Assembly: GCA_964406145.1 (NCBI GenBank)
Contig: CAYOQP010000002.1
Location: forward strand, 13,537-77,536
Length of the DNA stretch: 64,000 nucleotides
Source of the DNA: an uncultured Candidatus Saccharibacteria bacterium
Lineage (GTDB): Bacteria; Patescibacteriota; UBA1384; XYA2-FULL-43-10; 1-14-0-10-43-13
Direction of reading: 5' to 3'
Below, piece by piece: positions 1 to 64,000 of the stretch (position 1 is the stretch's first letter; each line of letters opens with the position of its first letter). Made by a program: the position numbers and the translations under genes. The notes under the pieces were generated by a model. It did not search any database, was not told the DNA's origin, and saw nothing but the letters and a program-made list of their open reading frames with translations.

Positions 1-94
1 ATCCGTTTCACTTTAAGATAATTTCTTAGCAAAGGCACCTCGGTTTATCCGGGGTGTTTTTGTTATTGTTGGATTGTGCTAATATTGAGACGAG

Positions 95-1117
95 ATGGAT
101 TTAAAAAATCGGCTCTCCGAGCTTGGACAAATTTTAAAGATTGACCAGAAAAAGGAGCAACTTCGCTTAATTGAAGAAGAGATGCGCGCTCCTGATTTTT
201 GGCTTGATGAAAAAGTCGCTGGTATTAAGAATCGAGAGCTCAAAAATTTGTCAACCGAGATAAAAGAATTCGATGATCTTGTTGAGATTGCCGAAATTGC
301 GACCGTTGAAGAATTGGAAACATTGCGACCGGAGATTGAAAAGCTTGAGACCTTGGCGCTTTTTTCCGGCAAATACGATAACCACAATGCTATTATCAAT
401 TTTTATGCTGGGGCTGGTGGTGTTGACGCACAGGACTGGACAGAGATGCTCTTGCGAATGTATTTGCGCTGGGCAGAGAATCACGACGCTCTAATTGAGG
501 TGATTGACAAGTCGATGGGAACTGAAGCGGGCATAAAAAGCGCTACTATCGAAATTAAAATGCCTTATGCTTATGGTAGCTTGAGAGGCGAGTCTGGAGT
601 GCATCGACTGGTCAGACAGTCTCCTTTTAATGCCAAGGGCTTGCGTCAGACATCTTTTGCCTTAGTAGAAGTAATGCCAGAGATCGAAACAGATTCTGAA
701 GTAAATATTGAAGCCAAGGATGTTCGAGTTGATGTTTATCGGGCTGGTGGTCATGGTGGTCAATCGGTCAATACGACCGATTCGGCTGTTAGAATTACTC
801 ATATCCCGACCAATATTGTTGTTACTTGTCAAAATGAACGAAGCCAGCTACAGAATAAAGAGGTTGCGATGAAAGTTTTGCGATCTCGTCTGGCTCAGCT
901 TTTGATCGAGCAACACAAGGAAAGAGTTGAAGAGCTGAAAGGGGACTTTACTGCGCCGGAGTGGGGGAATCAGATTCGTTCCTACGTTCTTCACCCATAT
1001 AAGATGGTCAAGGATCATCGGACGAATGTCGAATCCAAAAATCCCGACGAAGTCTTGGCCGGCGATATTGATGATTTTATAAAAGCAGAGTTAAAATCCA
1101 GCGCAATTGAAAATTAG
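95..1117 (+). CDS. prfB: peptide chain release factor 2
   Basis: RF2-specific SPF tripeptide (SPFNAKGLRQTSFA) and GGQ motif (GGHGGQSVNTTDSAVRITHIPT). Single uninterrupted ORF with no programmed +1 frameshift site. Confidence 0.9.
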   Translation: MDLKNRLSELGQILKIDQKKEQLRLIEEEMRAPDFWLDEKVAGIKNRELKNLSTEIKEFDDLVEIAEIATVEELETLRPEIEKLETLALFSGKYDNHNAIINFYAGAGGVDAQDWTEMLLRMYLRWAENHDALIEVIDKSMGTEAGIKSATIEIKMPYAYGSLRGESGVHRLVRQSPFNAKGLRQTSFALVEVMPEIETDSEVNIEAKDVRVDVYRAGGHGGQSVNTTDSAVRITHIPTNIVVTCQNERSQLQNKEVAMKVLRSRLAQLLIEQHKERVEELKGDFTAPEWGNQIRSYVLHPYKMVKDHRTNVESKNPDEVLAGDIDDFIKAELKSSAIEN

Positions 1118-1159
1118 ACTATAATCATACTTCGTAATCCATAAATACTTGGAGGGTAA

Positions 1160-1915
1160 ATGGATCAGATCACAACAATCTTGAATAAGTTCTCGAGCTT
1201 CATAGTAGAAAATTCACATTTTGATTTTCATTCTATTTGGTTTCGCCTATTAGTGATGATTGTTTTAACTCTTCTTCTTTCATTCTTGGTTAATTTTTTC
1301 TTAGCTGGATCTGTTTTGGGTCAAAGCTATCGCGTCTTTGTGGCACCCGGAGTGATACTCCATGAGCTGTCTCACGCTTTGTTTTGTTTGCTGACTGGCG
1401 CCAAGATAAAGAAGATCGCATTATTTGACAAAGATGGTGGTAGTGTTGAGCACGAACAATCAAAAGTTCCAGTCCTTGGATCAATCTTGATTTCTTTAGC
1501 GCCATTCGTAACAGGATCAATCGCTATATTCTTTTTCGCTAAGTGGCTTGGACTCAAGGAGATTGATATCTCAAGTCTTAATTTTTCATACAATAGCATT
1601 GTCTCTTTCTTGAAATCGCTTATTAGCGGATTGGATCTGACAAATTACAAAAACTGGATAATTATTTATTTGGCACTATCTGTTGCTGTGACAATGACTC
1701 CAAGCAAACAGGATGTGAAAAATATTGCTATTACTTTTGTTGCTTTATCTTTAATAATTTTTGCTTTAGTCCAATTCACCTCTTTTAATCTTGGCTTGTC
1801 TTTCATACCGGCCGACAAGATCATCCTACTCTTAAACATGGTCGTTGTTTTATTGATTTTGTCCCTTATTTTAAGTATTATAATTTTTACGTTAAGTAAA
1901 TTTTTTAAACGTTAG
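1160..1915 (+). CDS. polytopic membrane protein with HExxH motif (putative membrane-embedded zinc metallopeptidase)
   Basis: Multiple hydrophobic segments; HELSH motif adjacent to a predicted TM; RBS GGAGGG before the ATG. Confidence 0.5.
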   Translation: MDQITTILNKFSSFIVENSHFDFHSIWFRLLVMIVLTLLLSFLVNFFLAGSVLGQSYRVFVAPGVILHELSHALFCLLTGAKIKKIALFDKDGGSVEHEQSKVPVLGSILISLAPFVTGSIAIFFFAKWLGLKEIDISSLNFSYNSIVSFLKSLISGLDLTNYKNWIIIYLALSVAVTMTPSKQDVKNIAITFVALSLIIFALVQFTSFNLGLSFIPADKIILLLNMVVVLLILSLILSIIIFTLSKFFKR

Positions 1916-1931
1916 TAAACAGGAGTTAGAA

Positions 1932-2237
1932 ATGGTTGATTTTAGCAAGATTAAAGACCTTTATGCTTTGCAGAAGAAGGCCCGCCAAGTCCAAAAAGAA
2001 TTGAAGGACATCGAGGTTGAAGCTTCAAGCAATGACGGCTGGGTGACGGTAGTCTTCAATGGTGAACAACATTTGACTGAAATAAATATTAGTGAAGATG
2101 CGCTCAGACCGGAGAACAAGCGTGAACTCGAGAAAGATCTTCGTAATACTATTTCACAAGCCACCTCAAGAGCTCAGGCAGTTGCTGCCGAGAAGATGAA
2201 AGACATTGCCGGCGGACTTGGCATTCCTGGGATGTAA
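1932..2237 (+). CDS. YbaB/EbfC family nucleoid-associated protein
   Basis: About 100 aa; the N-terminal KIKDLYALQKKARQVQKEL and the VTVVFNGEQHL...INISEDAL pattern are typical of YbaB. Confidence 0.8.
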   Translation: MVDFSKIKDLYALQKKARQVQKELKDIEVEASSNDGWVTVVFNGEQHLTEINISEDALRPENKRELEKDLRNTISQATSRAQAVAAEKMKDIAGGLGIPGM

Positions 2238-2263
2238 TTGCAAACTAATTTGGTAAATATTTA

Positions 2264-2884
2264 ATGAAGATTATTGTTGGCTTAGGAAATCCGGGAGAAA
2301 AATATTCTGCCACTCGGCACAATGCTGGTTTTATGTTTGTCGACAAACTGAGTTCTCACCCTGATCTGACTAATGTCGGCGAGAGCCTAGAATTTCATGA
2401 AAATAAAAAGTTTCAGGCCTCGATTGCCGAAACTAGTGCCAAGGGTGAAAAAATCATACTTGTCAAACCTGTAACTTTTATGAATCTTTCCGGTAATGCA
2501 GTTAGAGCGATTCTTGATTTCTATAAATGCGACATTGATGATCTGATTGTTGTCTCTGACGATCTTGATATACCTGTTGGCTATATACGAATCAGGCGGG
2601 AAGGCTCTAGCGGTGGTCAAAAAGGTTTGCAAAGTATCATCGATACTATTGGCAATGATTCTTTTCAGCGAATTCGTATCGGCATAGCTTCTCAAAGTGA
2701 ATCGGGCGAATCTAATAATCAAGCTAGCCGTTATGATGCAGTTGATTTTGTCTTAGGTAAATTTTCCCCACAAGAGAGTTCGAAAATCAAATCTGCAATT
2801 GATGCGGCAATCGAATATTCCTTACCTTTTGTCTTTTCTCAAGAAAAAATGCCTTCACATACAATAAATATCAGTGAAGAATAG
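2264..2884 (+). CDS. pth: peptidyl-tRNA hydrolase
   Basis: N-terminus MKIIVGLGNPGEKYSATRHNAGF is the Pth signature. Confidence 0.9.
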   Translation: MKIIVGLGNPGEKYSATRHNAGFMFVDKLSSHPDLTNVGESLEFHENKKFQASIAETSAKGEKIILVKPVTFMNLSGNAVRAILDFYKCDIDDLIVVSDDLDIPVGYIRIRREGSSGGQKGLQSIIDTIGNDSFQRIRIGIASQSESGESNNQASRYDAVDFVLGKFSPQESSKIKSAIDAAIEYSLPFVFSQEKMPSHTINISEE

Positions 2885-2987
2885 CTCGACTTTTATTAAT
2901 TTGAACTGAGTTGAAAATATGCTCATTTTCTGTTATAAATAATTGTTAGAAAAATAATAATATGTGGGACCCCTCACCCTTTGTCTC

Positions 2988-3233
2988 ATGTTTTATGTCT
3001 ATTTCTTAAAAAGTCATGTTGGTGAACATTGTTACTTCGGTTTTTCCTCTGACTTGAAGAAAAGGCTAGAACAACATAATCAGGGAAAATCTGCTTATAC
3101 AAAAAGATTTATGCCTTGGGAGCTGGTTTACTATGAGGCATATAGCCGAGAAGATTTGGCCCGTGATAGAGAACGACAATTAAAAAGATTTGCCAAATCT
3201 TACGCAATGTTAAAGCGCAGATTAGGATTGTAG
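2988..3233 (+). CDS. GIY-YIG nuclease-superfamily protein, YhbQ/UPF0213-like (catalytic domain only)
   Basis: MFYVYFLKS...GFSSDLKKRLEQHNQGKSAYTKRF...LVYYEAYSREDLARDRERQLKRF matches the short YhbQ-type GIY-YIG pattern. Start chosen at ATG 2988 by family alignment; the track ORF begins at GTG 2964. Confidence 0.75.
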   Translation: MFYVYFLKSHVGEHCYFGFSSDLKKRLEQHNQGKSAYTKRFMPWELVYYEAYSREDLARDRERQLKRFAKSYAMLKRRLGL

Positions 3234-3271
3234 ATAAAGGGTGAGGGGGTTTGACCACAGAAAGGTAATGT

Positions 3272-4078
3272 ATGGCTAAGGAGCCAAAGAAAAAAGAAGA
3301 AGAGATCGAGGAGACTGAAGTCTCAGAGAAGGATCTCTTAAAAGAAGCTGAAGAGCGAGAGAAGGAGCGCAAAGCTGAAGAAGAGGCCCTGAAGGAAGAA
3401 GAGAAAGAGGCCGAAAAAGAAGCTAAGGCCGAAGCAAAAGTTGCTAGACTTGCTCGCAAAGAAACTCATCGGGTCAAGCCACGTCATGCCAAAAAGCATC
3501 GTGCCGCCGCTGAGAAAATTGAAAAGGACAAGGAATATTCGATAAGCGAAGCGATCGATCTTGCTATCGCAACTACTTGTACGAAGTTCGACGCAACTGT
3601 CGAAATGCATGTCAAATTAAATGTTAAAGAGAAAAATATCCGTGGTATGGTTGTTCTTCCTGGCGGAGTCGTCAAGGAAAAAAACATTCTCGAAGTAACC
3701 GAAGCCAATGTTGACGAAGTTATCGAGAAGGTTAAGGCTGGAAAGATCGAATTTGATACCATGCTTGCTGATGTTAAGGTCATGCCAAAATTGGCTCAAC
3801 TGGCCAAAACACTTGGTCCTAAAGGACTCATGCCTTCACCAAAAGCTGGCACAGTTGTTGAAAACGTCAAAGAAGCTGCCGCTGAGTTAAGAGGTGGCAA
3901 GGTTGAATACAGAGCTGACAAATTCAATATTGTTCATATGGCTATTGGAAAAATTTCATTTGGTTCTGAGAAAATTTATCAGAACTTTCAGGCCATTCTG
4001 GATCATCTTCCAAAAAGAATTGATTCAATTTATCTTACCACTACGATGGGACCAAGTGTCAAAGTATCAAAGAAATAA
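3272..4078 (+). CDS. rplA: 50S ribosomal protein L1 with a roughly 90-aa Lys/Glu-rich N-terminal extension
   Basis: Core AKKHRAAAEKI...FDATVEMHVKLNV...GLMPSPKAGTV...KVEYRADKFNIVHMAIGK is canonical L1. There is no in-frame internal start before the core, so the charged extension appears to be genuine. Confidence 0.85.
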   Translation: MAKEPKKKEEEIEETEVSEKDLLKEAEEREKERKAEEEALKEEEKEAEKEAKAEAKVARLARKETHRVKPRHAKKHRAAAEKIEKDKEYSISEAIDLAIATTCTKFDATVEMHVKLNVKEKNIRGMVVLPGGVVKEKNILEVTEANVDEVIEKVKAGKIEFDTMLADVKVMPKLAQLAKTLGPKGLMPSPKAGTVVENVKEAAAELRGGKVEYRADKFNIVHMAIGKISFGSEKIYQNFQAILDHLPKRIDSIYLTTTMGPSVKVSKK

Positions 4079-4088
4079 GTAAAATATA

Positions 4089-4123
4089 AAAAATCACCCC
4101 GATCTCTCAGGGTGATTTTTTAT
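4089..4123 (+). terminator. intrinsic terminator after rplA
   Basis: AATCACCCC...GGGTGATT stem followed by a T-run. Confidence 0.6.
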
Positions 4124-4151
4124 TGACATAGAAGCTAAAAAGTTGTACTAT
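4123..4151 (+). promoter_or_regulatory. sigma70-like promoter (TTGACA-17-TACTAT)
   Basis: Perfect -35 with 17-bp spacer; drives the GC-rich ORF at 4204. Confidence 0.5.
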
Positions 4152-4203
4152 TGGCAGTTCCCTATGGCGTCCATATTGCTATTGGGTTACAAGGAGAAGT
4201 GCT

Positions 4204-4656
4204 TTGCTTAATTGGAAAAAGTTTCGTTATGGCCACTACTATTCTTCCTGTCTCAGTCGGATGATGGCCGCTCTCGAAAATACCGCAGACGAAGCGCGGC
4301 GGATCTTGGCCTTTGTCATTGATCCGACTCTCGTGGAGGTTGTCCCGGAGAGACTGACAGAGCAGTTCGTCGTTGAGATGGTCGAGCTGATGAAGCATGT
4401 GACGCATGATGTTGAGGAAGGGCTCGTCGTTCTCCTCGCTGTCTACATACATGCCAATCCATCGTCTGGCTCACGGCCAGCCATCGTTGAGCGTTTTGAG
4501 AAGATCTGTCTGGATGCGCGTTTCACGGCCGAGATCAGAGCTCTGGCTAATGTGTCAGCGGACCTCAACATCGGGTCGAAGATGCGCAATGTTCGCCCGG
4601 AACATCTGACCTTCGCTCTGCGTTGGCTCACGACAATCATGGAAGAAGGCGATTGA
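4204..4656 (+). CDS. hypothetical protein; GC-rich ORF inserted between rplA and rplJ
   Basis: 150-aa ORF with a TTG start 8 nt after AAGGAG; noticeably higher GC than its neighbours; no recognisable motif. Confidence 0.35.
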   Translation: MLNWKKFRYGHYYSSCLSRMMAALENTADEARRILAFVIDPTLVEVVPERLTEQFVVEMVELMKHVTHDVEEGLVVLLAVYIHANPSSGSRPAIVERFEKICLDARFTAEIRALANVSADLNIGSKMRNVRPEHLTFALRWLTTIMEEGD

Positions 4657-4892
4657 TCGCTACTTCCAACTGCACCGGCCGCGGAGTGACTTAACTCCGC
4701 GGCGTCAGGCATTTCACTATTGACTCACATCTAAATATTTGTTATAAAATAAGAGTTCCATTGACCATGAGGCCCCGGTCACCCTTGCAAAAGGGTGAGG
4801 GGTTAAACTAAAACCTTATGCAGGATAAACATTAGCTCATTTTGAGTTTTTGCCTGCGTAACAGCAGGTTTTTTTAATAAAAAAGGGAAAAA

Positions 4893-5414
4893 ATGCCAAA
4901 AACAAGAGTTAAAAAAGAAGAATTGATCGGCAAACTTGATGAGCAGATTGCAAATGCTAAGTCTGCTGTTTTGGTCAATTATAAAGGTTTGAAAGTTGTC
5001 GAAACTGAAGAATTGAGAAATCTTCTTCGGGCCAAGGGTGTTACTTTCAATGTTGCCAAGAACACATTGGTTAAGATTGCTTTGAAGAAAAATGGTATCA
5101 GCTTCGAAAAAGGAATTTTCGAAAAGCCAGTTGCTATTGCTTTCGCTTCAGCTGACGAAGTTGCTCCGGCTAAAGAGATCGACCTTTTCGCCAAGAAACA
5201 TGAAGCCCTAGAAATTTTGGGTGGTATCTTGGAGAAAAAGATGATTGATGCCGATGCAGTTAAGAAGTTGGCCCTTTTGCCATCACGCGAACAGCTTTTG
5301 GCTAAAATGGTTGGCTCGATCGCTTCGCCACTTTCCGGTATGGTCAACGTCCTGGCTGGCAATTTGCGAGGCTTGGTTAATGTTTTAAATTCTTACAAAG
5401 AGAAAAAAGTATAA
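4893..5414 (+). CDS. rplJ: 50S ribosomal protein L10
   Basis: MPKTRVKKEELIGKLDEQIANAKSAVLVNYKGLKVVETEELR is the typical L10 N-terminus. Confidence 0.9.
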   Translation: MPKTRVKKEELIGKLDEQIANAKSAVLVNYKGLKVVETEELRNLLRAKGVTFNVAKNTLVKIALKKNGISFEKGIFEKPVAIAFASADEVAPAKEIDLFAKKHEALEILGGILEKKMIDADAVKKLALLPSREQLLAKMVGSIASPLSGMVNVLAGNLRGLVNVLNSYKEKKV

Positions 5415-5441
5415 ATAATTAATATATTAAGAAGGATTCAC

Positions 5442-5849
5442 ATGACAGAAGAGAAAACAATTGAGGTTCCTGAGAAATTCAAGGATCTCGTCGAGAAGAT
5501 CGAGAAATTAACTGTTCTTGAGCTTGCAGAACTTGTTAAAGTTTTGGAAGAGAAGTTCGGTGTTTCTGCTGCTGCTCCTGTTGCTATGGTCGCCGGTGGC
5601 GCTCCTGCTGCAGCTGGTGAGCCAGTTGAAGAGAAAACATCTTTTGATGTCGTCTTGGCTGCTGCTGGTGCTCAGAAGATCAACGTCATTAAGGCTGTAA
5701 GAGAAATCAAACCAGACCTAGGACTCAAAGAAGCTAAGGATCTTGTTGATGCCGCTCCAAAGGAACTTTTGAAGGGTGTTAAGAAGGAAGAAGCTGATGC
5801 TGCTAAGGCTAAGCTTGAAGCCGCTGGTGCTACTGTTGAAGTCAAATAA
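5442..5849 (+). CDS. rplL: 50S ribosomal protein L7/L12
   Basis: Ala-rich hinge plus C-terminal [22 protein letters not shown]...[10 protein letters not shown]...[10 protein letters not shown]. Confidence 0.9.
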
Positions 5850-5889
5850 CTAGATAGACAATCTTGAATCTAGAATATTGGAATCTAGA

Positions 5890-5930
5890 AACCCCTCACC
5901 CTTCGCATGAAAGGTGAGGGGTTTTCGTTT
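5890..5930 (+). terminator. intrinsic terminator after rplL (CCCCTCACC palindrome family)
   Basis: AACCCCTCACC...GGTGAGGGGTT stem followed by TTTTCGTTT. Confidence 0.65.
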
Positions 5931-5940
5931 GTCCTTTAGA

Positions 5941-5969
5941 TTGAATAAAATGGCTAAAAATGTTATAAA
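5941..5969 (+). promoter_or_regulatory. sigma70-like promoter (TTGAAT-17-TATAAA) for tgt
   Basis: -35/-10 with 17-bp spacer; the -10 ends about 9 nt before the tgt ATG, implying a near-leaderless mRNA. Confidence 0.4.
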
Positions 5970-5978
5970 AAGTTGATC

Positions 5979-7109
5979 ATGGCCTACAAACTTATAAAAA
6001 AATCAGATAGTGGTATCCGTATTGGAGAGCTGACAACGCCTCATGGGAAAATTGAGACGCCTTTTTTTATGCCCGTGGGGACTGTCGGCTCGGTCAAATC
6101 GGTCTCTCCAGATGAATTAAATAATCTCGGTGCGCAAATAGTCTTATCTAATACTTATCATCTTTATCTTCGTCCTGGCGAAAAATTAATCAAGAGTCTG
6201 GGCGGCTTACACGAATTTATGAAGTGGCCGAAGCCAATCTTGACTGACTCTGGTGGCTACCAGGTATTCTCTCTAGGGGACCGATCTGGTCAGAAGGATC
6301 ATTCGCTGGTCAAGATTACAGAAGAGGGGATTGAATTCTCTTCTCATCTTGATGGTAGTAAACATCTCTTCACTCCTGAAAAAGTCATCGATATTCAGCT
6401 AGATCTTGGTGTCGACATCTTGATGCCATTGGATGTCTGTCCAAGTGGTAGGGCTGATACTAACGAAATAAGAAAGTCTGTCGACCTCACTATCGCTTGG
6501 GCCAAGAGAGCAAAAGTTTATTTTGATAAAAAAGTTGCTAAGTTACCTGTCGCAAAAAGGCCGCTTCTTCATGGTATTGTCCAAGGAGGATTAGACAAAG
6601 ATCTGCGCAGATATTGTGCTGAAGAGTTAATAAAGCTAGATTTCGATGGCTATTCTGTCGGTGGCTTAGCCGTCGACCTGGAGACACGCGATATGTGGGA
6701 TATTGTCAAACTGATGGGGGAGATATTACCAGAGAATAAACAGCGCTATCTTATGGGTGTCGGTACGCCTGACGATATAATCCATGCCACAACTCTAGGC
6801 ATGGATATGTTCGATTGTGTCTTGCCGACAAGGCTGGCACGTCATAGCAATGTCTATATTCCGAAGCGCCAAAAGATAGATATGAAGAAATATGACAACT
6901 TCACACTAGTTAATTTACTCAATTCAAAATACAGAACGGATGGGGGAGTGCTTGATAAAAATTGCGATTGCCCTGCCTGCAAAGGGGGATTCAGCCGAGC
7001 TTATATTTCTCATCTTTTGCGATCCAATGAGATATTGGGCCTAAGATTCACGACACTTCATAATCTTTGGCAATATCTCGATTTAATGAGGAAAATAAGA
7101 GCTAATTGA
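5979..7109 (+). CDS. tgt: tRNA-guanine transglycosylase (queuine tRNA-ribosyltransferase)
   Basis: TPHGKIETPFFMPVGT, LTDSGGYQVFSL and the zinc site CDCPACKG...H. Confidence 0.9.
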   Translation: MAYKLIKKSDSGIRIGELTTPHGKIETPFFMPVGTVGSVKSVSPDELNNLGAQIVLSNTYHLYLRPGEKLIKSLGGLHEFMKWPKPILTDSGGYQVFSLGDRSGQKDHSLVKITEEGIEFSSHLDGSKHLFTPEKVIDIQLDLGVDILMPLDVCPSGRADTNEIRKSVDLTIAWAKRAKVYFDKKVAKLPVAKRPLLHGIVQGGLDKDLRRYCAEELIKLDFDGYSVGGLAVDLETRDMWDIVKLMGEILPENKQRYLMGVGTPDDIIHATTLGMDMFDCVLPTRLARHSNVYIPKRQKIDMKKYDNFTLVNLLNSKYRTDGGVLDKNCDCPACKGGFSRAYISHLLRSNEILGLRFTTLHNLWQYLDLMRKIRAN

Positions 7110-7155
7110 TCTCAAAAAGTGCAATCACGCCGCTTTTCTGTCGGCTATTTTGACG

Positions 7156-7184
7156 TTGACACAAACACGAAAATATGTTAAAAT
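7156..7184 (+). promoter_or_regulatory. sigma70-like promoter (TTGACA-17-TAAAAT) at the left edge of the GC-rich island
   Basis: Consensus -35 with 17-bp spacer; AAGGAG RBS before ATG 7242. Confidence 0.5.
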
Positions 7185-7241
7185 ATCGCAAGCTCAGCCT
7201 GGGAAAGATCGAATTCAGGCGAGCTAACAAGGAGCGGGAAC

Positions 7242-7871
7242 ATGCGTACTTTGATAATTTTGAGCCTTGTGCTCACGGTGGCGATCCCGATGATCGTCCT
7301 TACCGGTTGCGGCCAGAAGCAACCGGACCGTGCCCTTTTGGCTGCGGTGGACTACTCTGGCTCGGTTGATTCCAAGGAGCGCGCCGACTACGTCGGCAAG
7401 CTCGAGGAGCTGATCGACCGGCAGGATGGCAAGGCAGAGGTAACACTCTACGTCTTCGCCAAGACGCCGGAAAAGGTCTACTCTGGCCGACCTCTTGACT
7501 TCACCGACTGCTGGTTGGTGGATGACGAGACCAAGGCTCGTGAGGCCGACAAGACTCGTGGAACGAGTCTTGCTCCCACGCTGGAACAGTATTGCAGGGA
7601 TGCAGCTGCTACCAGCCTGCCAGTGATTGCCGTTCTGTTCACAGACGGTGATTGCTTCGATGTCCCGCGTACCAAGGCGGCGGCAAAGAAGCTGGCAGAA
7701 ATGTCTAATTTCAAATGTCTGATGGTCGGACCGCTGACGACCGATAGACTCGGACTAGAGAACAGTACCCTTTCGCCCCTGCGCGATAGTGGTAAGCTGG
7801 TCACTTGTGGCCAGCACGACGTCGCCGACGCGTTCAACACGCTCATGGCGAAAGTGGGAGGCTCCAAATGA
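7242..7871 (+). CDS. vWA-like lipoprotein
   Basis: Lipoprotein signal (LTGCGQ); MIDAS-like DYSGSVD; VIAVLFTDGD. About 60% GC. Confidence 0.55.
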   Translation: MRTLIILSLVLTVAIPMIVLTGCGQKQPDRALLAAVDYSGSVDSKERADYVGKLEELIDRQDGKAEVTLYVFAKTPEKVYSGRPLDFTDCWLVDDETKAREADKTRGTSLAPTLEQYCRDAAATSLPVIAVLFTDGDCFDVPRTKAAAKKLAEMSNFKCLMVGPLTTDRLGLENSTLSPLRDSGKLVTCGQHDVADAFNTLMAKVGGSK

Positions 7872-9190
7872 CAAACCAGCGTTACACCGACGTAGACGAT
7901 CTCCTGGCGGCTGAGCCCCAGGACACTACCGGAGCCCCCACGGCTCCCGATATGGATGTCATGACCCTGCTGCAGCCGATCAATCATGATCTGGCTGCAT
8001 ACCAGACCGCCATCGACGCGATGGCCGCTTCCTACCCGGAAGAGGCGGCGCGTCTGACAGTTCTGCTGTCCCAGCTTCGCGAGACGGGCAACCGTTTCGA
8101 GGATGCTCGTGCTAGCGCAGAAACGCTGCGCAACCAGCTCATCGGACAGCGCCAGACTCAGCGCAATACGATCGAGACCGACCTGAAAACGGTCGTCTCT
8201 GCTCTCGTACCATTGCGTCAGGCCCACGATGCCAAAGCGGCCGCCTTCCGCCTGGAAGCCGCCAAGTATGGTGTCAGTTGTGAGCCGTCTGGCCCCGCTT
8301 ATCAGGCCGCCCTGGCCGAAAAAGCAGGAGTCGTTATTCCGGAAGAGATCCCGGCCCTGCCGGAACTCATGCCGGAACTGACCCAGAAGACCAAGTTGAT
8401 GGGGCTGAGCGACATCTTCGCCTCGATCCTGGTTGGCCTCTTCGTCGCTGTCTGTGTGTTGAGCGCTTTCGGGTTCTTGACATATCGCGCGATGAAGACG
8501 GGGCAAATTGACCCGATCGCCTGGGTCCTTTCCCCGTTCGGTCCCCTCGTTGTCTTGCTCGTCGGCATTGCCATCGCCTGGGTGACCAGGAACCTGCTCG
8601 AGCTGGAGATGGAGGATTCGTCCAAATCCCAGCGCAGCATGGCTTATGGCTCTGCCATTGCGATCGGCGCCATCTGGCTGGCGGAGATGTTCTTAGAGGC
8701 CTACGGTCTCTTCCGTCTCTCTCAGGAGAAGGCTGCCATCGCGGCGCGCATGACTGGGCAACCGGTCGAGGCAACTCCGCTTGCGTTCCTCGTCATCCTG
8801 GCGCTGATCGTCACGACACCGTACTTCGTCTATAAGGCTCTCAAGGCCTACAACGATACGATGCCGCGGATCAAAGCCTGGCGTGAGCGCAAAGCGGCCG
8901 AGCGCCAACGGGCCGAAGCTCTGGCACAGCGCGCCAGCGCCTGCCAAGCCATAGAGACGCTATGTCGCACGACCCCGCGCCTGCGGGACATCGGCGGCAT
9001 TGTCGCTCAAGCGGACGCGCTCGCGTCGCAGATTGAGCCCCTCGAGGCCCGCGAAGTACTGCTCCGGGAATCCTTAGAGGACCTGGAGGGGGAGCCCGAA
9101 CTCCCTGCCCTTACCCAACAGACACTGCTGCGCTTGCGCACCGGTGTCGAGACCCTCGAGCACCAGCTCGTGGAACGTCTCACGACTTGA
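7868..9190 (+). CDS. polytopic membrane protein with N- and C-terminal coiled-coil regions
   Basis: ATGA overlap with the upstream stop; GGGAGG RBS; four hydrophobic helices in the middle; high GC. Confidence 0.55.
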   Translation: MTNQRYTDVDDLLAAEPQDTTGAPTAPDMDVMTLLQPINHDLAAYQTAIDAMAASYPEEAARLTVLLSQLRETGNRFEDARASAETLRNQLIGQRQTQRNTIETDLKTVVSALVPLRQAHDAKAAAFRLEAAKYGVSCEPSGPAYQAALAEKAGVVIPEEIPALPELMPELTQKTKLMGLSDIFASILVGLFVAVCVLSAFGFLTYRAMKTGQIDPIAWVLSPFGPLVVLLVGIAIAWVTRNLLELEMEDSSKSQRSMAYGSAIAIGAIWLAEMFLEAYGLFRLSQEKAAIAARMTGQPVEATPLAFLVILALIVTTPYFVYKALKAYNDTMPRIKAWRERKAAERQRAEALAQRASACQAIETLCRTTPRLRDIGGIVAQADALASQIEPLEAREVLLRESLEDLEGEPELPALTQQTLLRLRTGVETLEHQLVERLTT

Positions 9191-9214
9191 TGCCTTTACC
9201 GGCATCCCTATCAC

Positions 9215-9250
9215 GCCCTCGGCCAACCGGCCGAGGGCGTTGTGTATCTA
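9215..9250 (+). terminator. intrinsic terminator
   Basis: GCCCTCGGCC-AACC-GGCCGAGGGC perfect hairpin followed by a T-rich stretch. Confidence 0.7.
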
Positions 9251-9317
9251 TGGGATTTTTTACTTTGCCATATACATATATATGTATGAAGAAATCATAT
9301 ATAAAGTCAAATTGTTA

Positions 9318-9346
9318 TTGACAAAATAAATTTAGCGTGGTACAAT
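9318..9346 (+). promoter_or_regulatory. perfect consensus sigma70 promoter P1 (TTGACA-17-TACAAT)
   Basis: Seen directly in the sequence. Confidence 0.6.
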
Positions 9347-9531
9347 GCAGCGTTCTGAGGGTGAGTGAGTGGAAGACCTCAGGAGGTGCAAGATCGATTA
9401 AATAATTACGCTACATAGCAAAAGTGGCAGTAGAGTACTGGTAATTCGTTGGCTCCCCTCCGCCTTCGAGTTGCCAGTACTTTGCCGCCAGACGTATCAA
9501 CTTTACCCAGCTCAAAACAGACAATACAGTC

Positions 9532-9560
9532 TTGACAAAAACAGAAAAATGTAGTATAAT
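9532..9560 (+). promoter_or_regulatory. perfect consensus sigma70 promoter P2 (TTGACA-17-TATAAT)
   Basis: Seen directly; lies 214 bp downstream of P1. Confidence 0.6.
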
Positions 9561-10005
9561 ACTCTTATGCACGATAGGAAATGAAGTCGTGAGCAACACA
9601 CAAAATAGTAACGAAAAGCATGAATACTGGCGCATATGATCGAGGGTAATTGCACAGAATCAAGTTTACCTAGAATCAGGCGACAGCGTCCTGCATAATT
9701 CAATCCATCGCAAGATGGAATCGTGGGTTCCCCCTCCGCCCGCGAGAGTTATGCAGAACAGTGTCGCTTTATTTGTCTCAAAAGAGACAATATAGGGTCA
9801 CCTGCACATTAACAATATTATAAACTTTCTCAGCAAAGAATTAGCTAATCACACACTATGGCGCTCGTAACGGCGTAATCTGATCTTGCGATCACTCGCG
9901 CCAGAGGAAACGCCAGAATAGCCCTGATCTCGATTGGCAACTTCTTGCTGAGAAAGCACACTCCAGCCCGTCAATATGACGGATCTTGATAGAAGGAGAA
10001 AGACG

Positions 10006-10899
10006 ATGAATAAACTCGTCACCCTCATCACTTTGTCCGTCATCTTAGTTATGACGGCTGGACTCAACGCATTTGCCGTCTCTGACGGCTATGCCTACGG
10101 CACGGCCCCTGCGCCGACCATGACCAACCCGGCCCCTGTGCCGGCTACCAGTTCTTCCACTGCTACTGCGAAGGCAGAAGCCGTGATCAATCAGATGATC
10201 ACGAAGAAGACCGTTGTGGTCCACCGCCATGGTGGCGGGACCGTAGTCAACGTGCCGCGGCAAGCGGCACCCGTAGTGAATAACTACATCGTGCCGCCGG
10301 CACCGCCGGCAAAGGAGAACGATATGAGTGGAGTACTGATGGGCCTAGTGGTCCTCGGCTGCATCGCGGTTATCGGCGTCATCGCTTGGATCATTACTGC
10401 CGTCATTCAAGGCGGTATGATCGCTCGCACAGAGCAAGCCGCCGCCGCCCGTGAGACCGCACAGCAAAACGCCATCCAGGCCAATGCATTAGCGGCCGCC
10501 AATGCCGCTGCCCGTATCCCTGGGTATGAAGCGCTCAATCTGAGCGTCACGCCCACTGGCCTGCACATGAACGTGCGCCCAGCGAATCCCACGCCGGTCA
10601 TCCCCGCCGCTCCGGTCGCGCCGCCCCCAACGCCGATCATCATCATCCCGCCGGCTGCGCCTGCCCCTGCGGCCCCCGCCGCTCCGGCTGGCTACATGCC
10701 AGCGCCGGTCTTCACCGTAGCGCCGATCACCCTCGTCCCAGTCGGGCACGCTCCGGCACCCGCCCCGGGACCCGCACCTGCTCCGGCACCTGCCCCTGCA
10801 CCTCGTCCCGCCCCGGGACCCGCACCTGCTCCGGCACCTGCCCCTGCACCTCGTCCCGCCGGTGGTGGTGCTCGCCGCCCCGCTCGCACAACCCCGTAA
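10006..10899 (+). CDS. signal-peptide/TM protein with Pro/Ala-rich tandem-repeat C-terminus
   Basis: AAGGAG RBS; N-terminal signal peptide; one internal TM; PAPAPGPAPAPAPAPAPRPA repeated twice (48-bp DNA tandem repeat). Confidence 0.5.
   Translation: MNKLVTLITLSVILVMTAGLNAFAVSDGYAYGTAPAPTMTNPAPVPATSSSTATAKAEAVINQMITKKTVVVHRHGGGTVVNVPRQAAPVVNNYIVPPAPPAKENDMSGVLMGLVVLGCIAVIGVIAWIITAVIQGGMIARTEQAAAARETAQQNAIQANALAAANAAARIPGYEALNLSVTPTGLHMNVRPANPTPVIPAAPVAPPPTPIIIIPPAAPAPAAPAAPAGYMPAPVFTVAPITLVPVGHAPAPAPGPAPAPAPAPAPRPAPGPAPAPAPAPAPRPAGGGARRPARTTP
10763..10858 (+). repeat. 2 x 48-bp perfect tandem repeat encoding the Pro/Ala-rich segment
   Basis: ccccgggacccgcacctgctccggcacctgcccctgcacctcgtcccg occurs twice, head to tail. 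Confidence 0.8.
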
Positions 10900-11017
10900 G
10901 GTTTGTGCGGCAGAGATCCTGTCTCTATGCTCGCCCCCGTGGCGTGCTGGAGACAGTCCTCTGCGAATCATTCCAGACATTCACCCAGCGACCTTGAACT
11001 TGAAGGAGGTTTCAACC

Positions 11018-11569
11018 ATGTCCGACACTCCCGCCGGCACCACCGGCAAAGCGCAGATCAAGCTTCCGCAGCTTCCGCCGGCAGTTGAGCCGGAAGATCT
11101 GCGGACTCGCCTGATGGAAGTGGCAGTTGCCACCCCGTCCGGCGAACGCGCCAAGATGATCGATGCTCTCTCGCGGAAAATGGCCGGTGGCAGCAATGCC
11201 GTCGAGCATCTCCTCGAAGTGATCGAAGACACCAGCGCGGCGCGCGAAGAAATCGTCGGCGCCATCGCCATCCTCATCTCCCCCGCGATCTGGGACAAGT
11301 ACACCAATCCCGATCTGCGTGGAGCTGTCGTCTCCTGGCTCGTGTGGCTGGCCACACAGGAGTTCGACTCCGACATCAGCTTGACCGCGCTGGCGGCAGC
11401 CCAAGCCCTCCTCGCCGAGGGACCGCTCCGCAAGGAGCACGCCAACACAGTCAAAACCTGCATTCTGCAGGCGCGACAGATGGATCCGCCGCTCACCTGG
11501 TCCATCGCCGTCTCGTTCGTCTTCGACTTCGTCGCCAGCAATGGTGGCGAGTCGAAAGACAAGCAATAG
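11018..11569 (+). CDS. hypothetical protein (GC-rich island)
   Basis: GGAGG RBS 7 nt before ATG 11018; high GC; no recognisable motif. Confidence 0.4.
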   Translation: MSDTPAGTTGKAQIKLPQLPPAVEPEDLRTRLMEVAVATPSGERAKMIDALSRKMAGGSNAVEHLLEVIEDTSAAREEIVGAIAILISPAIWDKYTNPDLRGAVVSWLVWLATQEFDSDISLTALAAAQALLAEGPLRKEHANTVKTCILQARQMDPPLTWSIAVSFVFDFVASNGGESKDKQ

Positions 11570-11584
11570 TGAGCATCGCCGCGG

Positions 11585-11648
11585 CCCCCACTCTTCCTGA
11601 AAGGGTGGGGGATTCGCATTTTATAAGGACTTTATTAGTCCTTTTTTT
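11585..11648 (+). terminator. double hairpin terminator at the right edge of the GC-rich island
   Basis: CCCCCACTCTT...AAGGGTGGGGG followed by AAGGACT-TTATT-AGTCCTT and a T7 run. Confidence 0.65.
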
Positions 11649-11667
11649 GGTGCCAATTTTGTCTTAT

Positions 11668-11696
11668 TTGCTTTCGAAAAATAATTGTTTTATGAT
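11668..11696 (+). promoter_or_regulatory. sigma70-like promoter (TTGCTT-17-TATGAT)
   Basis: Precedes the 11741 to 25206 cluster. Confidence 0.45.
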
Positions 11697-11740
11697 GTAA
11701 TAAACAATATAATATATCTAAATTATTTTCTGGAGGGATT

Positions 11741-12100
11741 ATGTCAAGTCAACAAGCACAGGACTCCATTGTTGGTGATATCATTAAAAAAGATCTCATC
11801 GATCTTTTGGGATTAAACGATCTACCTGAGGAGAAGAAAGAAGAGTACCGCAAGACGGCGGCTGAGACAGTCTACAACCGAGCCTTTATCCGTGCTACTG
11901 ATATGCTCGAAGAGATGGGACTACTAGAAGAATACCAGAAGGAAGATCGAGACGAAGAGGGGACTAAAGCCTTTTTTGCGAGTCACGGAATCGATCTGGA
12001 ACAATTGCTTAAAGATGAAGCCTTGATATATAAGACGCAGATGAAGATGTCTGCAGACCTACTGGATGCTGGGATAGACGTAAAAGCCAAAGCGGCTTAA
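11741..12100 (+). CDS. hypothetical small acidic protein
   Basis: GGAGGG RBS; 119 aa. Confidence 0.45.
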   Translation: MSSQQAQDSIVGDIIKKDLIDLLGLNDLPEEKKEEYRKTAAETVYNRAFIRATDMLEEMGLLEEYQKEDRDEEGTKAFFASHGIDLEQLLKDEALIYKTQMKMSADLLDAGIDVKAKAA

Positions 12101-12110
12101 GGGAGGGAAT

Positions 12111-15100
12111 ATGACAGTAGACGGACGAGGTCCATCACCTGAAGAAATGGGAGTAGATGTCAGCCGTGCTGGCGGTGCGGTTGTAGTTGATGCGAGCGAA
12201 GCATCTCCAGATGGTGGTGCTTTTAGTTTGGACGATCTTCCACCAGCAGATGTAGATCCTTTAGCAGGTGAAGATGCAGCTCCTGTTGTAGTTGATGAAA
12301 CACCAGAAGAAGGACTTGTTTCTGCTACTCCAGCCACCCAGGCCGAACCAGTCGCTGGAGCAACACTAGAAAGACCAAAGACTCAACAAGAGCTTGCAAA
12401 AGAAAAGAGAATGACCAAACTTGATGAATCAATCAAAGCGACGGCAAAGTTGGCCGAATCAGGCAAATTGCTGAAAATGGCCAAGTATCGCAAGAAAGAT
12501 GCCGGAGAGCATGTCGTCGATGGTCTTAAAAGCTTTGCCAAAAAAGCTGTCATTGGTGGTGCAATTGGTGGATTTTTTGCTGGTCCTCTTGGAATTCTAG
12601 CTGGTATTGGTGGTGCGGCCGGATCAGAGCTTGGAGTCAGTGTCGGCAAGATCTTTCGCGGTGCAGTCGACAAAATTGGCGAGATGAGTGGCCGCGAAAA
12701 TAAACAAGAAGATCTGAGAAGAGAACTCGAAATTCTCGAATCTGACAGACTTTGTAAATTGGCAGATTTAGCAGTCGCCACAGCAGAAGCAATAAGATTA
12801 CCAGAGGGCGAGAAAATTACTTTCGAAGGCGCTGAGTATACGGCGGATGAAATGCGTCTAAAATATTTTGAATTTGTTACTAAAATGGCTGATCCCAATT
12901 CTGCGGAAAATCAGGCCATGGCAGAGAAAGAGAAGAAATACAAAAAAGGAGAAGTCGGTTGGAAATTATTCAATGGCTTACTTGGTGTTGCTGGCGGCAT
13001 ATTAGCTGGCGGCGCGATAACCGAAGCCATCAGAGCAACACTTACACAACAAATTGCTTTGCATGGTGTTAATATGAAGACTGGCGGTATCGGCGAGCTT
13101 GCTGATACTTATGGCTCAGAGAGTCTAAAGCATATGCAAACCCTAGGCCATAATGTGCATGTGCATAATGGCGGAATAGTTTTTGATTATCAGGGTGGTG
13201 CTGGTGGAGCAGAGCTTCAGGAAATTGGTCAAGCAATGCAGAATGCTCCTGCTTGGCTACAGAATGGTCACTTTTTTAATTCAGAATTAATCCAGCAAGG
13301 CATGCACGAGGCCGAAGGTTTAAGAGCTCAGTTTACTGAGATTGTTGGTCGTGAAGTACAAACAAAAATTTATGGTATTATCGCTGGCATTGGTGCGGCT
13401 TCTGCAGTTGTTGATATGTTTAGGAATGATCGTGGCAAGAAGACTGGTAAAGTCGAGGCTATTTCTAAAGAGACATTATTATCCAGAGATCTTGCGCCGA
13501 CTCCTGCTAGTCCAGCGGCACCTGCGGGGCCAGCGGCACCAGGTGGTGAGGGCGGAGGAGAAGAGCTAGCTCCGATAGAGCTTAGGATCGGTGGTATATA
13601 CGGAGCTCGTACCGATTTGCTTGGTTCTGATGGCGCCGTCATTTTGCCTCGAGACGGCGAAGTCACTTTGGCTAGTGCTGATGCTGCTGCGCGAACAGTT
13701 GTCCTACAGCAGACTAATGCTGATGGGGAGACTGCTACATGGGAAGATTATCCTATCGATCAGTTCCAAACAAATTTTATTTATCTTAGAGGTGGCGCTG
13801 CGCCAGAAACATCAACAGAAGAAGATGAGAATGAAGAGCTTGAGCCTGGTGAAATATCAGCAGATGAGCAAGCCGAGCTTGATGATATGCCGGAGAACGA
13901 GCGGGAGTTCATGGAGGCTGCCTATGCTTTACGTGGTGCAAGGGGCCCAATCGCCAGAGCTGAGAGAGAAAATCCCGACGATGAAGTTACATATGTTGGC
14001 GAGGGCACATTCCAAACTTATCAAGATTTGATGGATGCTGGAGATACGGCTGGATTCGACATTTGGTGGAGCGGCCCAGAATATGGCCATATTCCAAATG
14101 TTGGGACAGCAGAATTTGTAGTTACGGGAGTTGTCTGTAGCCGCAATCCAGATGGCCAACTTCGTGTTGATTTCGAAATTGATATTATTGCAGAACCCGA
14201 TCCAGATATATTGGCTCGAGGCTATGAAAGAAAAGGCTTCTTTAATGAAGCTGGTAATAATGAGTTTGATGCCGAAGCTTTCAGGACCGCAGTAAATGAG
14301 GCATCCTTAACGGAGCCAGTAATAATTAGATTGTCTGATGGTCAAGTACTTCATGCCAATCCTAGTTCAGCTGGAAATGAGGGTTTTTCAATATTCAATC
14401 CAGATAATCCAGATAATCCACCTCAGCCGATAAAGTACAACGAGCTTACAGAAGAAGGTTTGAGTGGTGCTCTGGGTGTGGACTGGTACGTCAAAAAAAG
14501 TACGGAGCCGGTAGTAGAAGAAGCACCACTGGCTGATGGCGAGGACGAAGTTGTGCCTCTGCCAGGAGGCTCAGATGCAGACGCTGAAGTGCCGCTTATT
14601 ACTGAGAAAGAGGCTGGTCTTAATGAAATAAGGACACTGGTTAATCGTCTTGCGGCAGTCGGCCCAGTCAAGGCGGTTAGACACGAAGGCGCAAACGATG
14701 ATATTATTGATCCTGACCCAGGAAAAGTTGATAAATGGTTTCAATTTCATGATGAGATCATTGCGAAGAAGAGCGACTCTGTCTCTATCAGTTTTGTCAC
14801 GGAGGGTATAGAGACTTTTACTGATGGTTCTGAGTATATGCTAACTATAGATGGGACTCCAGAAATTTCAGAAGATGCAGATGGCAAAGTTAAGATTATC
14901 ATCAAGGGTCGTGCTGAAGCTGTCTCTGGTCCTGCGGAAGAGTCTGAATTGCCGGCGCCCGAGGGCGATCCGGCCGCGGCGGAGAAAGAAAGAATCCGTC
15001 AAGAGATCAATGATCTAGCAGTAGAATTGGTGGCTTTTGGGTCGGTAAAGATGAGAAGAACGGACACTGGTGCCGAGTCGCTTGACCCTGGATTTTTCCC

Positions 15101-16814
15101 TGCTTATTTAAAACTCAAAAATACCGCTGAAAGTAACGGCTATGAATTCCGACATACAATTGTTGGAATGAACGCTCTCGCTTCTGGGACAGAATTTTCA
15201 GCTATCTACGATTCTCAAGAGATAATTCAAGATCCAGACGGTAAAATGATTATTAAGGTGGTTGCTCATGTTGAGACGGCTCCAGCGCCAGCAAATCCTG
15301 AAGCTGATTTAGAGTCAGATATTTCTGGTAGTGAAGTTTTGGTTAATGCGGCTACTGGGGAAATCAATCCACCTTCAGCTGTTTCGGCCAAATATCCAGA
15401 TAAACGTTTTTCAATCAAGCCAGACCTGTCCTTCAATAAACCAGCCGTTGATTTTTATGCAAAGATTGATTTAGCGGCTGATTCATTTGGCATTACCCCT
15501 GATCCAGAATATCCTGATCATTTATTTGTTCCAATTACGCTAAAGCCGGCTGATGGTTTCACTGAAGCTGAGCGTGGAGGTTTTTTCCTTGAAGTTGATA
15601 TTTTCGGAAGAAATTGGGATAAATTCAACACTCGTTTCGCTAATCGCGAGACTAGCGGCGAAGTCTTCACTTTGCGTGACAGGAATTTAATTGAGTATAC
15701 GATTACCGGTCAGGATGGCGATGATTATATTATGACTTCAGCTGCAGGTGAGACGAGAATGACAGCCGACAAAATTAAGGCAAACATTGTTGACTGGTAT
15801 GCAAAGGCAGGTGAGGTGTCGACTGGAGCCCCAGAGACTGAGAATACTACGGATGCCCCACCTTCCCCAGAAGCCGGCACGGAGACGACAATTGATGCTG
15901 ATGTTGAAGCTTTAAGCGCACAATTCGTCGGAAAAGAATTTGAGTTTACGAGTCCGACTGATTTTCACAACGTTGAGGCTGATGGTTTTACGCTTGATGA
16001 TCAGATGAAGAAACTTGTAGAGAAATATCCAGATTTTTCAGCCAAGCCGATGTGGTTTTTGCCTGAGTCTGCTTCTGGCAAAGCCAGGATTTCCTCTATA
16101 AAAAAATACGAAAAAGAAGGTTATAAGTATTTTATGGTCAAGTTTGATATTGAAGAACTTAACCCCGATGCAATTTTATCTGCCGCTGGTTATGAACAAA
16201 GAGGAACATTACAAAGTGGGATAAAAGGAAATAATTTAGAGAAATATAAAAAGGCAATAGATTCGGGCGAACAGGTAGTTGTAAGAGATTATAAAGGTGG
16301 TATTTATCTAATGACAGGAAAAAATGCGACCACAGGTGATAGATACTGGGAGGGCAGACCATTCGATCCTATTACTGGTACAATTGGAGAGCCAGTTCCT
16401 AGTTTCGCTATGCCAGTTGACTGGTATGTAAAAAAGGCTGATGGCGGTGCTCCAGTCGGAGAGCCTGCGACTGATACTGGCACAACAGAATCTCCTGTCG
16501 ACGAACCACCAGCTGAAAGATTGCCCTTTGAGCGACTAGAGAATGGCCGTATTCGACTAAATTATCCAGATGGCAAGACCATAGAGCTCGGCGGACCGGA
16601 ATCAGTCACATTGCCGATAACTGAAAAGGGTGAGAAAAAAGATGCTACTGGAGTAATAATGAGTGTCAAGTTTTCGCCGCCAGTGACTGAAGAAACCGAC
16701 CTAGATATCAAGCTTCTAAAGGAAGGATCTACTAGGCTTTCAAAAGTTACTTATAAAGTTAGCGAATTAAAACAATATTTATTAGAGAAGAATCCTGGGC
16801 TACTTAGAGGATAA
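12111..16814 (+). CDS. giant acidic protein (1567 aa) with a Gly-zipper segment and internal DWYVKK repeats
   Basis: GGGAGGG RBS; uninterrupted 4.7 kb ORF; GGAIGGFFAGPLGILAGIGGAAG segment; repeated (V)DWY(V/A)K(K/A) motif three times. Confidence 0.6.
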   Translation: MTVDGRGPSPEEMGVDVSRAGGAVVVDASEASPDGGAFSLDDLPPADVDPLAGEDAAPVVVDETPEEGLVSATPATQAEPVAGATLERPKTQQELAKEKRMTKLDESIKATAKLAESGKLLKMAKYRKKDAGEHVVDGLKSFAKKAVIGGAIGGFFAGPLGILAGIGGAAGSELGVSVGKIFRGAVDKIGEMSGRENKQEDLRRELEILESDRLCKLADLAVATAEAIRLPEGEKITFEGAEYTADEMRLKYFEFVTKMADPNSAENQAMAEKEKKYKKGEVGWKLFNGLLGVAGGILAGGAITEAIRATLTQQIALHGVNMKTGGIGELADTYGSESLKHMQTLGHNVHVHNGGIVFDYQGGAGGAELQEIGQAMQNAPAWLQNGHFFNSELIQQGMHEAEGLRAQFTEIVGREVQTKIYGIIAGIGAASAVVDMFRNDRGKKTGKVEAISKETLLSRDLAPTPASPAAPAGPAAPGGEGGGEELAPIELRIGGIYGARTDLLGSDGAVILPRDGEVTLASADAAARTVVLQQTNADGETATWEDYPIDQFQTNFIYLRGGAAPETSTEEDENEELEPGEISADEQAELDDMPENEREFMEAAYALRGARGPIARAERENPDDEVTYVGEGTFQTYQDLMDAGDTAGFDIWWSGPEYGHIPNVGTAEFVVTGVVCSRNPDGQLRVDFEIDIIAEPDPDILARGYERKGFFNEAGNNEFDAEAFRTAVNEASLTEPVIIRLSDGQVLHANPSSAGNEGFSIFNPDNPDNPPQPIKYNELTEEGLSGALGVDWYVKKSTEPVVEEAPLADGEDEVVPLPGGSDADAEVPLITEKEAGLNEIRTLVNRLAAVGPVKAVRHEGANDDIIDPDPGKVDKWFQFHDEIIAKKSDSVSISFVTEGIETFTDGSEYMLTIDGTPEISEDADGKVKIIIKGRAEAVSGPAEESELPAPEGDPAAAEKERIRQEINDLAVELVAFGSVKMRRTDTGAESLDPGFFPAYLKLKNTAESNGYEFRHTIVGMNALASGTEFSAIYDSQEIIQDPDGKMIIKVVAHVETAPAPANPEADLESDISGSEVLVNAATGEINPPSAVSAKYPDKRFSIKPDLSFNKPAVDFYAKIDLAADSFGITPDPEYPDHLFVPITLKPADGFTEAERGGFFLEVDIFGRNWDKFNTRFANRETSGEVFTLRDRNLIEYTITGQDGDDYIMTSAAGETRMTADKIKANIVDWYAKAGEVSTGAPETENTTDAPPSPEAGTETTIDADVEALSAQFVGKEFEFTSPTDFHNVEADGFTLDDQMKKLVEKYPDFSAKPMWFLPESASGKARISSIKKYEKEGYKYFMVKFDIEELNPDAILSAAGYEQRGTLQSGIKGNNLEKYKKAIDSGEQVVVRDYKGGIYLMTGKNATTGDRYWEGRPFDPITGTIGEPVPSFAMPVDWYVKKADGGAPVGEPATDTGTTESPVDEPPAERLPFERLENGRIRLNYPDGKTIELGGPESVTLPITEKGEKKDATGVIMSVKFSPPVTEETDLDIKLLKEGSTRLSKVTYKVSELKQYLLEKNPGLLRG

Positions 16815-16821
16815 AAGAATT

Positions 16822-17778
16822 ATGGACACATCTACATCTGCAAAAAATGAAGAATTAGGTTCGGCCGGATCAGTGGACATCTATAGTCAGGAAGAGGAGC
16901 TGGATCCATCTTCACTTGATGATGAAACCAGAGTTGAAGTGCTGGATGATTTTTGTAATATTCTTTTGCCTTTAATAGAAAATCACAATTCACTAACTGA
17001 GGCAAAGAAAGATGATGAGGCTGAGCCAATCAGCACGAGAATCACAAAGTTTTTTGTCGACATGGTTCCTTATGGACCAGAATCAGAGCAAGTCTTGAGA
17101 ATGGAAAAAAGCGTCAAAGATGCAACATTGAGAGGCGATCTGCAATCCATCAGAGAGCAGGCTATTGCCGACAGGGAAGATTTGGCTAGGCACGCTGAAT
17201 ATATGGATAAGGTAAGAGGCATGGAGTTTATGACGAAGAAGAAGCTCGATGCGATTCCGGAGCCAGAGCCAATGAAGCCAGTGCCTTCTCTTCAAGAAGT
17301 CATCGATGCCAAGAAAGCCGCTGGTTTATCAACATTTACTTCGCCAAATGACGAGCTAATAATTGATGCAGTTGATCCCGAGACAGTGCCAACGGGCACA
17401 GCAGAAACGGTCGCGGCGACAAGAGACAATGATAATGCCGTGGAAACAGAGCATGCTGCGCCAGTAGAAACGACCAATGTGGTAACTCCAACGGAAGATG
17501 AAGCGCTTAAGACGGCAGAAGCTGTTAAGGTCGCCCCAGAAGAAGCAGAAGTCGAGACTCCAGTCCAGGCGGCTGTTGTCGAAAAGCCAGCAGGAGATAA
17601 TACTATTGATAAAGTCGAGACGCCGGTAGAGGTGACTACTGCCCCAGTTGCTGAGACGACTGATCCCGATAAATTGCCGTGGTGGAAGAGAGTCTTAGGT
17701 CTTGGGTCTAATCCCGACACTTCTCAGGTTGCTGGTGTTGGCCCCAACGGTCCGCTAGTTGAAGAAGAGAAAAAATAG
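16822..17778 (+). CDS. hypothetical acidic protein
   Basis: 318-aa ORF tightly linked to the giant gene. Confidence 0.5.
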   Translation: MDTSTSAKNEELGSAGSVDIYSQEEELDPSSLDDETRVEVLDDFCNILLPLIENHNSLTEAKKDDEAEPISTRITKFFVDMVPYGPESEQVLRMEKSVKDATLRGDLQSIREQAIADREDLARHAEYMDKVRGMEFMTKKKLDAIPEPEPMKPVPSLQEVIDAKKAAGLSTFTSPNDELIIDAVDPETVPTGTAETVAATRDNDNAVETEHAAPVETTNVVTPTEDEALKTAEAVKVAPEEAEVETPVQAAVVEKPAGDNTIDKVETPVEVTTAPVAETTDPDKLPWWKRVLGLGSNPDTSQVAGVGPNGPLVEEEKK

Positions 17779-17780
17779 AT

Positions 17781-20333
17781 ATGTACAGTGGAGGGAATTA
17801 TTATAATAGCGATCCAGGATTATTCGCGGATGGAATTCCGTGGTATTTTTGGTTGATCGGCGTAATTGTTATTATTGTTTTGGTTGCGATTTTCTATCAA
17901 TGGATCAGGCTCTGGATTCTAGCTCGTTTTCAAATGAGGCTTTCTAAGGACTGGGTCATGTACAAGATTTTGGTGCCGAAAGAACGACATGCCGAGGAAG
18001 ATGATCAGCGCAAGAATTTCCAGGAAATGCTAGCAGTTATTGAGCCATTCTATGCTAATCTAAATGCACTCTTTGATAATTCGATGATCAAGAAAATGAC
18101 TGGTCAGGTCAATGTCTCACTCGAAATTATCGCCAAAGACAATGTCATTTCTTTTTATGTTGGTTGTCCGAGAAAAATATCAGAGATTGTTTTGAAAAAT
18201 CTTCATTCTCAGTACGCTCATGCCGAGATTACTGAGGATAATAATTTTTCAATTTTTCCCAAGAAACCTCTTCAGATTGATATTCTGAATCTAAAGCTAA
18301 TCAAGAGATATTTGTTCCCGATTAAGACATACAAGAATCTCGAGGAAGATCCTCTCAATGCTTTGTCAAATTCGCTTTCTAAGCTTACACTTGATCAGCT
18401 GGCTGGAGTACAGATAATGCTGAGACCGACCTCTGGAATGTGGAGATTGCCGATCGAGCGCGCAGCCTTCAATATTCAGCATGGAAAATCGAGAATTTCT
18501 TATTCCTCATCGGCTACAGTCCGAGCCTCTGAAGCCTTTTTCAATTTCATTGGGCAAGCAGCTAATAATGCGACAGGCAAGGGCGAGGAACAACACACCG
18601 AATTTTATGATCCAAAAAATCCCATGAAAGTAACACCGATGCAAGAAGCACAGGTCAAGATGCTTGGCGAGAAGGCGGCTAAACTTGGATTTGAATGTCA
18701 AATTAGAGTTGTGGCGGTTGCTGAGACAAAGGATCAGGCCAAGCAATTGTCTCGACATGTTGCTGGCGCCTTCAATCAGTTCAATTCTCCTGATGCCAAT
18801 GGTTTTGTGACTAAGGAAGTTAAAAAAATGTCAGAGGAATTAGCCAACTATATCTTTAGGGTTTTCGGTCGGGGGCCGAGACTAATTCTTAATACTGAAG
18901 AGCTGGCTTCACTGTTTCATTTCCCAAATCGTTTTGTTGACACACCTAACATTGTTTGGCTGCTTGCCAAGAAGGAGGCGCCGCCAGCAAACTTGCCAAC
19001 CGAAGGCACGATTCTTGGCAAAGCCCTTTACCGTGGTCAGGAGCAGATGATCAAGATCAAACAGGGCGACAGACTTAGACACTTATACCAGATCGGTAAG
19101 ACCGGCGTGGGTAAGACTGTCCTTTTCCAGAACATGATTCTGCAGGATATTCTTGAGGGTAATGGCGTCTGTTATCTGGACCCGAATGGTGACGCGGCCG
19201 AGTGGATATTGAATCATATACCCAAGGAGCGTGCTGACGATGTCATCTACTTCAACCCAGCTGATCGAGAAAGGCCGATGGGTCTCAATATGTTGGAGTG
19301 GAAGACGTCTGATCAGAGAGACTTTTTGGTCCAGGAAGCTATTCAAATTTTTTACAAGCTTTTCGATCCCAATCAGACCGGTATTGTTGGTCCACAGTTT
19401 GAGCACTGGATGCGCAATGCCTCACTGACTTTAATGTCTCACCCTGATGGTGGCACCATCATCGATATCCCGAGACTCTTTACTGATCCAGATTTCGAAA
19501 AGAGTCGAGTCAAATATGTCAAAGATCCAGTTGTCAAATCATTCTGGGAGAAGCAGATGGCCAAGACGGCGGATTTCCATAAATCTGAAATGTTAAACTA
19601 CTTTACCTCAAAGTTTGGTCGTTTCATGACCAACGATATGATGCGCAATATTATTGGTCAGACCAAGTCATCTTTTGATTTCCGAGACATTATGGATAAT
19701 AAGAAGATTTTGATCTGTAATCTCTCGAAAGGTTTGATAGGGGAGATCAACGCATTTCTGCTGGGTATGATAATAGTTTCCAAGATCGCGATGGGAGCCT
19801 TCTCTCGCCAAGATATTCCAGAGAGTGAGCGTATCCCATTCTTTCTCTATGTTGATGAGTTTCAGAACTTTGTGACTGAGGTTTTTGCCACCATCTTGTC
19901 TGAGTCAAGGAAATACAAGCTGTCTCTAAATATTACTAATCAGTATATCGAACAGCTTGATGAGAAGATTAGAGCGGCTGTAATAGGTAATGCCGGCACA
20001 TTGGTGGCCTTTCGAATGGGTGCGGCTGACGCAGAATTTTTCGTCAAGGAATTTGAGCCGCTAAAGCCGGAGGACTTAACGACAATTGATAAGTATAATT
20101 TCTATATCAAAATGCTGATTGATGGGGCACCAACCAAGCCGTTTAACGGTCAAAGTATCTGGCCTGATGATCCAGAAGGAAATCCGAAGCTTGGAGCGGC
20201 GATTAAGGAGCTTTCCAGGATGAAATATGGCAAACCCAAAGAGATGATTGAGACGGAAATCCTAGAACGATCCAAAGTTGCTTCTATTGATTTACCAGGC
20301 CTACAGCCAACTTCAAACCAGCCCACTCTTTAA
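17781..20333 (+). CDS. membrane-anchored FtsK/HerA-superfamily P-loop ATPase (VirD4/TraG/VirB4-like)
   Basis: N-terminal TM; Walker A GKTGVGKT followed by DPNGD; Walker B FFLYVDEFQNF. Confidence 0.7.
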   Translation: MYSGGNYYNSDPGLFADGIPWYFWLIGVIVIIVLVAIFYQWIRLWILARFQMRLSKDWVMYKILVPKERHAEEDDQRKNFQEMLAVIEPFYANLNALFDNSMIKKMTGQVNVSLEIIAKDNVISFYVGCPRKISEIVLKNLHSQYAHAEITEDNNFSIFPKKPLQIDILNLKLIKRYLFPIKTYKNLEEDPLNALSNSLSKLTLDQLAGVQIMLRPTSGMWRLPIERAAFNIQHGKSRISYSSSATVRASEAFFNFIGQAANNATGKGEEQHTEFYDPKNPMKVTPMQEAQVKMLGEKAAKLGFECQIRVVAVAETKDQAKQLSRHVAGAFNQFNSPDANGFVTKEVKKMSEELANYIFRVFGRGPRLILNTEELASLFHFPNRFVDTPNIVWLLAKKEAPPANLPTEGTILGKALYRGQEQMIKIKQGDRLRHLYQIGKTGVGKTVLFQNMILQDILEGNGVCYLDPNGDAAEWILNHIPKERADDVIYFNPADRERPMGLNMLEWKTSDQRDFLVQEAIQIFYKLFDPNQTGIVGPQFEHWMRNASLTLMSHPDGGTIIDIPRLFTDPDFEKSRVKYVKDPVVKSFWEKQMAKTADFHKSEMLNYFTSKFGRFMTNDMMRNIIGQTKSSFDFRDIMDNKKILICNLSKGLIGEINAFLLGMIIVSKIAMGAFSRQDIPESERIPFFLYVDEFQNFVTEVFATILSESRKYKLSLNITNQYIEQLDEKIRAAVIGNAGTLVAFRMGAADAEFFVKEFEPLKPEDLTTIDKYNFYIKMLIDGAPTKPFNGQSIWPDDPEGNPKLGAAIKELSRMKYGKPKEMIETEILERSKVASIDLPGLQPTSNQPTL

Positions 20334-20372
20334 TTAATAAGTCCTAGATTAATATTATTGCGCGACAAAATG

Positions 20373-20401
20373 TTGACGTATTGCTATTTATGTGGTAAGA
20401 T
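20373..20401 (+). promoter_or_regulatory. sigma70-like promoter (TTGACG-17-TAAGAT)
   Basis: Seen directly; internal promoter within the cluster. Confidence 0.4.
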
Positions 20402-20437
20402 AATGGCGTTGTTTAAGAATTATTAAACAAAAATAAA

Positions 20438-20944
20438 ATGCCAACTGAAAAAGAGCTCGAAAGAGTCAAACAATTGCTTGATGCGGCGGAAGCCAGCATC
20501 AGACAGGCGAAGAACGTTTTGTTCACAGCTGAGCTGTCTGAGATGACCAAGGAGTTGTCCAACGGTGATAGCAAGGTGATCGAAGGCGTTTTCAATGGCG
20601 AGAGCATGGTCGGCCCCGATAAAAAGATTTATCCGGTGCCCGCAAACTATGCTTCTAAGTCAAAATTAGTAAGCGGGGATGTCTTAAAGCTTACAATTCT
20701 TGATGATGGCACTTTTCTTTATAAGCAGATCGGGCCGGTCAAACGTAAAAAGGTTATCGGCGAACTTATCGAGGTTGGCGATGGAAAATATATCGTCGAC
20801 ACCAAGAGCGCCGAATATCAAGTTTTGCCTGCGTCAGTAACTTATTTTAAAGCCAAATCAGGTGACAAATTAACAATTCTTTTGCCAGAAGCCGGAGTCT
20901 CCGAGTGGGCGGCAGTAGAAAATTTATTAGAATCAACAATTTAA
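20438..20944 (+). CDS. hypothetical protein
   Basis: 168-aa ORF. Confidence 0.45.
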   Translation: MPTEKELERVKQLLDAAEASIRQAKNVLFTAELSEMTKELSNGDSKVIEGVFNGESMVGPDKKIYPVPANYASKSKLVSGDVLKLTILDDGTFLYKQIGPVKRKKVIGELIEVGDGKYIVDTKSAEYQVLPASVTYFKAKSGDKLTILLPEAGVSEWAAVENLLESTI

Positions 20945-20952
20945 GAGGTAAA

Positions 20953-21987
20953 ATGGTAGTCAAAAACTTTAGCCCCTACAAATTAGTTAGTGAAGCAATT
21001 CATGAATTGAAACCAAATGAGGTTACCGTCATTTCTGGTCGTTTTGGCATTGGTTCTGATCATCTTACTCTTTCTGCTATTGGCAAAAAGCTTAAACTCT
21101 CTAGAGAGCGAATACGTCAAATTGAACGCGAAGCCCTAAAAAAGGTTGCACGTCTGATTGTGAATGAGAAAAATTCTTCTATCAATGAGATTGTTCGTTC
21201 TTTCGAAAAAAATGGTGGCATCACTAGCCATGAAAAAATTGCCGAAAAGTTTCTCGAAGAGAATTATTGGAATGACAAAAACGAGTTCAATTCACTTCAT
21301 CTTATTTTTGTTATTATGCCATCAATTTTGAAAATTGAAAAAACCCAAGAGCTTGAGTCTGGCTGGATGCTAACGTCCTTGTCGAAAGATGACGCAATTA
21401 AAATTATTAACGATTGGGTTGGCCATCTTAAGAAAAATAATAAACCAGAAACTCTTGATGTTTTGATTGATGCTCATCCAGAACACAAGAAATACAAAGT
21501 TACTTTCCTGTCAGAGCTTCCAGAAATTAGTAAGAAACTAGTCAAAACTGATACCGGCCACATTGGTCTATCTTCTTGGCCAGAGGTCAATCCTAAAAAC
21601 GTTCGTGACAAAATATTCTACATCCTAAATCATCATGGTAAGCCAATGCACTTTGAAGACATCGCCAAGGCGATCGTCGACCATAAGTTTGATGGCAAAA
21701 AAATTGTCAAAGCCACAGTTCATAACGAATTGATTGCTGATTCTCGTTTCGTTTTGATTGGCCGTGGAATTTATGCTCTCAAAGAGTGGGGTTATCAACA
21801 GGGTACAGTCTCGGACATCATCAAAGAGATTCTCTCAAAGCATGCCGCTGGTCTTACAGTTGACGAAATCACCAAGAAAGTTTTAGAACAGAGAATGGTT
21901 AAGAAAAATACCATCCTTATCAATCTCCAGACAAAGCCATATTTTAAGAAAATTTCTAAAGAGAAATACGTCCTAAGTAGCTTCTAA
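20953..21987 (+). CDS. sigma-70 region-4-like HTH protein (putative regulator)
   Basis: LTLSAIGKKLKLSRERIRQIEREALKKVAR resembles RpoD region 4.2; AAGAGG RBS before ATG 20953. Confidence 0.55.
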   Translation: MVVKNFSPYKLVSEAIHELKPNEVTVISGRFGIGSDHLTLSAIGKKLKLSRERIRQIEREALKKVARLIVNEKNSSINEIVRSFEKNGGITSHEKIAEKFLEENYWNDKNEFNSLHLIFVIMPSILKIEKTQELESGWMLTSLSKDDAIKIINDWVGHLKKNNKPETLDVLIDAHPEHKKYKVTFLSELPEISKKLVKTDTGHIGLSSWPEVNPKNVRDKIFYILNHHGKPMHFEDIAKAIVDHKFDGKKIVKATVHNELIADSRFVLIGRGIYALKEWGYQQGTVSDIIKEILSKHAAGLTVDEITKKVLEQRMVKKNTILINLQTKPYFKKISKEKYVLSSF

Positions 21988-22059
21988 GGCCCTAGTAAAT
22001 CTTACTCCATAGCAGTATAATGATCTTAGTCGTATTACGACTTAGTTTGCAGTAGGAGT

Positions 22060-25000
22060 ATGAATTACATTTTATACATTATCTATGCTATCCTAATCAT
22101 TGGTCCGATTTACCTTATTTGGGCGATTATGAATATTAATAGAAAAATGAAAAAAGTTGACTGGCTCAATGCACAAGAATACACCATTCTTCGCATTGAT
22201 GTCCCGAAAAATAATGACAAGTCTCCGCTTGCCGCTGAGCAAATGTTTGCCGCTATTCATGGAATTTACTCGGAGAGTGCTAGTTATCAAAATCATCTCT
22301 CTTTCGAAATAGTTTCCAAAGACAAGTTTATCCAATTCTATATCTATCTTCCGGTCCATTTGAAAGATTTTGTCGAAGGGCAAATTTATGCTCAATATCC
22401 GACAGTTGAGATTCAGGAAGTAGGGGATTACACTCAAGAAATCGACCCTAAGTCACAGAACTATGCTACCTGCGAGCTCGGTCTTAATAAGCCTGATGTT
22501 TATCCGATAAAGCAGTTTACTGATTTTGAAGTTGACCCGATTTCCGGCATCACTTCTGTTATGACGAAGCTCAATGCTGGCGAGGAAATTTGGTTTCAGG
22601 TCATGATCAGGCCGATAGGCGATGAGTGGCAGGAAAAGGGTCATGAAATGGTTTCGCACATACGTAACGGCACGTCTCTCAGGGGTAAGGGGCTAGCCGG
22701 TCAGTTCAACAAGACATTAAAACTTTGGTTTAAAGCTTTCTTTATTCAGCTCGTTAAACCAGGAGAGGCTTTTGAAACTAAGCCATCTGAAGTTAAACTT
22801 CATGCTTCCGTTGAGGATGCTCTCAAAAACATTGAACAAAAAATCACCAAGCTGGGTTTTGAGACCAAGATGCGAATCTTGGCTTTGGGCGGAGATAGTG
22901 TTTCGGCCAGAATGAAATGCCAGAATGTTGCTGCTGCCTTCAAGCAATACAACACTACCCACCTAAACGGTTTCAAGGTTGGCGAAATTTTGGTTAACGA
23001 TCATTCGGCTTGGAAGGATTTTGCAGAGCGTTCTTTTGAAGATGATGGTAAGATTTTTAATATTTCCGAACTTGCCTCAATTTATCACTTGCCTCATAGC
23101 TCGGTTTCGACGCCAAATATTGTTTGGTCTGGATCCAAGAAAGGCGAGCCACCTGCTAATTTGCCTCTTCGTGAAAATACTCCAGAGGACGAACTAACTG
23201 TAATCGGTGAGACAAATTTCAGAAACAACTTCAAGGTTTTCGGCATCAAGAAAGATGACAGGCGCCGACATATCTACATTGTTGGTAAGTCTGGTGTAGG
23301 TAAATCAGTTTTGATTGAAAATATGGCTGTCAATGATGTTTGTGCGGGTAGGGGAGTGATTGTGGTCGATCCACATGGCGAACTAGCCGATAAGGTTCTT
23401 TCCTGTATTCCAGAAAACAGAATTAAAGATGTAGTGGTTTTCGATCCATCTGATCGTGAATTTCCGGTTGCCTTTAACCTTCTAGAGCATGTTGATGATG
23501 ACTTTAAGAGTATTGTCGCTTCAGGTTTCGTCGGTATTTTCAAAAAGATTTTTGGCGATTCTTGGGGCCCTCGTCTCGAGCATATTCTTCGAAACACGGT
23601 TTTGGCGCTTCTTGATTTTCCTGATTCGACCATGTTGGACATTCCGAGAATGTTAACTAATAATCGTTTTCGCGAAAAAGTTATCGAAAGAGTAAAGGAC
23701 CCAATCATTAAAGAATTCTGGCTCAATGAATTTGCTTCATTCGATAGCAAGTTCAGAACTGAAGCCGTTTCGCCAATTTTGAACAAGGTTGGACAATTTT
23801 TGTCTTCGGCCACAATCAGACATATTGTTGGTCAGCCAAAATCAACGATTAATATTCGTGAAATTATGGATCAAAAGAAGATAATGATTGTCAATCTTTC
23901 TCGCGGTAAGATCGGTGAGGATAATTCGGCCCTCTTGGGTGCAATGATGATCACCAAAGTTCAGCTTGCGGCTATGAGCCGTGCTGATGTTACTGTCGAT
24001 AATCGACCGGATAGTTATCTTTACGTCGATGAGTTTCAGAACTTTGCCACAGAATCATTCGCTGTTATTCTGGCAGAAGCCAGAAAATATAACTTGAATC
24101 TCACAATGGCTCATCAGTATATTGCTCAGCTTAAGGAGGAAGTGAGAGAGGCTGTCTTTGGTAATGCCGGCACAATTATTTCCTTTAGAGTTGGTGGAGC
24201 CGATGCTGATACTTTGGTCAAAGAGTTTGAACCAGTCTTTGAAACTAATGATATGGTCAATCTTGATAAATATCATATTTACATCAAGCTTCTTGTTGAC
24301 GGTGTTTCCTCCCCGGCATTTTCTGCTCGTACATTGCCTCCAGTCCAAAAACTAACAGGTAATCTTGAAGCTGTGATCAATAATTCGCGTAGCACTTATT
24401 CTCGAACACGTGCTGAAGTTGAGAATATGATCATGCACAGAAGCCAAGAGGAGGAAGAAGAGCTTAAGGCGGAAGCAGAGGCTTTCAAGCAAGGTGGCCT
24501 TGAAGCCCTTTTGTCCAAAAAACCAGTTTCTGTAACCTCTTCCCCAAGTTCTGAAGAGAAAAAGGGCGATCTTGATGTTGAGATTATCCAAGAGCCAGTT
24601 CCGATTAAATGGATCAATCCAGAGAAACCAGAAGTTAAGGATGTGCCAGCCGAGACCAAGACAATCGCTGAGCCATCAGAACCAAGGAACGAAAATGTTG
24701 AGACTAAAAAAGCAGAAGGTCCAAGAGTTGTGAAATATGATAGCATTCTGGACGGTAAAATTTATAAGGAAAGAACGGCTAGGGGAGGGGTGAAATGGTA
24801 TCTCGGGGAAGAGATTGACGAGGAAAAATTAGCCAAGAATAAGGTCTTATTAGATGACGGAGCTCGTAAAATTATTGAATTGTCAAAAGAAGTCGCGCCC
24901 AAAGGGGGAAAGAAAAATAACCAAAACAAGGGTGATGGTCATAAAAAAAATGATCATGAGGCAGGGGAGTCTCATTCTGGAAAAAGTGATAAGGTTGCAG

Positions 25001-25206
25001 AGAAGACTGAAGATAAAGACCCAGAGATAACTAAATTCCCAGAAAATCAAACTGAAAACGACAAGGCTAAAGAAGACAAAGAAGGGGCTGAAATCAAGAC
25101 TGAGCCAGAGGCAAAAATAGTCGCCGATAAAAATAACGATGAGCAGCCTATTAAATCCGATCCTCAGCATCTGGAAGAGGGCCAGTCGGTCAAAATTGGT
25201 GACTAA
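22060..25206 (+). CDS. membrane-anchored FtsK/HerA-superfamily P-loop ATPase paralog with Lys/Glu-rich C-terminal tail
   Basis: N-terminal TM; GKSGVGKS followed by DPHGE; SYLYVDEFQNF; alignable with the 17781 to 20333 protein across the whole ATPase region. Confidence 0.7.
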   Translation: MNYILYIIYAILIIGPIYLIWAIMNINRKMKKVDWLNAQEYTILRIDVPKNNDKSPLAAEQMFAAIHGIYSESASYQNHLSFEIVSKDKFIQFYIYLPVHLKDFVEGQIYAQYPTVEIQEVGDYTQEIDPKSQNYATCELGLNKPDVYPIKQFTDFEVDPISGITSVMTKLNAGEEIWFQVMIRPIGDEWQEKGHEMVSHIRNGTSLRGKGLAGQFNKTLKLWFKAFFIQLVKPGEAFETKPSEVKLHASVEDALKNIEQKITKLGFETKMRILALGGDSVSARMKCQNVAAAFKQYNTTHLNGFKVGEILVNDHSAWKDFAERSFEDDGKIFNISELASIYHLPHSSVSTPNIVWSGSKKGEPPANLPLRENTPEDELTVIGETNFRNNFKVFGIKKDDRRRHIYIVGKSGVGKSVLIENMAVNDVCAGRGVIVVDPHGELADKVLSCIPENRIKDVVVFDPSDREFPVAFNLLEHVDDDFKSIVASGFVGIFKKIFGDSWGPRLEHILRNTVLALLDFPDSTMLDIPRMLTNNRFREKVIERVKDPIIKEFWLNEFASFDSKFRTEAVSPILNKVGQFLSSATIRHIVGQPKSTINIREIMDQKKIMIVNLSRGKIGEDNSALLGAMMITKVQLAAMSRADVTVDNRPDSYLYVDEFQNFATESFAVILAEARKYNLNLTMAHQYIAQLKEEVREAVFGNAGTIISFRVGGADADTLVKEFEPVFETNDMVNLDKYHIYIKLLVDGVSSPAFSARTLPPVQKLTGNLEAVINNSRSTYSRTRAEVENMIMHRSQEEEEELKAEAEAFKQGGLEALLSKKPVSVTSSPSSEEKKGDLDVEIIQEPVPIKWINPEKPEVKDVPAETKTIAEPSEPRNENVETKKAEGPRVVKYDSILDGKIYKERTARGGVKWYLGEEIDEEKLAKNKVLLDDGARKIIELSKEVAPKGGKKNNQNKGDGHKKNDHEAGESHSGKSDKVAEKTEDKDPEITKFPENQTENDKAKEDKEGAEIKTEPEAKIVADKNNDEQPIKSDPQHLEEGQSVKIGD

Positions 25207-25271
25207 ATTTTGAAATTGTGACAGGGGAGAGCCGACCGGGGGAGTGGTCGAAATTTGCACTTTTATTGTCT

Positions 25272-25301
25272 GGGTGATGCTTGGTTCACCCTTTTTATTT
25301 T
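25272..25301 (+). terminator. intrinsic terminator
   Basis: GGGTGA-TGCTTGGT-TCACCC followed by TTTTTATTTT. Confidence 0.65.
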
Positions 25302-25683
25302 ATTTACAGAGGAAATGAAAATAGAGAAGCAGATAGAATGAAAAATAAAATTATATTTTTTGACTAGCCTATTAGTAATTATCAATTTTCGAATCCATCA
25401 GTTTATTTTGGGCCCAAATAATCTCATAAGCTACAAGACAATGTTCAATGTCGCATAACTATCATTATGCGACATTGCTAAATTATGCAACTTACCAACG
25501 ATATAGGTAACTTGGTGATTATCTGATTTTAATCTATGATATATCGCCTATTACTTTGCGAGACTCAAATAAATTTTTTGATTAAATTATTATGATAAGA
25601 TTTATCTGAGATATCCTCTCTTTGTGGCCCGATTCATGCTTCTGCATGCTAGTGGCTTGTTGCAAACATTGGCCTGCCAATAC

Positions 25684-25720
25684 AAAAGCCCCCAGAATCG
25701 ATTCTAAGGGCTTTTTCATA
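25684..25720. terminator. bidirectional hairpin terminator
   Basis: AAAGCCC...GGGCTTTTT with an inner AGAATCGATTCT palindrome; A-run and T-run flank it. Confidence 0.5.
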
Positions 25721-25754
25721 CTTAGTATGACTATTTGTACGTCTTGAGATCAGA

Positions 25755-26111
25755 TTAGGACTTGTCTGTGACCTTTTTTTGTAATTTATTGAGAGTTGCG
25801 GTTTTGAGTTGTCCGATGTTGGCAAAGATTCTTATTATAAAGGCAACAAGTATTGCTAGATACAAATCAAGATTTAATTTATCACCGAAGAAGGTAATTA
25901 GTATCGCAACAGCCATATTGAAAGCTAGACCAGTTAAGAAGACCATGGTGTCGTACTTGTTTTCAGCTGAAGCACGAATAGCCCCAAACAAAGAATCCAT
26001 CACGCCGACTATAGCTACAGCGGTGTATCTAGCGTATTCTGGTGGAATATTAAATTGGAGAAATCCGCCAATAGCGAGACCAAAGGCAAGAGAAATAATT
26101 AATAAATACAT
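25755..26111 (-). CDS. small integral membrane protein
   Basis: 118 aa with three or four hydrophobic helices. Confidence 0.45.
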   Translation of the reverse strand: MYLLIISLAFGLAIGGFLQFNIPPEYARYTAVAIVGVMDSLFGAIRASAENKYDTMVFLTGLAFNMAVAILITFFGDKLNLDLYLAILVAFIIRIFANIGQLKTATLNKLQKKVTDKS

Positions 26112-26263
26112 TTTGACTCCAGACGAATTTAATTTAAATTCTATTTAGAAATCTATTTAGGGCCTGTGGCTTTGAAAGGGAGTCTTTCTTGGGATAAAAA
26201 TTAGCGCAGAAATAGATTTAATAATTTCCTAAACCACTCCCCTCCCCTTATCAAAGAGTGTTT

Positions 26264-27160
26264 TTATTTTGCTTTAAGACTCTTTTTTTGCCACAAAACA
26301 AGTAGCGGAGCGGCGTTGAATATTGAGGAGTAGGTGCCGATAAATATACCGAAGACCAATATCAGAATAAAATGTCTGATTGAGAAGCTACCGAATATTA
26401 GCATTGCGACCAAAACAAGAATTGTGGTCATAGAAGTATTAATTGATCTAACAATGGTCTGATTAATACTCTCTTCAGCGGCCAGAGCGATATCTTCTTT
26501 TGGATTCTTAATGAAGTTTTCTCTGAGACGGTCGTAAACAACAATGGTGTCGTGAACCGAAAAACCCATAATAGTCAAAAGAGCCGTAACAAATAAGGCG
26601 TCGACTTCCATCCAAATATTGAAATGTCCGACGATGGAGACAAATCCGATTGTAATCAAAAGATCGTGTATTAGGGCAATTACAGCACAAACACCAAATT
26701 TCCATGAAGAGAGTGGCTTGGGGACCTTTCTAAAAGCGAATGCAATAAAGATTATTATCCCAATCGATGCCAGCACAACGGCCAAGATTGATTTTTTAGT
26801 TAGATCCTTTCCGATTGTTGGCCCGACAGTGTCATAGCTTGTTTCTGTATAATCACCCATCTGACTCTTGAAGGAAGTGGCTAATGTGGAGTGTTCCTCT
26901 GCGGTCAGTGTTTGCAAGCGCAAAATAACCTTATCGCTCCCACTTTCCTTTATTTGGTAACCATTATAGCCTAGCTTATCTAATTCTGTTTTTGCGATAT
27001 TGATTCGGTCTGATGAAGATGAAGTAAATTCGATAACACTTCCACCCTTATAATCAATGCCAACTTTTAAGCCAAAGATAAATATCGATGCAATTGAAAG
27101 AATGGCTAAAACAATGGAAATAGAAAACCAAACCCAACTGTTTCTTATAATTCTATACAT
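26264..27160 (-). CDS. secF: protein translocase subunit SecF
   Basis: GIDYKGGSVIEF and SecF-type TM pattern; overlaps secD by 8 bp. Confidence 0.9.
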   Translation of the reverse strand: MYRIIRNSWVWFSISIVLAILSIASIFIFGLKVGIDYKGGSVIEFTSSSSDRINIAKTELDKLGYNGYQIKESGSDKVILRLQTLTAEEHSTLATSFKSQMGDYTETSYDTVGPTIGKDLTKKSILAVVLASIGIIIFIAFAFRKVPKPLSSWKFGVCAVIALIHDLLITIGFVSIVGHFNIWMEVDALFVTALLTIMGFSVHDTIVVYDRLRENFIKNPKEDIALAAEESINQTIVRSINTSMTTILVLVAMLIFGSFSIRHFILILVFGIFIGTYSSIFNAAPLLVLWQKKSLKAK

Positions 27161-28448
27161 GGATAAACCTCTTCATTGAACTGCCAGCTAATAATATAAG
27201 GACTGTTCTTGTTAGTGTTATAGCAGTAAACATGCTTATTAAAATCCCGATCATAAGTGTTAGGGCAAAACCCCTGACCGGTCCAGAGCCTGTTGCGAAA
27301 TAAAGAATGAGACTTGTTATCAATGAAGACATGTTCGAGTCTCTAATCGAGTTCCATGACCTTCTAAAGCCATCTTGGATCGACAAGTGTAACTCTTTGC
27401 CAGATTTTAATTCTTCCTTTAACCTTTCAAATATCAAAACATTAGCATCTATCGCCATGCCAATCGAGAGCACAAATCCAGCAATACCAGCTAGTGTCAA
27501 TGTGACCGGAATGAGCTTGTATATTGCCAGGGTAATAATTGCGTAAATTACTAGAGCCAATATAGCGACAAGGCCGGGAAACTTGTAATAAGAAAGCATG
27601 AAAACAGAGATCAGAAGTAAGCCGATAAGACCAGCAACTATGCTTTGTTTTAGAGAGTCTTTACCAAGAGTCGCTCCAACATTTTGTTGTCCTATAAGTT
27701 TAGTTGGAACAGGAAGCATGCCTTCGTTAAGTCTTTTTGCTAGCTGTTGTGCCTCCTTTATGTCTTTTGAGCCGGTAATAACTGCTTCTCCGCTAGAAAT
27801 CTCTTCGTTGACGTTTGGTGCGGAAACTATTTTATTGTCCAAGACAATGGCGATTCTTTTATTGACATTATTTTTGGTGAGTTCTTGAAATTTGGCTTTA
27901 CCAGCGTTATCAAACTGAATTGATACTACTGGGGAAGACTGAACCATCTGGCTTGATCCACCCTGAAATGTTGCATCAGCCTTAACTAGACTTTTTCCTG
28001 TGAGATCTGATTTCTGCCAATAACCTGGATAAGAAAAATTAGAATCATAATAATCTTTAAGCTGATTCCCTGTTTCGGCGGTGGCTTCCGTCATAAAAAC
28101 CAATTCGTAGGTATCCCCTATTTTTTTGATAGCATTATCAATATCCTTGATTCCGGGAAGCTCAATAATGATTCTATCGCCGCCAGAAGTTTGAATGTTT
28201 GGCTCGGAAACTCCGAGCTGGTTTATCCTTTGTGAGAATACGCTTTTTAGATTATCTAAATCCTTGAACTTATCTGCTGATTCTGAGAGATCAGCTTGGT
28301 ATGTTAGTTCTGTGCCGCCGACAAGATCGAGTCCTAGAGAAGCTTTAATCTTCTCGCCACCAAGAAAACTTTGTGGTAAATCAACAAAAACAGCCAAAGC
28401 AATGACTATAACAATAAAAGAAAGCATGATCCAAAGTTTTGTACGCAT
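27153..28448 (-). CDS. secD: protein translocase subunit SecD
   Basis: LGLDLVGGTELTYQAD and periplasmic domain followed by a 6-TM pattern. Confidence 0.9.
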   Translation of the reverse strand: MRTKLWIMLSFIVIVIALAVFVDLPQSFLGGEKIKASLGLDLVGGTELTYQADLSESADKFKDLDNLKSVFSQRINQLGVSEPNIQTSGGDRIIIELPGIKDIDNAIKKIGDTYELVFMTEATAETGNQLKDYYDSNFSYPGYWQKSDLTGKSLVKADATFQGGSSQMVQSSPVVSIQFDNAGKAKFQELTKNNVNKRIAIVLDNKIVSAPNVNEEISSGEAVITGSKDIKEAQQLAKRLNEGMLPVPTKLIGQQNVGATLGKDSLKQSIVAGLIGLLLISVFMLSYYKFPGLVAILALVIYAIITLAIYKLIPVTLTLAGIAGFVLSIGMAIDANVLIFERLKEELKSGKELHLSIQDGFRRSWNSIRDSNMSSLITSLILYFATGSGPVRGFALTLMIGILISMFTAITLTRTVLILLAGSSMKRFIHV

Positions 28449-28506
28449 TAAAATCTCCTGCTAATAATTCTATTATAGCAAAATTATTTAGTCAATCGTA
28501 TAGTCA

Positions 28507-29160
28507 TTAAATAATAGGGCAAATTACAGCTTTGCCGTCTTTGATGAGCTTAGGCAGAACGTCTTCTTCGATCATCGAAAAACCCTTGGGGATATAATTT
28601 AGGACTTCGGGATCAAATATATATATGCCTCTCATGTCATCAAGACTATCAGTTGCGATTGTAGCAATAAAACTATGCTTCTTGTGAAAGTTGAGAAGAT
28701 GGGTTATCTCAATTTCAGTAAAACGATTGTGATTTACGACAACAAAAGTGCCTCTTAATTCTTTTTTTAATATAGACAGTGCTCCACCAGAGCCCTCTCC
28801 TTTGTCATTATATATTAATTGGAGTCCATAAGATTCTTCGGCTTCAATTTTTTCCTTAACCTTATCGCCCAAGAAACCAACGGCGATATTTACTTTTTCA
28901 AAGCCATTCTTTTTCAATTCAGCAAATATTTTCTGAGTGTTAGGAATTGATTTTAAGGCATCATCACCGCCGAGCAGAATAACTGCGCTGTTGGTATCTT
29001 TTGTACCTAGGCCTTTTAGTATTAGAGATTCAATAGCGTGAGATCTATTTCTGACCGATGTACCGTCAATAGTACGGTCAACTTTATCGAGGACGTTTTT
29101 CTTTATCGAGATTGTGATTCTTTCGCGCTCCATTAAACTCCTTAGACTAATAATATTCAT
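28507..29160 (-). CDS. nucleotidyltransferase-family protein with N-terminal ribbon-helix-helix-like segment
   Basis: ERITISIKKNVLDKVDRTIDG...RSHAIESLI is RHH-like; AVILLGGDD...LIYNDKGEGSGGAL...VVNHNRF...FH is NTP-transferase-like. Confidence 0.5.
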   Translation of the reverse strand: MNIISLRSLMERERITISIKKNVLDKVDRTIDGTSVRNRSHAIESLILKGLGTKDTNSAVILLGGDDALKSIPNTQKIFAELKKNGFEKVNIAVGFLGDKVKEKIEAEESYGLQLIYNDKGEGSGGALSILKKELRGTFVVVNHNRFTEIEITHLLNFHKKHSFIATIATDSLDDMRGIYIFDPEVLNYIPKGFSMIEEDVLPKLIKDGKAVICPII

Positions 29161-29214
29161 AACTTATCATAAACAAAAAAGGCTAGTCAAATTAAATATG
29201 AATAGTTACGAATA

Positions 29215-30180
29215 TTATTTTTTATTGAGCGTCGATAGGAATTTTTTGAAATCTTCAGGAAGCTCGGCCTCAAAAGTTCTAGGTCTATTTTCTCCTGGCA
29301 GAGTTATGGAGAGATTTTTTGAGTGTAGAAGTTGTCTCGGAATTGCGTATTTTGCAGATATTTCACGACTATCTTTATTGAAATAAGAAGTATCTCCAAT
29401 AATTGGAAATCCAGCAAGTTTTGCTTGAGAGCGAATTTGATGAGTTCTGCCTGTCTTAATATCAAACTCGATTAAGGAAACTTTCTTGTTATCTTTTGTA
29501 AAAAAATAATCTAGGAGATTATATTTTGATATTGCCTTCTTGCCCTTGTTCTCCCCTACTTCGGTGAATTCTTTGCGATTTTTTTCGCTACGTCCAAGGA
29601 AGTTCACTAACTCCCCGTTTTCATTTTTTGGCCAACCAGCACAAATGGCCCAATATATTTTTTTAACAGTTCTATTTTGCATTTGACGGGAAAGAGAATG
29701 CATCGCTCTAGCATTTTTGGCGACTATAATTGTTCCAGAGGTGTCCTTGTCAAGACGATGGACGAGGCCAGGTCTCAGCAGGGAGACTTTGGATTCTTTG
29801 TCATAAACAGCATTTTTTATTTGTGGAAAATGTGCCAACAAAGCGTTAATAAGTGTACCGTTTTTTGTTGATAAAGCTGGATGGACAACCAATCCTGCTT
29901 GTTTATTGATGACTATTACGTCTTTGTCTTCGTAAATAATATTAAGAGGAATTTTCTCTGGTCCTAGATCAATCGTTTCTATCTCGATGAAGTTGACCTC
30001 GATCATATCACCAGCTTTGATGCGGTAGCTTGACTTGCTTGTTGATTCGTTAACTTTGACGTAACCAGATTTAATTAAATTAGCAAAGTAATTTCTTGAA
30101 TAATCTGAGAACTTTTCCGACAAAAATTGGTCGAGCCTGATGGAATTAAAACCTTCGTTTATGGTTATTGTTTGTTTCAT
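29215..30180 (-). CDS. rluD: RluA-family pseudouridine synthase (RluD-like)
   Basis: S4-like N-terminus; HRLDKDTSGTIIVAKN catalytic motif. Confidence 0.85.
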   Translation of the reverse strand: MKQTITINEGFNSIRLDQFLSEKFSDYSRNYFANLIKSGYVKVNESTSKSSYRIKAGDMIEVNFIEIETIDLGPEKIPLNIIYEDKDVIVINKQAGLVVHPALSTKNGTLINALLAHFPQIKNAVYDKESKVSLLRPGLVHRLDKDTSGTIIVAKNARAMHSLSRQMQNRTVKKIYWAICAGWPKNENGELVNFLGRSEKNRKEFTEVGENKGKKAISKYNLLDYFFTKDNKKVSLIEFDIKTGRTHQIRSQAKLAGFPIIGDTSYFNKDSREISAKYAIPRQLLHSKNLSITLPGENRPRTFEAELPEDFKKFLSTLNKK

Positions 30181-31022
30181 TTAATATATTTTTTAATATT
30201 TGTATCGCTGTTCATTCGATATCGGGATAATTCTAGCGGACCGTCAAAGTCGGCAATGCCTGATTTTGTGGTTGTTGCATATTTATATCCGGCGCCTTTT
30301 ACTATTTCTATTGTCTCTAAAGTATATTTTCCTGCCGGATAGCAGAAGGAAATAACATTTTTGCCAATAATGCTTTCGAGTCTTGTCTTGCTTTGGCTGA
30401 TTTCGTTTGATGCTTTCGTTGTGTTTGCCGTCGAGAGATCGATGTGCGACAGAGTGTGAGAACCAATTTCTATACCATTATCAGCAATTTCCCTTATCTG
30501 ATCCGTGGTTATGTAATTAGCTCCATCATTATTGGCTATGACATACACAACTGCGGTCATATTTCTTTTTCTTAATTCCGGGTAAGCCGTCGTATAAAAA
30601 TCTTTATAACCATCATCAAAGGTCAATATTATTGGTTTCGTTGGAATATTGCCCTGTTCAATATTGTAGAAATTTATGGTTTCATAACCATTCTTTTGGA
30701 TTTCGTCTAATTGCTCGGCGAATTTGGTTGGCTCGACTGAAAGATTTATACCAAGCGTGTCGTTCTGATCTACAACAGTCCGAATGTAGTGATACATCAG
30801 GATTGGAATATTTGGAATTTCATTTATAGGCTGAGCATTCTCGACAATTGGAGTCTTAAGTTCTGCTTCGGCTATGGGATTGTCTATCGTTTTTTCAGCT
30901 TCTTGTCTTGCCTCGGTTTGTTTTTCGGCTGTTTTTTTGTCTGGCATCAGGAAATAAAATATTGATGCACCAGTAAGGCAAATCAACAAGATAATTGAAC
31001 AGATTATTCTTTTTTTATACAT
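30177..31022 (-). CDS. polysaccharide deacetylase (NodB homology)
   Basis: LTFDDGY, HTLSHIDL, signal-anchor N-terminus. Confidence 0.8.
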   Translation of the reverse strand: MYKKRIICSIILLICLTGASIFYFLMPDKKTAEKQTEARQEAEKTIDNPIAEAELKTPIVENAQPINEIPNIPILMYHYIRTVVDQNDTLGINLSVEPTKFAEQLDEIQKNGYETINFYNIEQGNIPTKPIILTFDDGYKDFYTTAYPELRKRNMTAVVYVIANNDGANYITTDQIREIADNGIEIGSHTLSHIDLSTANTTKASNEISQSKTRLESIIGKNVISFCYPAGKYTLETIEIVKGAGYKYATTTKSGIADFDGPLELSRYRMNSDTNIKKYIK

Positions 31023-31024
31023 CT

Positions 31025-32161
31025 TTAATCTATTAACTTTGGCGCTTCTGTCTCATCAATAATATTTTGACTTTTAATTTTATCGACAACTGTCGTCAAA
31101 GCGCGGTTTCTGGTGTTGGCGACAACATCAAATTGTCGTCCAGTCGAAGCGATTCTCTCGCCCAACTTGTTAACTTCTTCGCTGAATTTACTATATTCAG
31201 AATCGAATTTTTGAATTAGGCCAATTATGTGCTGAAGATTTTCCTGATAACGAAAATTTGTATAAGCCTGCTTAACCATGCGCAGAATTGCAGTAAAGCT
31301 GAATGGGCCAGCAAAGATGACTTTTTTCTGCATAGCTTCCTCCCAGACGTCGTTCATCTTGTCGTAGATGACAGAAAAAATCATCTCGTTGGGAATGAAG
31401 AGTATGACAAAGTCGACAGTTTTGTCTTCCGGGTTTATATATTCTCTGCTCGAGACCTGTTTAATCTTGTTTTTAACATCTTGTTTGAACGTACGCCAGT
31501 AGCGTTCTTTTTCTGTCTTATCCTCTGCCTCGGCATATTTTACGAGTGAAGCATATGGAAATTTTACATCAATATTAATCTTGGTTTGGTCTGGTAAGAA
31601 AATTGTGAAGTCTGGTCTCGTGTTTTCGTTTTGTTGCGCTTCATTGTGTCGATAGTCTTGGCCAATAACGAATCCAGCCATCCTTAGTAGATTTTCGGCA
31701 ACTTGTTCACCGAAAGCACCACGCATTTGGTTGTTAGATAAAAGATCCTTTAGTTTGTCGGCGCTGACCTTGAGATCACCAGTGATTTCTTTATAATTTT
31801 TAAGTTCACTTTCTAGGGCTGAGAATGATTTGATTCTTTCGTCATCGCTTTGTTTAAGGCGGTCTTCGTTCTTGTGGATATCTTTTCTGATCTCCTCAAT
31901 TAATTCGGCAATAACCGACTTCTTGCCTTCGAGATCAGTTTTGATTTCATTTTTCTGAACATTCAAGACCTCTTTGGCCAACTGCAAAAAACGCTCAGAA
32001 TTTTTATCAAGAGCCTCGGATGAAATCCGAGCTATTCTATCTTCTAGGATTTTTTCATCTGGCTGAGCAGTTAAATTTTTTTTCTGAATCAAAATATTGG
32101 CAATGATCGAGCCGATCAAAACGGCAACAAAAACAGCAACTACAATTAAAACAATGTCCAT
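31025..32161 (-). CDS. rmuC: DNA recombination protein RmuC
   Basis: N-terminal TM, long coiled coil, RmuC C-terminal domain (MRGAFGEQVAENLL...). Confidence 0.85.
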   Translation of the reverse strand: MDIVLIVVAVFVAVLIGSIIANILIQKKNLTAQPDEKILEDRIARISSEALDKNSERFLQLAKEVLNVQKNEIKTDLEGKKSVIAELIEEIRKDIHKNEDRLKQSDDERIKSFSALESELKNYKEITGDLKVSADKLKDLLSNNQMRGAFGEQVAENLLRMAGFVIGQDYRHNEAQQNENTRPDFTIFLPDQTKINIDVKFPYASLVKYAEAEDKTEKERYWRTFKQDVKNKIKQVSSREYINPEDKTVDFVILFIPNEMIFSVIYDKMNDVWEEAMQKKVIFAGPFSFTAILRMVKQAYTNFRYQENLQHIIGLIQKFDSEYSKFSEEVNKLGERIASTGRQFDVVANTRNRALTTVVDKIKSQNIIDETEAPKLID

Positions 32162-32403
32162 CAGTTCCTTTCTCTAATATCTGATCACATTATATCAAAT
32201 TATTTTTTACCGAACAAATGCCAAACACCTATTGACAAATAAGGCGCTGAGTTGTATAGTAATTGTACGCTTGTTCCCTTGCTAAGGAAGTGGCCGTGTT
32301 AATTAATATATCCATTCATTCATCCAAGAATGCGGCCACTTCCAGCCATCATCGGCCCACCGACTCCCCTGTGTCTCGGTGGGTCTTCTTTTTGTTGGCA
32401 AAT

Positions 32404-35313
32404 TTATACTTTACTGTCTGGACAGATATCCGAGTAAGGGCATTGCTTGCACTGGAAGAGATCGGGCTTAGCCGTAAGATTATTGGCTCTTAAACCAGTG
32501 GCGACGTCAAAGATCATTTTCTTGGTTTCATCTAATTCCTTGAGGCTAAATGTTTTGGTTCCAGTAAGACCGGACTCGATAAAAACTAGTGTTGTTTTGG
32601 GAATTACCTTGAATTTTTCATACCAAGCTAGAGCGTAGATCATCATCTGGGTTGATTCTTTTATCCGTCTTTCAGCATCTTTTTGCTCAACTACATTGGA
32701 AGTTTTAAAGTCTTTAATCTCAGCAGTTTTGTCTTTGCCGCAGACGAGGTCATAGCGGCCATTAACTTTGACGCCATTTTCAGCGAATTCAAACATGGCT
32801 TCGACCTGTGTTGGGATAGTCGGATTATCAATGTCGTCTTGATAGAAACGGGTCAACGTCTCAATCCCCTGCTTAAATCTAAGTTCCTCTTGTTCTCTGG
32901 TGATAAAACCAATGTTTTTGAAAGCCACCTTATAGTCATTGATGAGCTGGTCGAGTGTCGATTGTTCGCCACGAATTTTGCGATTAAAATAGTGATCCAG
33001 TGCGGCATGAACAGCGGTCCCATACATCAAATATTGATTTTCGAGAAGCGGAATTTTGACAACATGAGCGAAATAAAATTTTTTCGGACAAGAATAATAA
33101 TCGTCAATTTGCTGACGTGAAAGCTTTAAAGTTTCGCCAGTAAATTTGTTTGGTAATTTTTTGTGCTTTATTTCAATTTTTTTGAATCTCTCGATCTTCT
33201 CGACTGCAGAGAGTTTGTGTTTGAGCTTGTCTCCTTCTGGCTGGTCGAGAAGCTCTAAAACAAACTGTGAGAGCTTCTTGCTGCGTTTACCGCCATAGTC
33301 CTCAGCAGCTGTTAGAAAAAGATAATCCTTAGCGCGCGTCGTGGCGACATAGAAGAGTCTGCGTTCTTCCTGAAGATGAAAATCTCCTTCTGGTAATCTT
33401 TCGCGGATTAGATCGTCTGGAATCGGTAGGGCTTCACGCTTTTGTCTTGAGGGGAATCTATCGGCGACACAATTGGCAACAAAAACAACTGGCCATTCAA
33501 GTCCCTTGGAAGCATGGGCAGTTAAAATATTAACAGCATCAATGTCTGGATCGATGTCGGACGTTATGACCTCATCGCCAACCTCGAGAATTAATTCTAG
33601 ATTATTCAAAAAGGCGTGGACTCCCCTTTCGTCCGAAGAGTGATTAAAAGCAGAAATGCGATCAAAAAATTTAGCGATATTGTGAACTTTTAATTCATTT
33701 TCAATGTTATTTTCAGAAGATAATTTCTTGAGATAGTTTTTTTCTTTGAGGTAATCATATAAAACTTCACCGCAAGGATCATTTTTCTTTTCTGAATAAT
33801 TCTTGACGTCCAAAATAAGCTCTTTGAGCTTAGTAAAATCTTGTTGAGTTAATTCATCACTAATATCAAGTGTCGGCTGGACTTGTTTGTCAACTATATC
33901 CTTTAGAGAGCGGTTATAACGCTTCGCCTTGGTATAATATTCGGCCAATCCTTCATGTGAGACTCTGTACATCTCGCTAGTAGCAAGCTGATAGAAGGCT
34001 AAGGAGTCATCGGTGTAGACAAGACATTTTAAAAATGCGATAAGCATCTTGATTTCTTGCTGAGCGAATAGTCCTGATGCTCCGGAAAAGATATATGGAA
34101 TTCCGGCGACATTGAGTGATTGGACGAATGGCTCGGCTTGGCTGTTGGCTCTGACTAAAATCGCAAAATCATTATATTTGTAGCCATTTTCTTTTTTGAA
34201 TCTAGTAATAGTCTCAGCAACTTTGTCGGCTTCACACGATAGGTTGTCGCAATAAAGTAATTCCGGCATCCTGCCTCTTTTGGGCGAGATAAGTCGCTTG
34301 TCTATCTTATTTTGGACTTCGAGTCGATCTGGATTGTTGTTTTGGATTAATTTGTATGAAGCATCTAATATCTGTTGGGTTGAGCGATAATTTTGGTTAA
34401 GAACTATCTCTTTTGTCCCAGGATAAGTATTTTTAAAATCTAAAATATTAGAAATAGAAGCGCCACGAAATCGGTAAATCGATTGGTCATCATCTCCTAC
34501 CACTGTTAGATTCTTGTCTTTGGAGGCTAATAATTTAACGATTTCGTTTTGAGCAAAATTGGTGTCTTGAAACTCATCAACTAGAATATATTTAAATCTT
34601 TTTTGGCATTCTGATAGAACTTTCGGATTTTCCTTTAACAATTTATAGGTCATAAAGATCTGATCGCCAAAGTCGAGATTGCCAGACTGAATCATGAGAT
34701 CGCAATAGCGATCATAGGCGTTGGCAAGCTCGAGAGTTTTGTTGTTTTCTTCGTTACTTTCTTCCAAAACTTGTTTCTGGGCATAATCGAGATATGTTTC
34801 TGGTGTGATTAGTTCATCTTTGAGTCGTGAGAAATGAGACAGGAGTGCCTGAATATGACTCAGCGGATTGGCGATCGGACGAAAGTATTTAAGGTCGAAA
34901 GCATAAATATTTTGCCGCATAAAGATAGCTTGTTCTGTCCCGGTCAAAACCTTGAAATTAGCCGGAAGGCCGAGATCGATAGCAAAATCACGTAATAATC
35001 GATCGCCGAAAGCATGAAAAGTCGAAATCCACATATCGGTGTAGCCATAAGGGACAAGCGTATCGACGCGCTCCTCCATCTCCGAGGCGGCCTTTTCGGT
35101 AAAAGTGAGAGCTAGGATTTCAGAGGGTTTGCAGATCTTTTGCTCGATTAAATATGCGATGCGACGAGATATTACGGTTGTCTTACCTGTACCGGCGCCG
35201 GCAATGATTAAAAGAGGTCCATCTTTGTGGGTGACAGCATCTTTTTGGGTGCTATTTAAGCCAGTCAATATTTTTTCAGTTGAATTTTGATTTGAGAAGA
35301 GGTCTTGTTGCAT
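32404..35313 (-). CDS. UvrD/PcrA-like helicase fused to a C-terminal Cas4/AddB-like PD-(D/E)xK nuclease with 4-Cys cluster
   Basis: GAGTGKT Walker A; UvrD motifs; C-terminal C...CKQCPYSDIC. Start set at MQQDLF, 50 bp downstream of the upstream gene. Confidence 0.8.
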   Translation of the reverse strand: MQQDLFSNQNSTEKILTGLNSTQKDAVTHKDGPLLIIAGAGTGKTTVISRRIAYLIEQKICKPSEILALTFTEKAASEMEERVDTLVPYGYTDMWISTFHAFGDRLLRDFAIDLGLPANFKVLTGTEQAIFMRQNIYAFDLKYFRPIANPLSHIQALLSHFSRLKDELITPETYLDYAQKQVLEESNEENNKTLELANAYDRYCDLMIQSGNLDFGDQIFMTYKLLKENPKVLSECQKRFKYILVDEFQDTNFAQNEIVKLLASKDKNLTVVGDDDQSIYRFRGASISNILDFKNTYPGTKEIVLNQNYRSTQQILDASYKLIQNNNPDRLEVQNKIDKRLISPKRGRMPELLYCDNLSCEADKVAETITRFKKENGYKYNDFAILVRANSQAEPFVQSLNVAGIPYIFSGASGLFAQQEIKMLIAFLKCLVYTDDSLAFYQLATSEMYRVSHEGLAEYYTKAKRYNRSLKDIVDKQVQPTLDISDELTQQDFTKLKELILDVKNYSEKKNDPCGEVLYDYLKEKNYLKKLSSENNIENELKVHNIAKFFDRISAFNHSSDERGVHAFLNNLELILEVGDEVITSDIDPDIDAVNILTAHASKGLEWPVVFVANCVADRFPSRQKREALPIPDDLIRERLPEGDFHLQEERRLFYVATTRAKDYLFLTAAEDYGGKRSKKLSQFVLELLDQPEGDKLKHKLSAVEKIERFKKIEIKHKKLPNKFTGETLKLSRQQIDDYYSCPKKFYFAHVVKIPLLENQYLMYGTAVHAALDHYFNRKIRGEQSTLDQLINDYKVAFKNIGFITREQEELRFKQGIETLTRFYQDDIDNPTIPTQVEAMFEFAENGVKVNGRYDLVCGKDKTAEIKDFKTSNVVEQKDAERRIKESTQMMIYALAWYEKFKVIPKTTLVFIESGLTGTKTFSLKELDETKKMIFDVATGLRANNLTAKPDLFQCKQCPYSDICPDSKV

Positions 35314-35362
35314 GGACAAATTATATCTAGCAACCGAACAAAAGTCGAGCGCCTTTGTGAAA

Positions 35363-35980
35363 TTATTGGTTTTTGACCACAATAGTTTCAAGCGAATTAG
35401 CGGCATCCTCACATCGATCGGTTATTCTCTCTAGAAGCTCATAAATCTCTTTCATTTTGATAATCATGATTGGATCTTTTTCGTTCTCGAATAAATTCTC
35501 CAATGTTTTTCTGTGGTATTCGTCGGCCTGATTTTCAATGAAATTAACAAATTCAGTGTGCTTCAAGACTTCATTTAATCCCTTTTTGTTGCTTAAAGCT
35601 CTGACGCCTTTAGCTATCTCGGAGATTGCTTTTTCGGCCAAATGGGCATATTGAAATATTTCACGCGGAGCAACATCAATCTTGTATATATAGAGTCGGC
35701 TCATAGCCATGTCCATAACATCAACGATGTCATCGAGATGACTGGCCAAAGAAGTGATATCTTCTCGATCAATTGGAGTAATAAAAGTTTGATTTAGCGT
35801 CTTAATAATCTTGTGTGTGATCTCATCCGCTGCATGCTCAATCTTTTTGATTCGGATCGATTGTTTTTTTATATTGTCTTCGGCTTCATAGTCCGAGAAG
35901 ACTTTGACTGCTTTTTGGAGTTCGGCAACCTGTTCTTCAAAAAGTTTAAAGAAATCGATATTTTTCGGGAAAATTTGCAT
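35363..35980 (-). CDS. DUF47/PhoU-like phosphate transport regulator
   Basis: Typical Pit-associated PhoU-like family (TIGR00153-like helical protein); lies next to pit. Confidence 0.75.
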   Translation of the reverse strand: MQIFPKNIDFFKLFEEQVAELQKAVKVFSDYEAEDNIKKQSIRIKKIEHAADEITHKIIKTLNQTFITPIDREDITSLASHLDDIVDVMDMAMSRLYIYKIDVAPREIFQYAHLAEKAISEIAKGVRALSNKKGLNEVLKHTEFVNFIENQADEYHRKTLENLFENEKDPIMIIKMKEIYELLERITDRCEDAANSLETIVVKNQ

Positions 35981-35989
35981 TTTTGCTCC

Positions 35990-36988
35990 TTAATTAAAGA
36001 ATTTAATTGCCCAATAAGTTATAAAAGAAAATGTGCCAGCCAAGGGAATTGTTAAAAGCCAAGCCCAGACAATATTAAATGTTACGCCCCAGCGAACGGC
36101 TGACATTCTTTTTGCTGCACCGACGCCTGAAATTGCACCGGTAATAACATGTGTTGTGCTAACGGGAATTCCTAAGTGAGTGGCAAAAAATATGCTAATA
36201 GCGCTTGCTGTCTCTGCGGCGAAGCCATCGATAGGTCTAAGTTTTGTAATTTTTGAGCCCATAGTTTTGACTATCCTCCAACCTCCAAATAATGTTCCGA
36301 GCGCAATTGCACCATGACAAGACAATACTATCCATAGGGGAATATCGAATGTTTTCATAATTCCGGCCGAAAATAGAAGACTGGCGATAATGCCCATTGT
36401 CTTTTGAGCGTCATTTCCGCCGTGGCCCAAGCTATAAAGGGCGGCAGAAAAGAGTTGTAAAATTTTCGACCATTTGTTGACTTTAGCGAGTGGTTGTTTG
36501 CGAACAAGCCAACTAATTGCTGTTATTAGAATTAATCCCAAGAATAGACCAATAGCTGGTGCTAAAACAATGAAAATTAAGGTTTTGGTCCAACCACTTG
36601 CAATGATTACCCCAAAACCCGCTTTTGCGATTGCTGCTCCAGCGTATCCGCCGATAAGTGCGTGCGAAGAACTAGTTGGTAGGCCCAAATACCAAGTAGT
36701 TAAATTCCAGACTATAGTACCAATTAAACCAGCAAGAATTACGGTTTGATCAACTTGACTGATGTCGATCATGCCTTTGCCGATTGTCTTTGCAACAGCG
36801 GTTCCGAAGACTAAGAAGGCGATAAAATTAAAAAAGGCTGCCCAAATGACAGCTTGTTTTGGAGATAGAACTCTAGTTGAGACTACTGTGGCAATTGAAT
36901 TTGCAGCATCATGGAATCCGTTAGTAAAATCAAAAATAAGAGCAATTAAGATAATAATTATTACAATTGGAAGAATTTCTGATGTCAT
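35990..36988 (-). CDS. pit: inorganic phosphate transporter, PiT family
   Basis: GFHDAANSIATVVSTRVL signature and duplicated PiT TM repeats. Confidence 0.9.
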   Translation of the reverse strand: MTSEILPIVIIIILIALIFDFTNGFHDAANSIATVVSTRVLSPKQAVIWAAFFNFIAFLVFGTAVAKTIGKGMIDISQVDQTVILAGLIGTIVWNLTTWYLGLPTSSSHALIGGYAGAAIAKAGFGVIIASGWTKTLIFIVLAPAIGLFLGLILITAISWLVRKQPLAKVNKWSKILQLFSAALYSLGHGGNDAQKTMGIIASLLFSAGIMKTFDIPLWIVLSCHGAIALGTLFGGWRIVKTMGSKITKLRPIDGFAAETASAISIFFATHLGIPVSTTHVITGAISGVGAAKRMSAVRWGVTFNIVWAWLLTIPLAGTFSFITYWAIKFFN

Positions 36989-37043
36989 CTTCCGTCATAC
37001 TATCAACCCAATCTTATCGTGTCTAGTGGATATCTTCATTCGC

Positions 37044-37070
37044 CAACAAAAAACCGGCTTTCGGCCGGCC
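37044..37070 (-). terminator. terminator/attenuator-like hairpin in the pit 5' leader
   Basis: On the minus strand: GGCCGGCCGAAAGCCGG followed by U6, about 55 nt upstream of the pit start. Confidence 0.4.
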
Positions 37071-37210
37071 AAGCTCCTTCGTGCTTCCTCACACAATGTG
37101 TGAGGAAATCATCAAAGAACTTTGAGAGTATTGATGTCTCCACCAACATCATCAACGATATATATTATAACATACTCATTCGTATAAAGTCAAGAGGGTA
37201 TTATTTGAGC

Positions 37211-37236
37211 AAATAAAAAACATCCGTTAAGGATGT
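37211..37236 (-). terminator. intrinsic terminator (minus strand) at the end of a GC-rich noncoding region
   Basis: On the minus strand: ACAUCC-UUAAC-GGAUGU followed by UUUUUUAUUU. Confidence 0.6.
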
Positions 37237-37800
37237 AGCTCGCTCCAACCCGGGTGGAAGATGTTCCCGGGTTGGAGCCTGCGAGCGCGCCTGTGCGTAG
37301 AGTGCGGTCAGGCGCATTGTGAGGGCTTGCCCCTCTTGATAGCGGTGAAACGCTGACGATCGCCCTAGCATCACGGGCGTGTCACGGTGTGTTGGTTTTT
37401 GACCGCTCGAAAGCGGTCGGTGGTCTGTGTCGTCCACGTTTGAAGCCGTGCACGACTCTCGATGAACCCTGAGGGCTTATCGAGGTTAAGAAGTAGTGGG
37501 GGTGATGTTCCCGCCTAGTGGAGCCTGTTCGGACTCCGACAACGCGGGTGCACATCGACCTCGGTCTTGGTGACTGCTTCCACCAATGTCGTAGCAGGTG
37601 AAGCGGGCGGGCCGCTCACTGCTAAAGCTTGAGTGATCTCTGATTGGATCGAGACGATGGCCCGGATGCTTGGAGCAACGGGAGCCACGGAAACGTATAC
37701 CGAGATCACTTGGGCCGGTGGAGGAGGACTTTGAATGATAAGCATTCACTTTCTCCTACCGAGAGTCTTTGAACACTGTCACACAGCTTGACACTAGCTC
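37237..37800 (-). ncRNA. candidate structured noncoding RNA of unassigned family (GC-rich, ORF-free)
   Basis: About 560 bp of markedly GC-rich DNA in an AT-rich genome. No plausible protein. Many strong hairpins, including a 13-bp perfect stem GCTCCAACCCGGG/CCCGGGTTGGAGC. Bounded by a minus-strand intrinsic terminator. Confidence 0.35.
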
Positions 37801-37879
37801 AGTGCTCAATGCAAAAATGGTAGCAAAAACATGTTTTGCTTGTCAATAATATAGATTGGTATTTGCTAATTAAGCTTCT

Positions 37880-38227
37880 CTATTTTTTGAGTAGGTCGTC
37901 AAGTTTGGCTTGCAATTCTTCGCCCGAACGCATTCCAACCATAGTCTCAATGGCCTTGCCTTCTTGAAAAATAATAAAGGTTGGCACACTCATAACACCA
38001 TATTCGATTGCGATTTCTTTAATCTCGTCTATATCAACTTTAGCAATTTTGACTTTATCGATGTTCTTATATTTTTCAATCATTTCATCAAGAATCGGCC
38101 CCATCATTTGACATGGACCACACCAGACAGCGAAGAAATCAACCAAAACTGGATTTTTTCCGGCTATTAAATTGTCGAATTCTTCTTTTGTGCCAACGTG
38201 AACTATTTTTTCTTTTTTGTCGGTCAT
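37880..38227 (-). CDS. trxA: thioredoxin
   Basis: WCGPC active site. Confidence 0.9.
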   Translation of the reverse strand: MTDKKEKIVHVGTKEEFDNLIAGKNPVLVDFFAVWCGPCQMMGPILDEMIEKYKNIDKVKIAKVDIDEIKEIAIEYGVMSVPTFIIFQEGKAIETMVGMRSGEELQAKLDDLLKK

Positions 38228-38246
38228 TTTCTCTCCTGTTTTCTAA

Positions 38247-38699
38247 TTAATTTTTATCTTTGGTTAGTTTTTCGGCTTCTTTTTGAAATTTTGATGCAGA
38301 GCCGAAGCTTTTGTAAACGGATAGGAATCTTAAGTATGCGACGTCATCTATCTCTTTTAGTCTCTCAATGGCAAATTTGCCTATCTGTTTGCTTGAGACG
38401 AATCTAGTTTTTAATTTGGTTACATCGTGCTCGATGGCATCAATAATGGATTCAATCTGCGTACAGGTGACCGGACGTTTTTCTAGGGCGATATGAATGC
38501 CATTGGAAAGTTTTTGGCGTTGGTAATCCTCAGACGTGCCATTGCGCTTAATGACCTTAATGCGTGGTGACTCAACACGTTCATAGGTGGTAAATCGATA
38601 GCGACAACGCAAACATTCGCGGCGGCGCCTGATCAATCTATCATCGTCGCGAGAATCTAAAACTTTGGTGTCAGACTTTTTACATTCAGGACAAAGCAT
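38247..38699 (-). CDS. nrdR: transcriptional repressor NrdR
   Basis: MLCPECKKSDTKVLDSR...CLRCRYRFTTYE zinc ribbon plus ATP-cone. Confidence 0.9.
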   Translation of the reverse strand: MLCPECKKSDTKVLDSRDDDRLIRRRRECLRCRYRFTTYERVESPRIKVIKRNGTSEDYQRQKLSNGIHIALEKRPVTCTQIESIIDAIEHDVTKLKTRFVSSKQIGKFAIERLKEIDDVAYLRFLSVYKSFGSASKFQKEAEKLTKDKN

Positions 38700-38785
38700 G
38701 TGCTATATATCCCATAAATAATACACAAAATAATTGTACAGACACAAAATATAGTGGTCAATACTAAATACGGACCAGACAAACC

Positions 38786-38814
38786 AAAAAACCCCGACAA
38801 ATCGGGGTTTTTTG
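38786..38814. terminator. bidirectional intrinsic terminator downstream of ftsZ
   Basis: AAAAAACCCCGA-CAAA-TCGGGGTTTTTT. Confidence 0.7.
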
Positions 38815-38830
38815 GGAATATTTCTTAGAA

Positions 38831-39988
38831 TTATTTCAATTTTCTACGTATAAAGGCAGGAACTTCGAGCTCATCCTCGTCATCTTCCTCTTCTTGTCGG
38901 GAAAGCTCTGGTTTGACTGGTTCTGGTTCTGGAGCAAAAAAAGCTCGATCGTTGCGGCGAAGAATCTGTGATGAGGGAATTTCAGAGATTGGTGTTTCAG
39001 CCGGAGTATAGAGTTTTTTCTGTGTGCGGCTCTGTTCTGATTCAAAGCCAGTCGCAATTACAGTGATCTTAACTTCTCCTTGCATTGCTTCATCAATGAT
39101 GGCGCCAAAGATAATGTTGGCGTCGGCATCAGCGGCTTCAGTGATAGCCTTAGCTGCTTCGTCAATCTCATACATACCAAGATCTGGACCGCCAGTAATA
39201 TTAAAGAGTATTCCTTTGGCTCCATCGATCGATAGCTCAAGGAGTGGAGAGTCGATAGCGGCACGAGCGGCTTCAATAGCGCGATTGTCACCAGTGCCAT
39301 GGCCGATACCCATCAAGGCACTACCAGCATCAGACATGATAGCTTTCACATCGGCAAAGTCAACATTGATAAGGCCATGATAAATGATAAGATCAGCAAT
39401 ACCTTGGACACCCTGTCTCAAGACATCATCGACGATACCAAAAGCGTCGAAAAGTGAGGTTTTCTTATCAATTACTTGTAAGAGTCTATCATTTGGGATT
39501 GTAATAAGAGTGTCAACACGTTCTTTCATCTCGGAAATACCGAGCTCGGCGATTTTTTTGCGTCTCAGACCTTCAAAAGAAAAAGGTTTAGTCACGACGC
39601 CAACAGTAAGAGCTCCAAGCTCTTTGGCGATATCGGCTACAAATGGCGCCGCACCAGTGCCGGTTCCGCCACCCATGCCACAGGTAACAAAAACCATATC
39701 AGCACCTTTTAGCGCCTCATATACTTCTTCTTTATTTTCTTCAATTGATTTTCTTCCGACTTCTGGATCAGCACCAGCACCAAGACCCCGAGTGGTTTCT
39801 TTGCCTATCTGAATCTTGATGGGCGCCTCATTGAATGCAAGCGCTTGAGAATCAGTATTAATCGCAATAAATTCAATACCCCTCAGTTTTGAATTGATCA
39901 TCCGAGTTATTGCACTCCCTCCAGAGCCGCCGACACCAACAACCTTGATGTTTGCGAAATTGGCGAGGTCTGAATTCTTTTCGATCAT
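38831..39988 (-). CDS. ftsZ: cell division protein FtsZ
   Basis: [30 protein letters not shown]. Confidence 0.9.
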
Positions 39989-40023
39989 GTTGGTCCTTAT
40001 ATGGTATGAATACTTAATACTTT

Positions 40024-41271
40024 TTAAGGCAAGATGTGCTTAAAAGCAGACTTAAATTTAGAGACGATATTATTCAGTCCCGGTAAGTCTATACTCAAGG
40101 AATTGCCCGTGGTTGTTCTGTCTTTTCCCCAGATCATCAAACCTATGGTTGTAGAATATATCGGATCTGACAGCTTGTCAATAAGTCCGCTGATCTCAAT
40201 TGCTGGTTTGCCAACTTGAGCAGGTAGCCTCATGGTCTCTTTTGTTAGTTCTACTATGCCTTCGATCTTGGAACCGCCACCGGTAATGATTATGCCGGCC
40301 GGCAAAGAAGTATTACAATTTACTTTGACGAGATTGTCCTGAATGATCAAGAATATCTCGTTAAGTCTAGCTTCAATTATCTCAGCAATGTATTTAAGAT
40401 TGACCTTCTCGGTTTCGTTTTTATCTAATTTTGATAGATCTATTTCTTCTTTTTCGCCGATTCTGTCGGGAAGAGCATAACCGTATTTGAGCTTAATCAT
40501 CTCGGCGAGATCAATGTTAGTCCTAAGGCCGATAGCTATGTCATTGGTTATGTGGGTCGAACCAACTGGTACAACGCCACAAGTTATTAGCTCACCTTCT
40601 TCAAAAACAGCATACGAAGTAGTGTTGGCGCCGATATCAACAAGCATAACGCCGATATCCATCTGGCGACTAGAAAGAAGGACTTTTGATGTGCCGAGTG
40701 GAGAAAAAACCAAATCGGCTATCTCTAATCCTGCTTGTCTGACTGATCGAGTAAGTGACTTTATGGCGTTGGAAGAGGCGGATATGATATTTGCAACAAC
40801 TTCAAGGCGGATGCCGGTCATTCCAACGGGATCTTTGACAACTTCGGTGCCGTCAACAATAAAACTTATCGGAATAACATGGAGAACTTCTCTGTTGGGT
40901 CTGCTTGGTATTGCCTTAGCGGCCTCGACAACACGCATGACATCTTCTTCACTTATTTCTCCGTCTTGACGAGAGACTGCAATAACTCCCCTGCTTTGTT
41001 CGCATTCTATGAATGGTCCGGAAATACCAACAACAGCGTTTTGCAATGGCACTCCAGCCATTCTTTCCGCTTCCTCTAATGATAATGAGATCGCTGAGAC
41101 CGTTTCTTCAATATCGACAATAATACCTTTTCTAATGCCATTGTTCTGGCTTTTGCCAATCCCGATAATATCAATAGCGCCTGCTTCGAATTTGCCAACG
41201 CAAGTGATTACCTTAGTGTTTCCTATGTCTATTCCAACTGATATTTGAGCTTCTCGCACTACACCCTCCAA
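40024..41271 (-). CDS. ftsA: cell division protein FtsA
   Basis: Actin-like ATPase motifs (DIGNTKV..., [11 protein letters not shown]). Confidence 0.85.
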
Positions 41272-41318
41272 TAAACTACTATATAGATTTTATAATAAAA
41301 TGGTCTCTTCTTGCAAGT

Positions 41319-41759
41319 CTAGAAGACCAAATTTTTGATATATGGCATGAAAATCAAGAAACCAACAACCCCGGCAATAATTGCGGCGATTAAAACGGCA
41401 CCTGCCATAGCGTCTTTTGCCGCTCTTATTAGGACGTGATCTTCTGGATGGCAAACATCAAAAACTTTCTCTAGGGCGGTATTAATAATCTCGATAGCGA
41501 ATACCATGATAACGGCAATAAATAAAATAGCTGCCTCTAATCGAGATACCTCTAGTATATAGACAGCAATGCCAACAAGAATTGTAATAACTGCATGAAC
41601 TCGGGCATTTTGTTCAGATTTAAGCAAAAATATCACTCCTCGAATTGCATGATCAAAACTCGATAAAAACTTATTGGAATTAAATTTTTTGTAACATATT
41701 ACTTCGTCTGAGGCATGAACTCTGGATAATTCTTCTTCTGACATTTTTTTATTTTCCAT
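41319..41759 (-). CDS. dgkA: diacylglycerol/undecaprenol kinase family protein
   Basis: DAGK_prokar pattern (FDHAIRG...EIINTALE...). Confidence 0.75.
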   Translation of the reverse strand: MENKKMSEEELSRVHASDEVICYKKFNSNKFLSSFDHAIRGVIFLLKSEQNARVHAVITILVGIAVYILEVSRLEAAILFIAVIMVFAIEIINTALEKVFDVCHPEDHVLIRAAKDAMAGAVLIAAIIAGVVGFLIFMPYIKNLVF

Positions 41760-41770
41760 TGTTGTTCCTT

Positions 41771-42160
41771 TTATAAATTACAGTTGATTAGTTCGGCAGC
41801 CTTGTTCCAATCAGACTCGTTTTCTTCGTGGTCATATCCCAAAAGATGCAATAAACCGTGTTTAACAACGTCTTCAATCTCTTCATTTTTTTTATTAACA
41901 TCATCTAAAGAAATCACAATATCTCCGAGTAGCACTATTTTTTGATTTGGAATTTTTGCTTGAGGAAAAGACAAAACGTCGGTTGGCCTATTGATATTGC
42001 GATATTTACAATTGAGCTCAGTAATTTCTTCAGCGGAGATGAATATAATATTAAGATGAGCGTTTTTTATCTTAAAAACATCAAGGCAATCAACGATGAT
42101 ATTTTTAATTTTAGATATTTCTATATTTTCTGAATTAGATTGAATCTGAATTTTGTTCAT
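41771..42160 (-). CDS. ybeY: rRNA maturation RNase YbeY
   Basis: HGLLHLLGYDHE metal-binding motif. Confidence 0.85.
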   Translation of the reverse strand: MNKIQIQSNSENIEISKIKNIIVDCLDVFKIKNAHLNIIFISAEEITELNCKYRNINRPTDVLSFPQAKIPNQKIVLLGDIVISLDDVNKKNEEIEDVVKHGLLHLLGYDHEENESDWNKAAELINCNL

Positions 42161-43070
42161 GCTTGGCCGTGATTCTTTGGTGATAAATAGATTTTAATGT
42201 TTCGGTAAATGATTTTTTAAGTGTTTCGAAGTCTTGATCGGATAGACCACTATTCTTAAACTGATTTTCGGTTTGTTTGTCTCTGAGTGTGTTTGTAACT
42301 ATCTCATCCATTATTTCTTGGGTTAGATTTGGAACAGCTCGAGTCGCAGCTTCGATAGAATCAGCAAGCATGAGTATGGCTGACTCCTTTGATCTTGGTA
42401 TTGGTCCGGAGTAACGAAAATCAGTTTTTTTGATCTTCAGTCCTCTCTCCTTGGCCTTCTCAAAAAAATACAGAACCTTGGTTGTGCCGTGGTGTTCGGA
42501 GATCATGTCTAGAATCTCTGCTGGAAGATGATGCTCTGCGCCAATTTTTAACCCTGAATCAATATGGCTGATGATTTTTGCAGCCGTTGTTCTGATATAT
42601 TCAGCATTTTCAATTGTTGGGATTTCTTCTCCTGACTGGTTTTCAATAAATCGTGTTGGCGACTCTAGCTTTCCAATATCGTGATAATAGGCAGAAACTC
42701 TTACAAGCATACTGTCTGCACCAATCGATTTGGCTGCCTTTTGTCCCATGATTGATACGTTTATTGAATGATGGAATGTTCCAGGAGCTTCGTAAGCTAG
42801 TTTCAACAATAGAGGATGTGAAAAATTTTCAAAACGAGTCATTTTTTTAAGTGCCAAGACGGCGTCAAAGAAACCAGGAGATAGTGCTATAAAACCGACA
42901 GTAATCGCAATAGATATAAAAACGGCAAAAATAAACCAAACTAAAATCTTAATTATCAGCGAAAAAGACAAGAGAAGAAATAGTGATTCCAAAAGAAGGG
43001 CAGCAAAAGTTATTATCAGAGCAATTGCCAGAGTGGCCAAAATGGATATTTTAGGAATTACTTTTTTCAT
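42135..43070 (-). CDS. 7TM-HD (HDIG) membrane phosphohydrolase, PgpH/YqfF-like
   Basis: HH...H...YYHDIGK HD motif after N-terminal TM helices. Confidence 0.8.
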   Translation of the reverse strand: MKKVIPKISILATLAIALIITFAALLLESLFLLLSFSLIIKILVWFIFAVFISIAITVGFIALSPGFFDAVLALKKMTRFENFSHPLLLKLAYEAPGTFHHSINVSIMGQKAAKSIGADSMLVRVSAYYHDIGKLESPTRFIENQSGEEIPTIENAEYIRTTAAKIISHIDSGLKIGAEHHLPAEILDMISEHHGTTKVLYFFEKAKERGLKIKKTDFRYSGPIPRSKESAILMLADSIEAATRAVPNLTQEIMDEIVTNTLRDKQTENQFKNSGLSDQDFETLKKSFTETLKSIYHQRITAKHEQNSDSI

Positions 43071-43072
43071 TT

Positions 43073-43522
43073 TTATTTTACAGAGAGTTTTTCTCTAACG
43101 ATTTGAGACACAACTGAGCCATCACTTTGATTGCCTATTTCCTTCATTGCGGCGCCTATTACCTTGCCCATGTCACTCGGACCCAATGCTCCAAGATCGG
43201 AAATAATTCGCTCAACAATGGTCTCGATTTGAGCTTTATCAATCTGAGCTGGTAAATAGACATCAAGAAGTCCTATTTCGCTCTTATCTTTATCAACAAG
43301 ATCTAGCCTGTTACCTTTCGTGTACTCAACAATAGCGTCTTGTCGTTGCTTAACTTCTTTGCGTAAAATTTTGATGATTTCATCATCATTAAGGTCGTGT
43401 TTTTCGTTGATCTCACTATTTTTAATAGCACTTTTGAGCAAACGCAAAACAGAGACTTTCTGTTCGTCGTGTGCTTTATATGCACTTATGAAGTCTGATT
43501 CGATCTTTTCTTTTAGAGACAT
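43073..43522 (-). CDS. GatB/YqeY domain protein
   Basis: MSLKEKIESDFISAYKAHDEQKVSVLRLL is the typical YqeY N-terminus. Confidence 0.8.
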   Translation of the reverse strand: MSLKEKIESDFISAYKAHDEQKVSVLRLLKSAIKNSEINEKHDLNDDEIIKILRKEVKQRQDAIVEYTKGNRLDLVDKDKSEIGLLDVYLPAQIDKAQIETIVERIISDLGALGPSDMGKVIGAAMKEIGNQSDGSVVSQIVREKLSVK

Positions 43523-43523
43523 T

Positions 43524-43730
43524 TTACCAACCTCGCTTAAGCTTGTTGATGGCGCTGCGTCTAATAGCTACTTTGCGTCTGAGTCCACGATTGAGTGATT
43601 TTTCAAAAAAACGTTTCTCTTTGGCGACAGTTAAAATACCGCTCTGTTGAACTTCACGGTTAAATCTGCGAACCATTACGTCGATTCTTTCGTCGCCCTT
43701 CTTTTTGACCTCGATCAAGTAAATCACCAC
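43524..43730 (-). CDS. rpsU: 30S ribosomal protein S21
   Basis: EVKKKGDERIDVMVRRFNREVQQSGIL...; conserved rpsU-yqeY neighbourhood. Confidence 0.8.
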   Translation of the reverse strand: MVIYLIEVKKKGDERIDVMVRRFNREVQQSGILTVAKEKRFFEKSLNRGLRRKVAIRRSAINKLKRGW

Positions 43731-43812
43731 CTTTCACTGGAAAAAATGGGAAAACATTCCCTTAGTTTATGTGACAAATTATAACGTAAAATTGTCTTCT
43801 TGGCAAGAGAGT

Positions 43813-44151
43813 TCAAGCAATTGGTCCAAGCTTTGAATCACCCAATAAGTGAAGATGAATGTGGCCAACGACCTGACCAGCATCTGGGCCGGAATTAAAA
43901 ACCAAACGATACCCTGTTTTGTCTAGTTCGAGATCCGAGGCGATCTTCTTGGCCGTAAATACAAGATTGGAGATCATCGGTTTGTCCTTTTCGGCCAATT
44001 CTATGACGGATGTAATGTGTTGCTTGGGTATGATTAAAATGTGAGTTTCGGCCTGCGGGTTGATATCATCAAAGGCGATAAACATCTCATCCTCATATCG
44101 GATTTTTGAGCTGATTGAATGATCGGCAATCTTGCAGAATAAGCAATCCAT
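43813..44151 (-). CDS. HIT family protein
   Basis: Histidine triad VGHIHLHLLG. Confidence 0.8.
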   Translation of the reverse strand: MDCLFCKIADHSISSKIRYEDEMFIAFDDINPQAETHILIIPKQHITSVIELAEKDKPMISNLVFTAKKIASDLELDKTGYRLVFNSGPDAGQVVGHIHLHLLGDSKLGPIA

Positions 44152-44162
44152 ATATTCTCCTT

Positions 44163-44615
44163 TTAAAAAAATTTAAATCTGAATTTAAAATGTGATTTTT
44201 TGCGTTTACCCACACCAACAAGAGCAACCCACTCATTTTTAAGCCATTTTTCTTGAAAATCAAGATCGACTCCTAATCCCCTTTTTCTTAATTCATCGTC
44301 GACAATATCGCCCCTATGCGGAAATTTGGAAAATTGTGGCAACGGTGAGGCGAATCCGTGAGCATAATGACAGAGCTCGTGAGCGATGGTGACCCGGACT
44401 ATCCTTTCTGGTACAGTCTCATTTTTATAGAAACCCGTCACGAGAATCTTGGTATCAGACTTTTTATCTCGTCTATTTGTTTGTCTGATGCTCGCTAGTC
44501 TTCTTCGGGCCATTCTGCCAAATGATATGCTAATCTTATTTAATTTGGGAATATCGCTAAAATAATCTTTCCAAACTGTATCTAGAATTTTTTCAAGCCA
44601 AGCTGTGTCTCTCAT
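44163..44615 (-). CDS. SprT/DUF45-like zinc metallopeptidase-family protein
   Basis: AHELCHYAHG HExxH motif in a small basic protein. Confidence 0.5.
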   Translation of the reverse strand: MRDTAWLEKILDTVWKDYFSDIPKLNKISISFGRMARRRLASIRQTNRRDKKSDTKILVTGFYKNETVPERIVRVTIAHELCHYAHGFASPLPQFSKFPHRGDIVDDELRKRGLGVDLDFQEKWLKNEWVALVGVGKRKKSHFKFRFKFF

Positions 44616-44733
44616 ATGAAAAGATTATCTCACGGAACGAAAATTAATCAATATTTTAGAGGTCGATCTGATCTTGACGCTGGGCTTATTTTGTTATGTT
44701 GCTATGATCAAAAGTTGTGAAACACCTGTGCTA

Positions 44734-44762
44734 TTGACAAAAACACAATAGTGTGCTAATAT
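44734..44762 (+). promoter_or_regulatory. consensus sigma70 promoter (TTGACA-17-TAATAT)
   Basis: Seen directly; about 100 to 150 nt leader before the SLT-domain gene. Confidence 0.55.
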
Positions 44763-44867
44763 ATACTCAGACTTGGAGGTAAATCTTCAGGTTTTTTATT
44801 TAAAAAAGGTTTTAGGAATAAGGCTTTTACTCACGAATTATCCGGCCGAAAATCCTATTTATTCAAG

Positions 44868-45599
44868 ATGCCTCTCTGCTTAGAGAGACTTTGCGTTTTA
44901 TCAAGGAGGGTGTGTGAAAAAATTAAATCGAATCAGAAAATACTTGCGTCAATCGTTGTCGCATTCTTAGTTCTGGCCTCTGCTCCTATTAAGTTGGAAG
45001 CTATGCCAAAATCTTTGGATGTTTCAAGTGCTGACCAAAAGTCAATTTTGGAATTAAGAACAGATAGTCACATGGTTATTTTACCTACCGTAAGTCTTTC
45101 CAAGATTATTCCTGGCGAATCTCTTGCCCAGCGTGAGGCCCGTGAAAAGGCCGAAGCTGCTCTTAAGGCTCAGGCTGAAGCCCAAGCTAAAAGAGATACG
45201 GTTAGCCGTGATGCTCGTGTTGCTGTTAAAACTTACAATGATCCTACTAATTTTGATGAAATTTATCAAAGAGCAGGTGATGCCATGGGTGTAAGCCCGG
45301 CCTTACTTAAGGCAATTCACACTGTTGAGACCGGTGCTTCTGGCTCAACTTATAGAAGCAACCCTTCTGGTGCTACTGGTCCAATGCAGTTTTTGCCTTC
45401 AACTTTCAAAAGACATGGAATTGATGGTAATGGTGATGGAATCGCCGACATTTCTAATGTCGAAGATGCCATTTTTAGCGCCGCCGCTTATCTTAAGGCT
45501 TGTGGTTATCCTGATTTGAAAAAGGCTCTATGGGGTTATAATCCTTCGAGTTCTTATTACAATAAGGTTATGAAGCTTGCAATAAGCTTCGGCCTCTAA
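44868..45599 (+). CDS. secreted lytic transglycosylase (SLT_2/MltB-like domain)
   Basis: Signal peptide; C-terminal GATGPMQFLPSTF...GDGIADI...AIFSAAAYL. The start is uncertain: ATG 44868 and GTG 44910 are both possible. Confidence 0.7.
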   Translation: MPLCLERLCVLSRRVCEKIKSNQKILASIVVAFLVLASAPIKLEAMPKSLDVSSADQKSILELRTDSHMVILPTVSLSKIIPGESLAQREAREKAEAALKAQAEAQAKRDTVSRDARVAVKTYNDPTNFDEIYQRAGDAMGVSPALLKAIHTVETGASGSTYRSNPSGATGPMQFLPSTFKRHGIDGNGDGIADISNVEDAIFSAAAYLKACGYPDLKKALWGYNPSSSYYNKVMKLAISFGL

Positions 45600-45641
45600 T
45601 AAATAAAAAGCCCCTCGCAAGAGGGGCTTTTTATTTATGTA

Positions 45642-46946
45642 TTATATTGTTCCGTTGCCTTTAATGTTCCAGGCAGCAAGGCTACAGTTACCCTGGTTTT
45701 TCTCTTCTATTTCCATTATTCGATTATATTTGGCATTTCGTTCCGATCGACAAGGAGCGCCAGATTTTATTGTACCGCAACCAGAAGCAACTGCCAGATC
45801 GGCAATGAAATGATCTTCTGTTTCTCCGGATCGATGAGAAACAACAACCTTAAAGCCAGAGTCCTCAGCAATCTTAATCGTTTCAAGCATTTCGGTGACT
45901 GTGCCAATCTGATTGGGCTTAATTAATATTCCGGTAGAGGCTTTCTCGGTGATGCCTTTTTTAAGCAGTTCTTTATTTGTGGCATAAATATCATCACCGA
46001 TGATCTCTGTCTTACTACCGATTCTTTGTGTTAGTTCTCTCCAGCCATCCCAATCTTTTTGATCTAACGGGTCTTCAATAGAGATGATTGGATATTTCTC
46101 AGCCCAAGTAGTATAAAAATCTACCATTTCCTCGGTTGTTAGAGATTTGTTTTCGCGATGCAATTCGTAGAATCTGTCTTCTGAATACAAACGGCTGGCA
46201 GCTGGATCGAGAGCAATAAAAACGTCTTCACCGGCGTGATAATCTGCCTCGGCTATTGCCATAAGGAGAAGTTCCATTGCCTGTTCGTTGGAAAACAATG
46301 ATGGTGCATATCCACCTTCGTCGCCGACAAGTGGCTGATAATTTCTTTCTTCTAAGATTGATCCGAGTGCATGAAAAATTTCCGTTCCAGCTCTTAATGC
46401 TTCGGCAAAGGAGGGAAATTTAACTGGTGCTATCATATATTCCTGAAAATCAGTTGATCCAACTGCATGTTTTCCGCCATTCAAAATATTCAAAAGTGGT
46501 AGTGGCAAAAGTGGTCCAGATTGAGCCTTACCCATAATAGAAGCAAGATATTGGTAGAGTTCGACATTTGTGCTTTTGGCGCCGGCTTTAGCTGCGGCCA
46601 TAGACACAGACAAAATAGCATTTGCCCCAAGTTTTGATTTATTGGGTGTACCGTCAATCTCGATCATTCTTCTATCTATATTGGCCAAGTTGCTAATTTC
46701 CATGCCCAATACCGACTCTTTTATAATTGTATTTACGTTTGAGACGGCTTTTAATACGCCTTTGCCCTTATATCTTGATTCATCATTGTCTCTAAGCTCT
46801 AGAGCTTCAGCGTCTCCAGTAGAGGCGCCTGAAGGTACATAGCCGACAGCATAAGTCTGATCATCCAGTAAAATCTCGCAGGAGACGGTTGGGTTGCCAC
46901 GAGAGTCCAAGATTTCTCTGCCGCGGATATCTTTAATTGTTGCCAT
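45642..46946 (-). CDS. eno: enolase
   Basis: MATIKDIRGREILDSRGNPTV and the full enolase pattern. Confidence 0.95.
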   Translation of the reverse strand: MATIKDIRGREILDSRGNPTVSCEILLDDQTYAVGYVPSGASTGDAEALELRDNDESRYKGKGVLKAVSNVNTIIKESVLGMEISNLANIDRRMIEIDGTPNKSKLGANAILSVSMAAAKAGAKSTNVELYQYLASIMGKAQSGPLLPLPLLNILNGGKHAVGSTDFQEYMIAPVKFPSFAEALRAGTEIFHALGSILEERNYQPLVGDEGGYAPSLFSNEQAMELLLMAIAEADYHAGEDVFIALDPAASRLYSEDRFYELHRENKSLTTEEMVDFYTTWAEKYPIISIEDPLDQKDWDGWRELTQRIGSKTEIIGDDIYATNKELLKKGITEKASTGILIKPNQIGTVTEMLETIKIAEDSGFKVVVSHRSGETEDHFIADLAVASGCGTIKSGAPCRSERNAKYNRIMEIEEKNQGNCSLAAWNIKGNGTI

Positions 46947-46964
46947 TTATCCTCCTTAGTATAT

Positions 46965-48113
46965 TTATTGTACAGTTACGCTTGATTCTGGTGGAATAAC
47001 ACAAATCCAGAACTGTCCTCGATTAAAAATAATTTCTTGATTGTTTTCGTCATAAAATATTTCGCGATCTGATGCAGAATTTTTCTTCCAAGTTCCAGTT
47101 ATGGTTTTGCCGTCTAGAAAAATTTTAGCCGAACCAGATCCAACTGTTGTCATTTGAAACCCTGCCTCGTTGATTCTGGTTGTGACTGCTTTTCTATTTA
47201 CTGTCATAACGATGATATTTTTTGGCGAAATTTGATCTTTGGTAATTTTGTCAACATGAGCTTTGCCACCTTGGAATCTTTTATATGAGTTGGTTGCTTT
47301 GTCATAATCAAAGTAAACATCATATGATGCACTAGAAAAATCAACGTTTATTCTTTGTTTTTCTGGCAAAACGAGTGTTGGGTCTGCGGCATCTTTGAAT
47401 TTATAGACTGCAAAGTTGTTTTCGGTTGGATATCCATTTGTGGCAGCTTGTTCCCAAAGTTTCTCGGTTGAAGAATACATTGTGTGTTCTGAAGCTAACC
47501 CAGCGGCATATTCGCGAGCGTAAGGCTTCGAATAGGCGAACTGATCCAGGTCATAAGTTTTTTCAGCCTTGATCTTGTCTAGCGCGTCCATATTTCCACC
47601 AACATGAGCGATATAGGCGTTATAGCCATGAGCCCAATCGACGAAATACGTTCTAACCGATCTAATCGGTCCGACTTTCTCGGCTTGATGTGTGCTAAAA
47701 AGTGCTAAGAATCTTGTGATTCCTCCTTCGGCAATTGCTTCATAAACGACACTCGCCTTGTCGAGGCCTGCTTGTGGTCTAGCATCGACGTGATTTTCAA
47801 CAATTACTCCTAGAGGATGACGAGTAGAAGAATCTTTATCAACCATTAAACCATCCAATACATTGGCATAGGTCATCGGTGTTTCAGTAACAACAACCTC
47901 TGGTTGCTCGATATTAGTAGTCTGTGTTGTTTGCGGTTTCTCGTGTCTCAGAAAGAAAAAACCGATTGCCGATAAAACTATTATCGCCAGAATAATAGAT
48001 CCGATGATGATAATTATTTTTTTGTTTTTTTTGAAATATCTTTTAAATTTAGAGTCAAGTTGTCCGCTGTTGATGACAATCTGTTCTTTGTTTTGATTTT
48101 CTCTCTCCTCCAT
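46965..48113 (-). CDS. DUF3048-domain protein (YerB-like), membrane-anchored
   Basis: N-terminal TM; HPLGVIVENHVDARPQAGL...VVYEAIAEGGITRFLALF. Confidence 0.6.
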   Translation of the reverse strand: MEERENQNKEQIVINSGQLDSKFKRYFKKNKKIIIIIGSIILAIIVLSAIGFFFLRHEKPQTTQTTNIEQPEVVVTETPMTYANVLDGLMVDKDSSTRHPLGVIVENHVDARPQAGLDKASVVYEAIAEGGITRFLALFSTHQAEKVGPIRSVRTYFVDWAHGYNAYIAHVGGNMDALDKIKAEKTYDLDQFAYSKPYAREYAAGLASEHTMYSSTEKLWEQAATNGYPTENNFAVYKFKDAADPTLVLPEKQRINVDFSSASYDVYFDYDKATNSYKRFQGGKAHVDKITKDQISPKNIIVMTVNRKAVTTRINEAGFQMTTVGSGSAKIFLDGKTITGTWKKNSASDREIFYDENNQEIIFNRGQFWICVIPPESSVTVQ

Positions 48114-48126
48114 TGCACTCCTTAAA

Positions 48127-49059
48127 TTAATGCCAGTCTGCTAATATGCCCTTTTTGCCTTCTAGTCTTTGAATATAGTCGAAACATGAAAGGGCAGCTT
48201 TGGCGCCCTCGCCTGCCGAGACAACTATTTGTTTGACTGGAGTTTGAGTTAGATCTCCAGCGGCAAATATGCCTTCGATTGAAGTTGATTGGCGACCGTC
48301 GACTATTACCTGGTTTATTTGATCCATATCAACAAGACCTTGAATCAGCGATCGGTCGATAATAAAACCAATTTCAACAATAACACCATCAGTTGCTAAA
48401 TTTTTGCCAGATTTTAATTTTACGCTTTCAACTTTTGCTTCGCCTATTATTTCTGAAACTTCTTCGTTCATTAAAATCTCAATGTTTTTTAAGCCTTTGA
48501 CTTGTTGAAGCAAGGCCTCTTCTCCGCGGAATTCATTTCCTCGATAAATGAGATAAACCTTTTTGGCGACGGCCGCTGAGACGATGGTCGCTTCAAGGGC
48601 TGAATTTCCACCACCAACAACGCAAACATTTTTGTCTTTAAAGAATGGAGCGTCACATGTTGCGCAATAAGTAACCCCCCTGCCCTTAAGATTTTCCTCA
48701 CCCGGAACGTTGAGCTCTCTTGGTTTTTTGCCAAAAGCAAGTATTATCGACTTGGCTTGATATATTTCTCTGATGGTCTTAACTGTAAACTTCTTGTCTT
48801 TTTTAATTTCCTTGGCCTCATCAAATAATATTTCAGTGCCAAACTTTTTAGCTTGATCAAAAAGTTTTTTGGCTAGCTCGGTTCCAGAGACTTTTTCGAG
48901 TCCAGGATAATTTTCTATTTCACCAGTTCGAGTTATTTGGCCACCAATATCTTTTGTAATCAGCAAAGTTGCAAGACCGCGTCTTGAACAATATATGCCG
49001 GCGGTCAATCCAGCGGGTCCTCCACCGATAATAATAACGTCATACATTTTTTCGTTCAT
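48127..49059 (-). CDS. trxB: thioredoxin-disulfide reductase
   Basis: IIIGGGPAG FAD motif; CATC redox centre. Confidence 0.9.
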   Translation of the reverse strand: MNEKMYDVIIIGGGPAGLTAGIYCSRRGLATLLITKDIGGQITRTGEIENYPGLEKVSGTELAKKLFDQAKKFGTEILFDEAKEIKKDKKFTVKTIREIYQAKSIILAFGKKPRELNVPGEENLKGRGVTYCATCDAPFFKDKNVCVVGGGNSALEATIVSAAVAKKVYLIYRGNEFRGEEALLQQVKGLKNIEILMNEEVSEIIGEAKVESVKLKSGKNLATDGVIVEIGFIIDRSLIQGLVDMDQINQVIVDGRQSTSIEGIFAAGDLTQTPVKQIVVSAGEGAKAALSCFDYIQRLEGKKGILADWH

Positions 49060-50303
49060 GAAAGGATTCCTCTATTTCTTGTGGCCTTGCCGACTCGATC
49101 AATAGCGAGGGCAAAGGCCGCTTCTCTTAATGTACATTTTTTGACTAATGTAAAATTATAAATATCACCAAATGCCTGAGTCATAATCTCGCGAAGTCTT
49201 GACTCAACTTTTTCTAGCGACCAATAATAACGTGATAAATTTTGAACCCATTCAAAGTAACTTACAGTAACGCCACCAGCATTGGCGAGAACGTCAGGAA
49301 TCACATCAATCTCTCTCTTCGCTAATAGCTTATCTGCTTCTGGTGTGGTCGGGCCGTTGGCCAATTCAAGTATTACTTTGGCCTTTATTTCCTTTGCGAT
49401 ATCACTTGTAATAGCGTTTTCCAGTGCAGCTGGGACGAGTATATCTGTTTTTAATGTTAGCAGTGAATTATTTTCAACATTTTTTGTGCCATTCATGTTT
49501 TTGACTGAACCAGTCTTCTTTTTATGGGCCATGGCTTGAATCGGATCTATACCAACACTTGAATAAATAGCACCGCGAGAGTCTGATATTCCAACAATAG
49601 TAATTCCCTCTTCATGAAGAAGTTTGGCAATATTATATCCAGCATTTCCGAATCCCTGAACAATGGCCGTCATATTTTTGGCTATAAGCTTGTGGCTATT
49701 TAGATATTCCATCAAAACAAATTTACCACCGGCAGCTGTTGCAGTATCTCTTCCAAGTGATCCCTCGTTTTCCAATGGTTTTCCAGTAACTACAGCTGGA
49801 GAATGTTCGCGTAAGATCTTGCTATATTCATCCATAACCCATGCCATGATTTTGGCATTTGTATTGACATCCGGGGCAGGGACATCTTTTTTAGGGCCAA
49901 TGAATTCAAATATTTTATCGATGTAGCCGCGAGTTAAATGTTCTAATTCGTGTTCAGATAAGGTTTTGGGATCAACCATAATTCCACCCTTGGCACCACC
50001 AAAGGGAATATTTACAACGGCACATTTAATAGTCATCCAAAGTGATAGAGCTTTAACTTCATCAATATTCACTCCTTGGTGATAACGGATGCCGCCTTTG
50101 TATGGCCCACGAGCATTGTTGTGCTGTATGCGGAAACCCTCAAAAACCTTAATTTTCCCATCATTCATTTTTAAGGGAATCGAGACCTGCAAAATTTTTT
50201 GAGGATATTTTAATATTTCAATCATTTCGTTATCGCAATCAGAAAAACGAGCGGCGGCCTCTATCTGTCTAACAGCGTTTAGATATGGATTTGTTTCTTT
50301 CAT
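49056..50303 (-). CDS. gdhA: Glu/Leu/Phe/Val dehydrogenase (glutamate dehydrogenase)
   Basis: FGGAKGGIMVDPK active-site region. Confidence 0.9.
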   Translation of the reverse strand: MKETNPYLNAVRQIEAAARFSDCDNEMIEILKYPQKILQVSIPLKMNDGKIKVFEGFRIQHNNARGPYKGGIRYHQGVNIDEVKALSLWMTIKCAVVNIPFGGAKGGIMVDPKTLSEHELEHLTRGYIDKIFEFIGPKKDVPAPDVNTNAKIMAWVMDEYSKILREHSPAVVTGKPLENEGSLGRDTATAAGGKFVLMEYLNSHKLIAKNMTAIVQGFGNAGYNIAKLLHEEGITIVGISDSRGAIYSSVGIDPIQAMAHKKKTGSVKNMNGTKNVENNSLLTLKTDILVPAALENAITSDIAKEIKAKVILELANGPTTPEADKLLAKREIDVIPDVLANAGGVTVSYFEWVQNLSRYYWSLEKVESRLREIMTQAFGDIYNFTLVKKCTLREAAFALAIDRVGKATRNRGILS

Positions 50304-50308
50304 ATATT

Positions 50309-50587
50309 CTATAAATTAATTTGAACTCTTATTAATAAAAATTTAAATAGTGACCAAACTATTAAAGAAATGGTTCGTATTGCTGGCCAACCACTTGGAA
50401 ATAGAATGACAAATATTACCACAAAAATCCAGTGTCCGTGTTTAAACATAGAAACAAGCGACCAGACGAGTAGCAGTAAAAGTGTTAAGGATACAAAAAA
50501 CTGAACGCCTGTCGGAAAACCGGCGATGAAACCATCATAGAATGTAAAAATGTAATCCAATATTTTCATGCTATTTCTTGCCCACAA
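50309..50587 (-). CDS. small hydrophobic protein (hypothetical)
   Basis: Two TM helices; weak evidence. Confidence 0.3.
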   Translation of the reverse strand: MWARNSMKILDYIFTFYDGFIAGFPTGVQFFVSLTLLLLLVWSLVSMFKHGHWIFVVIFVILFPSGWPAIRTISLIVWSLFKFLLIRVQINL

Positions 50588-51434
50588 CCATCACGATGTC
50601 GTAGGTGCCACATATGGCTTCGTTGTTTTCCTCTATTATTGTTCTGGTTGGAAATAGGAGTTTTATTGCATCAGCGTTTGTTTTGAAGGCGGTTTTGTAA
50701 TAAATGTATGTACTTTGATAAGTAAACACTTTCGCATTACCCAAGAAACCAACCACGTAGCCGTCGGCCTCCAACGTTTTCTTTATTGTGTTAGCTGAAC
50801 CTGTTATGCCATTGCCGTTTAGCAGTTTGAGCTTAATAGCTGACTTTGCTGTTGTTGTGACAGTTGCAGGAGTTGTTGTTTGTGCTGGTGCAGTTATTGG
50901 AGTAGTTGTCTGGGCTGTCGAGCCGGTTGTTGCTGGCGCAGTTGTGGTCCCAGTAGAATAATCTTGGGGTACTATTTTGACAGTTTGTGTGATGTTGCCA
51001 CCCGTACCATCCTCTTTGCCTGTTTGGGTATTGTAAAAATCCTTTATCTTCTCAAAGTTTTGAAAAGCTAAAAGCGATAGTGCAAAAACCAACAAAAACA
51101 ACAAAAGCCAACGATTAAAAATTCTCTCAAATAAGGATTTTTCCGGGATAGATTTTGCCTTTGACTTTTGGGTTTCTTTGGTCTTCGGTGTTTTGTCGAA
51201 GAAACTTTCAAAATCAGCTACTTTTGAAGGCGCTTTTTCTTCTGTCTTTTCCTCGACTTTTTTTTCTGCAATCTCTTCCTTTGCCTTTTTTGGCTCTGGT
51301 TCGGGAGATTTTTCTGAAGTTTTAATTTTCACTTCCTCTGGTTCATTTTCAATCACAGGAAGCTCATGCGATGGTTTTGCATGATCAGAAAAACGCGAGT
51401 GCTTTCTTGGTTGTATATCGTTTGATATTCCCAC
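50571..51434 (-). CDS. LytR_C (cell envelope-related) domain protein with Thr-rich linker
   Basis: TM anchor; TTAPATTGSTAQTTTPITAPAQTTTP linker; C-terminal LKLLNGNGITGSA...GYVVGFLGNA. Confidence 0.6.
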   Translation of the reverse strand: MGISNDIQPRKHSRFSDHAKPSHELPVIENEPEEVKIKTSEKSPEPEPKKAKEEIAEKKVEEKTEEKAPSKVADFESFFDKTPKTKETQKSKAKSIPEKSLFERIFNRWLLLFLLVFALSLLAFQNFEKIKDFYNTQTGKEDGTGGNITQTVKIVPQDYSTGTTTAPATTGSTAQTTTPITAPAQTTTPATVTTTAKSAIKLKLLNGNGITGSANTIKKTLEADGYVVGFLGNAKVFTYQSTYIYYKTAFKTNADAIKLLFPTRTIIEENNEAICGTYDIVMVVGKK

Positions 51435-51521
51435 GTGCCCCTCACTTATGGTTTTCTAAATTATAGCACAACTAAGTTTGTTGTCTATTTGAGATCTATA
51501 AAAAAGTTTAATTAAATAGTT

Positions 51522-52133
51522 TTATCGAAATTTTCTGATCACACCTTTGACTTTGCCCTGTATAGTGACGCGTTCTTTTTTAAACAACATTGGCTGCATG
51601 GTGTGGTTAGCTGGCTGAAGCCGAACGTTATTTTTTTCCTGATAAAAACGTTTTAGTGTCGCATTAGCGTTATCGATCAAGGCCACAACAATGTCGCCAT
51701 TCTTAGGTGAGGCAGTTTGCTCGATGATAACATAGTCACCTTCTAATATACCATCTTCAATCATTGACTCGCCTCTGACTCTTAGAGCAAAAGTCCGTCG
51801 TCCAAGCATGTCTCTTGGAATATCAATGGTTTCGTTGGTACGGATTGCCTCAATTGGTCTACCAGCGTCGATGATACCCAAAAGTTGAATTGAATGGAGC
51901 TCTATGCCGTCATCAAAAGTTGGTGTTAGTTGAATCGCCCTAGCTTCCATGGCATCTTTGGTTAGATAACCTTTCTCGGCCAAGATACTGACATATTCGG
52001 CGATAGTGCCTGTTGAAGAGAGTTCAAAATAATGGGCTATTTCACGATAGCTAGGTGCATAGCCATTTTCATCAATAAAATTACGTATATAGTCTAATAT
52101 TTCCTTTTGTCTGCGAGTGAGCGGTTCCATTTT
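51522..52133 (-). CDS. lexA: LexA repressor
   Basis: wHTH N-terminus (LTRRQKEILDYI); S24 peptidase with RVRGESM and K in GKV. Confidence 0.85.
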   Translation of the reverse strand, partial: KMEPLTRRQKEILDYIRNFIDENGYAPSYREIAHYFELSSTGTIAEYVSILAEKGYLTKDAMEARAIQLTPTFDDGIELHSIQLLGIIDAGRPIEAIRTNETIDIPRDMLGRRTFALRVRGESMIEDGILEGDYVIIEQTASPKNGDIVVALIDNANATLKRFYQEKNNVRLQPANHTMQPMLFKKERVTIQGKVKGVIRKFR

Positions 52134-52561
52134 GTTCGGTCTCCTTATGCTTACATTATCGAACAAAAACCAAACAAAAGTCAAACAAAATCTGTGGATA
52201 AATCTATCTTTGTTTAGCTATTGACAAAAAAATAAGCTAGGACTATATTACCTTCTAAGGTGAGGTAGTTGCTGGCTAGCAGTTCCCCACGATGACTCGA
52301 CGCACGGCTTTGTGTGAGTTCCGCCATGGTTTCAACCTTGGTATTCTCTATCCCTGGGATACCATCCCAAACTGCCCAACGTCTCTCGTCGTCTGCAAAC
52401 GAGCGCAAATCCCCGCAGCAATGCGTCCGTTCGTTAGCAATTACCGCTTAGCCTTCCGTCAGTGCCACCAGATGGTGGCCCTCTACCTCACCGACTTCTT
52501 TCCGAGATCCGTCACGGCCTATGCCTTGACGGATCTTGACTTTTGTAGCCCGTATTTAGTC

Positions 52562-52780
52562 TTGACAAAGTTATATAAAAAATGTAGAAATAATATGCCA
52601 ATCGCTAGCTTGTCGTCGCGGGGAGACGCCAAGAAGACGATTGGTTTGCCGCCGTGGGGACGCCCACTTTTCCACTGGAGGAGCCTGATTCAGCCCTGTT
52701 TCAGGCTCCTCATAACACACCCGACACATTCAAGGTGATGAGTTTGAGGAAACATGTCCATTGGTTGGACTTTTTTTAAT
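52562..52780 (+). ncRNA. candidate small RNA (promoter TTGACA-17-TAGAAA, 11-bp perfect hairpin, 3' intrinsic terminator) partly antisense to the rlmD 3' end
   Basis: Promoter 52562-52590. Hairpin GAGGAGCCTGA/TCAGGCTCCTC at about 52679-52712. Terminator GUCCA-UUGGU-UGGAC followed by U7 at about 52755-52777. Confidence 0.3.
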
Positions 52781-54000
52781 TCTAGACCATAAGTTTTAAA
52801 TTCTTTGATATCTCTAGCAAAAGTTGCTGGATTGCATGAAACATATATGATCGACTGAAAATTTGTCTGTGAAATCACTTTGATTAACTCTTTGTTCAAT
52901 CCGGCTCGTGGCGGATCAATAATTATTTTGTCAAATTTTTCTCGCTTATTCTTGATAAGCCACATCGTGGCATCGTCGCAAACGAAATCAATATTACTAA
53001 CTTTATTAATTTTTGCATTTGATTTCGCATCATTAACTGCACTTTGAACGACTTCGACACCAAAGACTTTTTTGGCGATAGTTGAGAGGTAAATTCCGAT
53101 TGTGCCAGTACCACAATAAAGGTCTAGCACGTTCTCACCAAATTTAATTTCAGCAAATTCTTTAATTTTGTCATAGAGATTTTTTACACCTAAAGAATTG
53201 GTCTGAAAAAATGAATCAGGCGAAATTTGAAAAGAGTATTTGCCGATTTTCTCATAAATGATTGGTGAGCCATAAAGTAAACGTCTTTTGACATTATGAA
53301 GCGAGCGATTGTGTGTAATTGTGTGATATATCGACTTAATCTCAACAATTTCTTTTAATGCGACTTTCAAATCTTTTTCTTTTATTAGTTCATCCGTGTC
53401 GGTGATCAATTCAACCATTGTTTCGTTGGTGAATTTTCCTTCTCGAATTTTTACTTGGTAAAAACCGTTCAAAGATTCTCTGTCGAGGTTAACAATTTCT
53501 AATATTGTATTTAAAATCTTGTTTGATCTCTCTGATTGCAAAAGACAGCTTTCTGCCTCAACAAAACCATCTTCGAAAAGATAATTATGGCGGGTAAATA
53601 TTTTTTGGCCCGAAGGTTTTTCAATTAAAAAAAATCGGATGGAGTTTCTATAATAAAAAGGCTCACTTGTTTGAATTATCGGCAAAACATCAGTTTTAAT
53701 GCCTTGCCTATCAAGAGTTTCTCGAAAAACCTCTTCCTTGAATTTGAGCTGATTTTGATAGTTAATATTTTGATGCTCACAGCCGCCACATTCGGAAAAA
53801 TATTGACATGGCGGCTCAATACGATCTTTTGACGGCTCAATTATTTTCTTGATCACTGCTTCACAGTAGCTCTTTTTTTGTTTAGAGATCTCGACTTCCA
53901 ATATATCTCCGGGCACACTTTTTTTGACAAAAATAGCCTGACCGTCATTGTGGCCTATCCCCCATCCTTCGTAGATAAGTTTCTCGATTTCGATTTTCAT
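52690..54000 (-). CDS. rlmD: 23S rRNA (uracil-5)-methyltransferase RlmD/RumA family
   Basis: TRAM domain; Fe-S Cys cluster (C..CGGC); class-I SAM methyltransferase motifs; FPQTHHLE C-terminus. Confidence 0.85.
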   Translation of the reverse strand: MKIEIEKLIYEGWGIGHNDGQAIFVKKSVPGDILEVEISKQKKSYCEAVIKKIIEPSKDRIEPPCQYFSECGGCEHQNINYQNQLKFKEEVFRETLDRQGIKTDVLPIIQTSEPFYYRNSIRFFLIEKPSGQKIFTRHNYLFEDGFVEAESCLLQSERSNKILNTILEIVNLDRESLNGFYQVKIREGKFTNETMVELITDTDELIKEKDLKVALKEIVEIKSIYHTITHNRSLHNVKRRLLYGSPIIYEKIGKYSFQISPDSFFQTNSLGVKNLYDKIKEFAEIKFGENVLDLYCGTGTIGIYLSTIAKKVFGVEVVQSAVNDAKSNAKINKVSNIDFVCDDATMWLIKNKREKFDKIIIDPPRAGLNKELIKVISQTNFQSIIYVSCNPATFARDIKEFKTYGLELKKVQPMDMFPQTHHLECVGCVMRSLKQG

Positions 54001-54071
54001 TTTATAATACTTCGGCTGGCAGGCCATCCTTCGTAGATCAATTCCTCAATTTCAATTTTCAAAATAGTTGA

Positions 54072-54725
54072 TTAACCACGAGGCGTGGTCAGCTTGCATT
54101 TACCGGTTTTGACGATATTATTGTCAGCGTCCAGAAGATCGATGCGGACGACTCCGCTGCCGCCCTCAATGAATTTATATTTGGTCTCGGAGATTTGTAC
54201 GAACCAGTAGCCACCTTCTTCAATAGTTGCAACTAAATGTGTGCCATCTGGTCTGGCGAAATCAAGTCTAATATCGGTGTTAAGCGGATCAACCAGATAG
54301 TAGCCGCTCATTGAGCCCGTGGTTAACTGTTCTGGCACAATATTCGTCAAGTCGTATTTCGCTGTAATAATTAGAGCTGTTGTGTCGATAACTGGAGTCG
54401 GATTTGTCTCTGGTATTATTGTGTTTGTTGGGGTTGTTGTAGTTGTGCTCGATGAAGCTACTGGTTTTGTTGTTTGAGTTGTTGTGACTTGTGGAGTTTG
54501 GGTTATTGTTGGCTGTTCCTCTGTATTTTGAGATATTTCTATTTCTGCTGTTTCCTTTTGAAATTGAGCAAAATTTTCTTGTTCGATTCTATTACGCTTG
54601 ACTTCATCATGTTTTTTGATTTGTGGCTGTTTAATAAATATAAAATAAGACAGAGTTGTAATAATCAAAATAAAAATACTCCAAATTGAAATCAAAATTA
54701 TTTTTTTCTTCCCCGGCTCAATCAT
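54072..54725 (-). CDS. membrane-anchored hypothetical protein with Thr-rich linker
   Basis: TM anchor, T-rich stretch, C-terminal globular region. Confidence 0.45.
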   Translation of the reverse strand: MIEPGKKKIILISIWSIFILIITTLSYFIFIKQPQIKKHDEVKRNRIEQENFAQFQKETAEIEISQNTEEQPTITQTPQVTTTQTTKPVASSSTTTTTPTNTIIPETNPTPVIDTTALIITAKYDLTNIVPEQLTTGSMSGYYLVDPLNTDIRLDFARPDGTHLVATIEEGGYWFVQISETKYKFIEGGSGVVRIDLLDADNNIVKTGKCKLTTPRG

Positions 54726-55203
54726 TTGTCTCCTTTGTTTTTCTTATTATATCGAAAAGTGCAATTCCCGTCGCCACGGCAACATTCAGTGAGTTCTTTT
54801 GACCATACATTGGGATTTCTATTATACTGTCGGATAAATCCAATGTGCTCTTTCTGATTCCTTCAATTTCGTTTCCAATAATAATAGCGCAAGATTCCTC
54901 GATGTTTATTTTGGAATATTGGATCGATCGCTTGTCCTGTTCTAAGGCGATAATTTTGACTTCATCTTTTCTCAATTCTGAAATTATTTCCTCAACTTTT
55001 TCATAGTATTCCCAATCGACAAAATCGACGGCGCCAACTGCGGCTCGGTCGATTTCTTTTCGGGGTGGTCTTGGAGTTATACCACAGAGAAATATTTTTA
55101 TAACACCGGCTGCGTCTGCTGTTCGAAAAATAGAACCAACATTTTCCATTGAGCGAATGTTATCTAATATTAGATAGATCTTTTGGGGCTCATTCTGCTT
55201 CAT
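54718..55203 (-). CDS. SpoU/TrmH-family RNA 2'-O-methyltransferase
   Basis: LILDNIRSMENVGSIFRTADAAG and the SPOUT pattern. Confidence 0.8.
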   Translation of the reverse strand: MKQNEPQKIYLILDNIRSMENVGSIFRTADAAGVIKIFLCGITPRPPRKEIDRAAVGAVDFVDWEYYEKVEEIISELRKDEVKIIALEQDKRSIQYSKINIEESCAIIIGNEIEGIRKSTLDLSDSIIEIPMYGQKNSLNVAVATGIALFDIIRKTKETND

Positions 55204-56504
55204 TATAAGCTACAGGTGCATTTGATCAAACGTTTTTTGACCTCTTCGGCAATAACTTTTGAGGAGAAAACTTCCTGTGACGAAGCAGTCAAGTCTCGCA
55301 AAATAATTTCATCCTTAAGAGCTTCTTGCTGACCAATTATGACCGCATACTTAGCATTGAGCTTTGCGGCGCCACGAATTTGCTGTCTTAGACCTTCATT
55401 GGAAGGAACAAAATAAACATTAATGTCTTCTTTGGTCAGAGAATCGTAGATCTTTTTAGAGACTTCCTTGGCTTTCTCGCCAAGCTGAAGAATACAAATT
55501 TCAACACCACGTGGTTCTTCAATCTTTATGTTCTGTTCCTTCATCAAAGAAATTAATCTTTCGACTCCGAAGGAGTAGCCAACGGCTGGAGTTTTTGGCC
55601 CACCAAGAAGCTCGACCAAATCATTATAGCGTCCACCTCCAACGATCGTATTCTGCCTTCCCTTATCGCTCTTCTCGACAATTTCAAAAACAGTTTGAGT
55701 GTAGTAATCAAGTCCGCGTACTAATGTTGGGTCGAGGTCGTATTTTATATTAAAATAGTCCAGATATTCTAATGTCTCTTGAAAATGTTGTTTGCATTCA
55801 GGACAAAGAGAATCTAGCATTATCGGAGCCGATTTGGAAATCTCTTGGCAGTTTTTTTCTTTGCAATCTAGTAATCTTAAGGTATTTGTTTCGTATCGTC
55901 GTTTGCAGTCATCGCAAACTTTTGACAAATTGTCCTTATAATGTTTTTTGAGTTTTGCAATATATTTCGGTCGACATTTTGGACAGCCAATAGAATTGGC
56001 ATAGACCATGAGATTTTTTAATCCCAGTCTATTTAATATCTCCCAGGCAGACATAATAACTAAATAATCAGCTTTAGCACTTGGATCACCGAAGATCTCT
56101 GTGCCAACTTGATAAAACTCTCGGTATCTTCCTTTCTGCGGTCGTTCTCGTCTAAACATTGCGCCAAAATAGAAAAGTCTGACAGGCTGTGACCAGCTAG
56201 CCATACCGTTCTGAACAAACGACCTGACGGCACCAGCAGTTCCTTCTGGTCGCAAAGCGAGGGTTGTGGTGTCATCTTCATTTTTAGAGTCAATCAGAAA
56301 CATTTCTTTCTTGACTATATCTGTGTCGGTGCCTATTCCTCGGGTATAAATTTCGGAGTTTTCAAAATGTGGTAGATCTATTTGGCTGAAACCGAGTCCG
56401 TAGAGAGTAGATTCGGCGACAGATCGAACCTTTGACCAATATGGTTGTTCTTGTGGCAATATGTCTTTAGTGCCGCGAGGGGTTTGAAAGACTTGTTTAG
56501 ACAT
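55203..56504 (-). CDS. hisS: histidyl-tRNA synthetase
   Basis: Class-II motifs; TPRGTKDILP N-terminus; AAGGAG RBS before the chosen ATG. Confidence 0.9.
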   Translation of the reverse strand: MSKQVFQTPRGTKDILPQEQPYWSKVRSVAESTLYGLGFSQIDLPHFENSEIYTRGIGTDTDIVKKEMFLIDSKNEDDTTTLALRPEGTAGAVRSFVQNGMASWSQPVRLFYFGAMFRRERPQKGRYREFYQVGTEIFGDPSAKADYLVIMSAWEILNRLGLKNLMVYANSIGCPKCRPKYIAKLKKHYKDNLSKVCDDCKRRYETNTLRLLDCKEKNCQEISKSAPIMLDSLCPECKQHFQETLEYLDYFNIKYDLDPTLVRGLDYYTQTVFEIVEKSDKGRQNTIVGGGRYNDLVELLGGPKTPAVGYSFGVERLISLMKEQNIKIEEPRGVEICILQLGEKAKEVSKKIYDSLTKEDINVYFVPSNEGLRQQIRGAAKLNAKYAVIIGQQEALKDEIILRDLTASSQEVFSSKVIAEEVKKRLIKCTCSL

Positions 56505-56578
56505 TTTTCTCCTTATTAGTAAAAAGGCTAGTTCTCTAGTGCCAATACTAACAATATTAAATTCAAAAATCAAATGTG

Positions 56579-58459
56579 TTAGAGCTCAATAAATCTTGAG
56601 TGATCAAGAGTAGTCAATCTTTTGCAATTTTTTTTATGTATACGAATGATATGTTCTTTGCCTAGGTAGCCGACAACATCACTGTCTTTTGGTGTTGGTT
56701 TGCAACATTTTGCAAAATCATGCCTAATACTTATTAAAGACGGGTGCTGAGCTGAAATTTGTTCTGATGTTTTTCGTTCTTTTTTTCTCTCAAAAAGACT
56801 GAATTTGGGATATAGAGTTTTTAGAAATTTTATCGGTTTTAGGTTTCTTTCAGCAATTGCGGCGAGAGCTCTGTCTAGTCCCTTGTAAGGTAATTTGGAG
56901 CTAGCGACAATTTTTTCGCTTTTATCTTTGTCGATATCAGGTAGGCCAAACTTAGAAATCTGCTCAGAAACAATTTTAAGACCATATTCAGATAGTTTGT
57001 CAACGGTTTTTTCTCTGGCGAATGATTTTATCCTATTGCGGGCGTATGTTGTTACAACAAAGTTGAGCCAGTCTTGGGACGGAGAACTATTTTTTGATGT
57101 TAATATTTCGACTACATCGCGTGACTGAAGTTTGGTCGAAAGCGGCATTATTCTGTTGTTTATCTTTGCGCCTACACACTTATTTCCGATGCTTGAATGT
57201 ATTCTATAAGCAAAGTCAATCGGAGTTGAATTAATGGGCAAATTAATCAAATCTCCTTTTGGTGTAAATACAAATATTTTTTCTGAAAAGAGTTGATTTT
57301 TAAGTTCTTCGAGAAATTGGCTTTTTCTGCGAATATCTTTAAGTTTATCCAAAGCCTCGAACCATTCTTTGGCATTTTTAGCACTAGTCTTCTCATTGTT
57401 TTGATTATTTTTATAATTCCAATGAGCGAGGTGTCCATGTTCGGCTGATTCGTGCATTTCCTTGGTTCTTATTTGAATCTCGAATATTTTATTGTCCTTA
57501 TTCCTTACGGTAGTATGGAGCGATCGATAACTGTTATTTTTTGGTCGTGCAATATAATCATCCATTAATCTCGGTAGTGGTTCATACATTGTATGAACAA
57601 TTCCTAAGACCCTATAGCAATCCTCGACCGAATCAACAATTATTCTTAGTGCAACAATGTCATATATTCCTTTAGCTGAGCCCTTTCTTCTTATTTTTTT
57701 ATAAAGGCTATATTTGTATTTTTCTCGACCGTTAACGCTGTAAAACTTAACCTTCAAGTCTGAAAGTTTTCTTTTTATGTCCGGAATAACATTATTTATG
57801 ACTGCTAACGGATTTTTGTAAATGTTTCTAGTTTCGATTTTGAATTTTAGATATTCTTCTGGGTATGCCCACGGAAAGGCGGCGTCTTCTAATCGGCCCT
57901 TGATTGATCCCATACCCAATCTTTCGGCAATAGCGGCATAAATGTCGATTGTTTCTCGAGCATAGAACTTTTGTTTGTGTTCCGGGATATGCTTAATGGT
58001 TAGAATATTATCCAGACGATCATAAAGTTTAACAGATATGATTTTGGGGTTAGAAGCTGAGGCGACCAGAAGTTTTCTGTAATTATCAACCTGATCGATA
58101 AATGAAAATTGTCCAGAAAAAACTCTGTTTTTATCCTTAATTTTTACTTGAGAGATTTTTGTTACGCCCTCAACGATTTCTGCGATTTCCTCGCCAAAGT
58201 TTTGTGAAATTTCCTCTTTTGATGTAGCGGTGTCTTCGATCGTGTCATGTAGTAATCCTGAAGCAATTGTGATGGCGTCATACTTATCCTGTATTAAATA
58301 GGAGGCAGTGCGAATCAGATGCAAGAGGTACGGCGATCCAGAAAGTCTTTTTTGGCCATTATGTTTCTTTTTGGCAAAAACAAAAGCCTTCTCAATTAGA
58401 GATTGATCTTGTGTTTTTAGCCCAGCAATTTTATCGGCAAGACTTTTGGGTAGAGACAT
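56579..58459 (-). CDS. rel: bifunctional (p)ppGpp synthetase/hydrolase RelA/SpoT
   Basis: HD domain (HLIRTASYL...HDTIED), RelA_SpoT synthetase domain and TGS region. Confidence 0.9.
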   Translation of the reverse strand: MSLPKSLADKIAGLKTQDQSLIEKAFVFAKKKHNGQKRLSGSPYLLHLIRTASYLIQDKYDAITIASGLLHDTIEDTATSKEEISQNFGEEIAEIVEGVTKISQVKIKDKNRVFSGQFSFIDQVDNYRKLLVASASNPKIISVKLYDRLDNILTIKHIPEHKQKFYARETIDIYAAIAERLGMGSIKGRLEDAAFPWAYPEEYLKFKIETRNIYKNPLAVINNVIPDIKRKLSDLKVKFYSVNGREKYKYSLYKKIRRKGSAKGIYDIVALRIIVDSVEDCYRVLGIVHTMYEPLPRLMDDYIARPKNNSYRSLHTTVRNKDNKIFEIQIRTKEMHESAEHGHLAHWNYKNNQNNEKTSAKNAKEWFEALDKLKDIRRKSQFLEELKNQLFSEKIFVFTPKGDLINLPINSTPIDFAYRIHSSIGNKCVGAKINNRIMPLSTKLQSRDVVEILTSKNSSPSQDWLNFVVTTYARNRIKSFAREKTVDKLSEYGLKIVSEQISKFGLPDIDKDKSEKIVASSKLPYKGLDRALAAIAERNLKPIKFLKTLYPKFSLFERKKERKTSEQISAQHPSLISIRHDFAKCCKPTPKDSDVVGYLGKEHIIRIHKKNCKRLTTLDHSRFIEL

Positions 58460-60964
58460 CTATTGCTCCAGGCTTATCTTGTCCTTTTTGATAACGAGTC
58501 TTATGTCGCCCGTGGCTTGTTCTGTTGCTAATATAATATCAGAGAGAATTGTTTCCACATTGTCTGCAATATATTTTCTAACTGGCCTAGCACCATATTC
58601 TTCATTGTAACTTTTTTCAGCAATAAACGTTGCAACTCTGGCTGGTATGCTTAGGTTTATACCCTGATTTTTGAGCCTATTTTTTAGCTCTTCGAGTTGT
58701 AAATCAACAATTTTTCGAACTGATAACTTGTCAAGCGGGTAAAAAACTATAACGCTATCTAGTCTGTTAACAAATTCCGGCCTGAAAGTTTTTTCGACAG
58801 TCTCGATAATGTTGTCGTGCATTTTGATGTATTTGTTCTCTTGAGATTTGGAATTGCCGAAACCGATGGCGCTTTGGCGTCTTAATATATCGGTGCCCAG
58901 ATTTGAAGTCATAATAATAATAGAATTCTTAAAGTCTACTGTTCTGCCCTTGGCATCAGTTAGTGAGCCGTCTTCCATAATTTGTAGTAATATATTAAAA
59001 ATTTCTGGATGGGCTTTCTCAATCTCGTCAAACAAAATTACTGAATATGGATTTTTACGAATTTTTTCAGTCAACTTGCCACCCTCTTCATAACCAATGT
59101 ATCCGGCTGGTGCTCCAATGAGTCTTGCGACGTTGTGTTTTTCTGCAAACTCAGACATATCTATTTTTACTAATGATTCTTCACTGCCAAAAATTTCACG
59201 GGCCAAAACTTTAGTAAGCTCTGTCTTGCCGACTCCTGTCGGACCGAGAAATATGAATGATCCAATTGGTCTTTTGGGATTAGCAATTCCCGTTCTCGAA
59301 CGCTTAATAGCCTTGACTAATTCGTTGATAGCATTGTCTTGGCCAATAATGTGTTTCTTTAATTTTTTATCAAGGTTAAGGTAATTTTTCTTTTCTTTCA
59401 GAGAAAGGGAGGAAACTGGCACACCGGTCCACTCCGAAACAAGATCGGCTATTTCACCAGCTGTAATAACTGGCCAATTTATCTCTGATTCTACAATATG
59501 AGACTGTATTTTTTCTTGAACCTTGATCTCTTTTTCCCGAAGAAGTGTCGCCTCTTCATATTTTTCGTTTACAATTAAATCCTCTTTTTTCTTTAAAATT
59601 TTAGATAACCTCTTTTTTAAGTCTTCGACTGGGTCAGCTTTGGTCCTTTTAGAGCTGTCTGCGGCACCGGCTTCATCTATAAGATCTATGGCCTTATCAG
59701 GTAAAAATCGATCGTGTATATAACGAATAGATAAGTCTGCTGCGGCCTTAATTGCCTCATCGGAGTATCTGACATTGTGAAATTGTTCATAACGGCTTTT
59801 AATACCGGAAAGAATTTTGATTGTTTCTTCGAGTGTTGGCTCGGTTACATAAATAGGCTGGAATCTGCGCTCAAAGGCTGCATCTTTCTCAATATATTTC
59901 TTATATTCATCAAATGTTGTGGAGCCAATAAGGCGAAGCTGGCCTTTAGCAAGCATGGGTTTGAGTAGATTTGCTGCATCAATTGATCCCTCAGTTGATC
60001 CAGCTCCAACCATCATGTGAATTTCATCGACAAACAAAATAACATTGCCTCTTTTCTCAATTTCAGAGAGAATTTTTTTTATTCTACTTTCGAATTGTCC
60101 ACGATACATCGTTCCGGCCAAGATCGAACCAAGATCAAGTGAAAGTATTTCGGTTTGAGATATTTTTGATGGAACATTGCCGCTGTTAATTTTCTGAGCC
60201 AAGCCCTCGACGATAGCTGTTTTACCAACTCCTGGCTCGCCGATTAGGATTGGATTATTTTTTGTTCTTCTGGATAGAGTTTGGATAAGTCTGTTTATTT
60301 CTTTTTCGCGACCGATTACTGGATCCAATTTTTTTTCATGGGCCAATCTTGTCAAGTTAACAGAAAATGAATCAAGTGCTGACTCTTTCTTGGGCGGATT
60401 AATGGGCTGAACAAAAGATTGCATGCCGCCGAATTGGATTGGGTCGTCAAGTCCGTCATCAGCAATTGATGCCTCTGGGCTAATTATTGACGAAATACTC
60501 CCGGTATTTTCTGGTTGACTAAAAGAATTTTTTATTCCCTTAAAGATTGATTCTATTTGAGCTTTAATTTTGTTTGGATCAATCCCAATCCGTTCGATGA
60601 TCATAAAAGAATTGAATGTTTTGTAGGAAATCAAAGCTAGAAGTAAATGCTCTGATCCAACAGTCGAATGGTTAAATTTTGAAGCAGCCTGAACTGCGAG
60701 TTGAATTGCTTTTTTGGCGTCATTTGTCGCCTCTGTGCCTGAAGATTTTGGATGAGCTATGAGAGAAGATATTAATTCTATACGATCAATTTTTATATTA
60801 AAATTTGCTAATATCTCCGCTGCAAGTGTTTCTTTATTCTGCAGAATGGCTAATAGCTGGTGTTCTGTGTCCTGGCCAGATTTTCTCTCCTTGGCTATTT
60901 TATCTGCCTCGATGAGGGTTTTCTTTAGATTGGGAGTAAATTTTTTGAATATATCGCTGTTCAT
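58460..60964 (-). CDS. clpC: ATP-dependent Clp protease ATP-binding subunit ClpC-like
   Basis: Clp_N repeats; two AAA modules ([16 protein letters not shown]); short UVR-like middle segment. Confidence 0.9.
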
Positions 60965-61047
60965 AATATTTGAGTCCCTAAAATTACTAAATTTCTTTAG
61001 CCTCTAAGTAAGTAGAATATTTCGGCTTGAGATTGCGAGTGCAGAGA

Positions 61048-62130
61048 TTATTCTTCGGGAGTTTCTTTGTCTTCTGTATCTTTTTCTTCCAAAAGCTTTA
61101 TATCGATCCCCCACCCTGTTAGTTTAGAAGCTAGACGTACGTTCTGACCATTTTTACCAATAGCCAGCGATAGATTGTCTTTATCGACGTAAACTGTTGC
61201 CTTGCTATCTTTTGACGAGATGCTGATCTGTCTTGTCTTAGCAGGAGAAAGAGCATTCATAATAAACTGTTCAACATCTTCATCCCATAGGACAATGTCG
61301 ATTTTTTCCATCCCGATTTCGTCCAGAACGGCCTGAACTCTAGTGCCGCGTTGTCCGACGCACGACCCGACCGGATCGATTTTCTCTTCTGTGGCGATGA
61401 CAGCTATCTTGGTTCTGGAGCCCGCTTCTCTGGCAATACTCTTGATCTCAACTGTTCCAGCAAGAATTTCTGGTACTTCTACTTCAAATAGACCACGAAT
61501 GAGATTCTCGTCACTTCGAGATACAATAATTTGTGGTCCTTTGGCTGACTGAGAAACCTCTTTGACATAGACTTTCATTCTTTGACCGGTATAATATTTT
61601 TCGCTCTGGATTTGTTCTGATGGATATAAAATTCCGTTTACCTTACCAAGAGCAATAATTACATTGCGTCCCTCAACCTGAGAAACAGTAGCATTGACGA
61701 CTTTGTGTTCCTTGTCTTTGAATTCAGTGAACATCAAATCTCTCTCAGCTTCACGGATTCGCTGAATAATGACCTGCTTGGCGGTTTGAGCGGCAATGCG
61801 ACCAAAATCTTCGTGATGAGGAAGGGCGACAATAACTTCTTTGCCGATTTCGGCTTTTTTGTCGATCTCTTTAGCTTCTTCGAGAGTTAACTCGTGTTCA
61901 TGTTCTTTGATCTCTTCTGGATCAGCAATGACGTCATAAACACGAAACATCTCGGCTTGACCATTTTCTGCATTAAGCTTGGCGCGAATTATTTGTTTTG
62001 GCTTACCATAATCTTTACGATAGGCCGCAGCGAGAGCCGCTTCAACTGTTTCGATAACGATATCAATATTAAGACCTTTTTCTTCGCACAGGTCCTCAAT
62101 TGCTGCCATGAATGGACTTACTCTTTTCAT
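61048..62130 (-). CDS. nusA: transcription termination/antitermination factor NusA
   Basis: N-terminal domain, S1 and KH domains. Confidence 0.9.
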   Translation of the reverse strand: MKRVSPFMAAIEDLCEEKGLNIDIVIETVEAALAAAYRKDYGKPKQIIRAKLNAENGQAEMFRVYDVIADPEEIKEHEHELTLEEAKEIDKKAEIGKEVIVALPHHEDFGRIAAQTAKQVIIQRIREAERDLMFTEFKDKEHKVVNATVSQVEGRNVIIALGKVNGILYPSEQIQSEKYYTGQRMKVYVKEVSQSAKGPQIIVSRSDENLIRGLFEVEVPEILAGTVEIKSIAREAGSRTKIAVIATEEKIDPVGSCVGQRGTRVQAVLDEIGMEKIDIVLWDEDVEQFIMNALSPAKTRQISISSKDSKATVYVDKDNLSLAIGKNGQNVRLASKLTGWGIDIKLLEEKDTEDKETPEE

Positions 62131-62257
62131 TTTTCTCCTTTATCAATACTACAAGCTAATTATATCATAAGTTGCAAGGTTTTCTTAAAGAAAAAGTGGC
62201 CCGAAGGGTCACTCAATCTTTTTTATTTATACCGAAAAAGATTTCCTGAGTCAAGAG

Positions 62258-63286
62258 CTAGATGGCGCAGCTCTCCAGATATGCCTCTGAGGCATCGGCA
62301 ACCTTCCTCATCACTTTAACTGCCTGGACTGGATATTTGCCATTAGTTGTTTCATCTGAAAGCCAGACATAATGAGCTCCGTCAAAAACTGCATGAGCAA
62401 TATCAGAAATCTCAGCTCTCGTTGGATATGGCGACTCCATCATGTTCTTGAGCATCTGTGTTGCCACAACAGCTGGTTTCAGATGCTGGTGACATTTTCT
62501 TAAAATTCTTTTCTGCAAAATTGGTAGCTGTTCATACGGTGTCTCGACTCCGAGGTCACCTCGAGCGATAACAACAACATCTGAAGCTTCAATAATTTCA
62601 TCAAGGTTTTCTAATGCTTCTCTTCTTTCAACTTTGGACATAACTTTTACATCTCGGTCGCCAATTACCTTTTTGATTTTGGCAATATCGCCGGCGTTTC
62701 CAACAAAAGAAAGGGCGACGTAGTCAACACCAACAGAAAGGACAAATTCGAGATCTCTAATGTCCTTCTCTGTGACAGATGAAGTTGTGAGCTTTGTTGT
62801 TGGCAGATTCAATGCTTTTCTTGGATAAATTGTTCCGCCAATAACAACCTTGGCTTTGAATTTGTGGCTATCCTTACCCGTCTCAGTAATAACTAGTTCA
62901 AGCATACCCGATTCGATAAGCAGTGGATCGCCAACTTTAACATCGGCATGGAGATATGGATCCGTAACGATTAATTCATTAATTTTTTTGTCTTCGCATG
63001 GTTCTGTGACGAAAGTAAGTTCGTCGCCTTCTTCAACCCTCAATCCTTCCTTGGGAATATTTTCGCCCAATCGAATGCTTGGTCCGCGAAGATCCGCTTG
63101 AATCTTTACATCCAACCCGTGTTTTTTATTAATCTTTTTGATTGTATTGTATCTGGCCTCGTACTCGTCGTATTTGCAGTGAGCAAAATTACATCTCATG
63201 ACGTTCATGCCAGCCAAAGCCAGCTTCTCGATCATTTCTGGAGAATCAGTGGATGGTCCAATAGTTGCGATGATTTTTGTTTTCAT
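62258..63286 (-). CDS. pyk: pyruvate kinase (A and B domains only; lacks the C-terminal effector domain)
   Basis: MKTKIIATIGPS...NFAHCKYDEY...; only 342 aa; ends shortly after ...MRKVADASEAYL. Confidence 0.85.
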   Translation of the reverse strand: MKTKIIATIGPSTDSPEMIEKLALAGMNVMRCNFAHCKYDEYEARYNTIKKINKKHGLDVKIQADLRGPSIRLGENIPKEGLRVEEGDELTFVTEPCEDKKINELIVTDPYLHADVKVGDPLLIESGMLELVITETGKDSHKFKAKVVIGGTIYPRKALNLPTTKLTTSSVTEKDIRDLEFVLSVGVDYVALSFVGNAGDIAKIKKVIGDRDVKVMSKVERREALENLDEIIEASDVVVIARGDLGVETPYEQLPILQKRILRKCHQHLKPAVVATQMLKNMMESPYPTRAEISDIAHAVFDGAHYVWLSDETTNGKYPVQAVKVMRKVADASEAYLESCAI

Positions 63287-63418
63287 AAAACCTCTTTTAA
63301 TTAAAAAATGCCCTTCTGGCCTTTAGCTACTATAACATCTCGACGATATTTTTTCAACCATGGTTGAAGTGGACAAATGTTTCATATATATTTTTTATAT
63401 CTATCAAAAAGGAGAAGA

Positions 63419-63841
63419 ATGTCAGAAATTACATTGAGAGTAGAATCACAATATTGGGATGGTGTGATTGAGTTCAATATGAATAAAGACCTATATAATA
63501 AAGAGTTAGTTGAAAATCCTCTTTTCCTCGCCTCTCTTTTGGCAAGCCATATAAACGGAGAACTTGTTAGGAGTGCACGTTCTCTTTTTACTGTAACTAG
63601 AGACGATATCTGTAAAGATATGTCTTTACCTCAAGACCAAAGGAAATACAGAATTACGATACGCCAGGAAATTCCTCGCGAAGAAGTAGTCTCGAAACCC
63701 AGTCGGGAAAATATTGTTACTACCGAGTCTACTCGTCCAACACGCAAAACTTTTGTGCCAGAGCCAGGACCAAGAGGTGAATTGGGCTATGTCGTTCAAG
63801 TTGATGAAGAAATACCACCCGAAGGACAAAAGCTGTCTTGA
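63419..63841 (+). CDS. hypothetical protein
   Basis: AAAGGAG RBS before ATG 63419. Confidence 0.45.
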   Translation: MSEITLRVESQYWDGVIEFNMNKDLYNKELVENPLFLASLLASHINGELVRSARSLFTVTRDDICKDMSLPQDQRKYRITIRQEIPREEVVSKPSRENIVTTESTRPTRKTFVPEPGPRGELGYVVQVDEEIPPEGQKLS

Positions 63842-63928
63842 TTAGATCGTGAAAAATGTTAACCAAGTGTTGACATTTTTTCTTTGTGGCAAGATATTGT
63901 AATAAGTATTCTGCATAAGGAGCATAAA

Positions 63929-64000
63929 ATGACCGACCAGCCTCAACCCCAAGGGTCTGGGACCCTTTTCGCCGAACAAGATGGCGAGCTTGTCGCTAAG
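63929..64000 (+). CDS. 5' end of an ORF (partial, runs off the window)
   Basis: AAGGAG RBS followed by ATG. Confidence 0.3.
   Translation, partial: MTDQPQPQGSGTLFAEQDGELVAK

What the first reader, a model, noticed from the sequence alone, without database searches (positions are those of the whole stretch)
17781..25206. Two divergent paralogs of the same large ATPase flank the regulator gene
The two proteins (850 and 1048 aa) align from their N-terminal TM through the roughly 400-aa pre-ATPase domain (…QYAHAEI / …QYPTVEI) to the Walker A/B region, but are well diverged. A duplicated motor is unusual for coupling proteins and hints at a heteromeric motor or two substrates.
Basis: seen in the sequence. 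Interest (0 to 1): 0.6.

Follow-up and report, generated by a model that had tools for sequence, protein, structure and literature searches.

The report
Ancient paired Patescibacteria translocase-like ATPases
Two old copies of a membrane-anchored, DNA-pump-like ATPase typical of ultra-small Patescibacteria sit side by side here, both with intact catalytic motifs and each with its own small partner gene; the pair is real and conserved, but carrying several such ATPases is already known to be normal in this phylum.

Summary
ORFs 17781-20333 (A, 850 aa) and 22060-25206 (B, 1048 aa) are collinear paralogs: 35% identity over 816 aa, E 9e-157. Both keep intact Walker A and B motifs.

Both belong to the Patescibacteria family Pfam calls DUF8128. 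The architecture is one N-terminal TM helix, a ~345-aa N-domain, then a coupling-protein-like (TrwB/VirD4/TraD) ATPase. The N-domain's predicted fold matches only the N-terminal domain of VirB4.

The window is a Berkelbacteria-like chromosome with housekeeping flanks and no VirB4, relaxase or other T4SS gene.

The duplication is ancient. With Bacillus-phage homologs as outgroup, A-type and B-type form two clades (bootstrap 83 and 89). Each type also occurs alone in other lineages.

Each type has its own partner. The 168-aa gene follows A-type genes. The "regulator" (sigma-70 region 4 + HARE-HTH) directly precedes B-type genes in about 25 loci that lack A.

This favours two separate motor modules joined into one cluster in this lineage over an obligate hetero-hexamer. 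The substrate is unknown.

A 2025 survey already counted about two T4CP homologs per Patescibacteria genome, mostly far from virB4. Duplication is therefore not unusual. The A/B split, the partner genes and the VirB4-like N-domain appear undescribed.

The parts
11741..12100 (+). Small acidic protein (119 aa), first gene of the plus-strand run that ends with B. Belongs to the lineage-specific upstream part of the cluster.
   Evidence: ORF. Homologs sit at the same relative position in L001 (1434-1865) and L092 (599-1075). No Pfam or NCBIfam hit. A terminator-like hairpin lies just upstream at 11625-11643.
12111..16814 (+). Giant acidic protein (1567 aa) with one glycine-rich hydrophobic stretch. 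Its position is conserved but its sequence is hypervariable. Role unknown; a possible cargo or partner.
   Evidence: ORF and translation. No family hit in Pfam, NCBIfam, PADLOC or PHROGs. No BLAST hit in any fetched locus. Large acidic ORFs of 2031, 1279, 725 and 692 aa occupy the same slot in L001, L002, L092 and L003.
16822..17778 (+). Acidic 318-aa protein that ends 3 nt before A. Position conserved, sequence variable.
   Evidence: ORFs of 277-282 aa occupy the same slot in L001, L002 and L092. No family hits.
17781..20333 (+). Paralog A (850 aa), an A-type DUF8128 ATPase. TM helix at about residues 19-48 (nt 17835-17924). VirB4-NTD-like N-domain at residues 57-400 (nt 17949-18980). T4CP-like ATPase with Walker A at nt 19095-19118 and Walker B at nt 19839-19865.
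   Evidence: PF26449 precomputed; AF2 pLDDT 82.
20373..20401 (+). Promoter-like site (TTGACG, 17 nt spacer, TAAGAT, with TG) in the 105-nt gap between A and the 168-aa gene. A consensus match only.
20438..20944 (+). 168-aa protein (p168), a conserved companion of A-type genes. Fold and function unknown.
   Evidence: Translation. Homologs lie downstream of the A-type gene in 16 loci, with or without B: L001-3, L008-11, L015, L090, L092, L093, L095, L148, L153, L164, and L087 after B. No Pfam, NCBIfam or PDB sequence match.
20953..21987 (+). The 'regulator': sigma-70 region 4 (residues ~15-65) plus an RNAP-delta-like HARE-HTH (residues ~220-280). It lacks sigma region 2. It is a conserved upstream partner of B-type genes.
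   Evidence: Pfam Sigma70_r4 1.6e-13 and HARE-HTH 7.5e-15. PDB hits to sigma region 4 and RNAP delta. 6,858 homologs, almost all 342 aa. It directly precedes the B-type gene, whole or split, in about 29 loci.
22060..25206 (+). Paralog B (1048 aa), a B-type DUF8128 ATPase. TM helix at residues ~1-26. N-domain to about residue 365. Walker A at nt 23284-23307 and Walker B at nt 24016-24039. Has a ~250-aa charged tail with a conserved motif at about residues 893-925 (nt 24736-24834) and a conserved C-terminal LEEG.
25272..25291 (+). Terminator-like hairpin followed by TTTTTATTTT, 66 nt after the stop of B. Probable end of the transcription unit.
   Evidence: a consensus scan only.

Best explanation
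A and B are the two ancient orthogroups, A-type and B-type, of a Patescibacteria-wide family of membrane-anchored P-loop translocase-like ATPases (Pfam DUF8128).

**Architecture.** Each protein has one N-terminal TM helix. A cytoplasmic N-domain follows, whose predicted fold resembles the N-terminal domain of VirB4. The C-terminal motor is closest in sequence to type IV coupling proteins (TrwB/VirD4/TraD), including the inserted all-alpha domain.

**Inferred working model.** By analogy with TrwB, VirB4, HerA and FtsK, each protein forms its own ATP-driven ring at the membrane. Each works with its own small partner: A with the 168-aa protein, and B with the sigma-region-4/HARE-HTH DNA-binding protein, probably through B's conserved C-terminal tail motif. 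In this Berkelbacteria-like lineage the two modules have been joined into one plus-strand cluster, A - p168 - HTH - B. This makes two motors with two partners or substrates, not one obligate mixed ring.

**Substrate (least certain step).** The substrate is most likely DNA or a nucleoprotein. The motor is T4CP-like, B's partner is a DNA/RNAP-binding HTH protein, and a phage homolog is coupled to a Replic_Relax protein.

**Shown:** paralogy, intact motifs, ancient split, separate occurrence, partner-gene linkage, absence of T4SS genes nearby.

**Inferred:** ring formation, partner binding, DNA substrate.
For: **Paralogy and motifs**
- 35% identity over 816 aa, E 9e-157.
- Walker A Lys and Walker B Asp-Glu are invariant in 117 A-type and 42 B-type proteins.

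**Family**
- PF26449 is precomputed on both proteins.
- 7,087 clusters at 50% identity score E<=1e-30.

**Motor identity**
- hhalign of the C-domain: T4CP 98.6-99.6% (E 1e-22 and 7e-16), VirB4 94-97.6%, FtsK-like 69-91%.
- BLASTP to TrwB: 22% over 300-358 aa, E 7e-7 and 4e-8.
- Foldseek to TrwB: TM 0.63-0.65 normalised to TrwB.
- TraG-D_C matches 14 of 14 members and TrwB_AAD_bind 13 of 14.

**N-domain**
- The full model's best PDB hits are VirB4/TrwK over ~930 columns, E 2e-16.
- The N-domain-only model (pLDDT 84.6, pTM 0.82) significantly matches only TrwK chains: E 1.4e-7 to 4.5e-5, TM 0.43-0.47. The next hit has E 8e-3.

**Ancient split**
- In an NJ tree rooted with phage G gp156 and CP-51 gp91, A and B are reciprocally monophyletic. 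Bootstrap is 83 for A, 89 for B and 73 for both.
- The branching order within the B clade mirrors that within the A clade.

**Separability**
- 74 of 80 genome loci carry A alone (one search counts 75, because the contig-truncated B in L004 scores below its cut-off); 39 of them have at least 5 kb on both sides.
- 43 of 80 metagenome loci carry B alone.
- Tandem pairs occur only in L001-L006 and 8 metagenome loci.

**Partners**
- The HTH gene abuts or overlaps the start of B-type genes in about 29 loci, including 12 where B is split in two. It is never adjacent to a lone A.
- p168 lies downstream of A in 16 loci.

**DNA link**
- CP-51 gp91 overlaps a Replic_Relax gene.
- Phage G gp156 follows a VirB4-type P-loop_TraG ATPase.

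**No T4SS nearby**
- Flanks are RF, Pth, L1/L10/L12, TGT, SecDF, RluD, RmuC, AddA-like, FtsZ/FtsA and similar.
Against: - No direct evidence on oligomeric state. No multimer modelling was available.
- In the lineages that carry the pair, A and B are tightly packed, with overlapping ORFs in L004-L006, L144 and L163. Their trees are congruent. Both features also fit a physical complex.
- I could not show that lineages with a lone A-type or lone B-type locus carry the other type elsewhere in the genome, or lack it. The single genome scan kept only the 80 best loci.
- The N-domain/VirB4 link rests on predicted structure only. TM is below 0.5, and there is no profile-profile or Pfam signal.
- The HTH protein may simply be a transcription factor for the operon.
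- The DNA substrate is pure inference. The only functional statement found is that a Ca. Southlakia T4CP homolog is non-essential (PMC12102498), and that protein was not shown to be of this family.
Confidence: 0.5

Rival explanations
1. Obligate heteromeric motor. A and B co-assemble into one mixed ring, for example A3B3, at the membrane. The two intervening small proteins are accessory subunits.
For: - A and B are tandem and on the same strand. They lie directly adjacent or overlapping in L004-L006, L089, L144 and L163.
- Most long contigs appear in both ortholog lists, for example 222484, 867751, 971566 and 395669.
- The branching order within the A and B clades is congruent.
Against: - A-type genes stand alone in most lineages and B-type genes stand alone, with the HTH gene, in many others.
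- Neither paralog shows the motif decay typical of a regulatory subunit in mixed rings.
- Each has a different conserved neighbour.
- Supplementary Table S3 of the published survey lists a single T4CP hit for the Woesebacteria genomes in the part read. Whether that hit is the A-type protein was not verified.
Confidence: 0.2
2. Coupling proteins of the patescibacterial T4SS encoded elsewhere in the genome. A and B are two substrate receptors that feed different cargo into one VirB4/VirB6 channel. Candidate cargo is effector proteins such as the giant acidic proteins encoded just upstream, or DNA.
For: - The motor is T4CP-like and has TraG-D_C and TrwB_AAD_bind signatures.
- Most Patescibacteria have a chromosomal VirB4 cluster, and T4CP genes are usually distant from it (PMC12102498).
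- B has a long charged C-terminal tail with a conserved motif. By general knowledge, the adaptor-binding tails of TraD and DotL are comparable.
- Hypervariable giant acidic proteins sit directly upstream in this clade.
Against: - No T4SS gene lies within 64 kb.
- The T4CP homolog of Ca. Southlakia is not essential for epibiotic growth, whereas the T4SS genes are (PMC12102498).
- There is a VirB4-like N-domain and a single TM helix instead of the usual two-helix T4CP anchor.
- Scores fall far below every NCBIfam T4CP cut-off.
- Homologs occur in Bacillus phages, where no complete T4SS was seen around the gene in the two regions inspected.
Confidence: 0.2
3. Housekeeping chromosome-handling motors. 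They would act as FtsK-like DNA pumps at the division septum or in DNA uptake, which would explain their near-universal, single-locus, housekeeping context.
For: - The context is chromosomal and housekeeping in every lineage.
- A XerC/D-like recombinase and an FtsB-like gene lie next to the lone A-type gene in 16-18 Microgenomates loci.
- The motor belongs to the FtsK/HerA/T4CP superfamily.
Against: - Similarity to FtsK/TcpA is the weakest of the three reference sets.
- No FtsK gamma domain was found. Only 2 of 14 members give a weak FtsK_SpoIIIE hit.
- The Xer linkage is confined to one group of related loci.
- Whether these genomes also have a canonical FtsK was not tested.
Confidence: 0.1

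Closest known systems
Type IV coupling proteins (TrwB of R388, VirD4, TraD of F, PcfC of pCF10, DotL)
   Same: - Membrane-anchored P-loop ATPases with an all-alpha insertion between Walker A and Walker B.
- Best sequence and profile match for the C-domain.
- Fold match to TrwB, TM 0.63-0.65 normalised to TrwB.
- B has a long C-terminal tail, as TraD and DotL do.
   Different: - One TM helix instead of two.
- An extra ~345-aa N-domain that T4CPs lack.
- No relaxase or T4SS genes nearby.
- NCBIfam scores of 25-54 bits against cut-offs of 250-800.
- Chromosomal and housekeeping context, near-universal in one phylum.
VirB4 (TrwK of R388; PrgJ, TcpF, TraC)
   Same: - Size about 800 aa and a two-domain N-domain + RecA-like C-domain layout.
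- Best full-length structural hits (E 2e-16).
- The only significant hits for the N-domain alone (E 1.4e-7).
- A split N-domain gene + ATPase gene variant exists. It recalls TrsD + TrsE of pSK41: the 2025 survey states that TrsD is remotely homologous to the VirB4 N-terminal part, and the two genes are adjacent in pSK41.
   Different: - No sequence-level similarity in the N-domain (hhalign probability <1; no CagE/TraC Pfam hits).
- The C-domain is closer to T4CP than to VirB4.
- Not linked to VirB3, VirB6 or VirB8.
- Patescibacteria have a separate bona fide VirB4 (PMC12102498).
T4CP homologs of Patescibacteria counted by Quinonero-Coronel et al. 2025 (PMC12102498)
   Same: - Same phylum, and the same observation of about two T4CP-like genes per genome located away from virB4.
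- The authors suggest exaptation for another function.
- Their Table S3 lists closely spaced T4CP pairs at gene indices 83/85, 604/605, 273/276 and 324/330.
   Different: - The paper does not separate orthogroups, does not describe the N-domain, partner genes or phage homologs, and does not mention DUF8128.
- I could not map its t4cp1 and t4cp2 hits onto A-type and B-type.
TcpA/TcpB of Clostridium perfringens plasmid pCW3
   Same: Two adjacent paralogous coupling-type ATPase genes in one transfer locus. This is a precedent for duplicated coupling motors.
   Different: - They are FtsK/SpoIIIE-type, plasmid-borne and next to a relaxase and a full conjugation locus.
- TcpB is much shorter (327 aa).
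Bacillus phage proteins: phage G gp156, CP-51 gp91, PHROG phrog_5156
   Same: - Full-length homologs including the N-domain. Phage G gp156 is 25% identical over 88% of B, E 7e-63.
- phrog_5156 matches A and B almost end to end, E 1.8e-86 and 4.6e-99.
   Different: - Single copy per phage and unknown function.
- Neighbours are a VirB4-type ATPase in phage G and a Replic_Relax protein in CP-51, not the HTH protein or p168.

Membership tests
Pfam DUF8128 (PF26449) proteins | Match to the PF26449 model in the N-terminal part | tested here: met
   Precomputed PF26449 hits appear on the exact A and B sequences and on all listed orthologs. The local Pfam copy gave no hit to this model, so this rests on the precomputed annotation.
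Type IV coupling protein (VirD4/TrwB/TraD) | RecA-like nucleotide-binding domain with Walker A/B, homologous to TrwB | tested here: met
   hhalign probability 98.6-99.6; BLASTP E 4e-8 and 7e-7; Foldseek TM 0.63-0.65 normalised to TrwB; motifs intact.
Type IV coupling protein (VirD4/TrwB/TraD) | All-alpha domain inserted in the nucleotide-binding domain | tested here: met
   TrwB_AAD_bind matches 13 of 14 members, best E 2e-8. The AF2 model has a helical block at residues ~510-625 between Walker A and Walker B.
Type IV coupling protein (VirD4/TrwB/TraD) | N-terminal anchor of two TM helices directly followed by the ATPase | tested here: not met
   There is one hydrophobic segment (A residues ~13-50, B residues ~1-27) and one long helix in the model. 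About 345 residues of extra domain lie between it and the ATPase.
Type IV coupling protein (VirD4/TrwB/TraD) | Encoded with a relaxase and/or mating-pair-formation (T4SS) genes | tested here: not met
   No relaxase, VirB4, VirB6 or other T4SS family appears among the ORFs of the 64-kb window that were scanned. No conserved T4SS neighbour appears in 160 related loci.
Type IV coupling protein (VirD4/TrwB/TraD) | Score above curated family cut-offs (NCBIfam TraD, TraG, VirD4-like) | tested here: not met
   Best hits are SXT_TraD 48.3 bits (cut-off 366) and conju_CD1115 53.8 bits (cut-off 250). For B, Pfam T4SS-DNA_transf (35.6 vs 20.1) and TrwB_AAD_bind (25.0 vs 20.5) pass. For A, only TraG-D_C matches, at 21.6 against a cut-off of 22.
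VirB4 | Two-domain layout: VirB4-type N-terminal domain followed by the ATPase | tested here: inconclusive
VirB4 | Sequence membership (CagE_TrbE_VirB or P-loop_TraG models) and linkage to VirB3/VirB6/VirB8 | tested here: not met
   No such Pfam hit above threshold. P-loop_TraG matches 2 of 14 members at E 0.04. The C-domain is closer to T4CP than to VirB4. No VirB3, VirB6 or VirB8 genes lie nearby.
FtsK/SpoIIIE | FtsK_SpoIIIE motor signature and a C-terminal gamma (winged-helix) domain | tested here: not met
   FtsK_SpoIIIE matches 2 of 14 members, best E 0.0014. hhalign probability is 69-91, the weakest of the three reference sets. No gamma-like domain was detected in the tails.
HerA | HAS-barrel N-domain, DUF87 core, and a nurA partner gene | tested here: not met
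   B hits DUF87 at 27.3 bits against a cut-off of 23.2, and HerA 4d2i is a fold match for the ATPase. The N-domain did not match HerA, and no NurA-like gene is in the cluster.
Known anti-phage defence systems (PADLOC) | Match of the component proteins to a defined system | tested here: not met
   Only ATPase-domain similarity to mad8 (E 9e-13 and 2e-15) and HerA, plus a region-4-only match of the HTH protein to MzaA. The other cluster genes have no hits.

The most novel reading that the evidence does not exclude
DUF8128 ATPases would be a third, so far unnamed branch of the VirB4/VirD4 superfamily. This branch keeps a VirB4-type N-domain on a coupling-protein-type motor, a possible surviving intermediate of the VirB4-to-T4CP transition.

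It would work independently of any T4SS as a phylum-wide system in two versions: A-type + p168, and B-type + an RNA-polymerase-like sigma-region-4/HARE-HTH adaptor. The system would move DNA or nucleoprotein at the membrane of Patescibacteria, and relatives have been borrowed by large Bacillus phages.
Probability: 0.2. Interest if true: 0.75.

Novelty: new variant of a known kind. Interest (0 to 1): 0.5.

Why it matters
Patescibacteria are obligate epibionts with tiny genomes, so genes kept in nearly every genome are likely central to their lifestyle. The 2025 T4SS survey left the roughly two T4CP homologs per genome unexplained.

This analysis adds four things:
- The homologs examined here resolve into two ancient orthogroups.
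- Each orthogroup has its own conserved partner. One partner is built from two modules best known from RNA polymerase subunits: sigma region 4 and the delta-subunit HARE-HTH.
- The proteins carry a VirB4-like N-domain.
- Full-length relatives exist in Bacillus phages.

These points give concrete, testable hypotheses for a large block of dark-matter genes. They may also bear on how coupling proteins evolved from VirB4-like ancestors. If instead the proteins turn out to be ordinary accessory T4CPs, the result is a modest annotation refinement.

Tried and rejected
**Libraries not available**

**Searches that gave nothing**
- hhalign of the N-domain against small VirB4, T4CP, FtsK and TrsD profiles gave no signal, probability <1.
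- A Pfam scan of 14 members at E<=10 gave no N-domain family.
- HMMER profile search of the PDB found only DotL and TrwB, weakly, and no VirB4, FtsK or HerA.
- Rfam and tRNA scans of the window found nothing.
- No paper mentions DUF8128. A HARE-HTH/sigma/FtsK literature search gave nothing relevant.
- PDB sequence search for p168 gave nothing significant.

**Rejected ideas**
- Defence system: rejected. PADLOC shows only ATPase-level and region-4-level similarity.
- Mobile element or conjugative island: rejected. The flanks are housekeeping, with no integrase, relaxase or T4SS gene.
- A universally conserved operon partner: rejected. All-vs-all clustering of neighbours in 80 loci found only clade-level synteny.

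**Attempts that failed**
- Mapping the closely spaced 't4cp2' pairs in Table S3 of PMC12102498 onto A-type and B-type. Accessions cannot be fetched, so this stays unresolved.
- BLAST of the 1567-aa and 318-aa upstream proteins against all loci gave no hits. Only positional conservation was found.

Full report
**1. The observation**

The ORF list contains exactly the two ORFs named: 17781-20333 (850 aa, "A") and 22060-25206 (1048 aa, "B"), both on the plus strand. The quoted motifs QYAHAEI and QYPTVEI are present. BLASTP of A against B gives 35% identity over 816 aligned residues, E 9e-157, in one collinear alignment that starts just after the N-terminal hydrophobic helix.

Identity is uneven:
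- TM and linker: 13%
- N-domain (A residues 57-400): 27%
- ATPase region (A residues 401-800): 44%

Walker A is GKTGVGKT in A and GKSGVGKS in B. Walker B is LYVDEF in both, and both motifs are intact. In 117 A-type and 42 B-type full-length relatives, the Walker A lysine and the Walker B Asp-Glu are invariant.

One detail differs from the title. Two genes lie between the paralogs: a 168-aa ORF (20438-20944) and the Sigma70_r4 + HARE-HTH ORF. The latter probably starts at ATG 20953.

**2. Where this is**

The window is a chromosome segment of a Berkelbacteria-like member of the Patescibacteria (CPR). Orthologs of A and B at 56-84% identity come almost only from Berkelbacteria or "Patescibacteria group" metagenome-assembled genomes.

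The flanks are housekeeping genes:
- Upstream: release factor, Pth, L1/L10/L12, TGT.
- Downstream: SecDF, RluD-like, RmuC, AddA-like helicase-nuclease, PhoU/PiT, FtsZ/FtsA, enolase, LexA, HisRS, RelA/SpoT, ClpB-like, NusA.

Among the ORFs scanned in the 64 kb I found no VirB4, VirB6, relaxase, integrase or other T4SS or mobile-element gene. There is no Rfam match or tRNA.

**3. What the proteins are**

Both carry the precomputed Pfam family PF26449 (DUF8128) in the N-terminal half. No paper in the library mentions that name.

*C-terminal half.* It is a coupling-protein-like ATPase.
- Pfam TraG-D_C matches 14 of 14 sampled members, TrwB_AAD_bind 13 of 14, and T4SS-DNA_transf 9 of 14.
- NCBIfam gives only sub-threshold TraD and VirD4-like hits.
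- The only PDB sequence matches are DotL and TrwB.
- I built small reference profiles from R388, pCF10, pCW3, pSK41, F and E. coli FtsK. hhalign ranks the C-domain as T4CP (probability 98.6-99.6, E 1e-22 and 7e-16), then VirB4 (94-97.6), then FtsK/TcpA (69-91).
- BLASTP to TrwB gives 22% identity over 300-358 residues.

*Predicted structure.* An AlphaFold2 model of A (pLDDT 82) shows three parts:
- a long N-terminal helix (residues 21-56, the single TM segment);
- an alpha/beta N-domain;
- a RecA-like domain with a helical insertion between Walker A and Walker B.

Foldseek against the PDB puts VirB4/TrwK of R388 first, over ~930 columns (E 2e-16). HerA, Cag-beta and TrwB follow, and these cover the ATPase only; TrwB gives TM 0.63-0.65 normalised to TrwB.

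*N-domain alone.* Modelled separately (pLDDT 84.6, pTM 0.82), the N-domain has significant matches only to TrwK chains: E 1.4e-7 to 4.5e-5, probability 1.0, TM 0.43-0.47. The next hit has E 8e-3. TrwB, HerA and other RecA-like ATPases are not hit, so the match is to the VirB4 N-terminal domain and not to its ATPase.

The family therefore combines a VirB4-like layout with a T4CP-like motor and a single TM anchor. It is neither a canonical T4CP nor a canonical VirB4 (see the membership table).

**4. How old and how widespread the pair is**

They spread across Microgenomates, Parcubacteria, Doudnabacteria, Saccharibacteria-labelled and Gracili/Peribacteria assemblies. A full HMMER pass over 1.84 billion cluster representatives found 7,087 clusters at E<=1e-30.

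*Genome loci (best 80).* Only the six closest, L001-L006, carry A and B together. The other 74 carry a single A-like gene, 38-47% identical to A and 33-38% to B, with no second copy within the fetched flanks. One search counts 75, because the contig-truncated B in L004 scores below its cut-off. Of these, 39 have at least 5 kb on both sides.

*B-type breadth.* Most of the top representatives for B are clearly B-type, scoring 100-450 bits higher to B than to A, down to 36% identity. B-type is therefore itself a broad, old group.

*Metagenome loci (80).* A scan seeded with distant B-type proteins returned the following:
- 43 loci with B-type alone;
- 30 loci with A-type alone;
- 8 tandem loci, with layouts A-B, A-p168-B or A-p168-HTH-B.

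*Rooting.* An NJ tree rooted with two Bacillus-phage homologs makes A-type and B-type reciprocally monophyletic. Bootstrap is 83 for A, 89 for B and 73 for both, out of 100. Within the tandem lineages the A and B subtrees have the same branching order.

The duplication therefore predates the divergence of the sampled classes. The side-by-side arrangement is a feature of Berkelbacteria and their relatives.

**5. Each paralog has its own partner**

The Sigma70_r4 + HARE-HTH gene is not a gene that merely happens to be flanked. A homolog, 36-66% identical, sits immediately upstream of the B-type gene in about 29 loci, often abutting or overlapping it. This includes 25 of the 43 B-only loci and all loci where B is split in two. 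It is never adjacent to a lone A-type gene.

That protein family is large, with 6,858 hits, and has a fixed length of about 342 aa. It has sigma region 4 and an RNAP-delta-like HARE-HTH but no sigma region 2. It cannot be a complete sigma factor.

The 168-aa protein is found downstream of A-type genes in 16 loci, with or without B.

B-type proteins also carry a charged C-terminal tail. It has a strongly conserved motif, Y.E.T.RGG.KWY.GE at about residues 893-925, and a conserved C-terminal LEEG. A lacks both.

The cluster thus reads as two modules, [A + p168] and [HTH + B], placed in series.

**6. Mechanism**

*Shown:*
- two intact, anciently separated ATPases;
- separate occurrence of each type;
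- distinct conserved neighbours;
- no T4SS context.

*Inferred from the family:* TrwB, VirB4, HerA and FtsK all act as rings, by established knowledge. Each protein here probably forms an ATP-driven ring held at the membrane by its N-terminal helix. The VirB4-like N-domain would serve as a membrane-proximal platform.

*Inferred from context:*
- B probably recruits its substrate through the HTH protein, perhaps via the conserved tail motif. TraD recruits TraM, and DotL its adaptors, through C-terminal tails (general knowledge).
- DNA or nucleoprotein is the most likely substrate. The motor is T4CP-like, and the partner is built from DNA/RNAP-binding modules.
- In phage CP-51, the homolog gp91 overlaps a Replic_Relax gene. 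In phage G, gp156 follows a VirB4-type P-loop_TraG ATPase.

I put about 0.5 on "two separate motor modules". My confidence in the DNA substrate specifically is clearly lower.

*Rivals:*
- An obligate A/B hetero-ring (0.2). Tight packing and congruent trees favour it. Separate occurrence and fully intact motifs in both types count against it.
- Two receptors for the distant patescibacterial T4SS, possibly handling the hypervariable giant acidic proteins encoded upstream (0.2).
- An FtsK-like housekeeping role (0.1).

**7. Comparison with what is known**

Quinonero-Coronel et al. 2025 (PMC12102498) found 5,713 T4CP homologs in 2,918 Patescibacteria genomes. Only 148 were near virB4. They noted that the Ca. 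Southlakia homolog is non-essential and that exaptation cannot be excluded. Their Table S3 shows closely spaced T4CP pairs in Paceibacteria.

Duplicated coupling-type ATPases are therefore the rule in this phylum, not an oddity. Plasmid pCW3 offers another precedent with TcpA and TcpB.

The following appear not to be described, as far as the searchable library shows:
- the A/B orthogroup structure;
- the dedicated partner genes;
- the VirB4-like N-domain;
- the split-gene variants, which recall TrsD + TrsE of pSK41;
- the Bacillus-phage relatives (phrog_5156).

**8. Verdict**

The paralogs are real, intact and coupling-protein-like. The duplication is not unusual, and the evidence leans to two modules over one mixed motor.
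- Novelty: a new variant of a known kind.
- Interest: moderate, 0.5. It would be higher if the VirB4/T4CP intermediate reading and the HTH-adaptor idea hold.

Noticed in passing
window 7200-9300 and 9900-11700: A block of GC 0.54-0.72 sits in a genome of about 0.40 GC. Its ORFs are 7242-7871 (lipoprotein-like, weak vWA hit), 7805-9190, 9976-10899 (Pro/Ala-rich, with a 12-nt tandem unit at 10747-10866) and 10862-11569. None has a homolog in any fetched locus. Relatives such as L163 have TGT directly next to the A-type gene, so this is a foreign insert or an assembly chimera.
   Followed up: partly
window 11741-17778; L001 1434-9523; L002 4845-9919; L092 599-4562: Upstream of A, close relatives keep the same gene order: a small acidic protein, a giant acidic protein (725-2031 aa) and a ~280-aa acidic protein. 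Only the small one is recognisably homologous. The others are hypervariable.
   Followed up: partly
L105, L108, L109, L117, L118, L120, L125, L130, L131, L142, L152; proteins P0284, P0296, P0299, P0302: In one B-type sublineage the gene is split at the domain border. An N-domain ORF (403-488 aa) is followed by an abutting ATPase ORF (490-621 aa) that starts with its own Met. The HTH gene is still upstream. This recalls the TrsD + TrsE arrangement of pSK41.
   Followed up: partly
L168 (Bacillus phage G, 2327-6469); L167 (phage CP-51, 3918-9403): Full-length homologs of A and B exist in large Bacillus phages. Phage G gp156 lies next to gp155, a P-loop_TraG/VirB4-type ATPase. CP-51 gp91 is overlapped by gp90, a Replic_Relax protein, and lies near gp96, an actin-like ALP. 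PHROG phrog_5156 covers A and B almost end to end.
   Followed up: partly
window 24736-24834 and 25180-25203 (B residues ~893-925 and the C-terminus): Inside the otherwise low-complexity Lys/Glu-rich tail of B, a short motif (Y.E.T.RGG.KWY.GE) and a terminal LEEG are conserved across 118 B orthologs. This may be a partner-binding element.
   Followed up: partly
L016, L017, L023, L024, L031, L036, L037, L043 and about 10 more Microgenomates loci: The lone A-type gene is followed by a XerC/D-like tyrosine recombinase on the opposite strand and an FtsB-like small membrane protein. This linkage is confined to one clade.
   Followed up: no
window 25755-26111 (-): A DUF1290 gene lies between B and secF. 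It is also conserved at this position in L001.
   Followed up: no

What the first reader, a model, noticed from the sequence alone, without database searches (positions are those of the whole stretch)
37237..37800. About 560 bp GC-rich, ORF-free segment between trxA and pit with a minus-strand terminator: candidate large structured RNA
Composition (about 58 to 60% GC) departs strongly from the surrounding DNA and the six-frame ORFs are nonsense. Strong helices include a 13-bp perfect stem at 37243-37279 and GAGTGATCTC/GAGATCACTT at 37631-37711. A repeated segment GATGTTCCCG...GGAGCCTG occurs at 37257-37277 and 37502-37526. It ends at a clean minus-strand intrinsic terminator (37211-37236), just upstream of the pit leader. 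I looked for RNase P (only an AAAGUCC heptamer) and tmRNA hallmarks and could not assign a family. On the plus strand there is a faint tmRNA-like 5' look: GGGGGUGAU at 37496, GGUGCAcAUCGAccUCGG, and AAUGUCGUAGCAGG resembling the resume-codon context. However, no T-arm or CCA end is visible, so I do not call it.
Basis: partly seen in the sequence, partly recalled or inferred. Interest (0 to 1): 0.7.

Follow-up and report, generated by a model that had tools for sequence, protein, structure and literature searches.

The report
New 600-nt structured RNA gene
The GC-rich gap after trxA is a real, self-contained gene for a roughly 600-nucleotide folded non-coding RNA of a family not yet catalogued, kept intact by selection in two lineages of tiny-genome (Patescibacteria-like) lake bacteria, and its function is unknown.

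Summary
Window 37212-37846 (minus strand) is a compact unit: a sigma-70-like promoter, a ~600-nt body at 56-59% GC in a ~40% GC genome, and an intrinsic terminator.

Only one other lineage carries it (ENA contigs L266 and L267, identical to each other, TrxA at least 90% identical), at the same place.
- The two copies are 80% identical, while synonymous sites of the flanking trxA and nrdR are saturated (pS 0.64-0.70).
- In a 150-pair consensus fold, 11 pairs changed on both sides, 11 on one side, and none broke.
- Paired columns differ 3-fold less than unpaired ones.
- G.U-type changes, a conserved UUCG loop, the promoter and the terminator all favour the minus strand.

The 76/77-aa ORF inside shows no protein-level selection (dN/dS 0.86, flat codon GC, no homologues). 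Rfam 15 and ARAGORN find nothing, so it is not RNase P, tmRNA, OLE, ROOL, GOLLD or HEARO.

Seven more distant lineages have trxA followed by a small conserved sRNA, without this element. It is therefore a lineage-specific insertion.

The function is unknown. My inference is a stable trans-acting structured RNA. The covariation rests on only two sequences.

The parts
37817..37846 (-). Sigma-70-like promoter: TTGACA (37846-37841), 18-nt spacer ending in TGC (extended -10), TACCAT (37822-37817). Predicted start near 37811/37810.
   Evidence: Consensus scan gave 10 of 12 matches with TG before the -10. The -35 is identical in L266 and the -10 is TACTAT there. Sequence conservation starts here. No experimental start site is available.
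37212..37811 (-). Predicted ~600-nt non-coding RNA transcript (the whole element).
   Evidence: 80% identical to L266 823-1412, against saturated synonymous sites in the neighbouring genes. The 150-pair consensus fold has 11 compensatory pairs, 11 one-sided changes that keep pairing, and 0 broken pairs.
37769..37809 (-). 5'-terminal 16-bp hairpin (UUGAGCACUG.AGCUAG / ... CAGUGUUCAA). It lies in a ~110-nt block that is almost invariant between the two lineages.
   Evidence: Helix 2 never varies. Only 7 differing columns fall in the first 100 alignment columns, including two end-gap columns.
37557..37767 (-). Multi-branch domain. It is closed by a 9-bp helix (37767-37758 / 37565-37557). It carries four arms: 37757-37722, 37716-37626, 37624-37592 and 37586-37567.
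   Evidence: Helices 3-12. Three pairs show compensatory changes: alignment A3 columns 128/163, 199/221 and 202/216. A-U to G.U changes occur in the 37709-37702 / 37640-37633 helix.
37504..37556 (-). Long irregular hairpin (GAUGU...ACAUC, CCCG/CGGG, apical GGAGUC/GGCUCC).
   Evidence: Helices 13-14, with one compensatory pair (alignment A3 columns 283/296). The apical part is poorly conserved.
37285..37484 (-). String of seven short hairpins separated by C/A-rich linkers: 37484-37458, 37456-37429 (loop GCUUCAAA invariant), 37425-37401 (UUCG tetraloop at 37411-37408), 37383-37355, 37354-37341 (loop UUUCAC invariant), 37335-37321 (loop GCAAG invariant) and 37315-37285.
   Evidence: The UUCG hairpin has three compensatory pairs, and its closing pair U-A becomes the canonical C-G in L266. 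Columns 508/534 change from G-C to A-U.
37242..37278 (-). 13-bp GC-rich hairpin just before the terminator.
   Evidence: Perfect inverted repeat I2. In L266, three pairs changed on both sides and two changed to G.U, and all 13 pairs are kept.
37211..37236 (-). Intrinsic terminator: ACAUCC-UUAAC-GGAUGU followed by UUUUUUAUUU.
   Evidence: Terminator scan. Conserved in L266, with a one-base deletion in the loop. Conservation ends right after it.
37515..37745 (-). 76-aa ORF with an AGGAG-7 nt-AUG context, called as a gene by some pipelines. Judged not to be protein-coding.
   Evidence: The ORF is kept open in L266 as 77 aa. Its dN/dS is 0.86 and pS 0.24, against pS 0.64-0.70 in trxA and nrdR. GC by codon position is flat at 0.61/0.52/0.58. 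There is no homologue apart from itself in 1.84 billion cluster representatives and no Pfam or PHROG family. The AGGAG is paired with CUCCU in the consensus fold.

Best explanation
Window 37212-37846 (minus strand) is a free-standing gene for a ~600-nt structured non-coding RNA of a family not present in Rfam 15.

It is transcribed in the same direction as nrdR-trxA, from its own sigma-70-type promoter, possibly with added read-through from trxA. It ends at an intrinsic terminator.

The RNA folds into a 5'-terminal hairpin, a multi-arm junction domain, one long irregular hairpin and a 3' string of short hairpins. The string ends in a 13-bp GC clamp followed by the terminator.

Selection acts on the nucleotide sequence and the base pairs, not on the embedded ORF. 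The gene is a lineage-specific insertion between trxA and a conserved small-RNA gene. It has since been inherited vertically.

Inferred, not shown: the RNA is stable because both ends are locked in helices, and it acts in trans through its folded shape, as a protein-binding or self-assembling scaffold. The flanking genes are arranged the same way in relatives that lack it, and no partner gene travels with it, which argues against a cis regulator.
For: Shown by tool results:
1. GC 0.535-0.59 against ~0.35-0.43 in the flanks.
2. Promoter-like and terminator-like sites on the minus strand. Both are conserved in the homologue, with conservation bounded by them.
3. A homologue at the same position in L266/L267.
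4. A consensus fold of 150 pairs: 11 changed on both sides, 11 on one side, 0 broken. 100% of cells are paired, against 36-41% when partners are slid by 1-3 columns.
5. Paired columns differ at 10.7%. Unpaired columns differ at 29.6% and carry all 31 gap columns.
6. Overall identity is 80%, while synonymous sites of trxA and nrdR between the same two genomes differ at 64-70%, with dN/dS of 0.03 and 0.002.
7. Strand evidence:
   - One-sided changes in window helices give G.U on the minus strand 15 times and A.C 5 times.
   - The UUCG tetraloop is conserved and becomes C(UUCG)G.
   - The minus-strand minimum-energy and centroid folds nearly coincide (-253.9 and -251.9). The plus-strand ones do not (-272.7 and -228.5).
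8. Fold z-scores of -9.3 and -10.9, and ranks 2 and 4 of 852 windows.
9. Identical copies in four independent assemblies, so it is not an assembly artefact.
Against: - Only two distinct sequences exist, so covariation is counted on one pairwise comparison. RNAalifold chose the structure it was scored on. It also finds a comparably scored alternative fold for the plus strand.
- The transcribed strand is C-rich (C 0.31, G 0.25), which is unusual for structured RNAs.
- The window's own predicted fold has very few G.U pairs (5 of 165), so most helices exist on both strands.
- There are no expression data.
- The promoter call is a consensus match. Such matches occur at chance level in this region (4 found, 2.7 expected).
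- An SD-AUG ORF stays open in both lineages.
- The function is pure inference.
Confidence: 0.8

Rival explanations
1. It is a long structured 3' UTR of the nrdR-trxA mRNA, acting in cis on stability or termination, rather than an independent RNA gene.
For: No convincing terminator lies between the trxA stop (37880) and the element. There is only a weak A/U hairpin inside the putative promoter spacer. The orientation is the same as trxA. The Logan contig L003 runs from nrdR through trxA and stops exactly at the foot of the terminator, 37220, but the run type is unknown.
Against: The -35/-10 pair is conserved in L266, while the 30 nt between the trxA stop and the -35 are less conserved. Relatives express trxA without it. 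600 nt of near-complete constraint is far more than a 3'-end stabiliser needs.
Confidence: 0.08
2. It is an mRNA, or a dual-function RNA, for the 76/77-aa protein starting at 37745.
For: There is an AGGAG-7 nt-AUG context. The ORF is open in both lineages and the frame is kept across a 3-nt indel and a -1/+1 pair. Gene callers predict it.
Against: - dN/dS is 0.86, and 'synonymous' sites are as conserved as the rest (pS 0.24 against 0.64-0.70 in real genes).
- Amino-acid identity is about 65% at ~80% nucleotide identity, about what unconstrained change would give.
- GC1/2/3 is flat, unlike the GC-rich genes elsewhere in the window.
- There is no homologue apart from itself and one spurious low-complexity hit and no Pfam or PHROG family.
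- The ORF covers only 231 of ~600 constrained nucleotides.
- Other frames also carry 53-123-aa ORFs in L266.
Confidence: 0.05
3. The functional RNA is encoded on the plus strand.
For: The plus strand is G- and U-rich, as most structured RNAs are. Several hairpins are longer on the plus strand through G.U pairs. RNAalifold gives 161 pairs and 12 compensatory pairs on the plus strand. One hairpin (37484-37458) has a U-A to C.A change on the minus strand that would be U.G on the plus strand.
Against: No plus-strand promoter or terminator was found by the scan. One-sided changes favour the minus strand 15 to 5. UUCG would read CGAA on the plus strand. The plus-strand ensemble is ill-defined, with the centroid 44 kcal/mol above the minimum-energy fold. 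The conserved block is bounded by minus-strand signals.
Confidence: 0.04
4. It is non-functional foreign DNA: a decayed GC-rich gene fragment or a miniature mobile element (MITE-like palindromic repeat).
For: It is an insertion relative to seven more distant lineages. The window holds other GC-rich islands that look acquired. Most helices are perfect Watson-Crick palindromes.
Against: - Divergence is 3-fold below the synonymous rate, and the changes are pair-preserving.
- It is single-copy in 64 kb.
- There are no terminal inverted repeats beyond a 7-bp match and no target duplication.
- No protein homology was found for the four minus-strand ORFs tested.
- There is no match in phage, plasmid or viral collections.
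Confidence: 0.03

Closest known systems
OLE, ROOL and GOLLD RNAs (large 'ornate' bacterial ncRNAs; Rfam families; cryo-EM homo-oligomers described in PMC12286853)
   Same: - Size class, within the range of large bacterial ncRNAs by my recollection of their lengths.
- Many conserved helices.
- A stand-alone gene.
- GC-rich relative to an AT-rich genome.
- Patchy, accessory distribution.
- Function not deducible from the neighbours.
   Different: - No covariance-model match, even at E<=10, for either copy.
- No associated protein genes, whereas OLE has OAP partner proteins (PMC3413148); my recollection is that their genes lie next to it.
- No prophage or tRNA context of the kind I recall for ROOL and GOLLD.
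- Known in only two lineages.
- Host is a Patescibacteria-like bacterium.
RNase P RNA and tmRNA
   Same: A GC-rich, several-hundred-nucleotide structured RNA in an AT-rich genome, with its own promoter and terminator.
   Different: - No Rfam or ARAGORN match.
- The AAAGUCC heptamer is not conserved (CCAAUCC in L266).
- There is no T-arm or CCA end.
- The gene is missing at this locus in close relatives. That fits an accessory RNA, not an essential one.
GC-rich intergenic-region candidates from the Breaker-laboratory GC-IGR pipeline (PMC11109978, PMC8632094)
   Same: It was detected by the same signature: a long intergenic region whose GC content stands far above the genome's. It falls among the rare large ncRNAs of undetermined function.
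   Different: It is not among the Rfam-deposited motifs. The 50-genome paper does not mention Patescibacteria, Saccharibacteria or candidate phyla.

Membership tests
Structured non-coding RNA gene (generic) | Base pairs maintained by compensatory and wobble-compatible substitutions between homologues | tested here: met
   150 pairs: 11 changed on both sides, 11 on one side, 0 broken. 100% of cells are paired, against 36-41% for slid controls. Only two distinct sequences, and the structure was chosen by RNAalifold.
Structured non-coding RNA gene (generic) | Sequence constraint above the neutral expectation without a codon pattern | tested here: met
   80% identity against pS 0.64-0.70 in trxA and nrdR. 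The ORF's dN/dS is 0.86. Paired columns differ at 10.7% and unpaired at 29.6%.
Structured non-coding RNA gene (generic) | Own transcription signals and an expressed transcript | tested here: inconclusive
   Promoter-like and terminator-like sites are present and conserved. No RNA-seq data could be examined.
RNase P RNA (bacterial type A/B) | Match to the Rfam covariance models, including the conserved P4 / GGAAAGUCC core | tested here: not met
   No hit at gathering score or at E<=10 in either copy. The heptamer AAAGUCC is replaced by CCAAUCC in L266.
tmRNA | tRNA-like domain (T-arm, acceptor, CCA) plus a tag reading frame | tested here: not met
   ARAGORN finds no tmRNA on either strand of the window. 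Rfam finds none.
OLE / ROOL / GOLLD / HEARO (IscB omega RNA) | Match to the family covariance model | tested here: not met
   cmscan of all 4227 Rfam 15 models over 36900-38000 and over L266 760-1432 at E<=10 lists only miRNA, snoRNA and sRNA noise.
OLE / ROOL / GOLLD / HEARO (IscB omega RNA) | Characteristic gene neighbourhood (OLE-associated protein genes for OLE; prophage or tRNA context for ROOL and GOLLD; iscB for HEARO), as I recall it for these families | tested here: not met
   The neighbours are ftsA, ftsZ, nrdR, trxA, a small RNA, pit, phoU-like and an addB/uvrD-like helicase.
Group I / group II intron | Catalytic-core covariance-model match (for example domain V), and insertion within a host gene | tested here: not met
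   No Rfam hit. The element is intergenic with its own promoter and terminator.
Protein-coding gene or pseudogene | Protein homologues, codon-position composition, dN/dS below 1 | tested here: not met
   No homologues beyond itself. No Pfam or PHROG family. Flat GC1/2/3. dN/dS 0.86.
MITE / REP-like mobile repeat | Multiple dispersed copies, terminal inverted repeats, target-site duplication | tested here: not met
   Single copy in the 64-kb window. Only a 7-bp terminal complementarity and no duplication at the junctions. The rest of the genome could not be searched.

The most novel reading that the evidence does not exclude
This is the founding member of a new class of large, highly ordered RNAs in Patescibacteria. 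It would be a self-contained RNA gene cassette, gained by one lineage and kept under strong selection. Its invariant 5' domain and hairpin loops would build a specific three-dimensional machine: a self-assembling RNA particle, a ribozyme, or the RNA core of an unknown ribonucleoprotein. That would be a function with no counterpart among catalogued RNA families.
Probability: 0.35. Interest if true: 0.8.

Novelty: new member of a known kind. Interest (0 to 1): 0.62.

Why it matters
Bacterial non-coding RNAs longer than about 500 nt with dense conserved structure are rare. As far as I know, the known ones (rRNAs, group II introns, OLE, GOLLD, ROOL, HEARO) have each turned out to be catalysts, guides or unusual assemblies.

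Patescibacteria have very small, streamlined genomes as far as I know. Keeping 600 nt of non-coding sequence nearly unchanged, while synonymous sites saturate, implies a real fitness contribution.

The element is bounded by a promoter and a terminator and is only 600 nt long. It is therefore directly testable by in-vitro transcription, chemical probing and cryo-EM.

The work also shows that the trxA-downstream spot in this clade hosts a deeply conserved small RNA plus variable RNA-like inserts.

Tried and rejected
1. Genome-collection scan with the Pit protein. It returned only distant, horizontally related pit loci, none with the element. This spent the single genome-contig scan.

2. Metagenome scan with the internal repeat motif CAGGCTCC..CGGGAACATC (viral version). 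The later homologue shows the motif is not conserved, so the pattern was a poor choice.

3. The 76-aa and 77-aa ORFs as bait for spurious gene calls on homologous elements. Each found only itself. The word-indexed search did not connect the two known ORFs to each other, so its negatives are weak. The exhaustive HMMER search is the stronger negative.

4. blastn against phage and plasmid collections, and four exact conserved blocks against viral contigs. Nothing was found.

5. Homology between the element and other promoter-bearing GC-richer units in relatives: L264 after trxA, L137 between ftsZ and nrdR, and L259 downstream of the sRNA. Local alignment scored no better than shuffles. A covariance model of the 3' domain hit only the two known lineages.

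6. RNase P, tmRNA and other Rfam families. Rejected.

7. Long-range or pseudoknot pairings supported by both sequences. Candidates exist, for example 10 bp between the 5' hairpin apex and the GCUU-loop hairpin. They cannot be judged with two sequences.

Full report
**What is there.** All genes in this part of the window lie on the minus strand. They run ftsA (40024-41271), ftsZ (38831-39988), nrdR (38247-38699), trxA (37880-38227), then the element, then pit (35990-36988), a phoU-like gene and an addB/uvrD-like helicase.
- Between the trxA stop and about 37200, the GC content rises from 0.35-0.43 to 0.535-0.59.
- Identical copies occur in a JGI co-assembly of Lake Mendota and in three independent Logan assemblies. 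The sequence is therefore not an assembly artefact.
- TrxA relatives carry Patescibacteria and Parcubacteria labels, so the organism is probably a member of that radiation.

**Transcription unit.** A sigma-70-like promoter lies on the minus strand: TTGACA, an 18-nt spacer ending in TG-n, then TACCAT (37846-37817). An intrinsic terminator follows at 37236-37220 with a U-run. Together they bracket about 600 nt. A consensus promoter match alone is weak evidence here, since 4 were found and 2.7 expected.

**A second copy.** The 90%-identity cluster of TrxA held one other member. Its two ENA contigs are identical to each other (L266 and L267). They carry a homologous element directly after trxA.
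- Conservation begins at the -35 box, and the -10 reads TACTAT there.
- It continues through the whole body and stops right after the terminator. The sequence then diverges until the next promoter.
- This turns the promoter and terminator calls into a conserved, bounded unit.

**Selection.** Between these two genomes, synonymous sites of trxA and nrdR are saturated. pS is 0.64 and 0.70, and dN/dS is 0.03 and 0.002.
- The element is 80% identical over 580 aligned columns. That is about three-fold less change than at silent sites.
- The first ~110 nt are almost invariant.
- Columns paired in the consensus fold differ at 10.7%. Unpaired columns differ at 29.6% and hold all 31 gap columns.

**Structure.** RNAalifold on the minus strand gives 150 pairs in about 25 helices. 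Eleven pairs changed on both sides, 11 changed on one side, and none is broken.
- On that structure 100% of cells are standard pairs. This falls to 36-41% when the 3' partners are slid by 1-3 columns, and 0 of 500 column shuffles reach the observed values.
- The 13-bp hairpin before the terminator changed three pairs on both sides and two to G.U, and kept all 13 pairs.
- The UUCG hairpin swaps C-G for U-A twice. Its loop-closing U-A becomes C-G.
- GCGCC/GGCGC becomes GCACC/GGUGC.
- Architecture: a 5' hairpin (37809-37769); a junction domain closed by 37767-37758 / 37565-37557 with four arms; a long irregular hairpin (37556-37504); then seven short hairpins, a 13-bp clamp and the terminator.
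- Caveat: there are only two sequences, and the structure was optimised on them. This is strong pairwise evidence, not a statistical covariation test.

**Strand.** RNAalifold can also build a fold of similar score on the plus strand, and the plus strand is the G/U-rich one. The following points favour the minus strand, and I put it at about 0.9.
- In helices predicted from the window sequence alone, one-sided substitutions give G.U on the minus strand 15 times and A.C 5 times. The one-sided binomial is about 0.02, and some of the five are alignment slips.
- The UUCG tetraloop reads correctly only on the minus strand.
- The conserved block is bounded by minus-strand signals.
- The minus-strand ensemble is well defined, with the minimum-energy fold at -253.9 and the centroid at -251.9 kcal/mol. 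The plus-strand values are -272.7 and -228.5.

**Not a protein gene.** A 76-aa ORF with a good AGGAG-7 nt-AUG context (37745-37515) is called by some pipelines. It stays open in L266 as 77 aa. The evidence against coding is as follows.
- Its dN/dS is 0.86, and its synonymous sites are as conserved as everything else.
- Its GC by codon position is flat. The GC-rich ORFs elsewhere in the window show the usual GC3 > GC2 pattern.
- An exhaustive HMMER search of 1.84 billion cluster representatives finds only itself and one weak, spurious hit.
- Pfam and PHROGs find nothing credible.
- Other frames carry ORFs of 53-123 aa in L266.
- The AGGAG is paired with CUCCU in the fold.
- A dual function cannot be excluded.

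**Not a known RNA.** Rfam 15 gives no match at gathering score anywhere in the 64 kb. At E<=10 it gives only unrelated, inconsistent noise in either copy. ARAGORN finds no tRNA or tmRNA.

**Distribution.** Seven more distant lineages were examined, with TrxA 83% to 65% identical (L135, L136, L269, L264, L262, L137/138, L259-261).
- They have trxA followed by a small conserved RNA unit, directly or after unrelated spacers.
- None has the element, by blastn, local alignment or a covariance model of its 3' domain.
- The most parsimonious history is a single insertion of a ready-made cassette (promoter, RNA, terminator) in the common ancestor of the two carrier lineages. Vertical retention followed, over a period long enough to saturate silent sites.
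- Whether non-carriers hold a copy elsewhere could not be tested.

**How it probably works.**
- *Shown:* a conserved, bounded, structurally constrained minus-strand unit.
- *Inferred from anatomy:* both ends are buried in helices. A hairpin starts about 4 nt from the predicted start, and a 13-bp GC clamp plus the terminator closes the 3' end. By general knowledge of bacterial RNA decay, this protects against 5'-end-dependent and 3'-exonucleolytic attack.
- *Inferred from conservation:* the invariant 5' block and the invariant loops (GCUUCAAA, UUUCAC, GCAAG, UUCG) are the likeliest tertiary or ligand contacts.
- *Inferred from context:* the flanking genes are arranged identically with or without it, and no protein gene co-occurs with it. 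I therefore favour a trans-acting folded RNA (scaffold or self-assembling particle) over a cis regulator. That functional step is a guess, at about 50% given that the RNA is real.

**Rivals.** The rivals considered are a trxA 3' UTR, a small-protein mRNA, a plus-strand RNA, and inert foreign DNA or a MITE. Each is listed with its evidence in the rival-explanations section, and together they take about 0.2.

**Novelty and interest.** This is a new family within a known kind, the large GC-rich structured bacterial ncRNAs of unknown function. Specialists would find a ~600-nt accessory RNA under this much constraint in a reduced genome noteworthy. The narrow distribution (two lineages) and the absence of expression or functional data limit the claim. 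Interest 0.62.

Noticed in passing
- It has a promoter TTGACT-18-TATAAT (37193-37164), a ~110-nt RNA with the invariant core CAAAGYUCUUUGAUGA, and a terminator (37070-37052).
- It follows trxA in every relative fetched, whatever gene comes next.
- RNAalifold on six sequences gives 31 pairs, 16 of them with compensatory changes.
- It has no Rfam family.
   Followed up: partly
window 4200-4800, 7200-9300, 9900-11700: Three further GC-rich islands (0.52-0.72 GC) lie in a ~0.40 GC genome.
- They carry ORFs of 150, 209, 461, 307 and 235 aa with coding-type GC3 > GC2.
- One lies between rplA and rplJ.
- Only weak vWA-like and PHROG hits were found.
- They are probably acquired DNA.
   Followed up: partly
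window 9190-9976: An ORF-free stretch lies between two of the GC islands.
- It has two sigma-70-like promoters, read by eye: TTGACA...TACAAT near 9319-9347 and TTGACA...TATAAT near 9533-9561.
- It has strongly folding 150-nt windows, with z = -5.7 to -8.2.
- It has no Rfam hit.
- It may hold further unannotated RNAs.
   Followed up: partly
L264 1600-1800; L137 3935-4395 (and L138); L259 7620-8240: Relatives carry other promoter-bearing, GC-richer, ORF-poor units in the ftsZ-nrdR-trxA-helicase neighbourhood. None is detectably homologous to the element. The locus looks like a hot spot for RNA-like inserts.
   Followed up: partly
window 35363-36988: The pit and phoU-like pair is absent from this locus in relatives. 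There the small RNA is followed by the addB/uvrD-like helicase. The best Pit matches are Chloroflexota and Dehalococcoidales at 70-74%. This suggests horizontal acquisition.
   Followed up: no
L003 (Logan SRR12261226), last base = window 37220: This 1266-nt contig spans the 3' end of nrdR, trxA and the element. It ends exactly at the 3' foot of the terminator hairpin. If the run were RNA-derived, this would mark a transcript end and read-through from trxA. The run type is unknown.
   Followed up: no

What the first reader, a model, noticed from the sequence alone, without database searches (positions are those of the whole stretch)
52230..52780. Second GC-rich noncoding patch between lexA and rlmD, including a promoter-hairpin-terminator unit antisense to the rlmD 3' end
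52260-52560 is GC-rich with no sensible ORF; on the minus strand it would be the lexA 5' leader. At 52562-52590 a TTGACA-17-TAGAAA promoter points rightward. It is followed by an 11-bp perfect hairpin (52679-52712) and an intrinsic terminator (GUCCA-UUGGU-UGGAC plus U7, about 52755-52777) that lies inside the last about 25 codons of rlmD on the opposite strand. This gives an about 180-nt candidate sRNA, comparable in size to 6S or SRP RNA, although no diagnostic SRP or 6S motif was seen.
Basis: seen in the sequence. Interest (0 to 1): 0.6.

Follow-up and report, generated by a model that had tools for sequence, protein, structure and literature searches.

The report
Two small-RNA genes between lexA and rlmD
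The GC-rich spacer between lexA and rlmD in this Berkelbacteria-like genome most likely holds two tandem genes for small structured RNAs, read opposite to both neighbours, that match no described RNA family and whose function is unknown.

Summary
The interpretation needs correcting. The window comes from a Candidatus Berkelbacteria-like (CPR) genome.

Patch A (52256-52546) is not the lexA leader. lexA has its own conserved promoter at 52155-52184. It is closed by a 10-bp long-range helix and ends in a terminator-like hairpin.

Its 11-bp hairpin holds the rlmD stop codon in its loop. The "terminator" inside rlmD is a weak 5-bp hairpin built from the conserved codons KKVQPMD.

Related genomes carry homologous or analogous units at the same site. 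Each has a perfect TTGACA box, a structured GC-rich body, compensatory stem changes and an intrinsic terminator, and each points opposite to rlmD and lexA. Other close relatives have nothing there.

Nothing matches Rfam (no 6S, no SRP), Pfam, phages or plasmids, and there is no conserved ORF.

Verdict: probable lineage-specific small RNA genes in a variable intergenic hotspot. Function is inferred only: a base-pairing regulator and/or an antisense insulator. Interest is moderate to low.

The parts
51522..52130 (-). lexA coding sequence (202 aa plus stop). It flanks the locus on the left.
   Evidence: ORF list. The translation starts MEPLTRRQKEILDYI. It is 100% identical to P0001, which carries the LexA_DNA_bind and Peptidase_S24 domains.
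52134..52184 (-). lexA's own promoter, TTGACT (52184-52179), 18 nt, GATAAT (52160-52155). It is bracketed by the inverted repeat GTTCG (52134-38) and CGAAC (52160-64), a presumed operator.
   Evidence: Promoter scan, 10 of 12 matches. The inverted repeat is unique in the window. The block is conserved in relatives with and without the RNA units. The operator role is inferred.
52193..52201 (-). Exact DnaA-box consensus TTATCCACA, lying between the lexA -35 box and the RNA-A promoter.
   Evidence: It is the only exact copy in the 64 kb, which alone is not significant (43 of 100 shuffles). It is kept as TGTGGATAA, TGTGGAAAA or TGTGGACAA in most of the relatives read (L048/L049 have GCTGGGGATAA and L005/L009/L023 have no recognisable box), including several that lack the RNAs. 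It belongs to the lexA upstream region, not to the RNAs.
52221..52249 (+). Promoter P_A: TTGACA, 17 nt, TATATT.
   Evidence: It is the best promoter match in 51400-53200, 11 of 12. The pattern TTGACA-N17-TANNNT occurs 8 times in the window against 0.69 expected. Equivalent perfect TTGACA promoters stand in front of the homologous RNAs in L001, L016, L004, L017, L040 and L050.
52256..52546 (+). RNA-A, about 290 nt, 54% GC and 59% pyrimidine. Its parts are: closing helix P1, GGUGAGGUAG (52259-68) with CUACCUCACC (52483-92); a branched interior; a C/U-rich single-stranded linker GACUUCUUUCC (52493-52503); a terminator-like hairpin at 52504-52537 (dG -22.6); and the tail GACUUUUGU.
   Evidence: Folds and z = -6.1. 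L001 and L016 share the P1 sequence, and L050 has a shorter, related closing helix (UGGUGGC/GCCACC). All three share the order P1, CCCUUUC-type linker, terminator hairpin. A-U in the window becomes G-C in L001 and L016 at one P1 pair. The 5' and 3' ends are inferred, not mapped.
52562..52591 (+). Promoter P_B: TTGACA, 17 nt, TAGAAA (or TG-n-AGAAAT).
   Evidence: Read from the sequence. It aligns with the L003 promoter, sharing the blocks TTGACAAA and AAAAAATGT. L002, L038 and L019 have TTGACA-17-TAATAT at the same place.
52597..52711 (+). RNA-B core, about 115 nt and 61% GC. Its parts are: hairpin H1 at 52597-52645 with apical loop GCGGGGA; hairpin H2 at 52654-52667; linker UUUUCCACUG at 52668-52677; and hairpin H3 at 52678-52711 (11 perfect bp, dG -24.3, no U tract).
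   Evidence: Folds. L003 shares the unpaired motifs GGGGAGAC and CGCCCACUU, while the H1 stem sequences differ yet still pair in each. L002 and L038 keep a three-hairpin plan and show compensatory changes.
52690..54000 (-). rlmD (23S rRNA U5-methyltransferase family) coding sequence. Its stop codon (52690-52692) lies in the loop of H3, and its last residues, MRSLKQG, are encoded by the 3' arm of H3.
   Evidence: ORF list, alignment with relatives, translation and Pfam tRNA_U5-meth_tr hits on the orthologues.
52756..52777 (+). A 5-bp hairpin, GUCCA-UUGGU-UGGAC, followed by U7, inside rlmD codons K-K-V-Q-P-M-D. It is a possible back-up terminator that would extend RNA-B to about 181 nt.
   Evidence: Terminator scan; dG -6.7. 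The U7 tract, from codons TTA AAA AAA GTC, is present in all nine loci where an RNA abuts rlmD. It is absent from L004, L017, L032, L022 and L025. This link is confounded by phylogeny, and the stem is missing in L003, L040 and L050.

Best explanation
The 556-bp spacer between lexA and rlmD carries two tandem transcription units on the + strand. They run divergent from lexA and convergent with rlmD. Each unit has a sigma-70 promoter, a GC-rich stably folded RNA and a 3' hairpin.

- RNA-A is about 290 nt (52256-52546).
- RNA-B is about 115 nt (52597-52711), or about 181 nt if it ends at U7 (52777).

They are lineage-specific small noncoding RNAs of Berkelbacteria-like bacteria. They sit in an intergenic site that holds different RNA cassettes, or none, in closely related genomes.

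What is shown:
- The promoters, folds and terminator-like elements.
- Homologous or analogous units at the same site in relatives.
- Compensatory base changes in stems.
- No protein-coding signal.
- No match to any described RNA family.

What is inferred (about 0.25-0.3 each, not exclusive):
- (a) The RNAs act by base pairing through their pyrimidine-rich single-stranded segments. The C/U-rich linker just before the terminator resembles an anti-Shine-Dalgarno sequence in several homologues.
- (b) Because every version is transcribed against rlmD and lexA, the units act as an antisense and terminator insulator. That would keep read-through from the rlmD operon from expressing lexA outside LexA control.
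For: Promoters:
- P_A scores 11 of 12 and is the best in the region.
- This promoter form is 12-fold enriched in the window.
- Every homologous unit has a perfect TTGACA box with a -10 box 16-18 nt away in the same orientation.

Terminators:
- The homologues end in clear intrinsic terminators on this strand. Examples are L040 CGGGGGGCUUUUUAUUU, L002 CCCUCUCUUUUUCUUUUU, L019 GGGGGUCCGUUUUCUAUUU and L050 GGGACAUUUUCCUUUU.

Strand:
- This strand has the lower MFE in 12 of 13 units (winA is the exception) and the better z-score in 11 of 13.
- Several G-U pairs on this strand would be A-C mismatches on the other strand.

Structure under selection:
- L001 against L016 gives 41 predicted pairs, 6 with changes on both sides and 0 broken.
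- L002 against L038 differ at 11 positions. Ten of these lie in one stem and all keep pairing.
- P1 shows A-U in the window against G-C in L001 and L016.

Not coding:
- No Pfam family.
- The 148-aa ORF is an orphan.
- There is no conserved or hydrophobic small ORF on either strand, and L001 against L016 shows an indel that shifts the frame.

Not a lexA leader:
- The lexA-proximal promoter is conserved in relatives whose rlmD-lexA spacer is only 165-200 bp and has no GC-rich insert.

Orientation:
- All four structural types (A, A', B and the L040 type) point the same way.
Against: - There are no expression data, so the transcript ends are inferred.
- RNA-A's U tract is poor (GACUUUUGU).
- RNA-B's H3 has no U tract. 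The only U7 is 60 nt further on, behind a weak stem made of conserved codons.
- For patch A the minus strand folds slightly better in absolute energy (-114.2 against -110.1 kcal/mol).
- Homology of window RNA-A to L001, L016 and L050 rests on position, promoter, the P1 sequence and module order, not on an alignable interior.
- Few independent sequences are available, so covariation cannot be tested statistically.
- The anti-Shine-Dalgarno core is only modestly enriched: 15 observed against 8.3 +/- 3.2 in shuffles, reached by 18 of 500 shuffles. It is absent from window RNA-A.
- Close relatives do without any such unit, so the function is dispensable.
Confidence: 0.6

Rival explanations
1. The structures belong to the minus strand. 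On this reading the region is the rlmD 3' UTR, its terminator and a long lexA 5' leader within one rlmD-lexA transcript, as the first reader supposed for patch A.
For: - rlmD and lexA are co-oriented and no canonical terminator follows rlmD.
- On the minus strand H1 is followed by a U-rich stretch, CAUAUUAUUUCUACAUUUUUU.
- The minus strand of patch A folds at -114.2 to -119.8 kcal/mol, z = -3.6 to -4.6.
Against: - lexA has its own conserved promoter and operator block at 52134-52184.
- The closest relatives by LexA identity have no insert.
- Perfect -35 boxes and U-tailed terminators are conserved on the other strand in all homologues.
- The z-score favours the + strand in 11 of 13 units.
- G-U pairs would become A-C mismatches on the minus strand.
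Confidence: 0.13
2. The patches are non-functional debris, either a degraded gene or a scrap of foreign GC-rich DNA. Promoter-like and hairpin-like features would then be incidental.
For: - Close relatives either have or lack the insert, and GC content is atypical for the genome.
- The window holds other GC-rich islands of probable foreign origin.
- The spacer is an insertion hotspot. L038 has a 395-aa gene there, and L048 has an element flanked by inverted repeats.
Against: - No similarity to any protein, tested on the listed ORFs rather than on all six frames.
- No similarity to phage, plasmid or viral-contig DNA.
- Folding is well above shuffles.
- Stem changes between homologues are compensatory with none broken.
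- Consensus promoters and terminators are retained across divergent versions.
Confidence: 0.08
3. RNA-A is an orphan riboswitch-like sensor. A multi-stem junction closed by P1 and followed by a terminator would gate antisense transcription into RNA-B and the rlmD 3' end.
For: - The architecture is P1, junction, then terminator.
- In L001 against L016 the junction strands are the most conserved parts, for example GCAUUGGCGCUCCUAGAGACAG, while the stems vary.
- A terminator hairpin follows directly.
Against: - There is no downstream sense gene.
- P1 has 10-13 perfect pairs, which is far more stable than usual switching helices.
- I saw no convincing alternative (antiterminator) pairing by inspection.
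- The junction sequences are not conserved in the window's RNA-A or in L050.
- No known aptamer model matches.
Confidence: 0.07
4. One of the units is a housekeeping RNA (6S, SRP or the like) too divergent for the Rfam models.
For: - Size range, strong promoter and high GC fit such an RNA.
- L001 and L016 can be drawn as a closing stem, two conserved unpaired strands and a long terminal stem, which loosely resembles 6S.
- No 6S or SRP was found anywhere in the 64-kb window.
Against: - No hit even at E <= 10 in small search spaces.
- The window RNA-A and L050 fold as branched or rod shapes without a central bubble.
- No SRP domain IV motif is present.
- Close relatives lack any RNA at this site, and the versions that exist are not alignable with each other. 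That is unlike an essential conserved RNA.
Confidence: 0.05
5. The locus is an SOS-linked type I toxin-antitoxin pair, like tisB/istR-1 or dinQ/agrB. A small toxic peptide would be encoded on one strand and an antisense RNA on the other.
For: - The locus lies next to lexA.
- On the minus strand of several homologues, sequences resembling a Shine-Dalgarno site plus ATG lie opposite the C/U-rich segments. Examples are L050 GGGGAGGTGGCAATG and L001/L016 TAGGAGCGCCAATG.
Against: - The candidate peptides share no similarity.
- None is hydrophobic (GRAVY -1.2 to 0.4).
- Reading frames differ between L001 and L016.
- The window has no such ORF at all.
Confidence: 0.03

Closest known systems
Lineage-specific intergenic small RNAs with C/U-rich pairing segments (RsaE/RoxS, and S. 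aureus RNAIII-type UCCC motifs); recalled from established knowledge
   Same: - A stand-alone gene with a sigma-70 promoter and a 3' hairpin.
- Stable stem-loops separated by pyrimidine-rich unpaired segments that could pair with purine-rich ribosome-binding sites. The typical site in this genome is AAGGAG.
- A narrow phylogenetic range.
   Different: - No sequence or covariance-model similarity.
- The units are much more GC-rich and larger (RNA-A is about 290 nt).
- The anti-Shine-Dalgarno core is weak or absent in the window's own copies.
- No targets are identified.
6S RNA (Rfam RF00013)
   Same: - Size class of 150-300 nt, strong promoter and high structure content.
- L001 and L016 show conserved unpaired strands flanked by covarying stems.
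   Different: - No model match even at E <= 10.
- No rod-with-central-bubble fold in the window copy.
- Presence is patchy among close relatives.
Convergent or antisense transcription units that shield or silence neighbours (excludon-type arrangements, shared bidirectional terminators); recalled from established knowledge
   Same: - The units are always transcribed against both flanking genes.
- The 3' hairpin sits on or beside the rlmD stop codon in every RNA-bearing locus whose RNA abuts rlmD (window, L001, L002/L038, L003, L016, L019 and L040; about 25 nt away in L050). In L004 and L017 the RNA ends about 190 and 60 nt before the stop.
- The RNAs are fully complementary to any rlmD-to-lexA read-through transcript.
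   Different: - Overlap with the rlmD coding sequence is at most a few codons in most relatives.
- No data show read-through or interference.
SOS-associated type I toxin-antitoxin RNAs (IstR-1/tisB, AgrB/dinQ; PMC2577331, PMC3567139)
   Same: A small RNA gene beside an SOS-related gene, with opposite-strand arrangements.
   Different: - No conserved toxin ORF.
- No LexA-operator-like repeat over the RNA promoters. The only GTTCG...CGAAC pair is at the lexA promoter.

Membership tests
6S RNA (RF00013) | Match to the family covariance model | tested here: not met
   No hit at the gathering threshold in the window or in 10 loci. No hit at E <= 10 in window 52100-52900 or in L001 5300-5560.
6S RNA (RF00013) | An extended rod: closing stem, large central bubble, terminal stem | tested here: not met
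   The window RNA-A minimum-energy fold is a branched multi-helix domain, and L050 is a rod without a bubble. Only L001 and L016 can loosely be drawn that way.
6S RNA (RF00013) | A housekeeping gene conserved in related genomes | tested here: inconclusive
   It is absent from this site in L032-L037 and others, but whole genomes could not be searched.
Bacterial SRP RNA (RF00169, RF01854) | Match to the covariance model, and the domain IV motifs (GNAR loop with the conserved A/G-rich internal loops) | tested here: not met
   No hit at E <= 10. No GGAA...AGCA-type helix 8 motif was seen on reading the sequence.
Stand-alone bacterial small-RNA gene | Its own promoter in the right orientation | tested here: met
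   P_A scores 11 of 12. P_B is TTGACA-17-TAGAAA and is conserved in L003. The promoter pattern is enriched, 8 found against 0.69 expected. Homologues all have perfect -35 boxes.
Stand-alone bacterial small-RNA gene | Intrinsic terminator at the 3' end | tested here: inconclusive
   In the window there are strong hairpins (dG -22.6 and -24.3) but a poor U tract or none. U7 follows only a weak in-CDS stem. The homologues have clear terminators.
Stand-alone bacterial small-RNA gene | Secondary structure conserved by compensatory change | tested here: met
   L001 against L016 gives 6 double-sided changes and 0 broken pairs among 41. The L002 against L038 stem swap keeps all pairs. There are too few sequences for a statistical test.
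Stand-alone bacterial small-RNA gene | A detectable transcript with defined ends | not testable with these tools
   No transcriptome data are available. Samples SRR12261223 and SRR12261224 carry the identical locus.
Riboswitch or cis-regulatory leader | A downstream gene in the sense direction, and a match to a known aptamer | tested here: not met
   The next gene on the + strand side is rlmD, in antisense. There are no Rfam matches.
Type I toxin-antitoxin | A conserved short hydrophobic ORF opposite or next to the RNA | tested here: not met
   A scan of ORFs preceded by a Shine-Dalgarno-like sequence, on both strands of 12 units, found no shared peptide and no hydrophobic candidate.
cis-antisense RNA to rlmD | Substantial overlap with the rlmD transcript, conserved across relatives | tested here: inconclusive
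   In the window the overlap is 22 nt (to 52711) or 88 nt (to 52777). In relatives the RNA terminator only touches the stop codon or the last 2 codons.

The most novel reading that the evidence does not exclude
The lexA-rlmD spacer of Berkelbacteria may be an orientation-locked hotspot where unrelated, strongly promoted, GC-rich structured RNA cassettes are repeatedly gained, swapped and lost. Types A, A', B and the L040 type occur there, and two sit in tandem in this window. The cassettes would be selected for a shared job that does not depend on sequence. One candidate is acting as an antisense and roadblock insulator that keeps lexA under strict autoregulation. Another is acting as fast-evolving conflict RNAs in these episymbiotic, reduced-genome bacteria. 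This would be a class of RNA element defined by position and orientation rather than by sequence.
Probability: 0.15. Interest if true: 0.6.

Novelty: new member of a known kind. Interest (0 to 1): 0.35.

Why it matters
Almost nothing is known about regulatory RNAs in Candidate Phyla Radiation bacteria, and their genomes are so small that noncoding DNA is scarce. This locus offers two candidate small-RNA genes that could be tested directly. They have clear promoters and comparative support for their structure, and they belong to no described family.

They lie next to the master SOS regulator. They show a striking pattern of cassette turnover with a fixed orientation. If the units insulate lexA from upstream read-through, or regulate translation through anti-Shine-Dalgarno-like segments, they would be a first glimpse of RNA-based control in this lineage.

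If they prove to be ordinary lineage-specific small RNAs, the value is mainly better annotation. The 148-aa ORF that one pipeline called here (L042) should be removed.

Tried and rejected
- Known RNA families. Rfam found nothing at the gathering threshold on the window and 10 loci, nor in E-value mode on the region, on 9 loci and on the L001 unit.
- tRNA and tmRNA. ARAGORN found none.
- Repeats or mobile-element copies in the window. There are none beyond the internal hairpins.
- DNA similarity to phages and plasmids, and three conserved motifs searched in viral contigs. All gave nothing.
- Protein coding. There is no Pfam family. The 148-aa ORF hits only itself. No conserved small ORF exists.
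- MAFFT alignment of window RNA-A with L001 and L016, and of the five type-B units. Neither gave a trustworthy alignment, so no covariance model was built.
- RNA-A to RNA-B kissing through UCCCCGC and GCGGGGA. I rejected this because a complement of 7 nt or more arises in 80% of shuffles.
- Anti-Shine-Dalgarno motif enrichment. It is weak (18 of 500 shuffles reach the observed count) and absent from window RNA-A.
- Strain variation. Contigs of the same species (L041, L042) are 100% identical across the spacer.
- Literature searches on CPR small RNAs, 6S RNA in CPR, and lexA-divergent small RNAs. None gave anything specific.
- Further homologue collection.

Full report
**Context.** The window is about 42% GC. 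Its closest relatives are metagenome-assembled genomes of Candidatus Berkelbacteria (Patescibacteria, CPR). The RlmD protein is 71% identical to that of PEZW01000018. Gene order there is hisS, spoU, rlmD, lexA, LytR_C protein, gdh, the same as in the window. The finding covers the spacer between lexA (51522-52130, minus) and rlmD (52690-54000, minus).

**Checking the observation.**
- The GC profile shows two patches. Patch A is 52250-52550 (0.52-0.58 GC) and patch B is 52600-52750 (0.56-0.60 GC). An AT-rich gap separates them.
- TTGACA-17-TAGAAA lies at 52562-52590.
- The 11-bp perfect hairpin is at 52678-52711 (dG -24.3).
- GUCCA-UUGGU-UGGAC plus U7 lies at 52756-52777.
- Both patches fold much better than dinucleotide shuffles.
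- No ORF is credible. Five ORFs have no Pfam family. The 148-aa ORF that spans both patches finds only itself among 5.8 billion proteins.

- The strongest promoter match in the region is TTGACA-17-TATATT at 52221-52249 on the + strand. It lies immediately upstream of patch A. This promoter form is strongly over-represented in the window, 8 copies against 0.69 expected.
- lexA has its own promoter, TTGACT-18-GATAAT at 52184-52155, bracketed by GTTCG and CGAAC.
- Patch A is therefore a divergent + strand unit, not the lexA leader.
- Patch A is closed by a 10-bp long-range helix, 52259-68 with 52483-92. A C/U-rich linker (52493-52503) and a 34-nt hairpin (52504-37, dG -22.6) with the tail GACUUUUGU follow it.
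- In patch B the rlmD stop codon lies in the loop of the 11-bp hairpin. The last residues of RlmD, an extension compared with its orthologues, are encoded by the 3' arm of that hairpin.

**Comparative evidence.** I collected 50 loci around rlmD or lexA orthologues. Read in the window's orientation, the spacer holds different things in different genomes.
- **Type A.** L001 (identical in L018, L043 and L044), L016 (identical in L045 and L046) and L050 carry a perfect TTGACA promoter. In L001 and L016 a closing helix GGUGAGGUGG...CCACCUCACC follows; L050 has a shorter one, UGGUGGC...GCCACC. Then come a CCCUUUC-type linker and a terminator hairpin. This is the module order of window RNA-A, and L001 and L016 share its P1 sequence.
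- **Type A'.** L004 and L017 share the promoter context next to lexA. Their bodies differ, with repeated CUCCUUUC motifs and a strong terminator.
- **Type B.** L003, L019 (identical in L047), L002 and L038 have a promoter, three hairpins and a terminator that abuts the rlmD stop codon. L003 shares with window RNA-B the promoter blocks and the unpaired motifs GGGGAGAC and CGCCCACUU. The H1 stems differ completely in sequence yet still pair in each.
- **L040 type.** L040 has yet another 210-nt closed domain with a promoter and a terminator.
- **No GC-rich RNA unit.** This group includes L032-L036, the closest relative by LexA identity (91%), whose spacer is about 200 bp. It also includes L037, L005 (identical in L020), L009 (identical in L024), L022 and L023.
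- **Other inserts.** L038 has a 395-aa gene inserted there. L048 has an element flanked by inverted repeats.

**Evidence that these are structured RNAs on the window's + strand.**
- L001 against L016 gives 41 predicted pairs. Six have changes on both sides and none is broken.
- L002 and L038 differ at 11 positions. Ten of them sit in one stem and keep every pair.
- One P1 pair is A-U in the window and G-C in L001 and L016.
- The + strand has the lower MFE in 12 of 13 units and the better z-score in 11 of 13. It also has more G-U pairs in all ten homologue units, though not in the window's own RNA-A and RNA-B.
- All homologues have U-tailed terminators and perfect -35 boxes on this strand.
- L001 and L016 differ by a frame-shifting indel, and no small ORF is shared on either strand.

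**The in-CDS "terminator".** The stem GUCCA/UGGAC comes from the codons GTC-CAA-CCA-ATG-GAC (V-Q-P-M-D). The U7 tract comes from TTA-AAA-AAA (L-K-K). The stem is lost where the fourth codon does not end in TG, as in L003, L040 and L050. The U7 tract is present in all nine loci whose RNA abuts rlmD, and absent in L004, L017, L032, L022 and L025. That association is interesting but confounded by phylogeny. The stem is weak (dG -6.7). Window RNA-B's H3 lacks a U tract, so U7 may still serve as the actual stop.

**Known families.** Rfam 15 gives nothing at the gathering threshold for the window or for ten loci. In E-value mode only noise appears, even in search spaces of 260-800 nt. 6S and SRP are therefore not supported. 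The window RNA-A fold is branched and shows no rod with a central bubble. No tRNA or tmRNA is present. There is no similarity to phages, plasmids or viral contigs.

**Mechanism.**
- Shown: two promoter-to-structure units on the strand opposite to both neighbours, and structure conserved in homologues.
- Inferred: the function. Two ideas fit the anatomy.
- First idea, base pairing. The transcripts are pyrimidine-rich (52-60% C+U), and an unpaired C/U-rich segment lies just before the terminator. In L001, L050, L003, L004 and L017 this segment contains the anti-Shine-Dalgarno core. Genes here use AAGGAG-type ribosome-binding sites. The enrichment is modest: 15 cores on the + strand against 3 on the minus strand, with shuffles giving 8.3 +/- 3.2. 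Window RNA-A lacks the core.
- Second idea, insulation. All four structural types have the same orientation, and their 3' hairpins mostly sit at or near the rlmD stop codon. That suggests selection for convergent transcription and hairpins that stop the rlmD operon from reading into lexA. Such a job needs position and orientation but not sequence, which would explain the rapid turnover.
- I cannot separate these two ideas with the available tools.

**Verdict.** The feature is best described as two candidate small-RNA genes of undescribed, lineage-specific families in a variable intergenic hotspot. It is a new member of a known kind. Interest is moderate to low unless the orientation-locked cassette turnover proves to reflect a specific mechanism.

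Noticed in passing
window 37200-37846: A second ORF-free GC-rich patch of about 600 nt (0.55-0.585 GC) lies between the thioredoxin and PHO4 phosphate-transporter genes. It has a minus-strand promoter TTGACA-18-TACCAT (37846-37817) and a minus-strand terminator-like hairpin ACATCC-TTAA-CGGATGT plus T6 near 37245-37215. It is a candidate minus-strand RNA of about 580 nt. Rfam gives no match at the gathering threshold or at E <= 1.
   Followed up: partly
window 52193-52201: An exact DnaA-box consensus (TTATCCACA, minus strand) lies about 10 nt upstream of the lexA -35 box. It is the only exact copy in the 64 kb. It is conserved as TGTGGATAA, TGTGGAAAA or TGTGGACAA upstream of lexA in most of the relatives read, including several without RNA units; L048/L049 have a degenerate version and L005/L009/L023 none. 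This may mean DnaA input into lexA expression.
   Followed up: partly
window 52134-52184: The lexA promoter TTGACT-18-GATAAT is bracketed by the inverted pair GTTCG...(21 nt)...CGAAC, followed by the conserved block CGAACAAAAACCAAACAAAAGTCAAAC. The spacing differs from the usual CGAAC-N4-GTTCG LexA box of Gram-positive bacteria, which may indicate a different operator layout in this lineage.
   Followed up: no
window 4711-4885: A promoter TTGACT-17-TATAAA is followed by a structured leader that ends in GCCTGCGTAACAGCAGG plus T7, just upstream of rplJ (L10) and rplL. It looks like an L10-leader-type attenuator that the Rfam models do not recognise.
   Followed up: no
window 7180-9289 and 9966-11656 (also 4204-4656): These islands are 0.59-0.63 GC, with a local peak of 0.765, in a 0.42 GC genome. 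They carry long ORFs with no confident Pfam family (only a sub-threshold DUF2201 hit for 7242-7871). TTGACA-type promoters lie at 7156, 9318 and 9532. They are probably foreign or otherwise unusual DNA.
   Followed up: no
window about 25-38 kb: Gene orientation switches from + to - near 25-26 kb, and cumulative GC skew peaks around 35-38 kb. This looks like a replication terminus. If so, the + strand RNA units at 52 kb are transcribed head-on to replication.
   Followed up: no
L048/L049 (upstream of lexA, reverse complement of L048 830-1215): In this relative the same spacer holds an element of about 180 nt flanked by a perfect inverted repeat of about 19 bp, CCGTGATTCCCTAAAACC...GGTTTTAGGGAATCACGG. 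It resembles a MITE or a long hairpin. This is further evidence that the site is an insertion hotspot.
   Followed up: no
L042 884-1330 (same as window 52292-52738): A public gene call annotates the spurious 148-aa ORF across both RNA patches as a protein. It has no relatives and should be regarded as a mis-annotation.
   Followed up: yes
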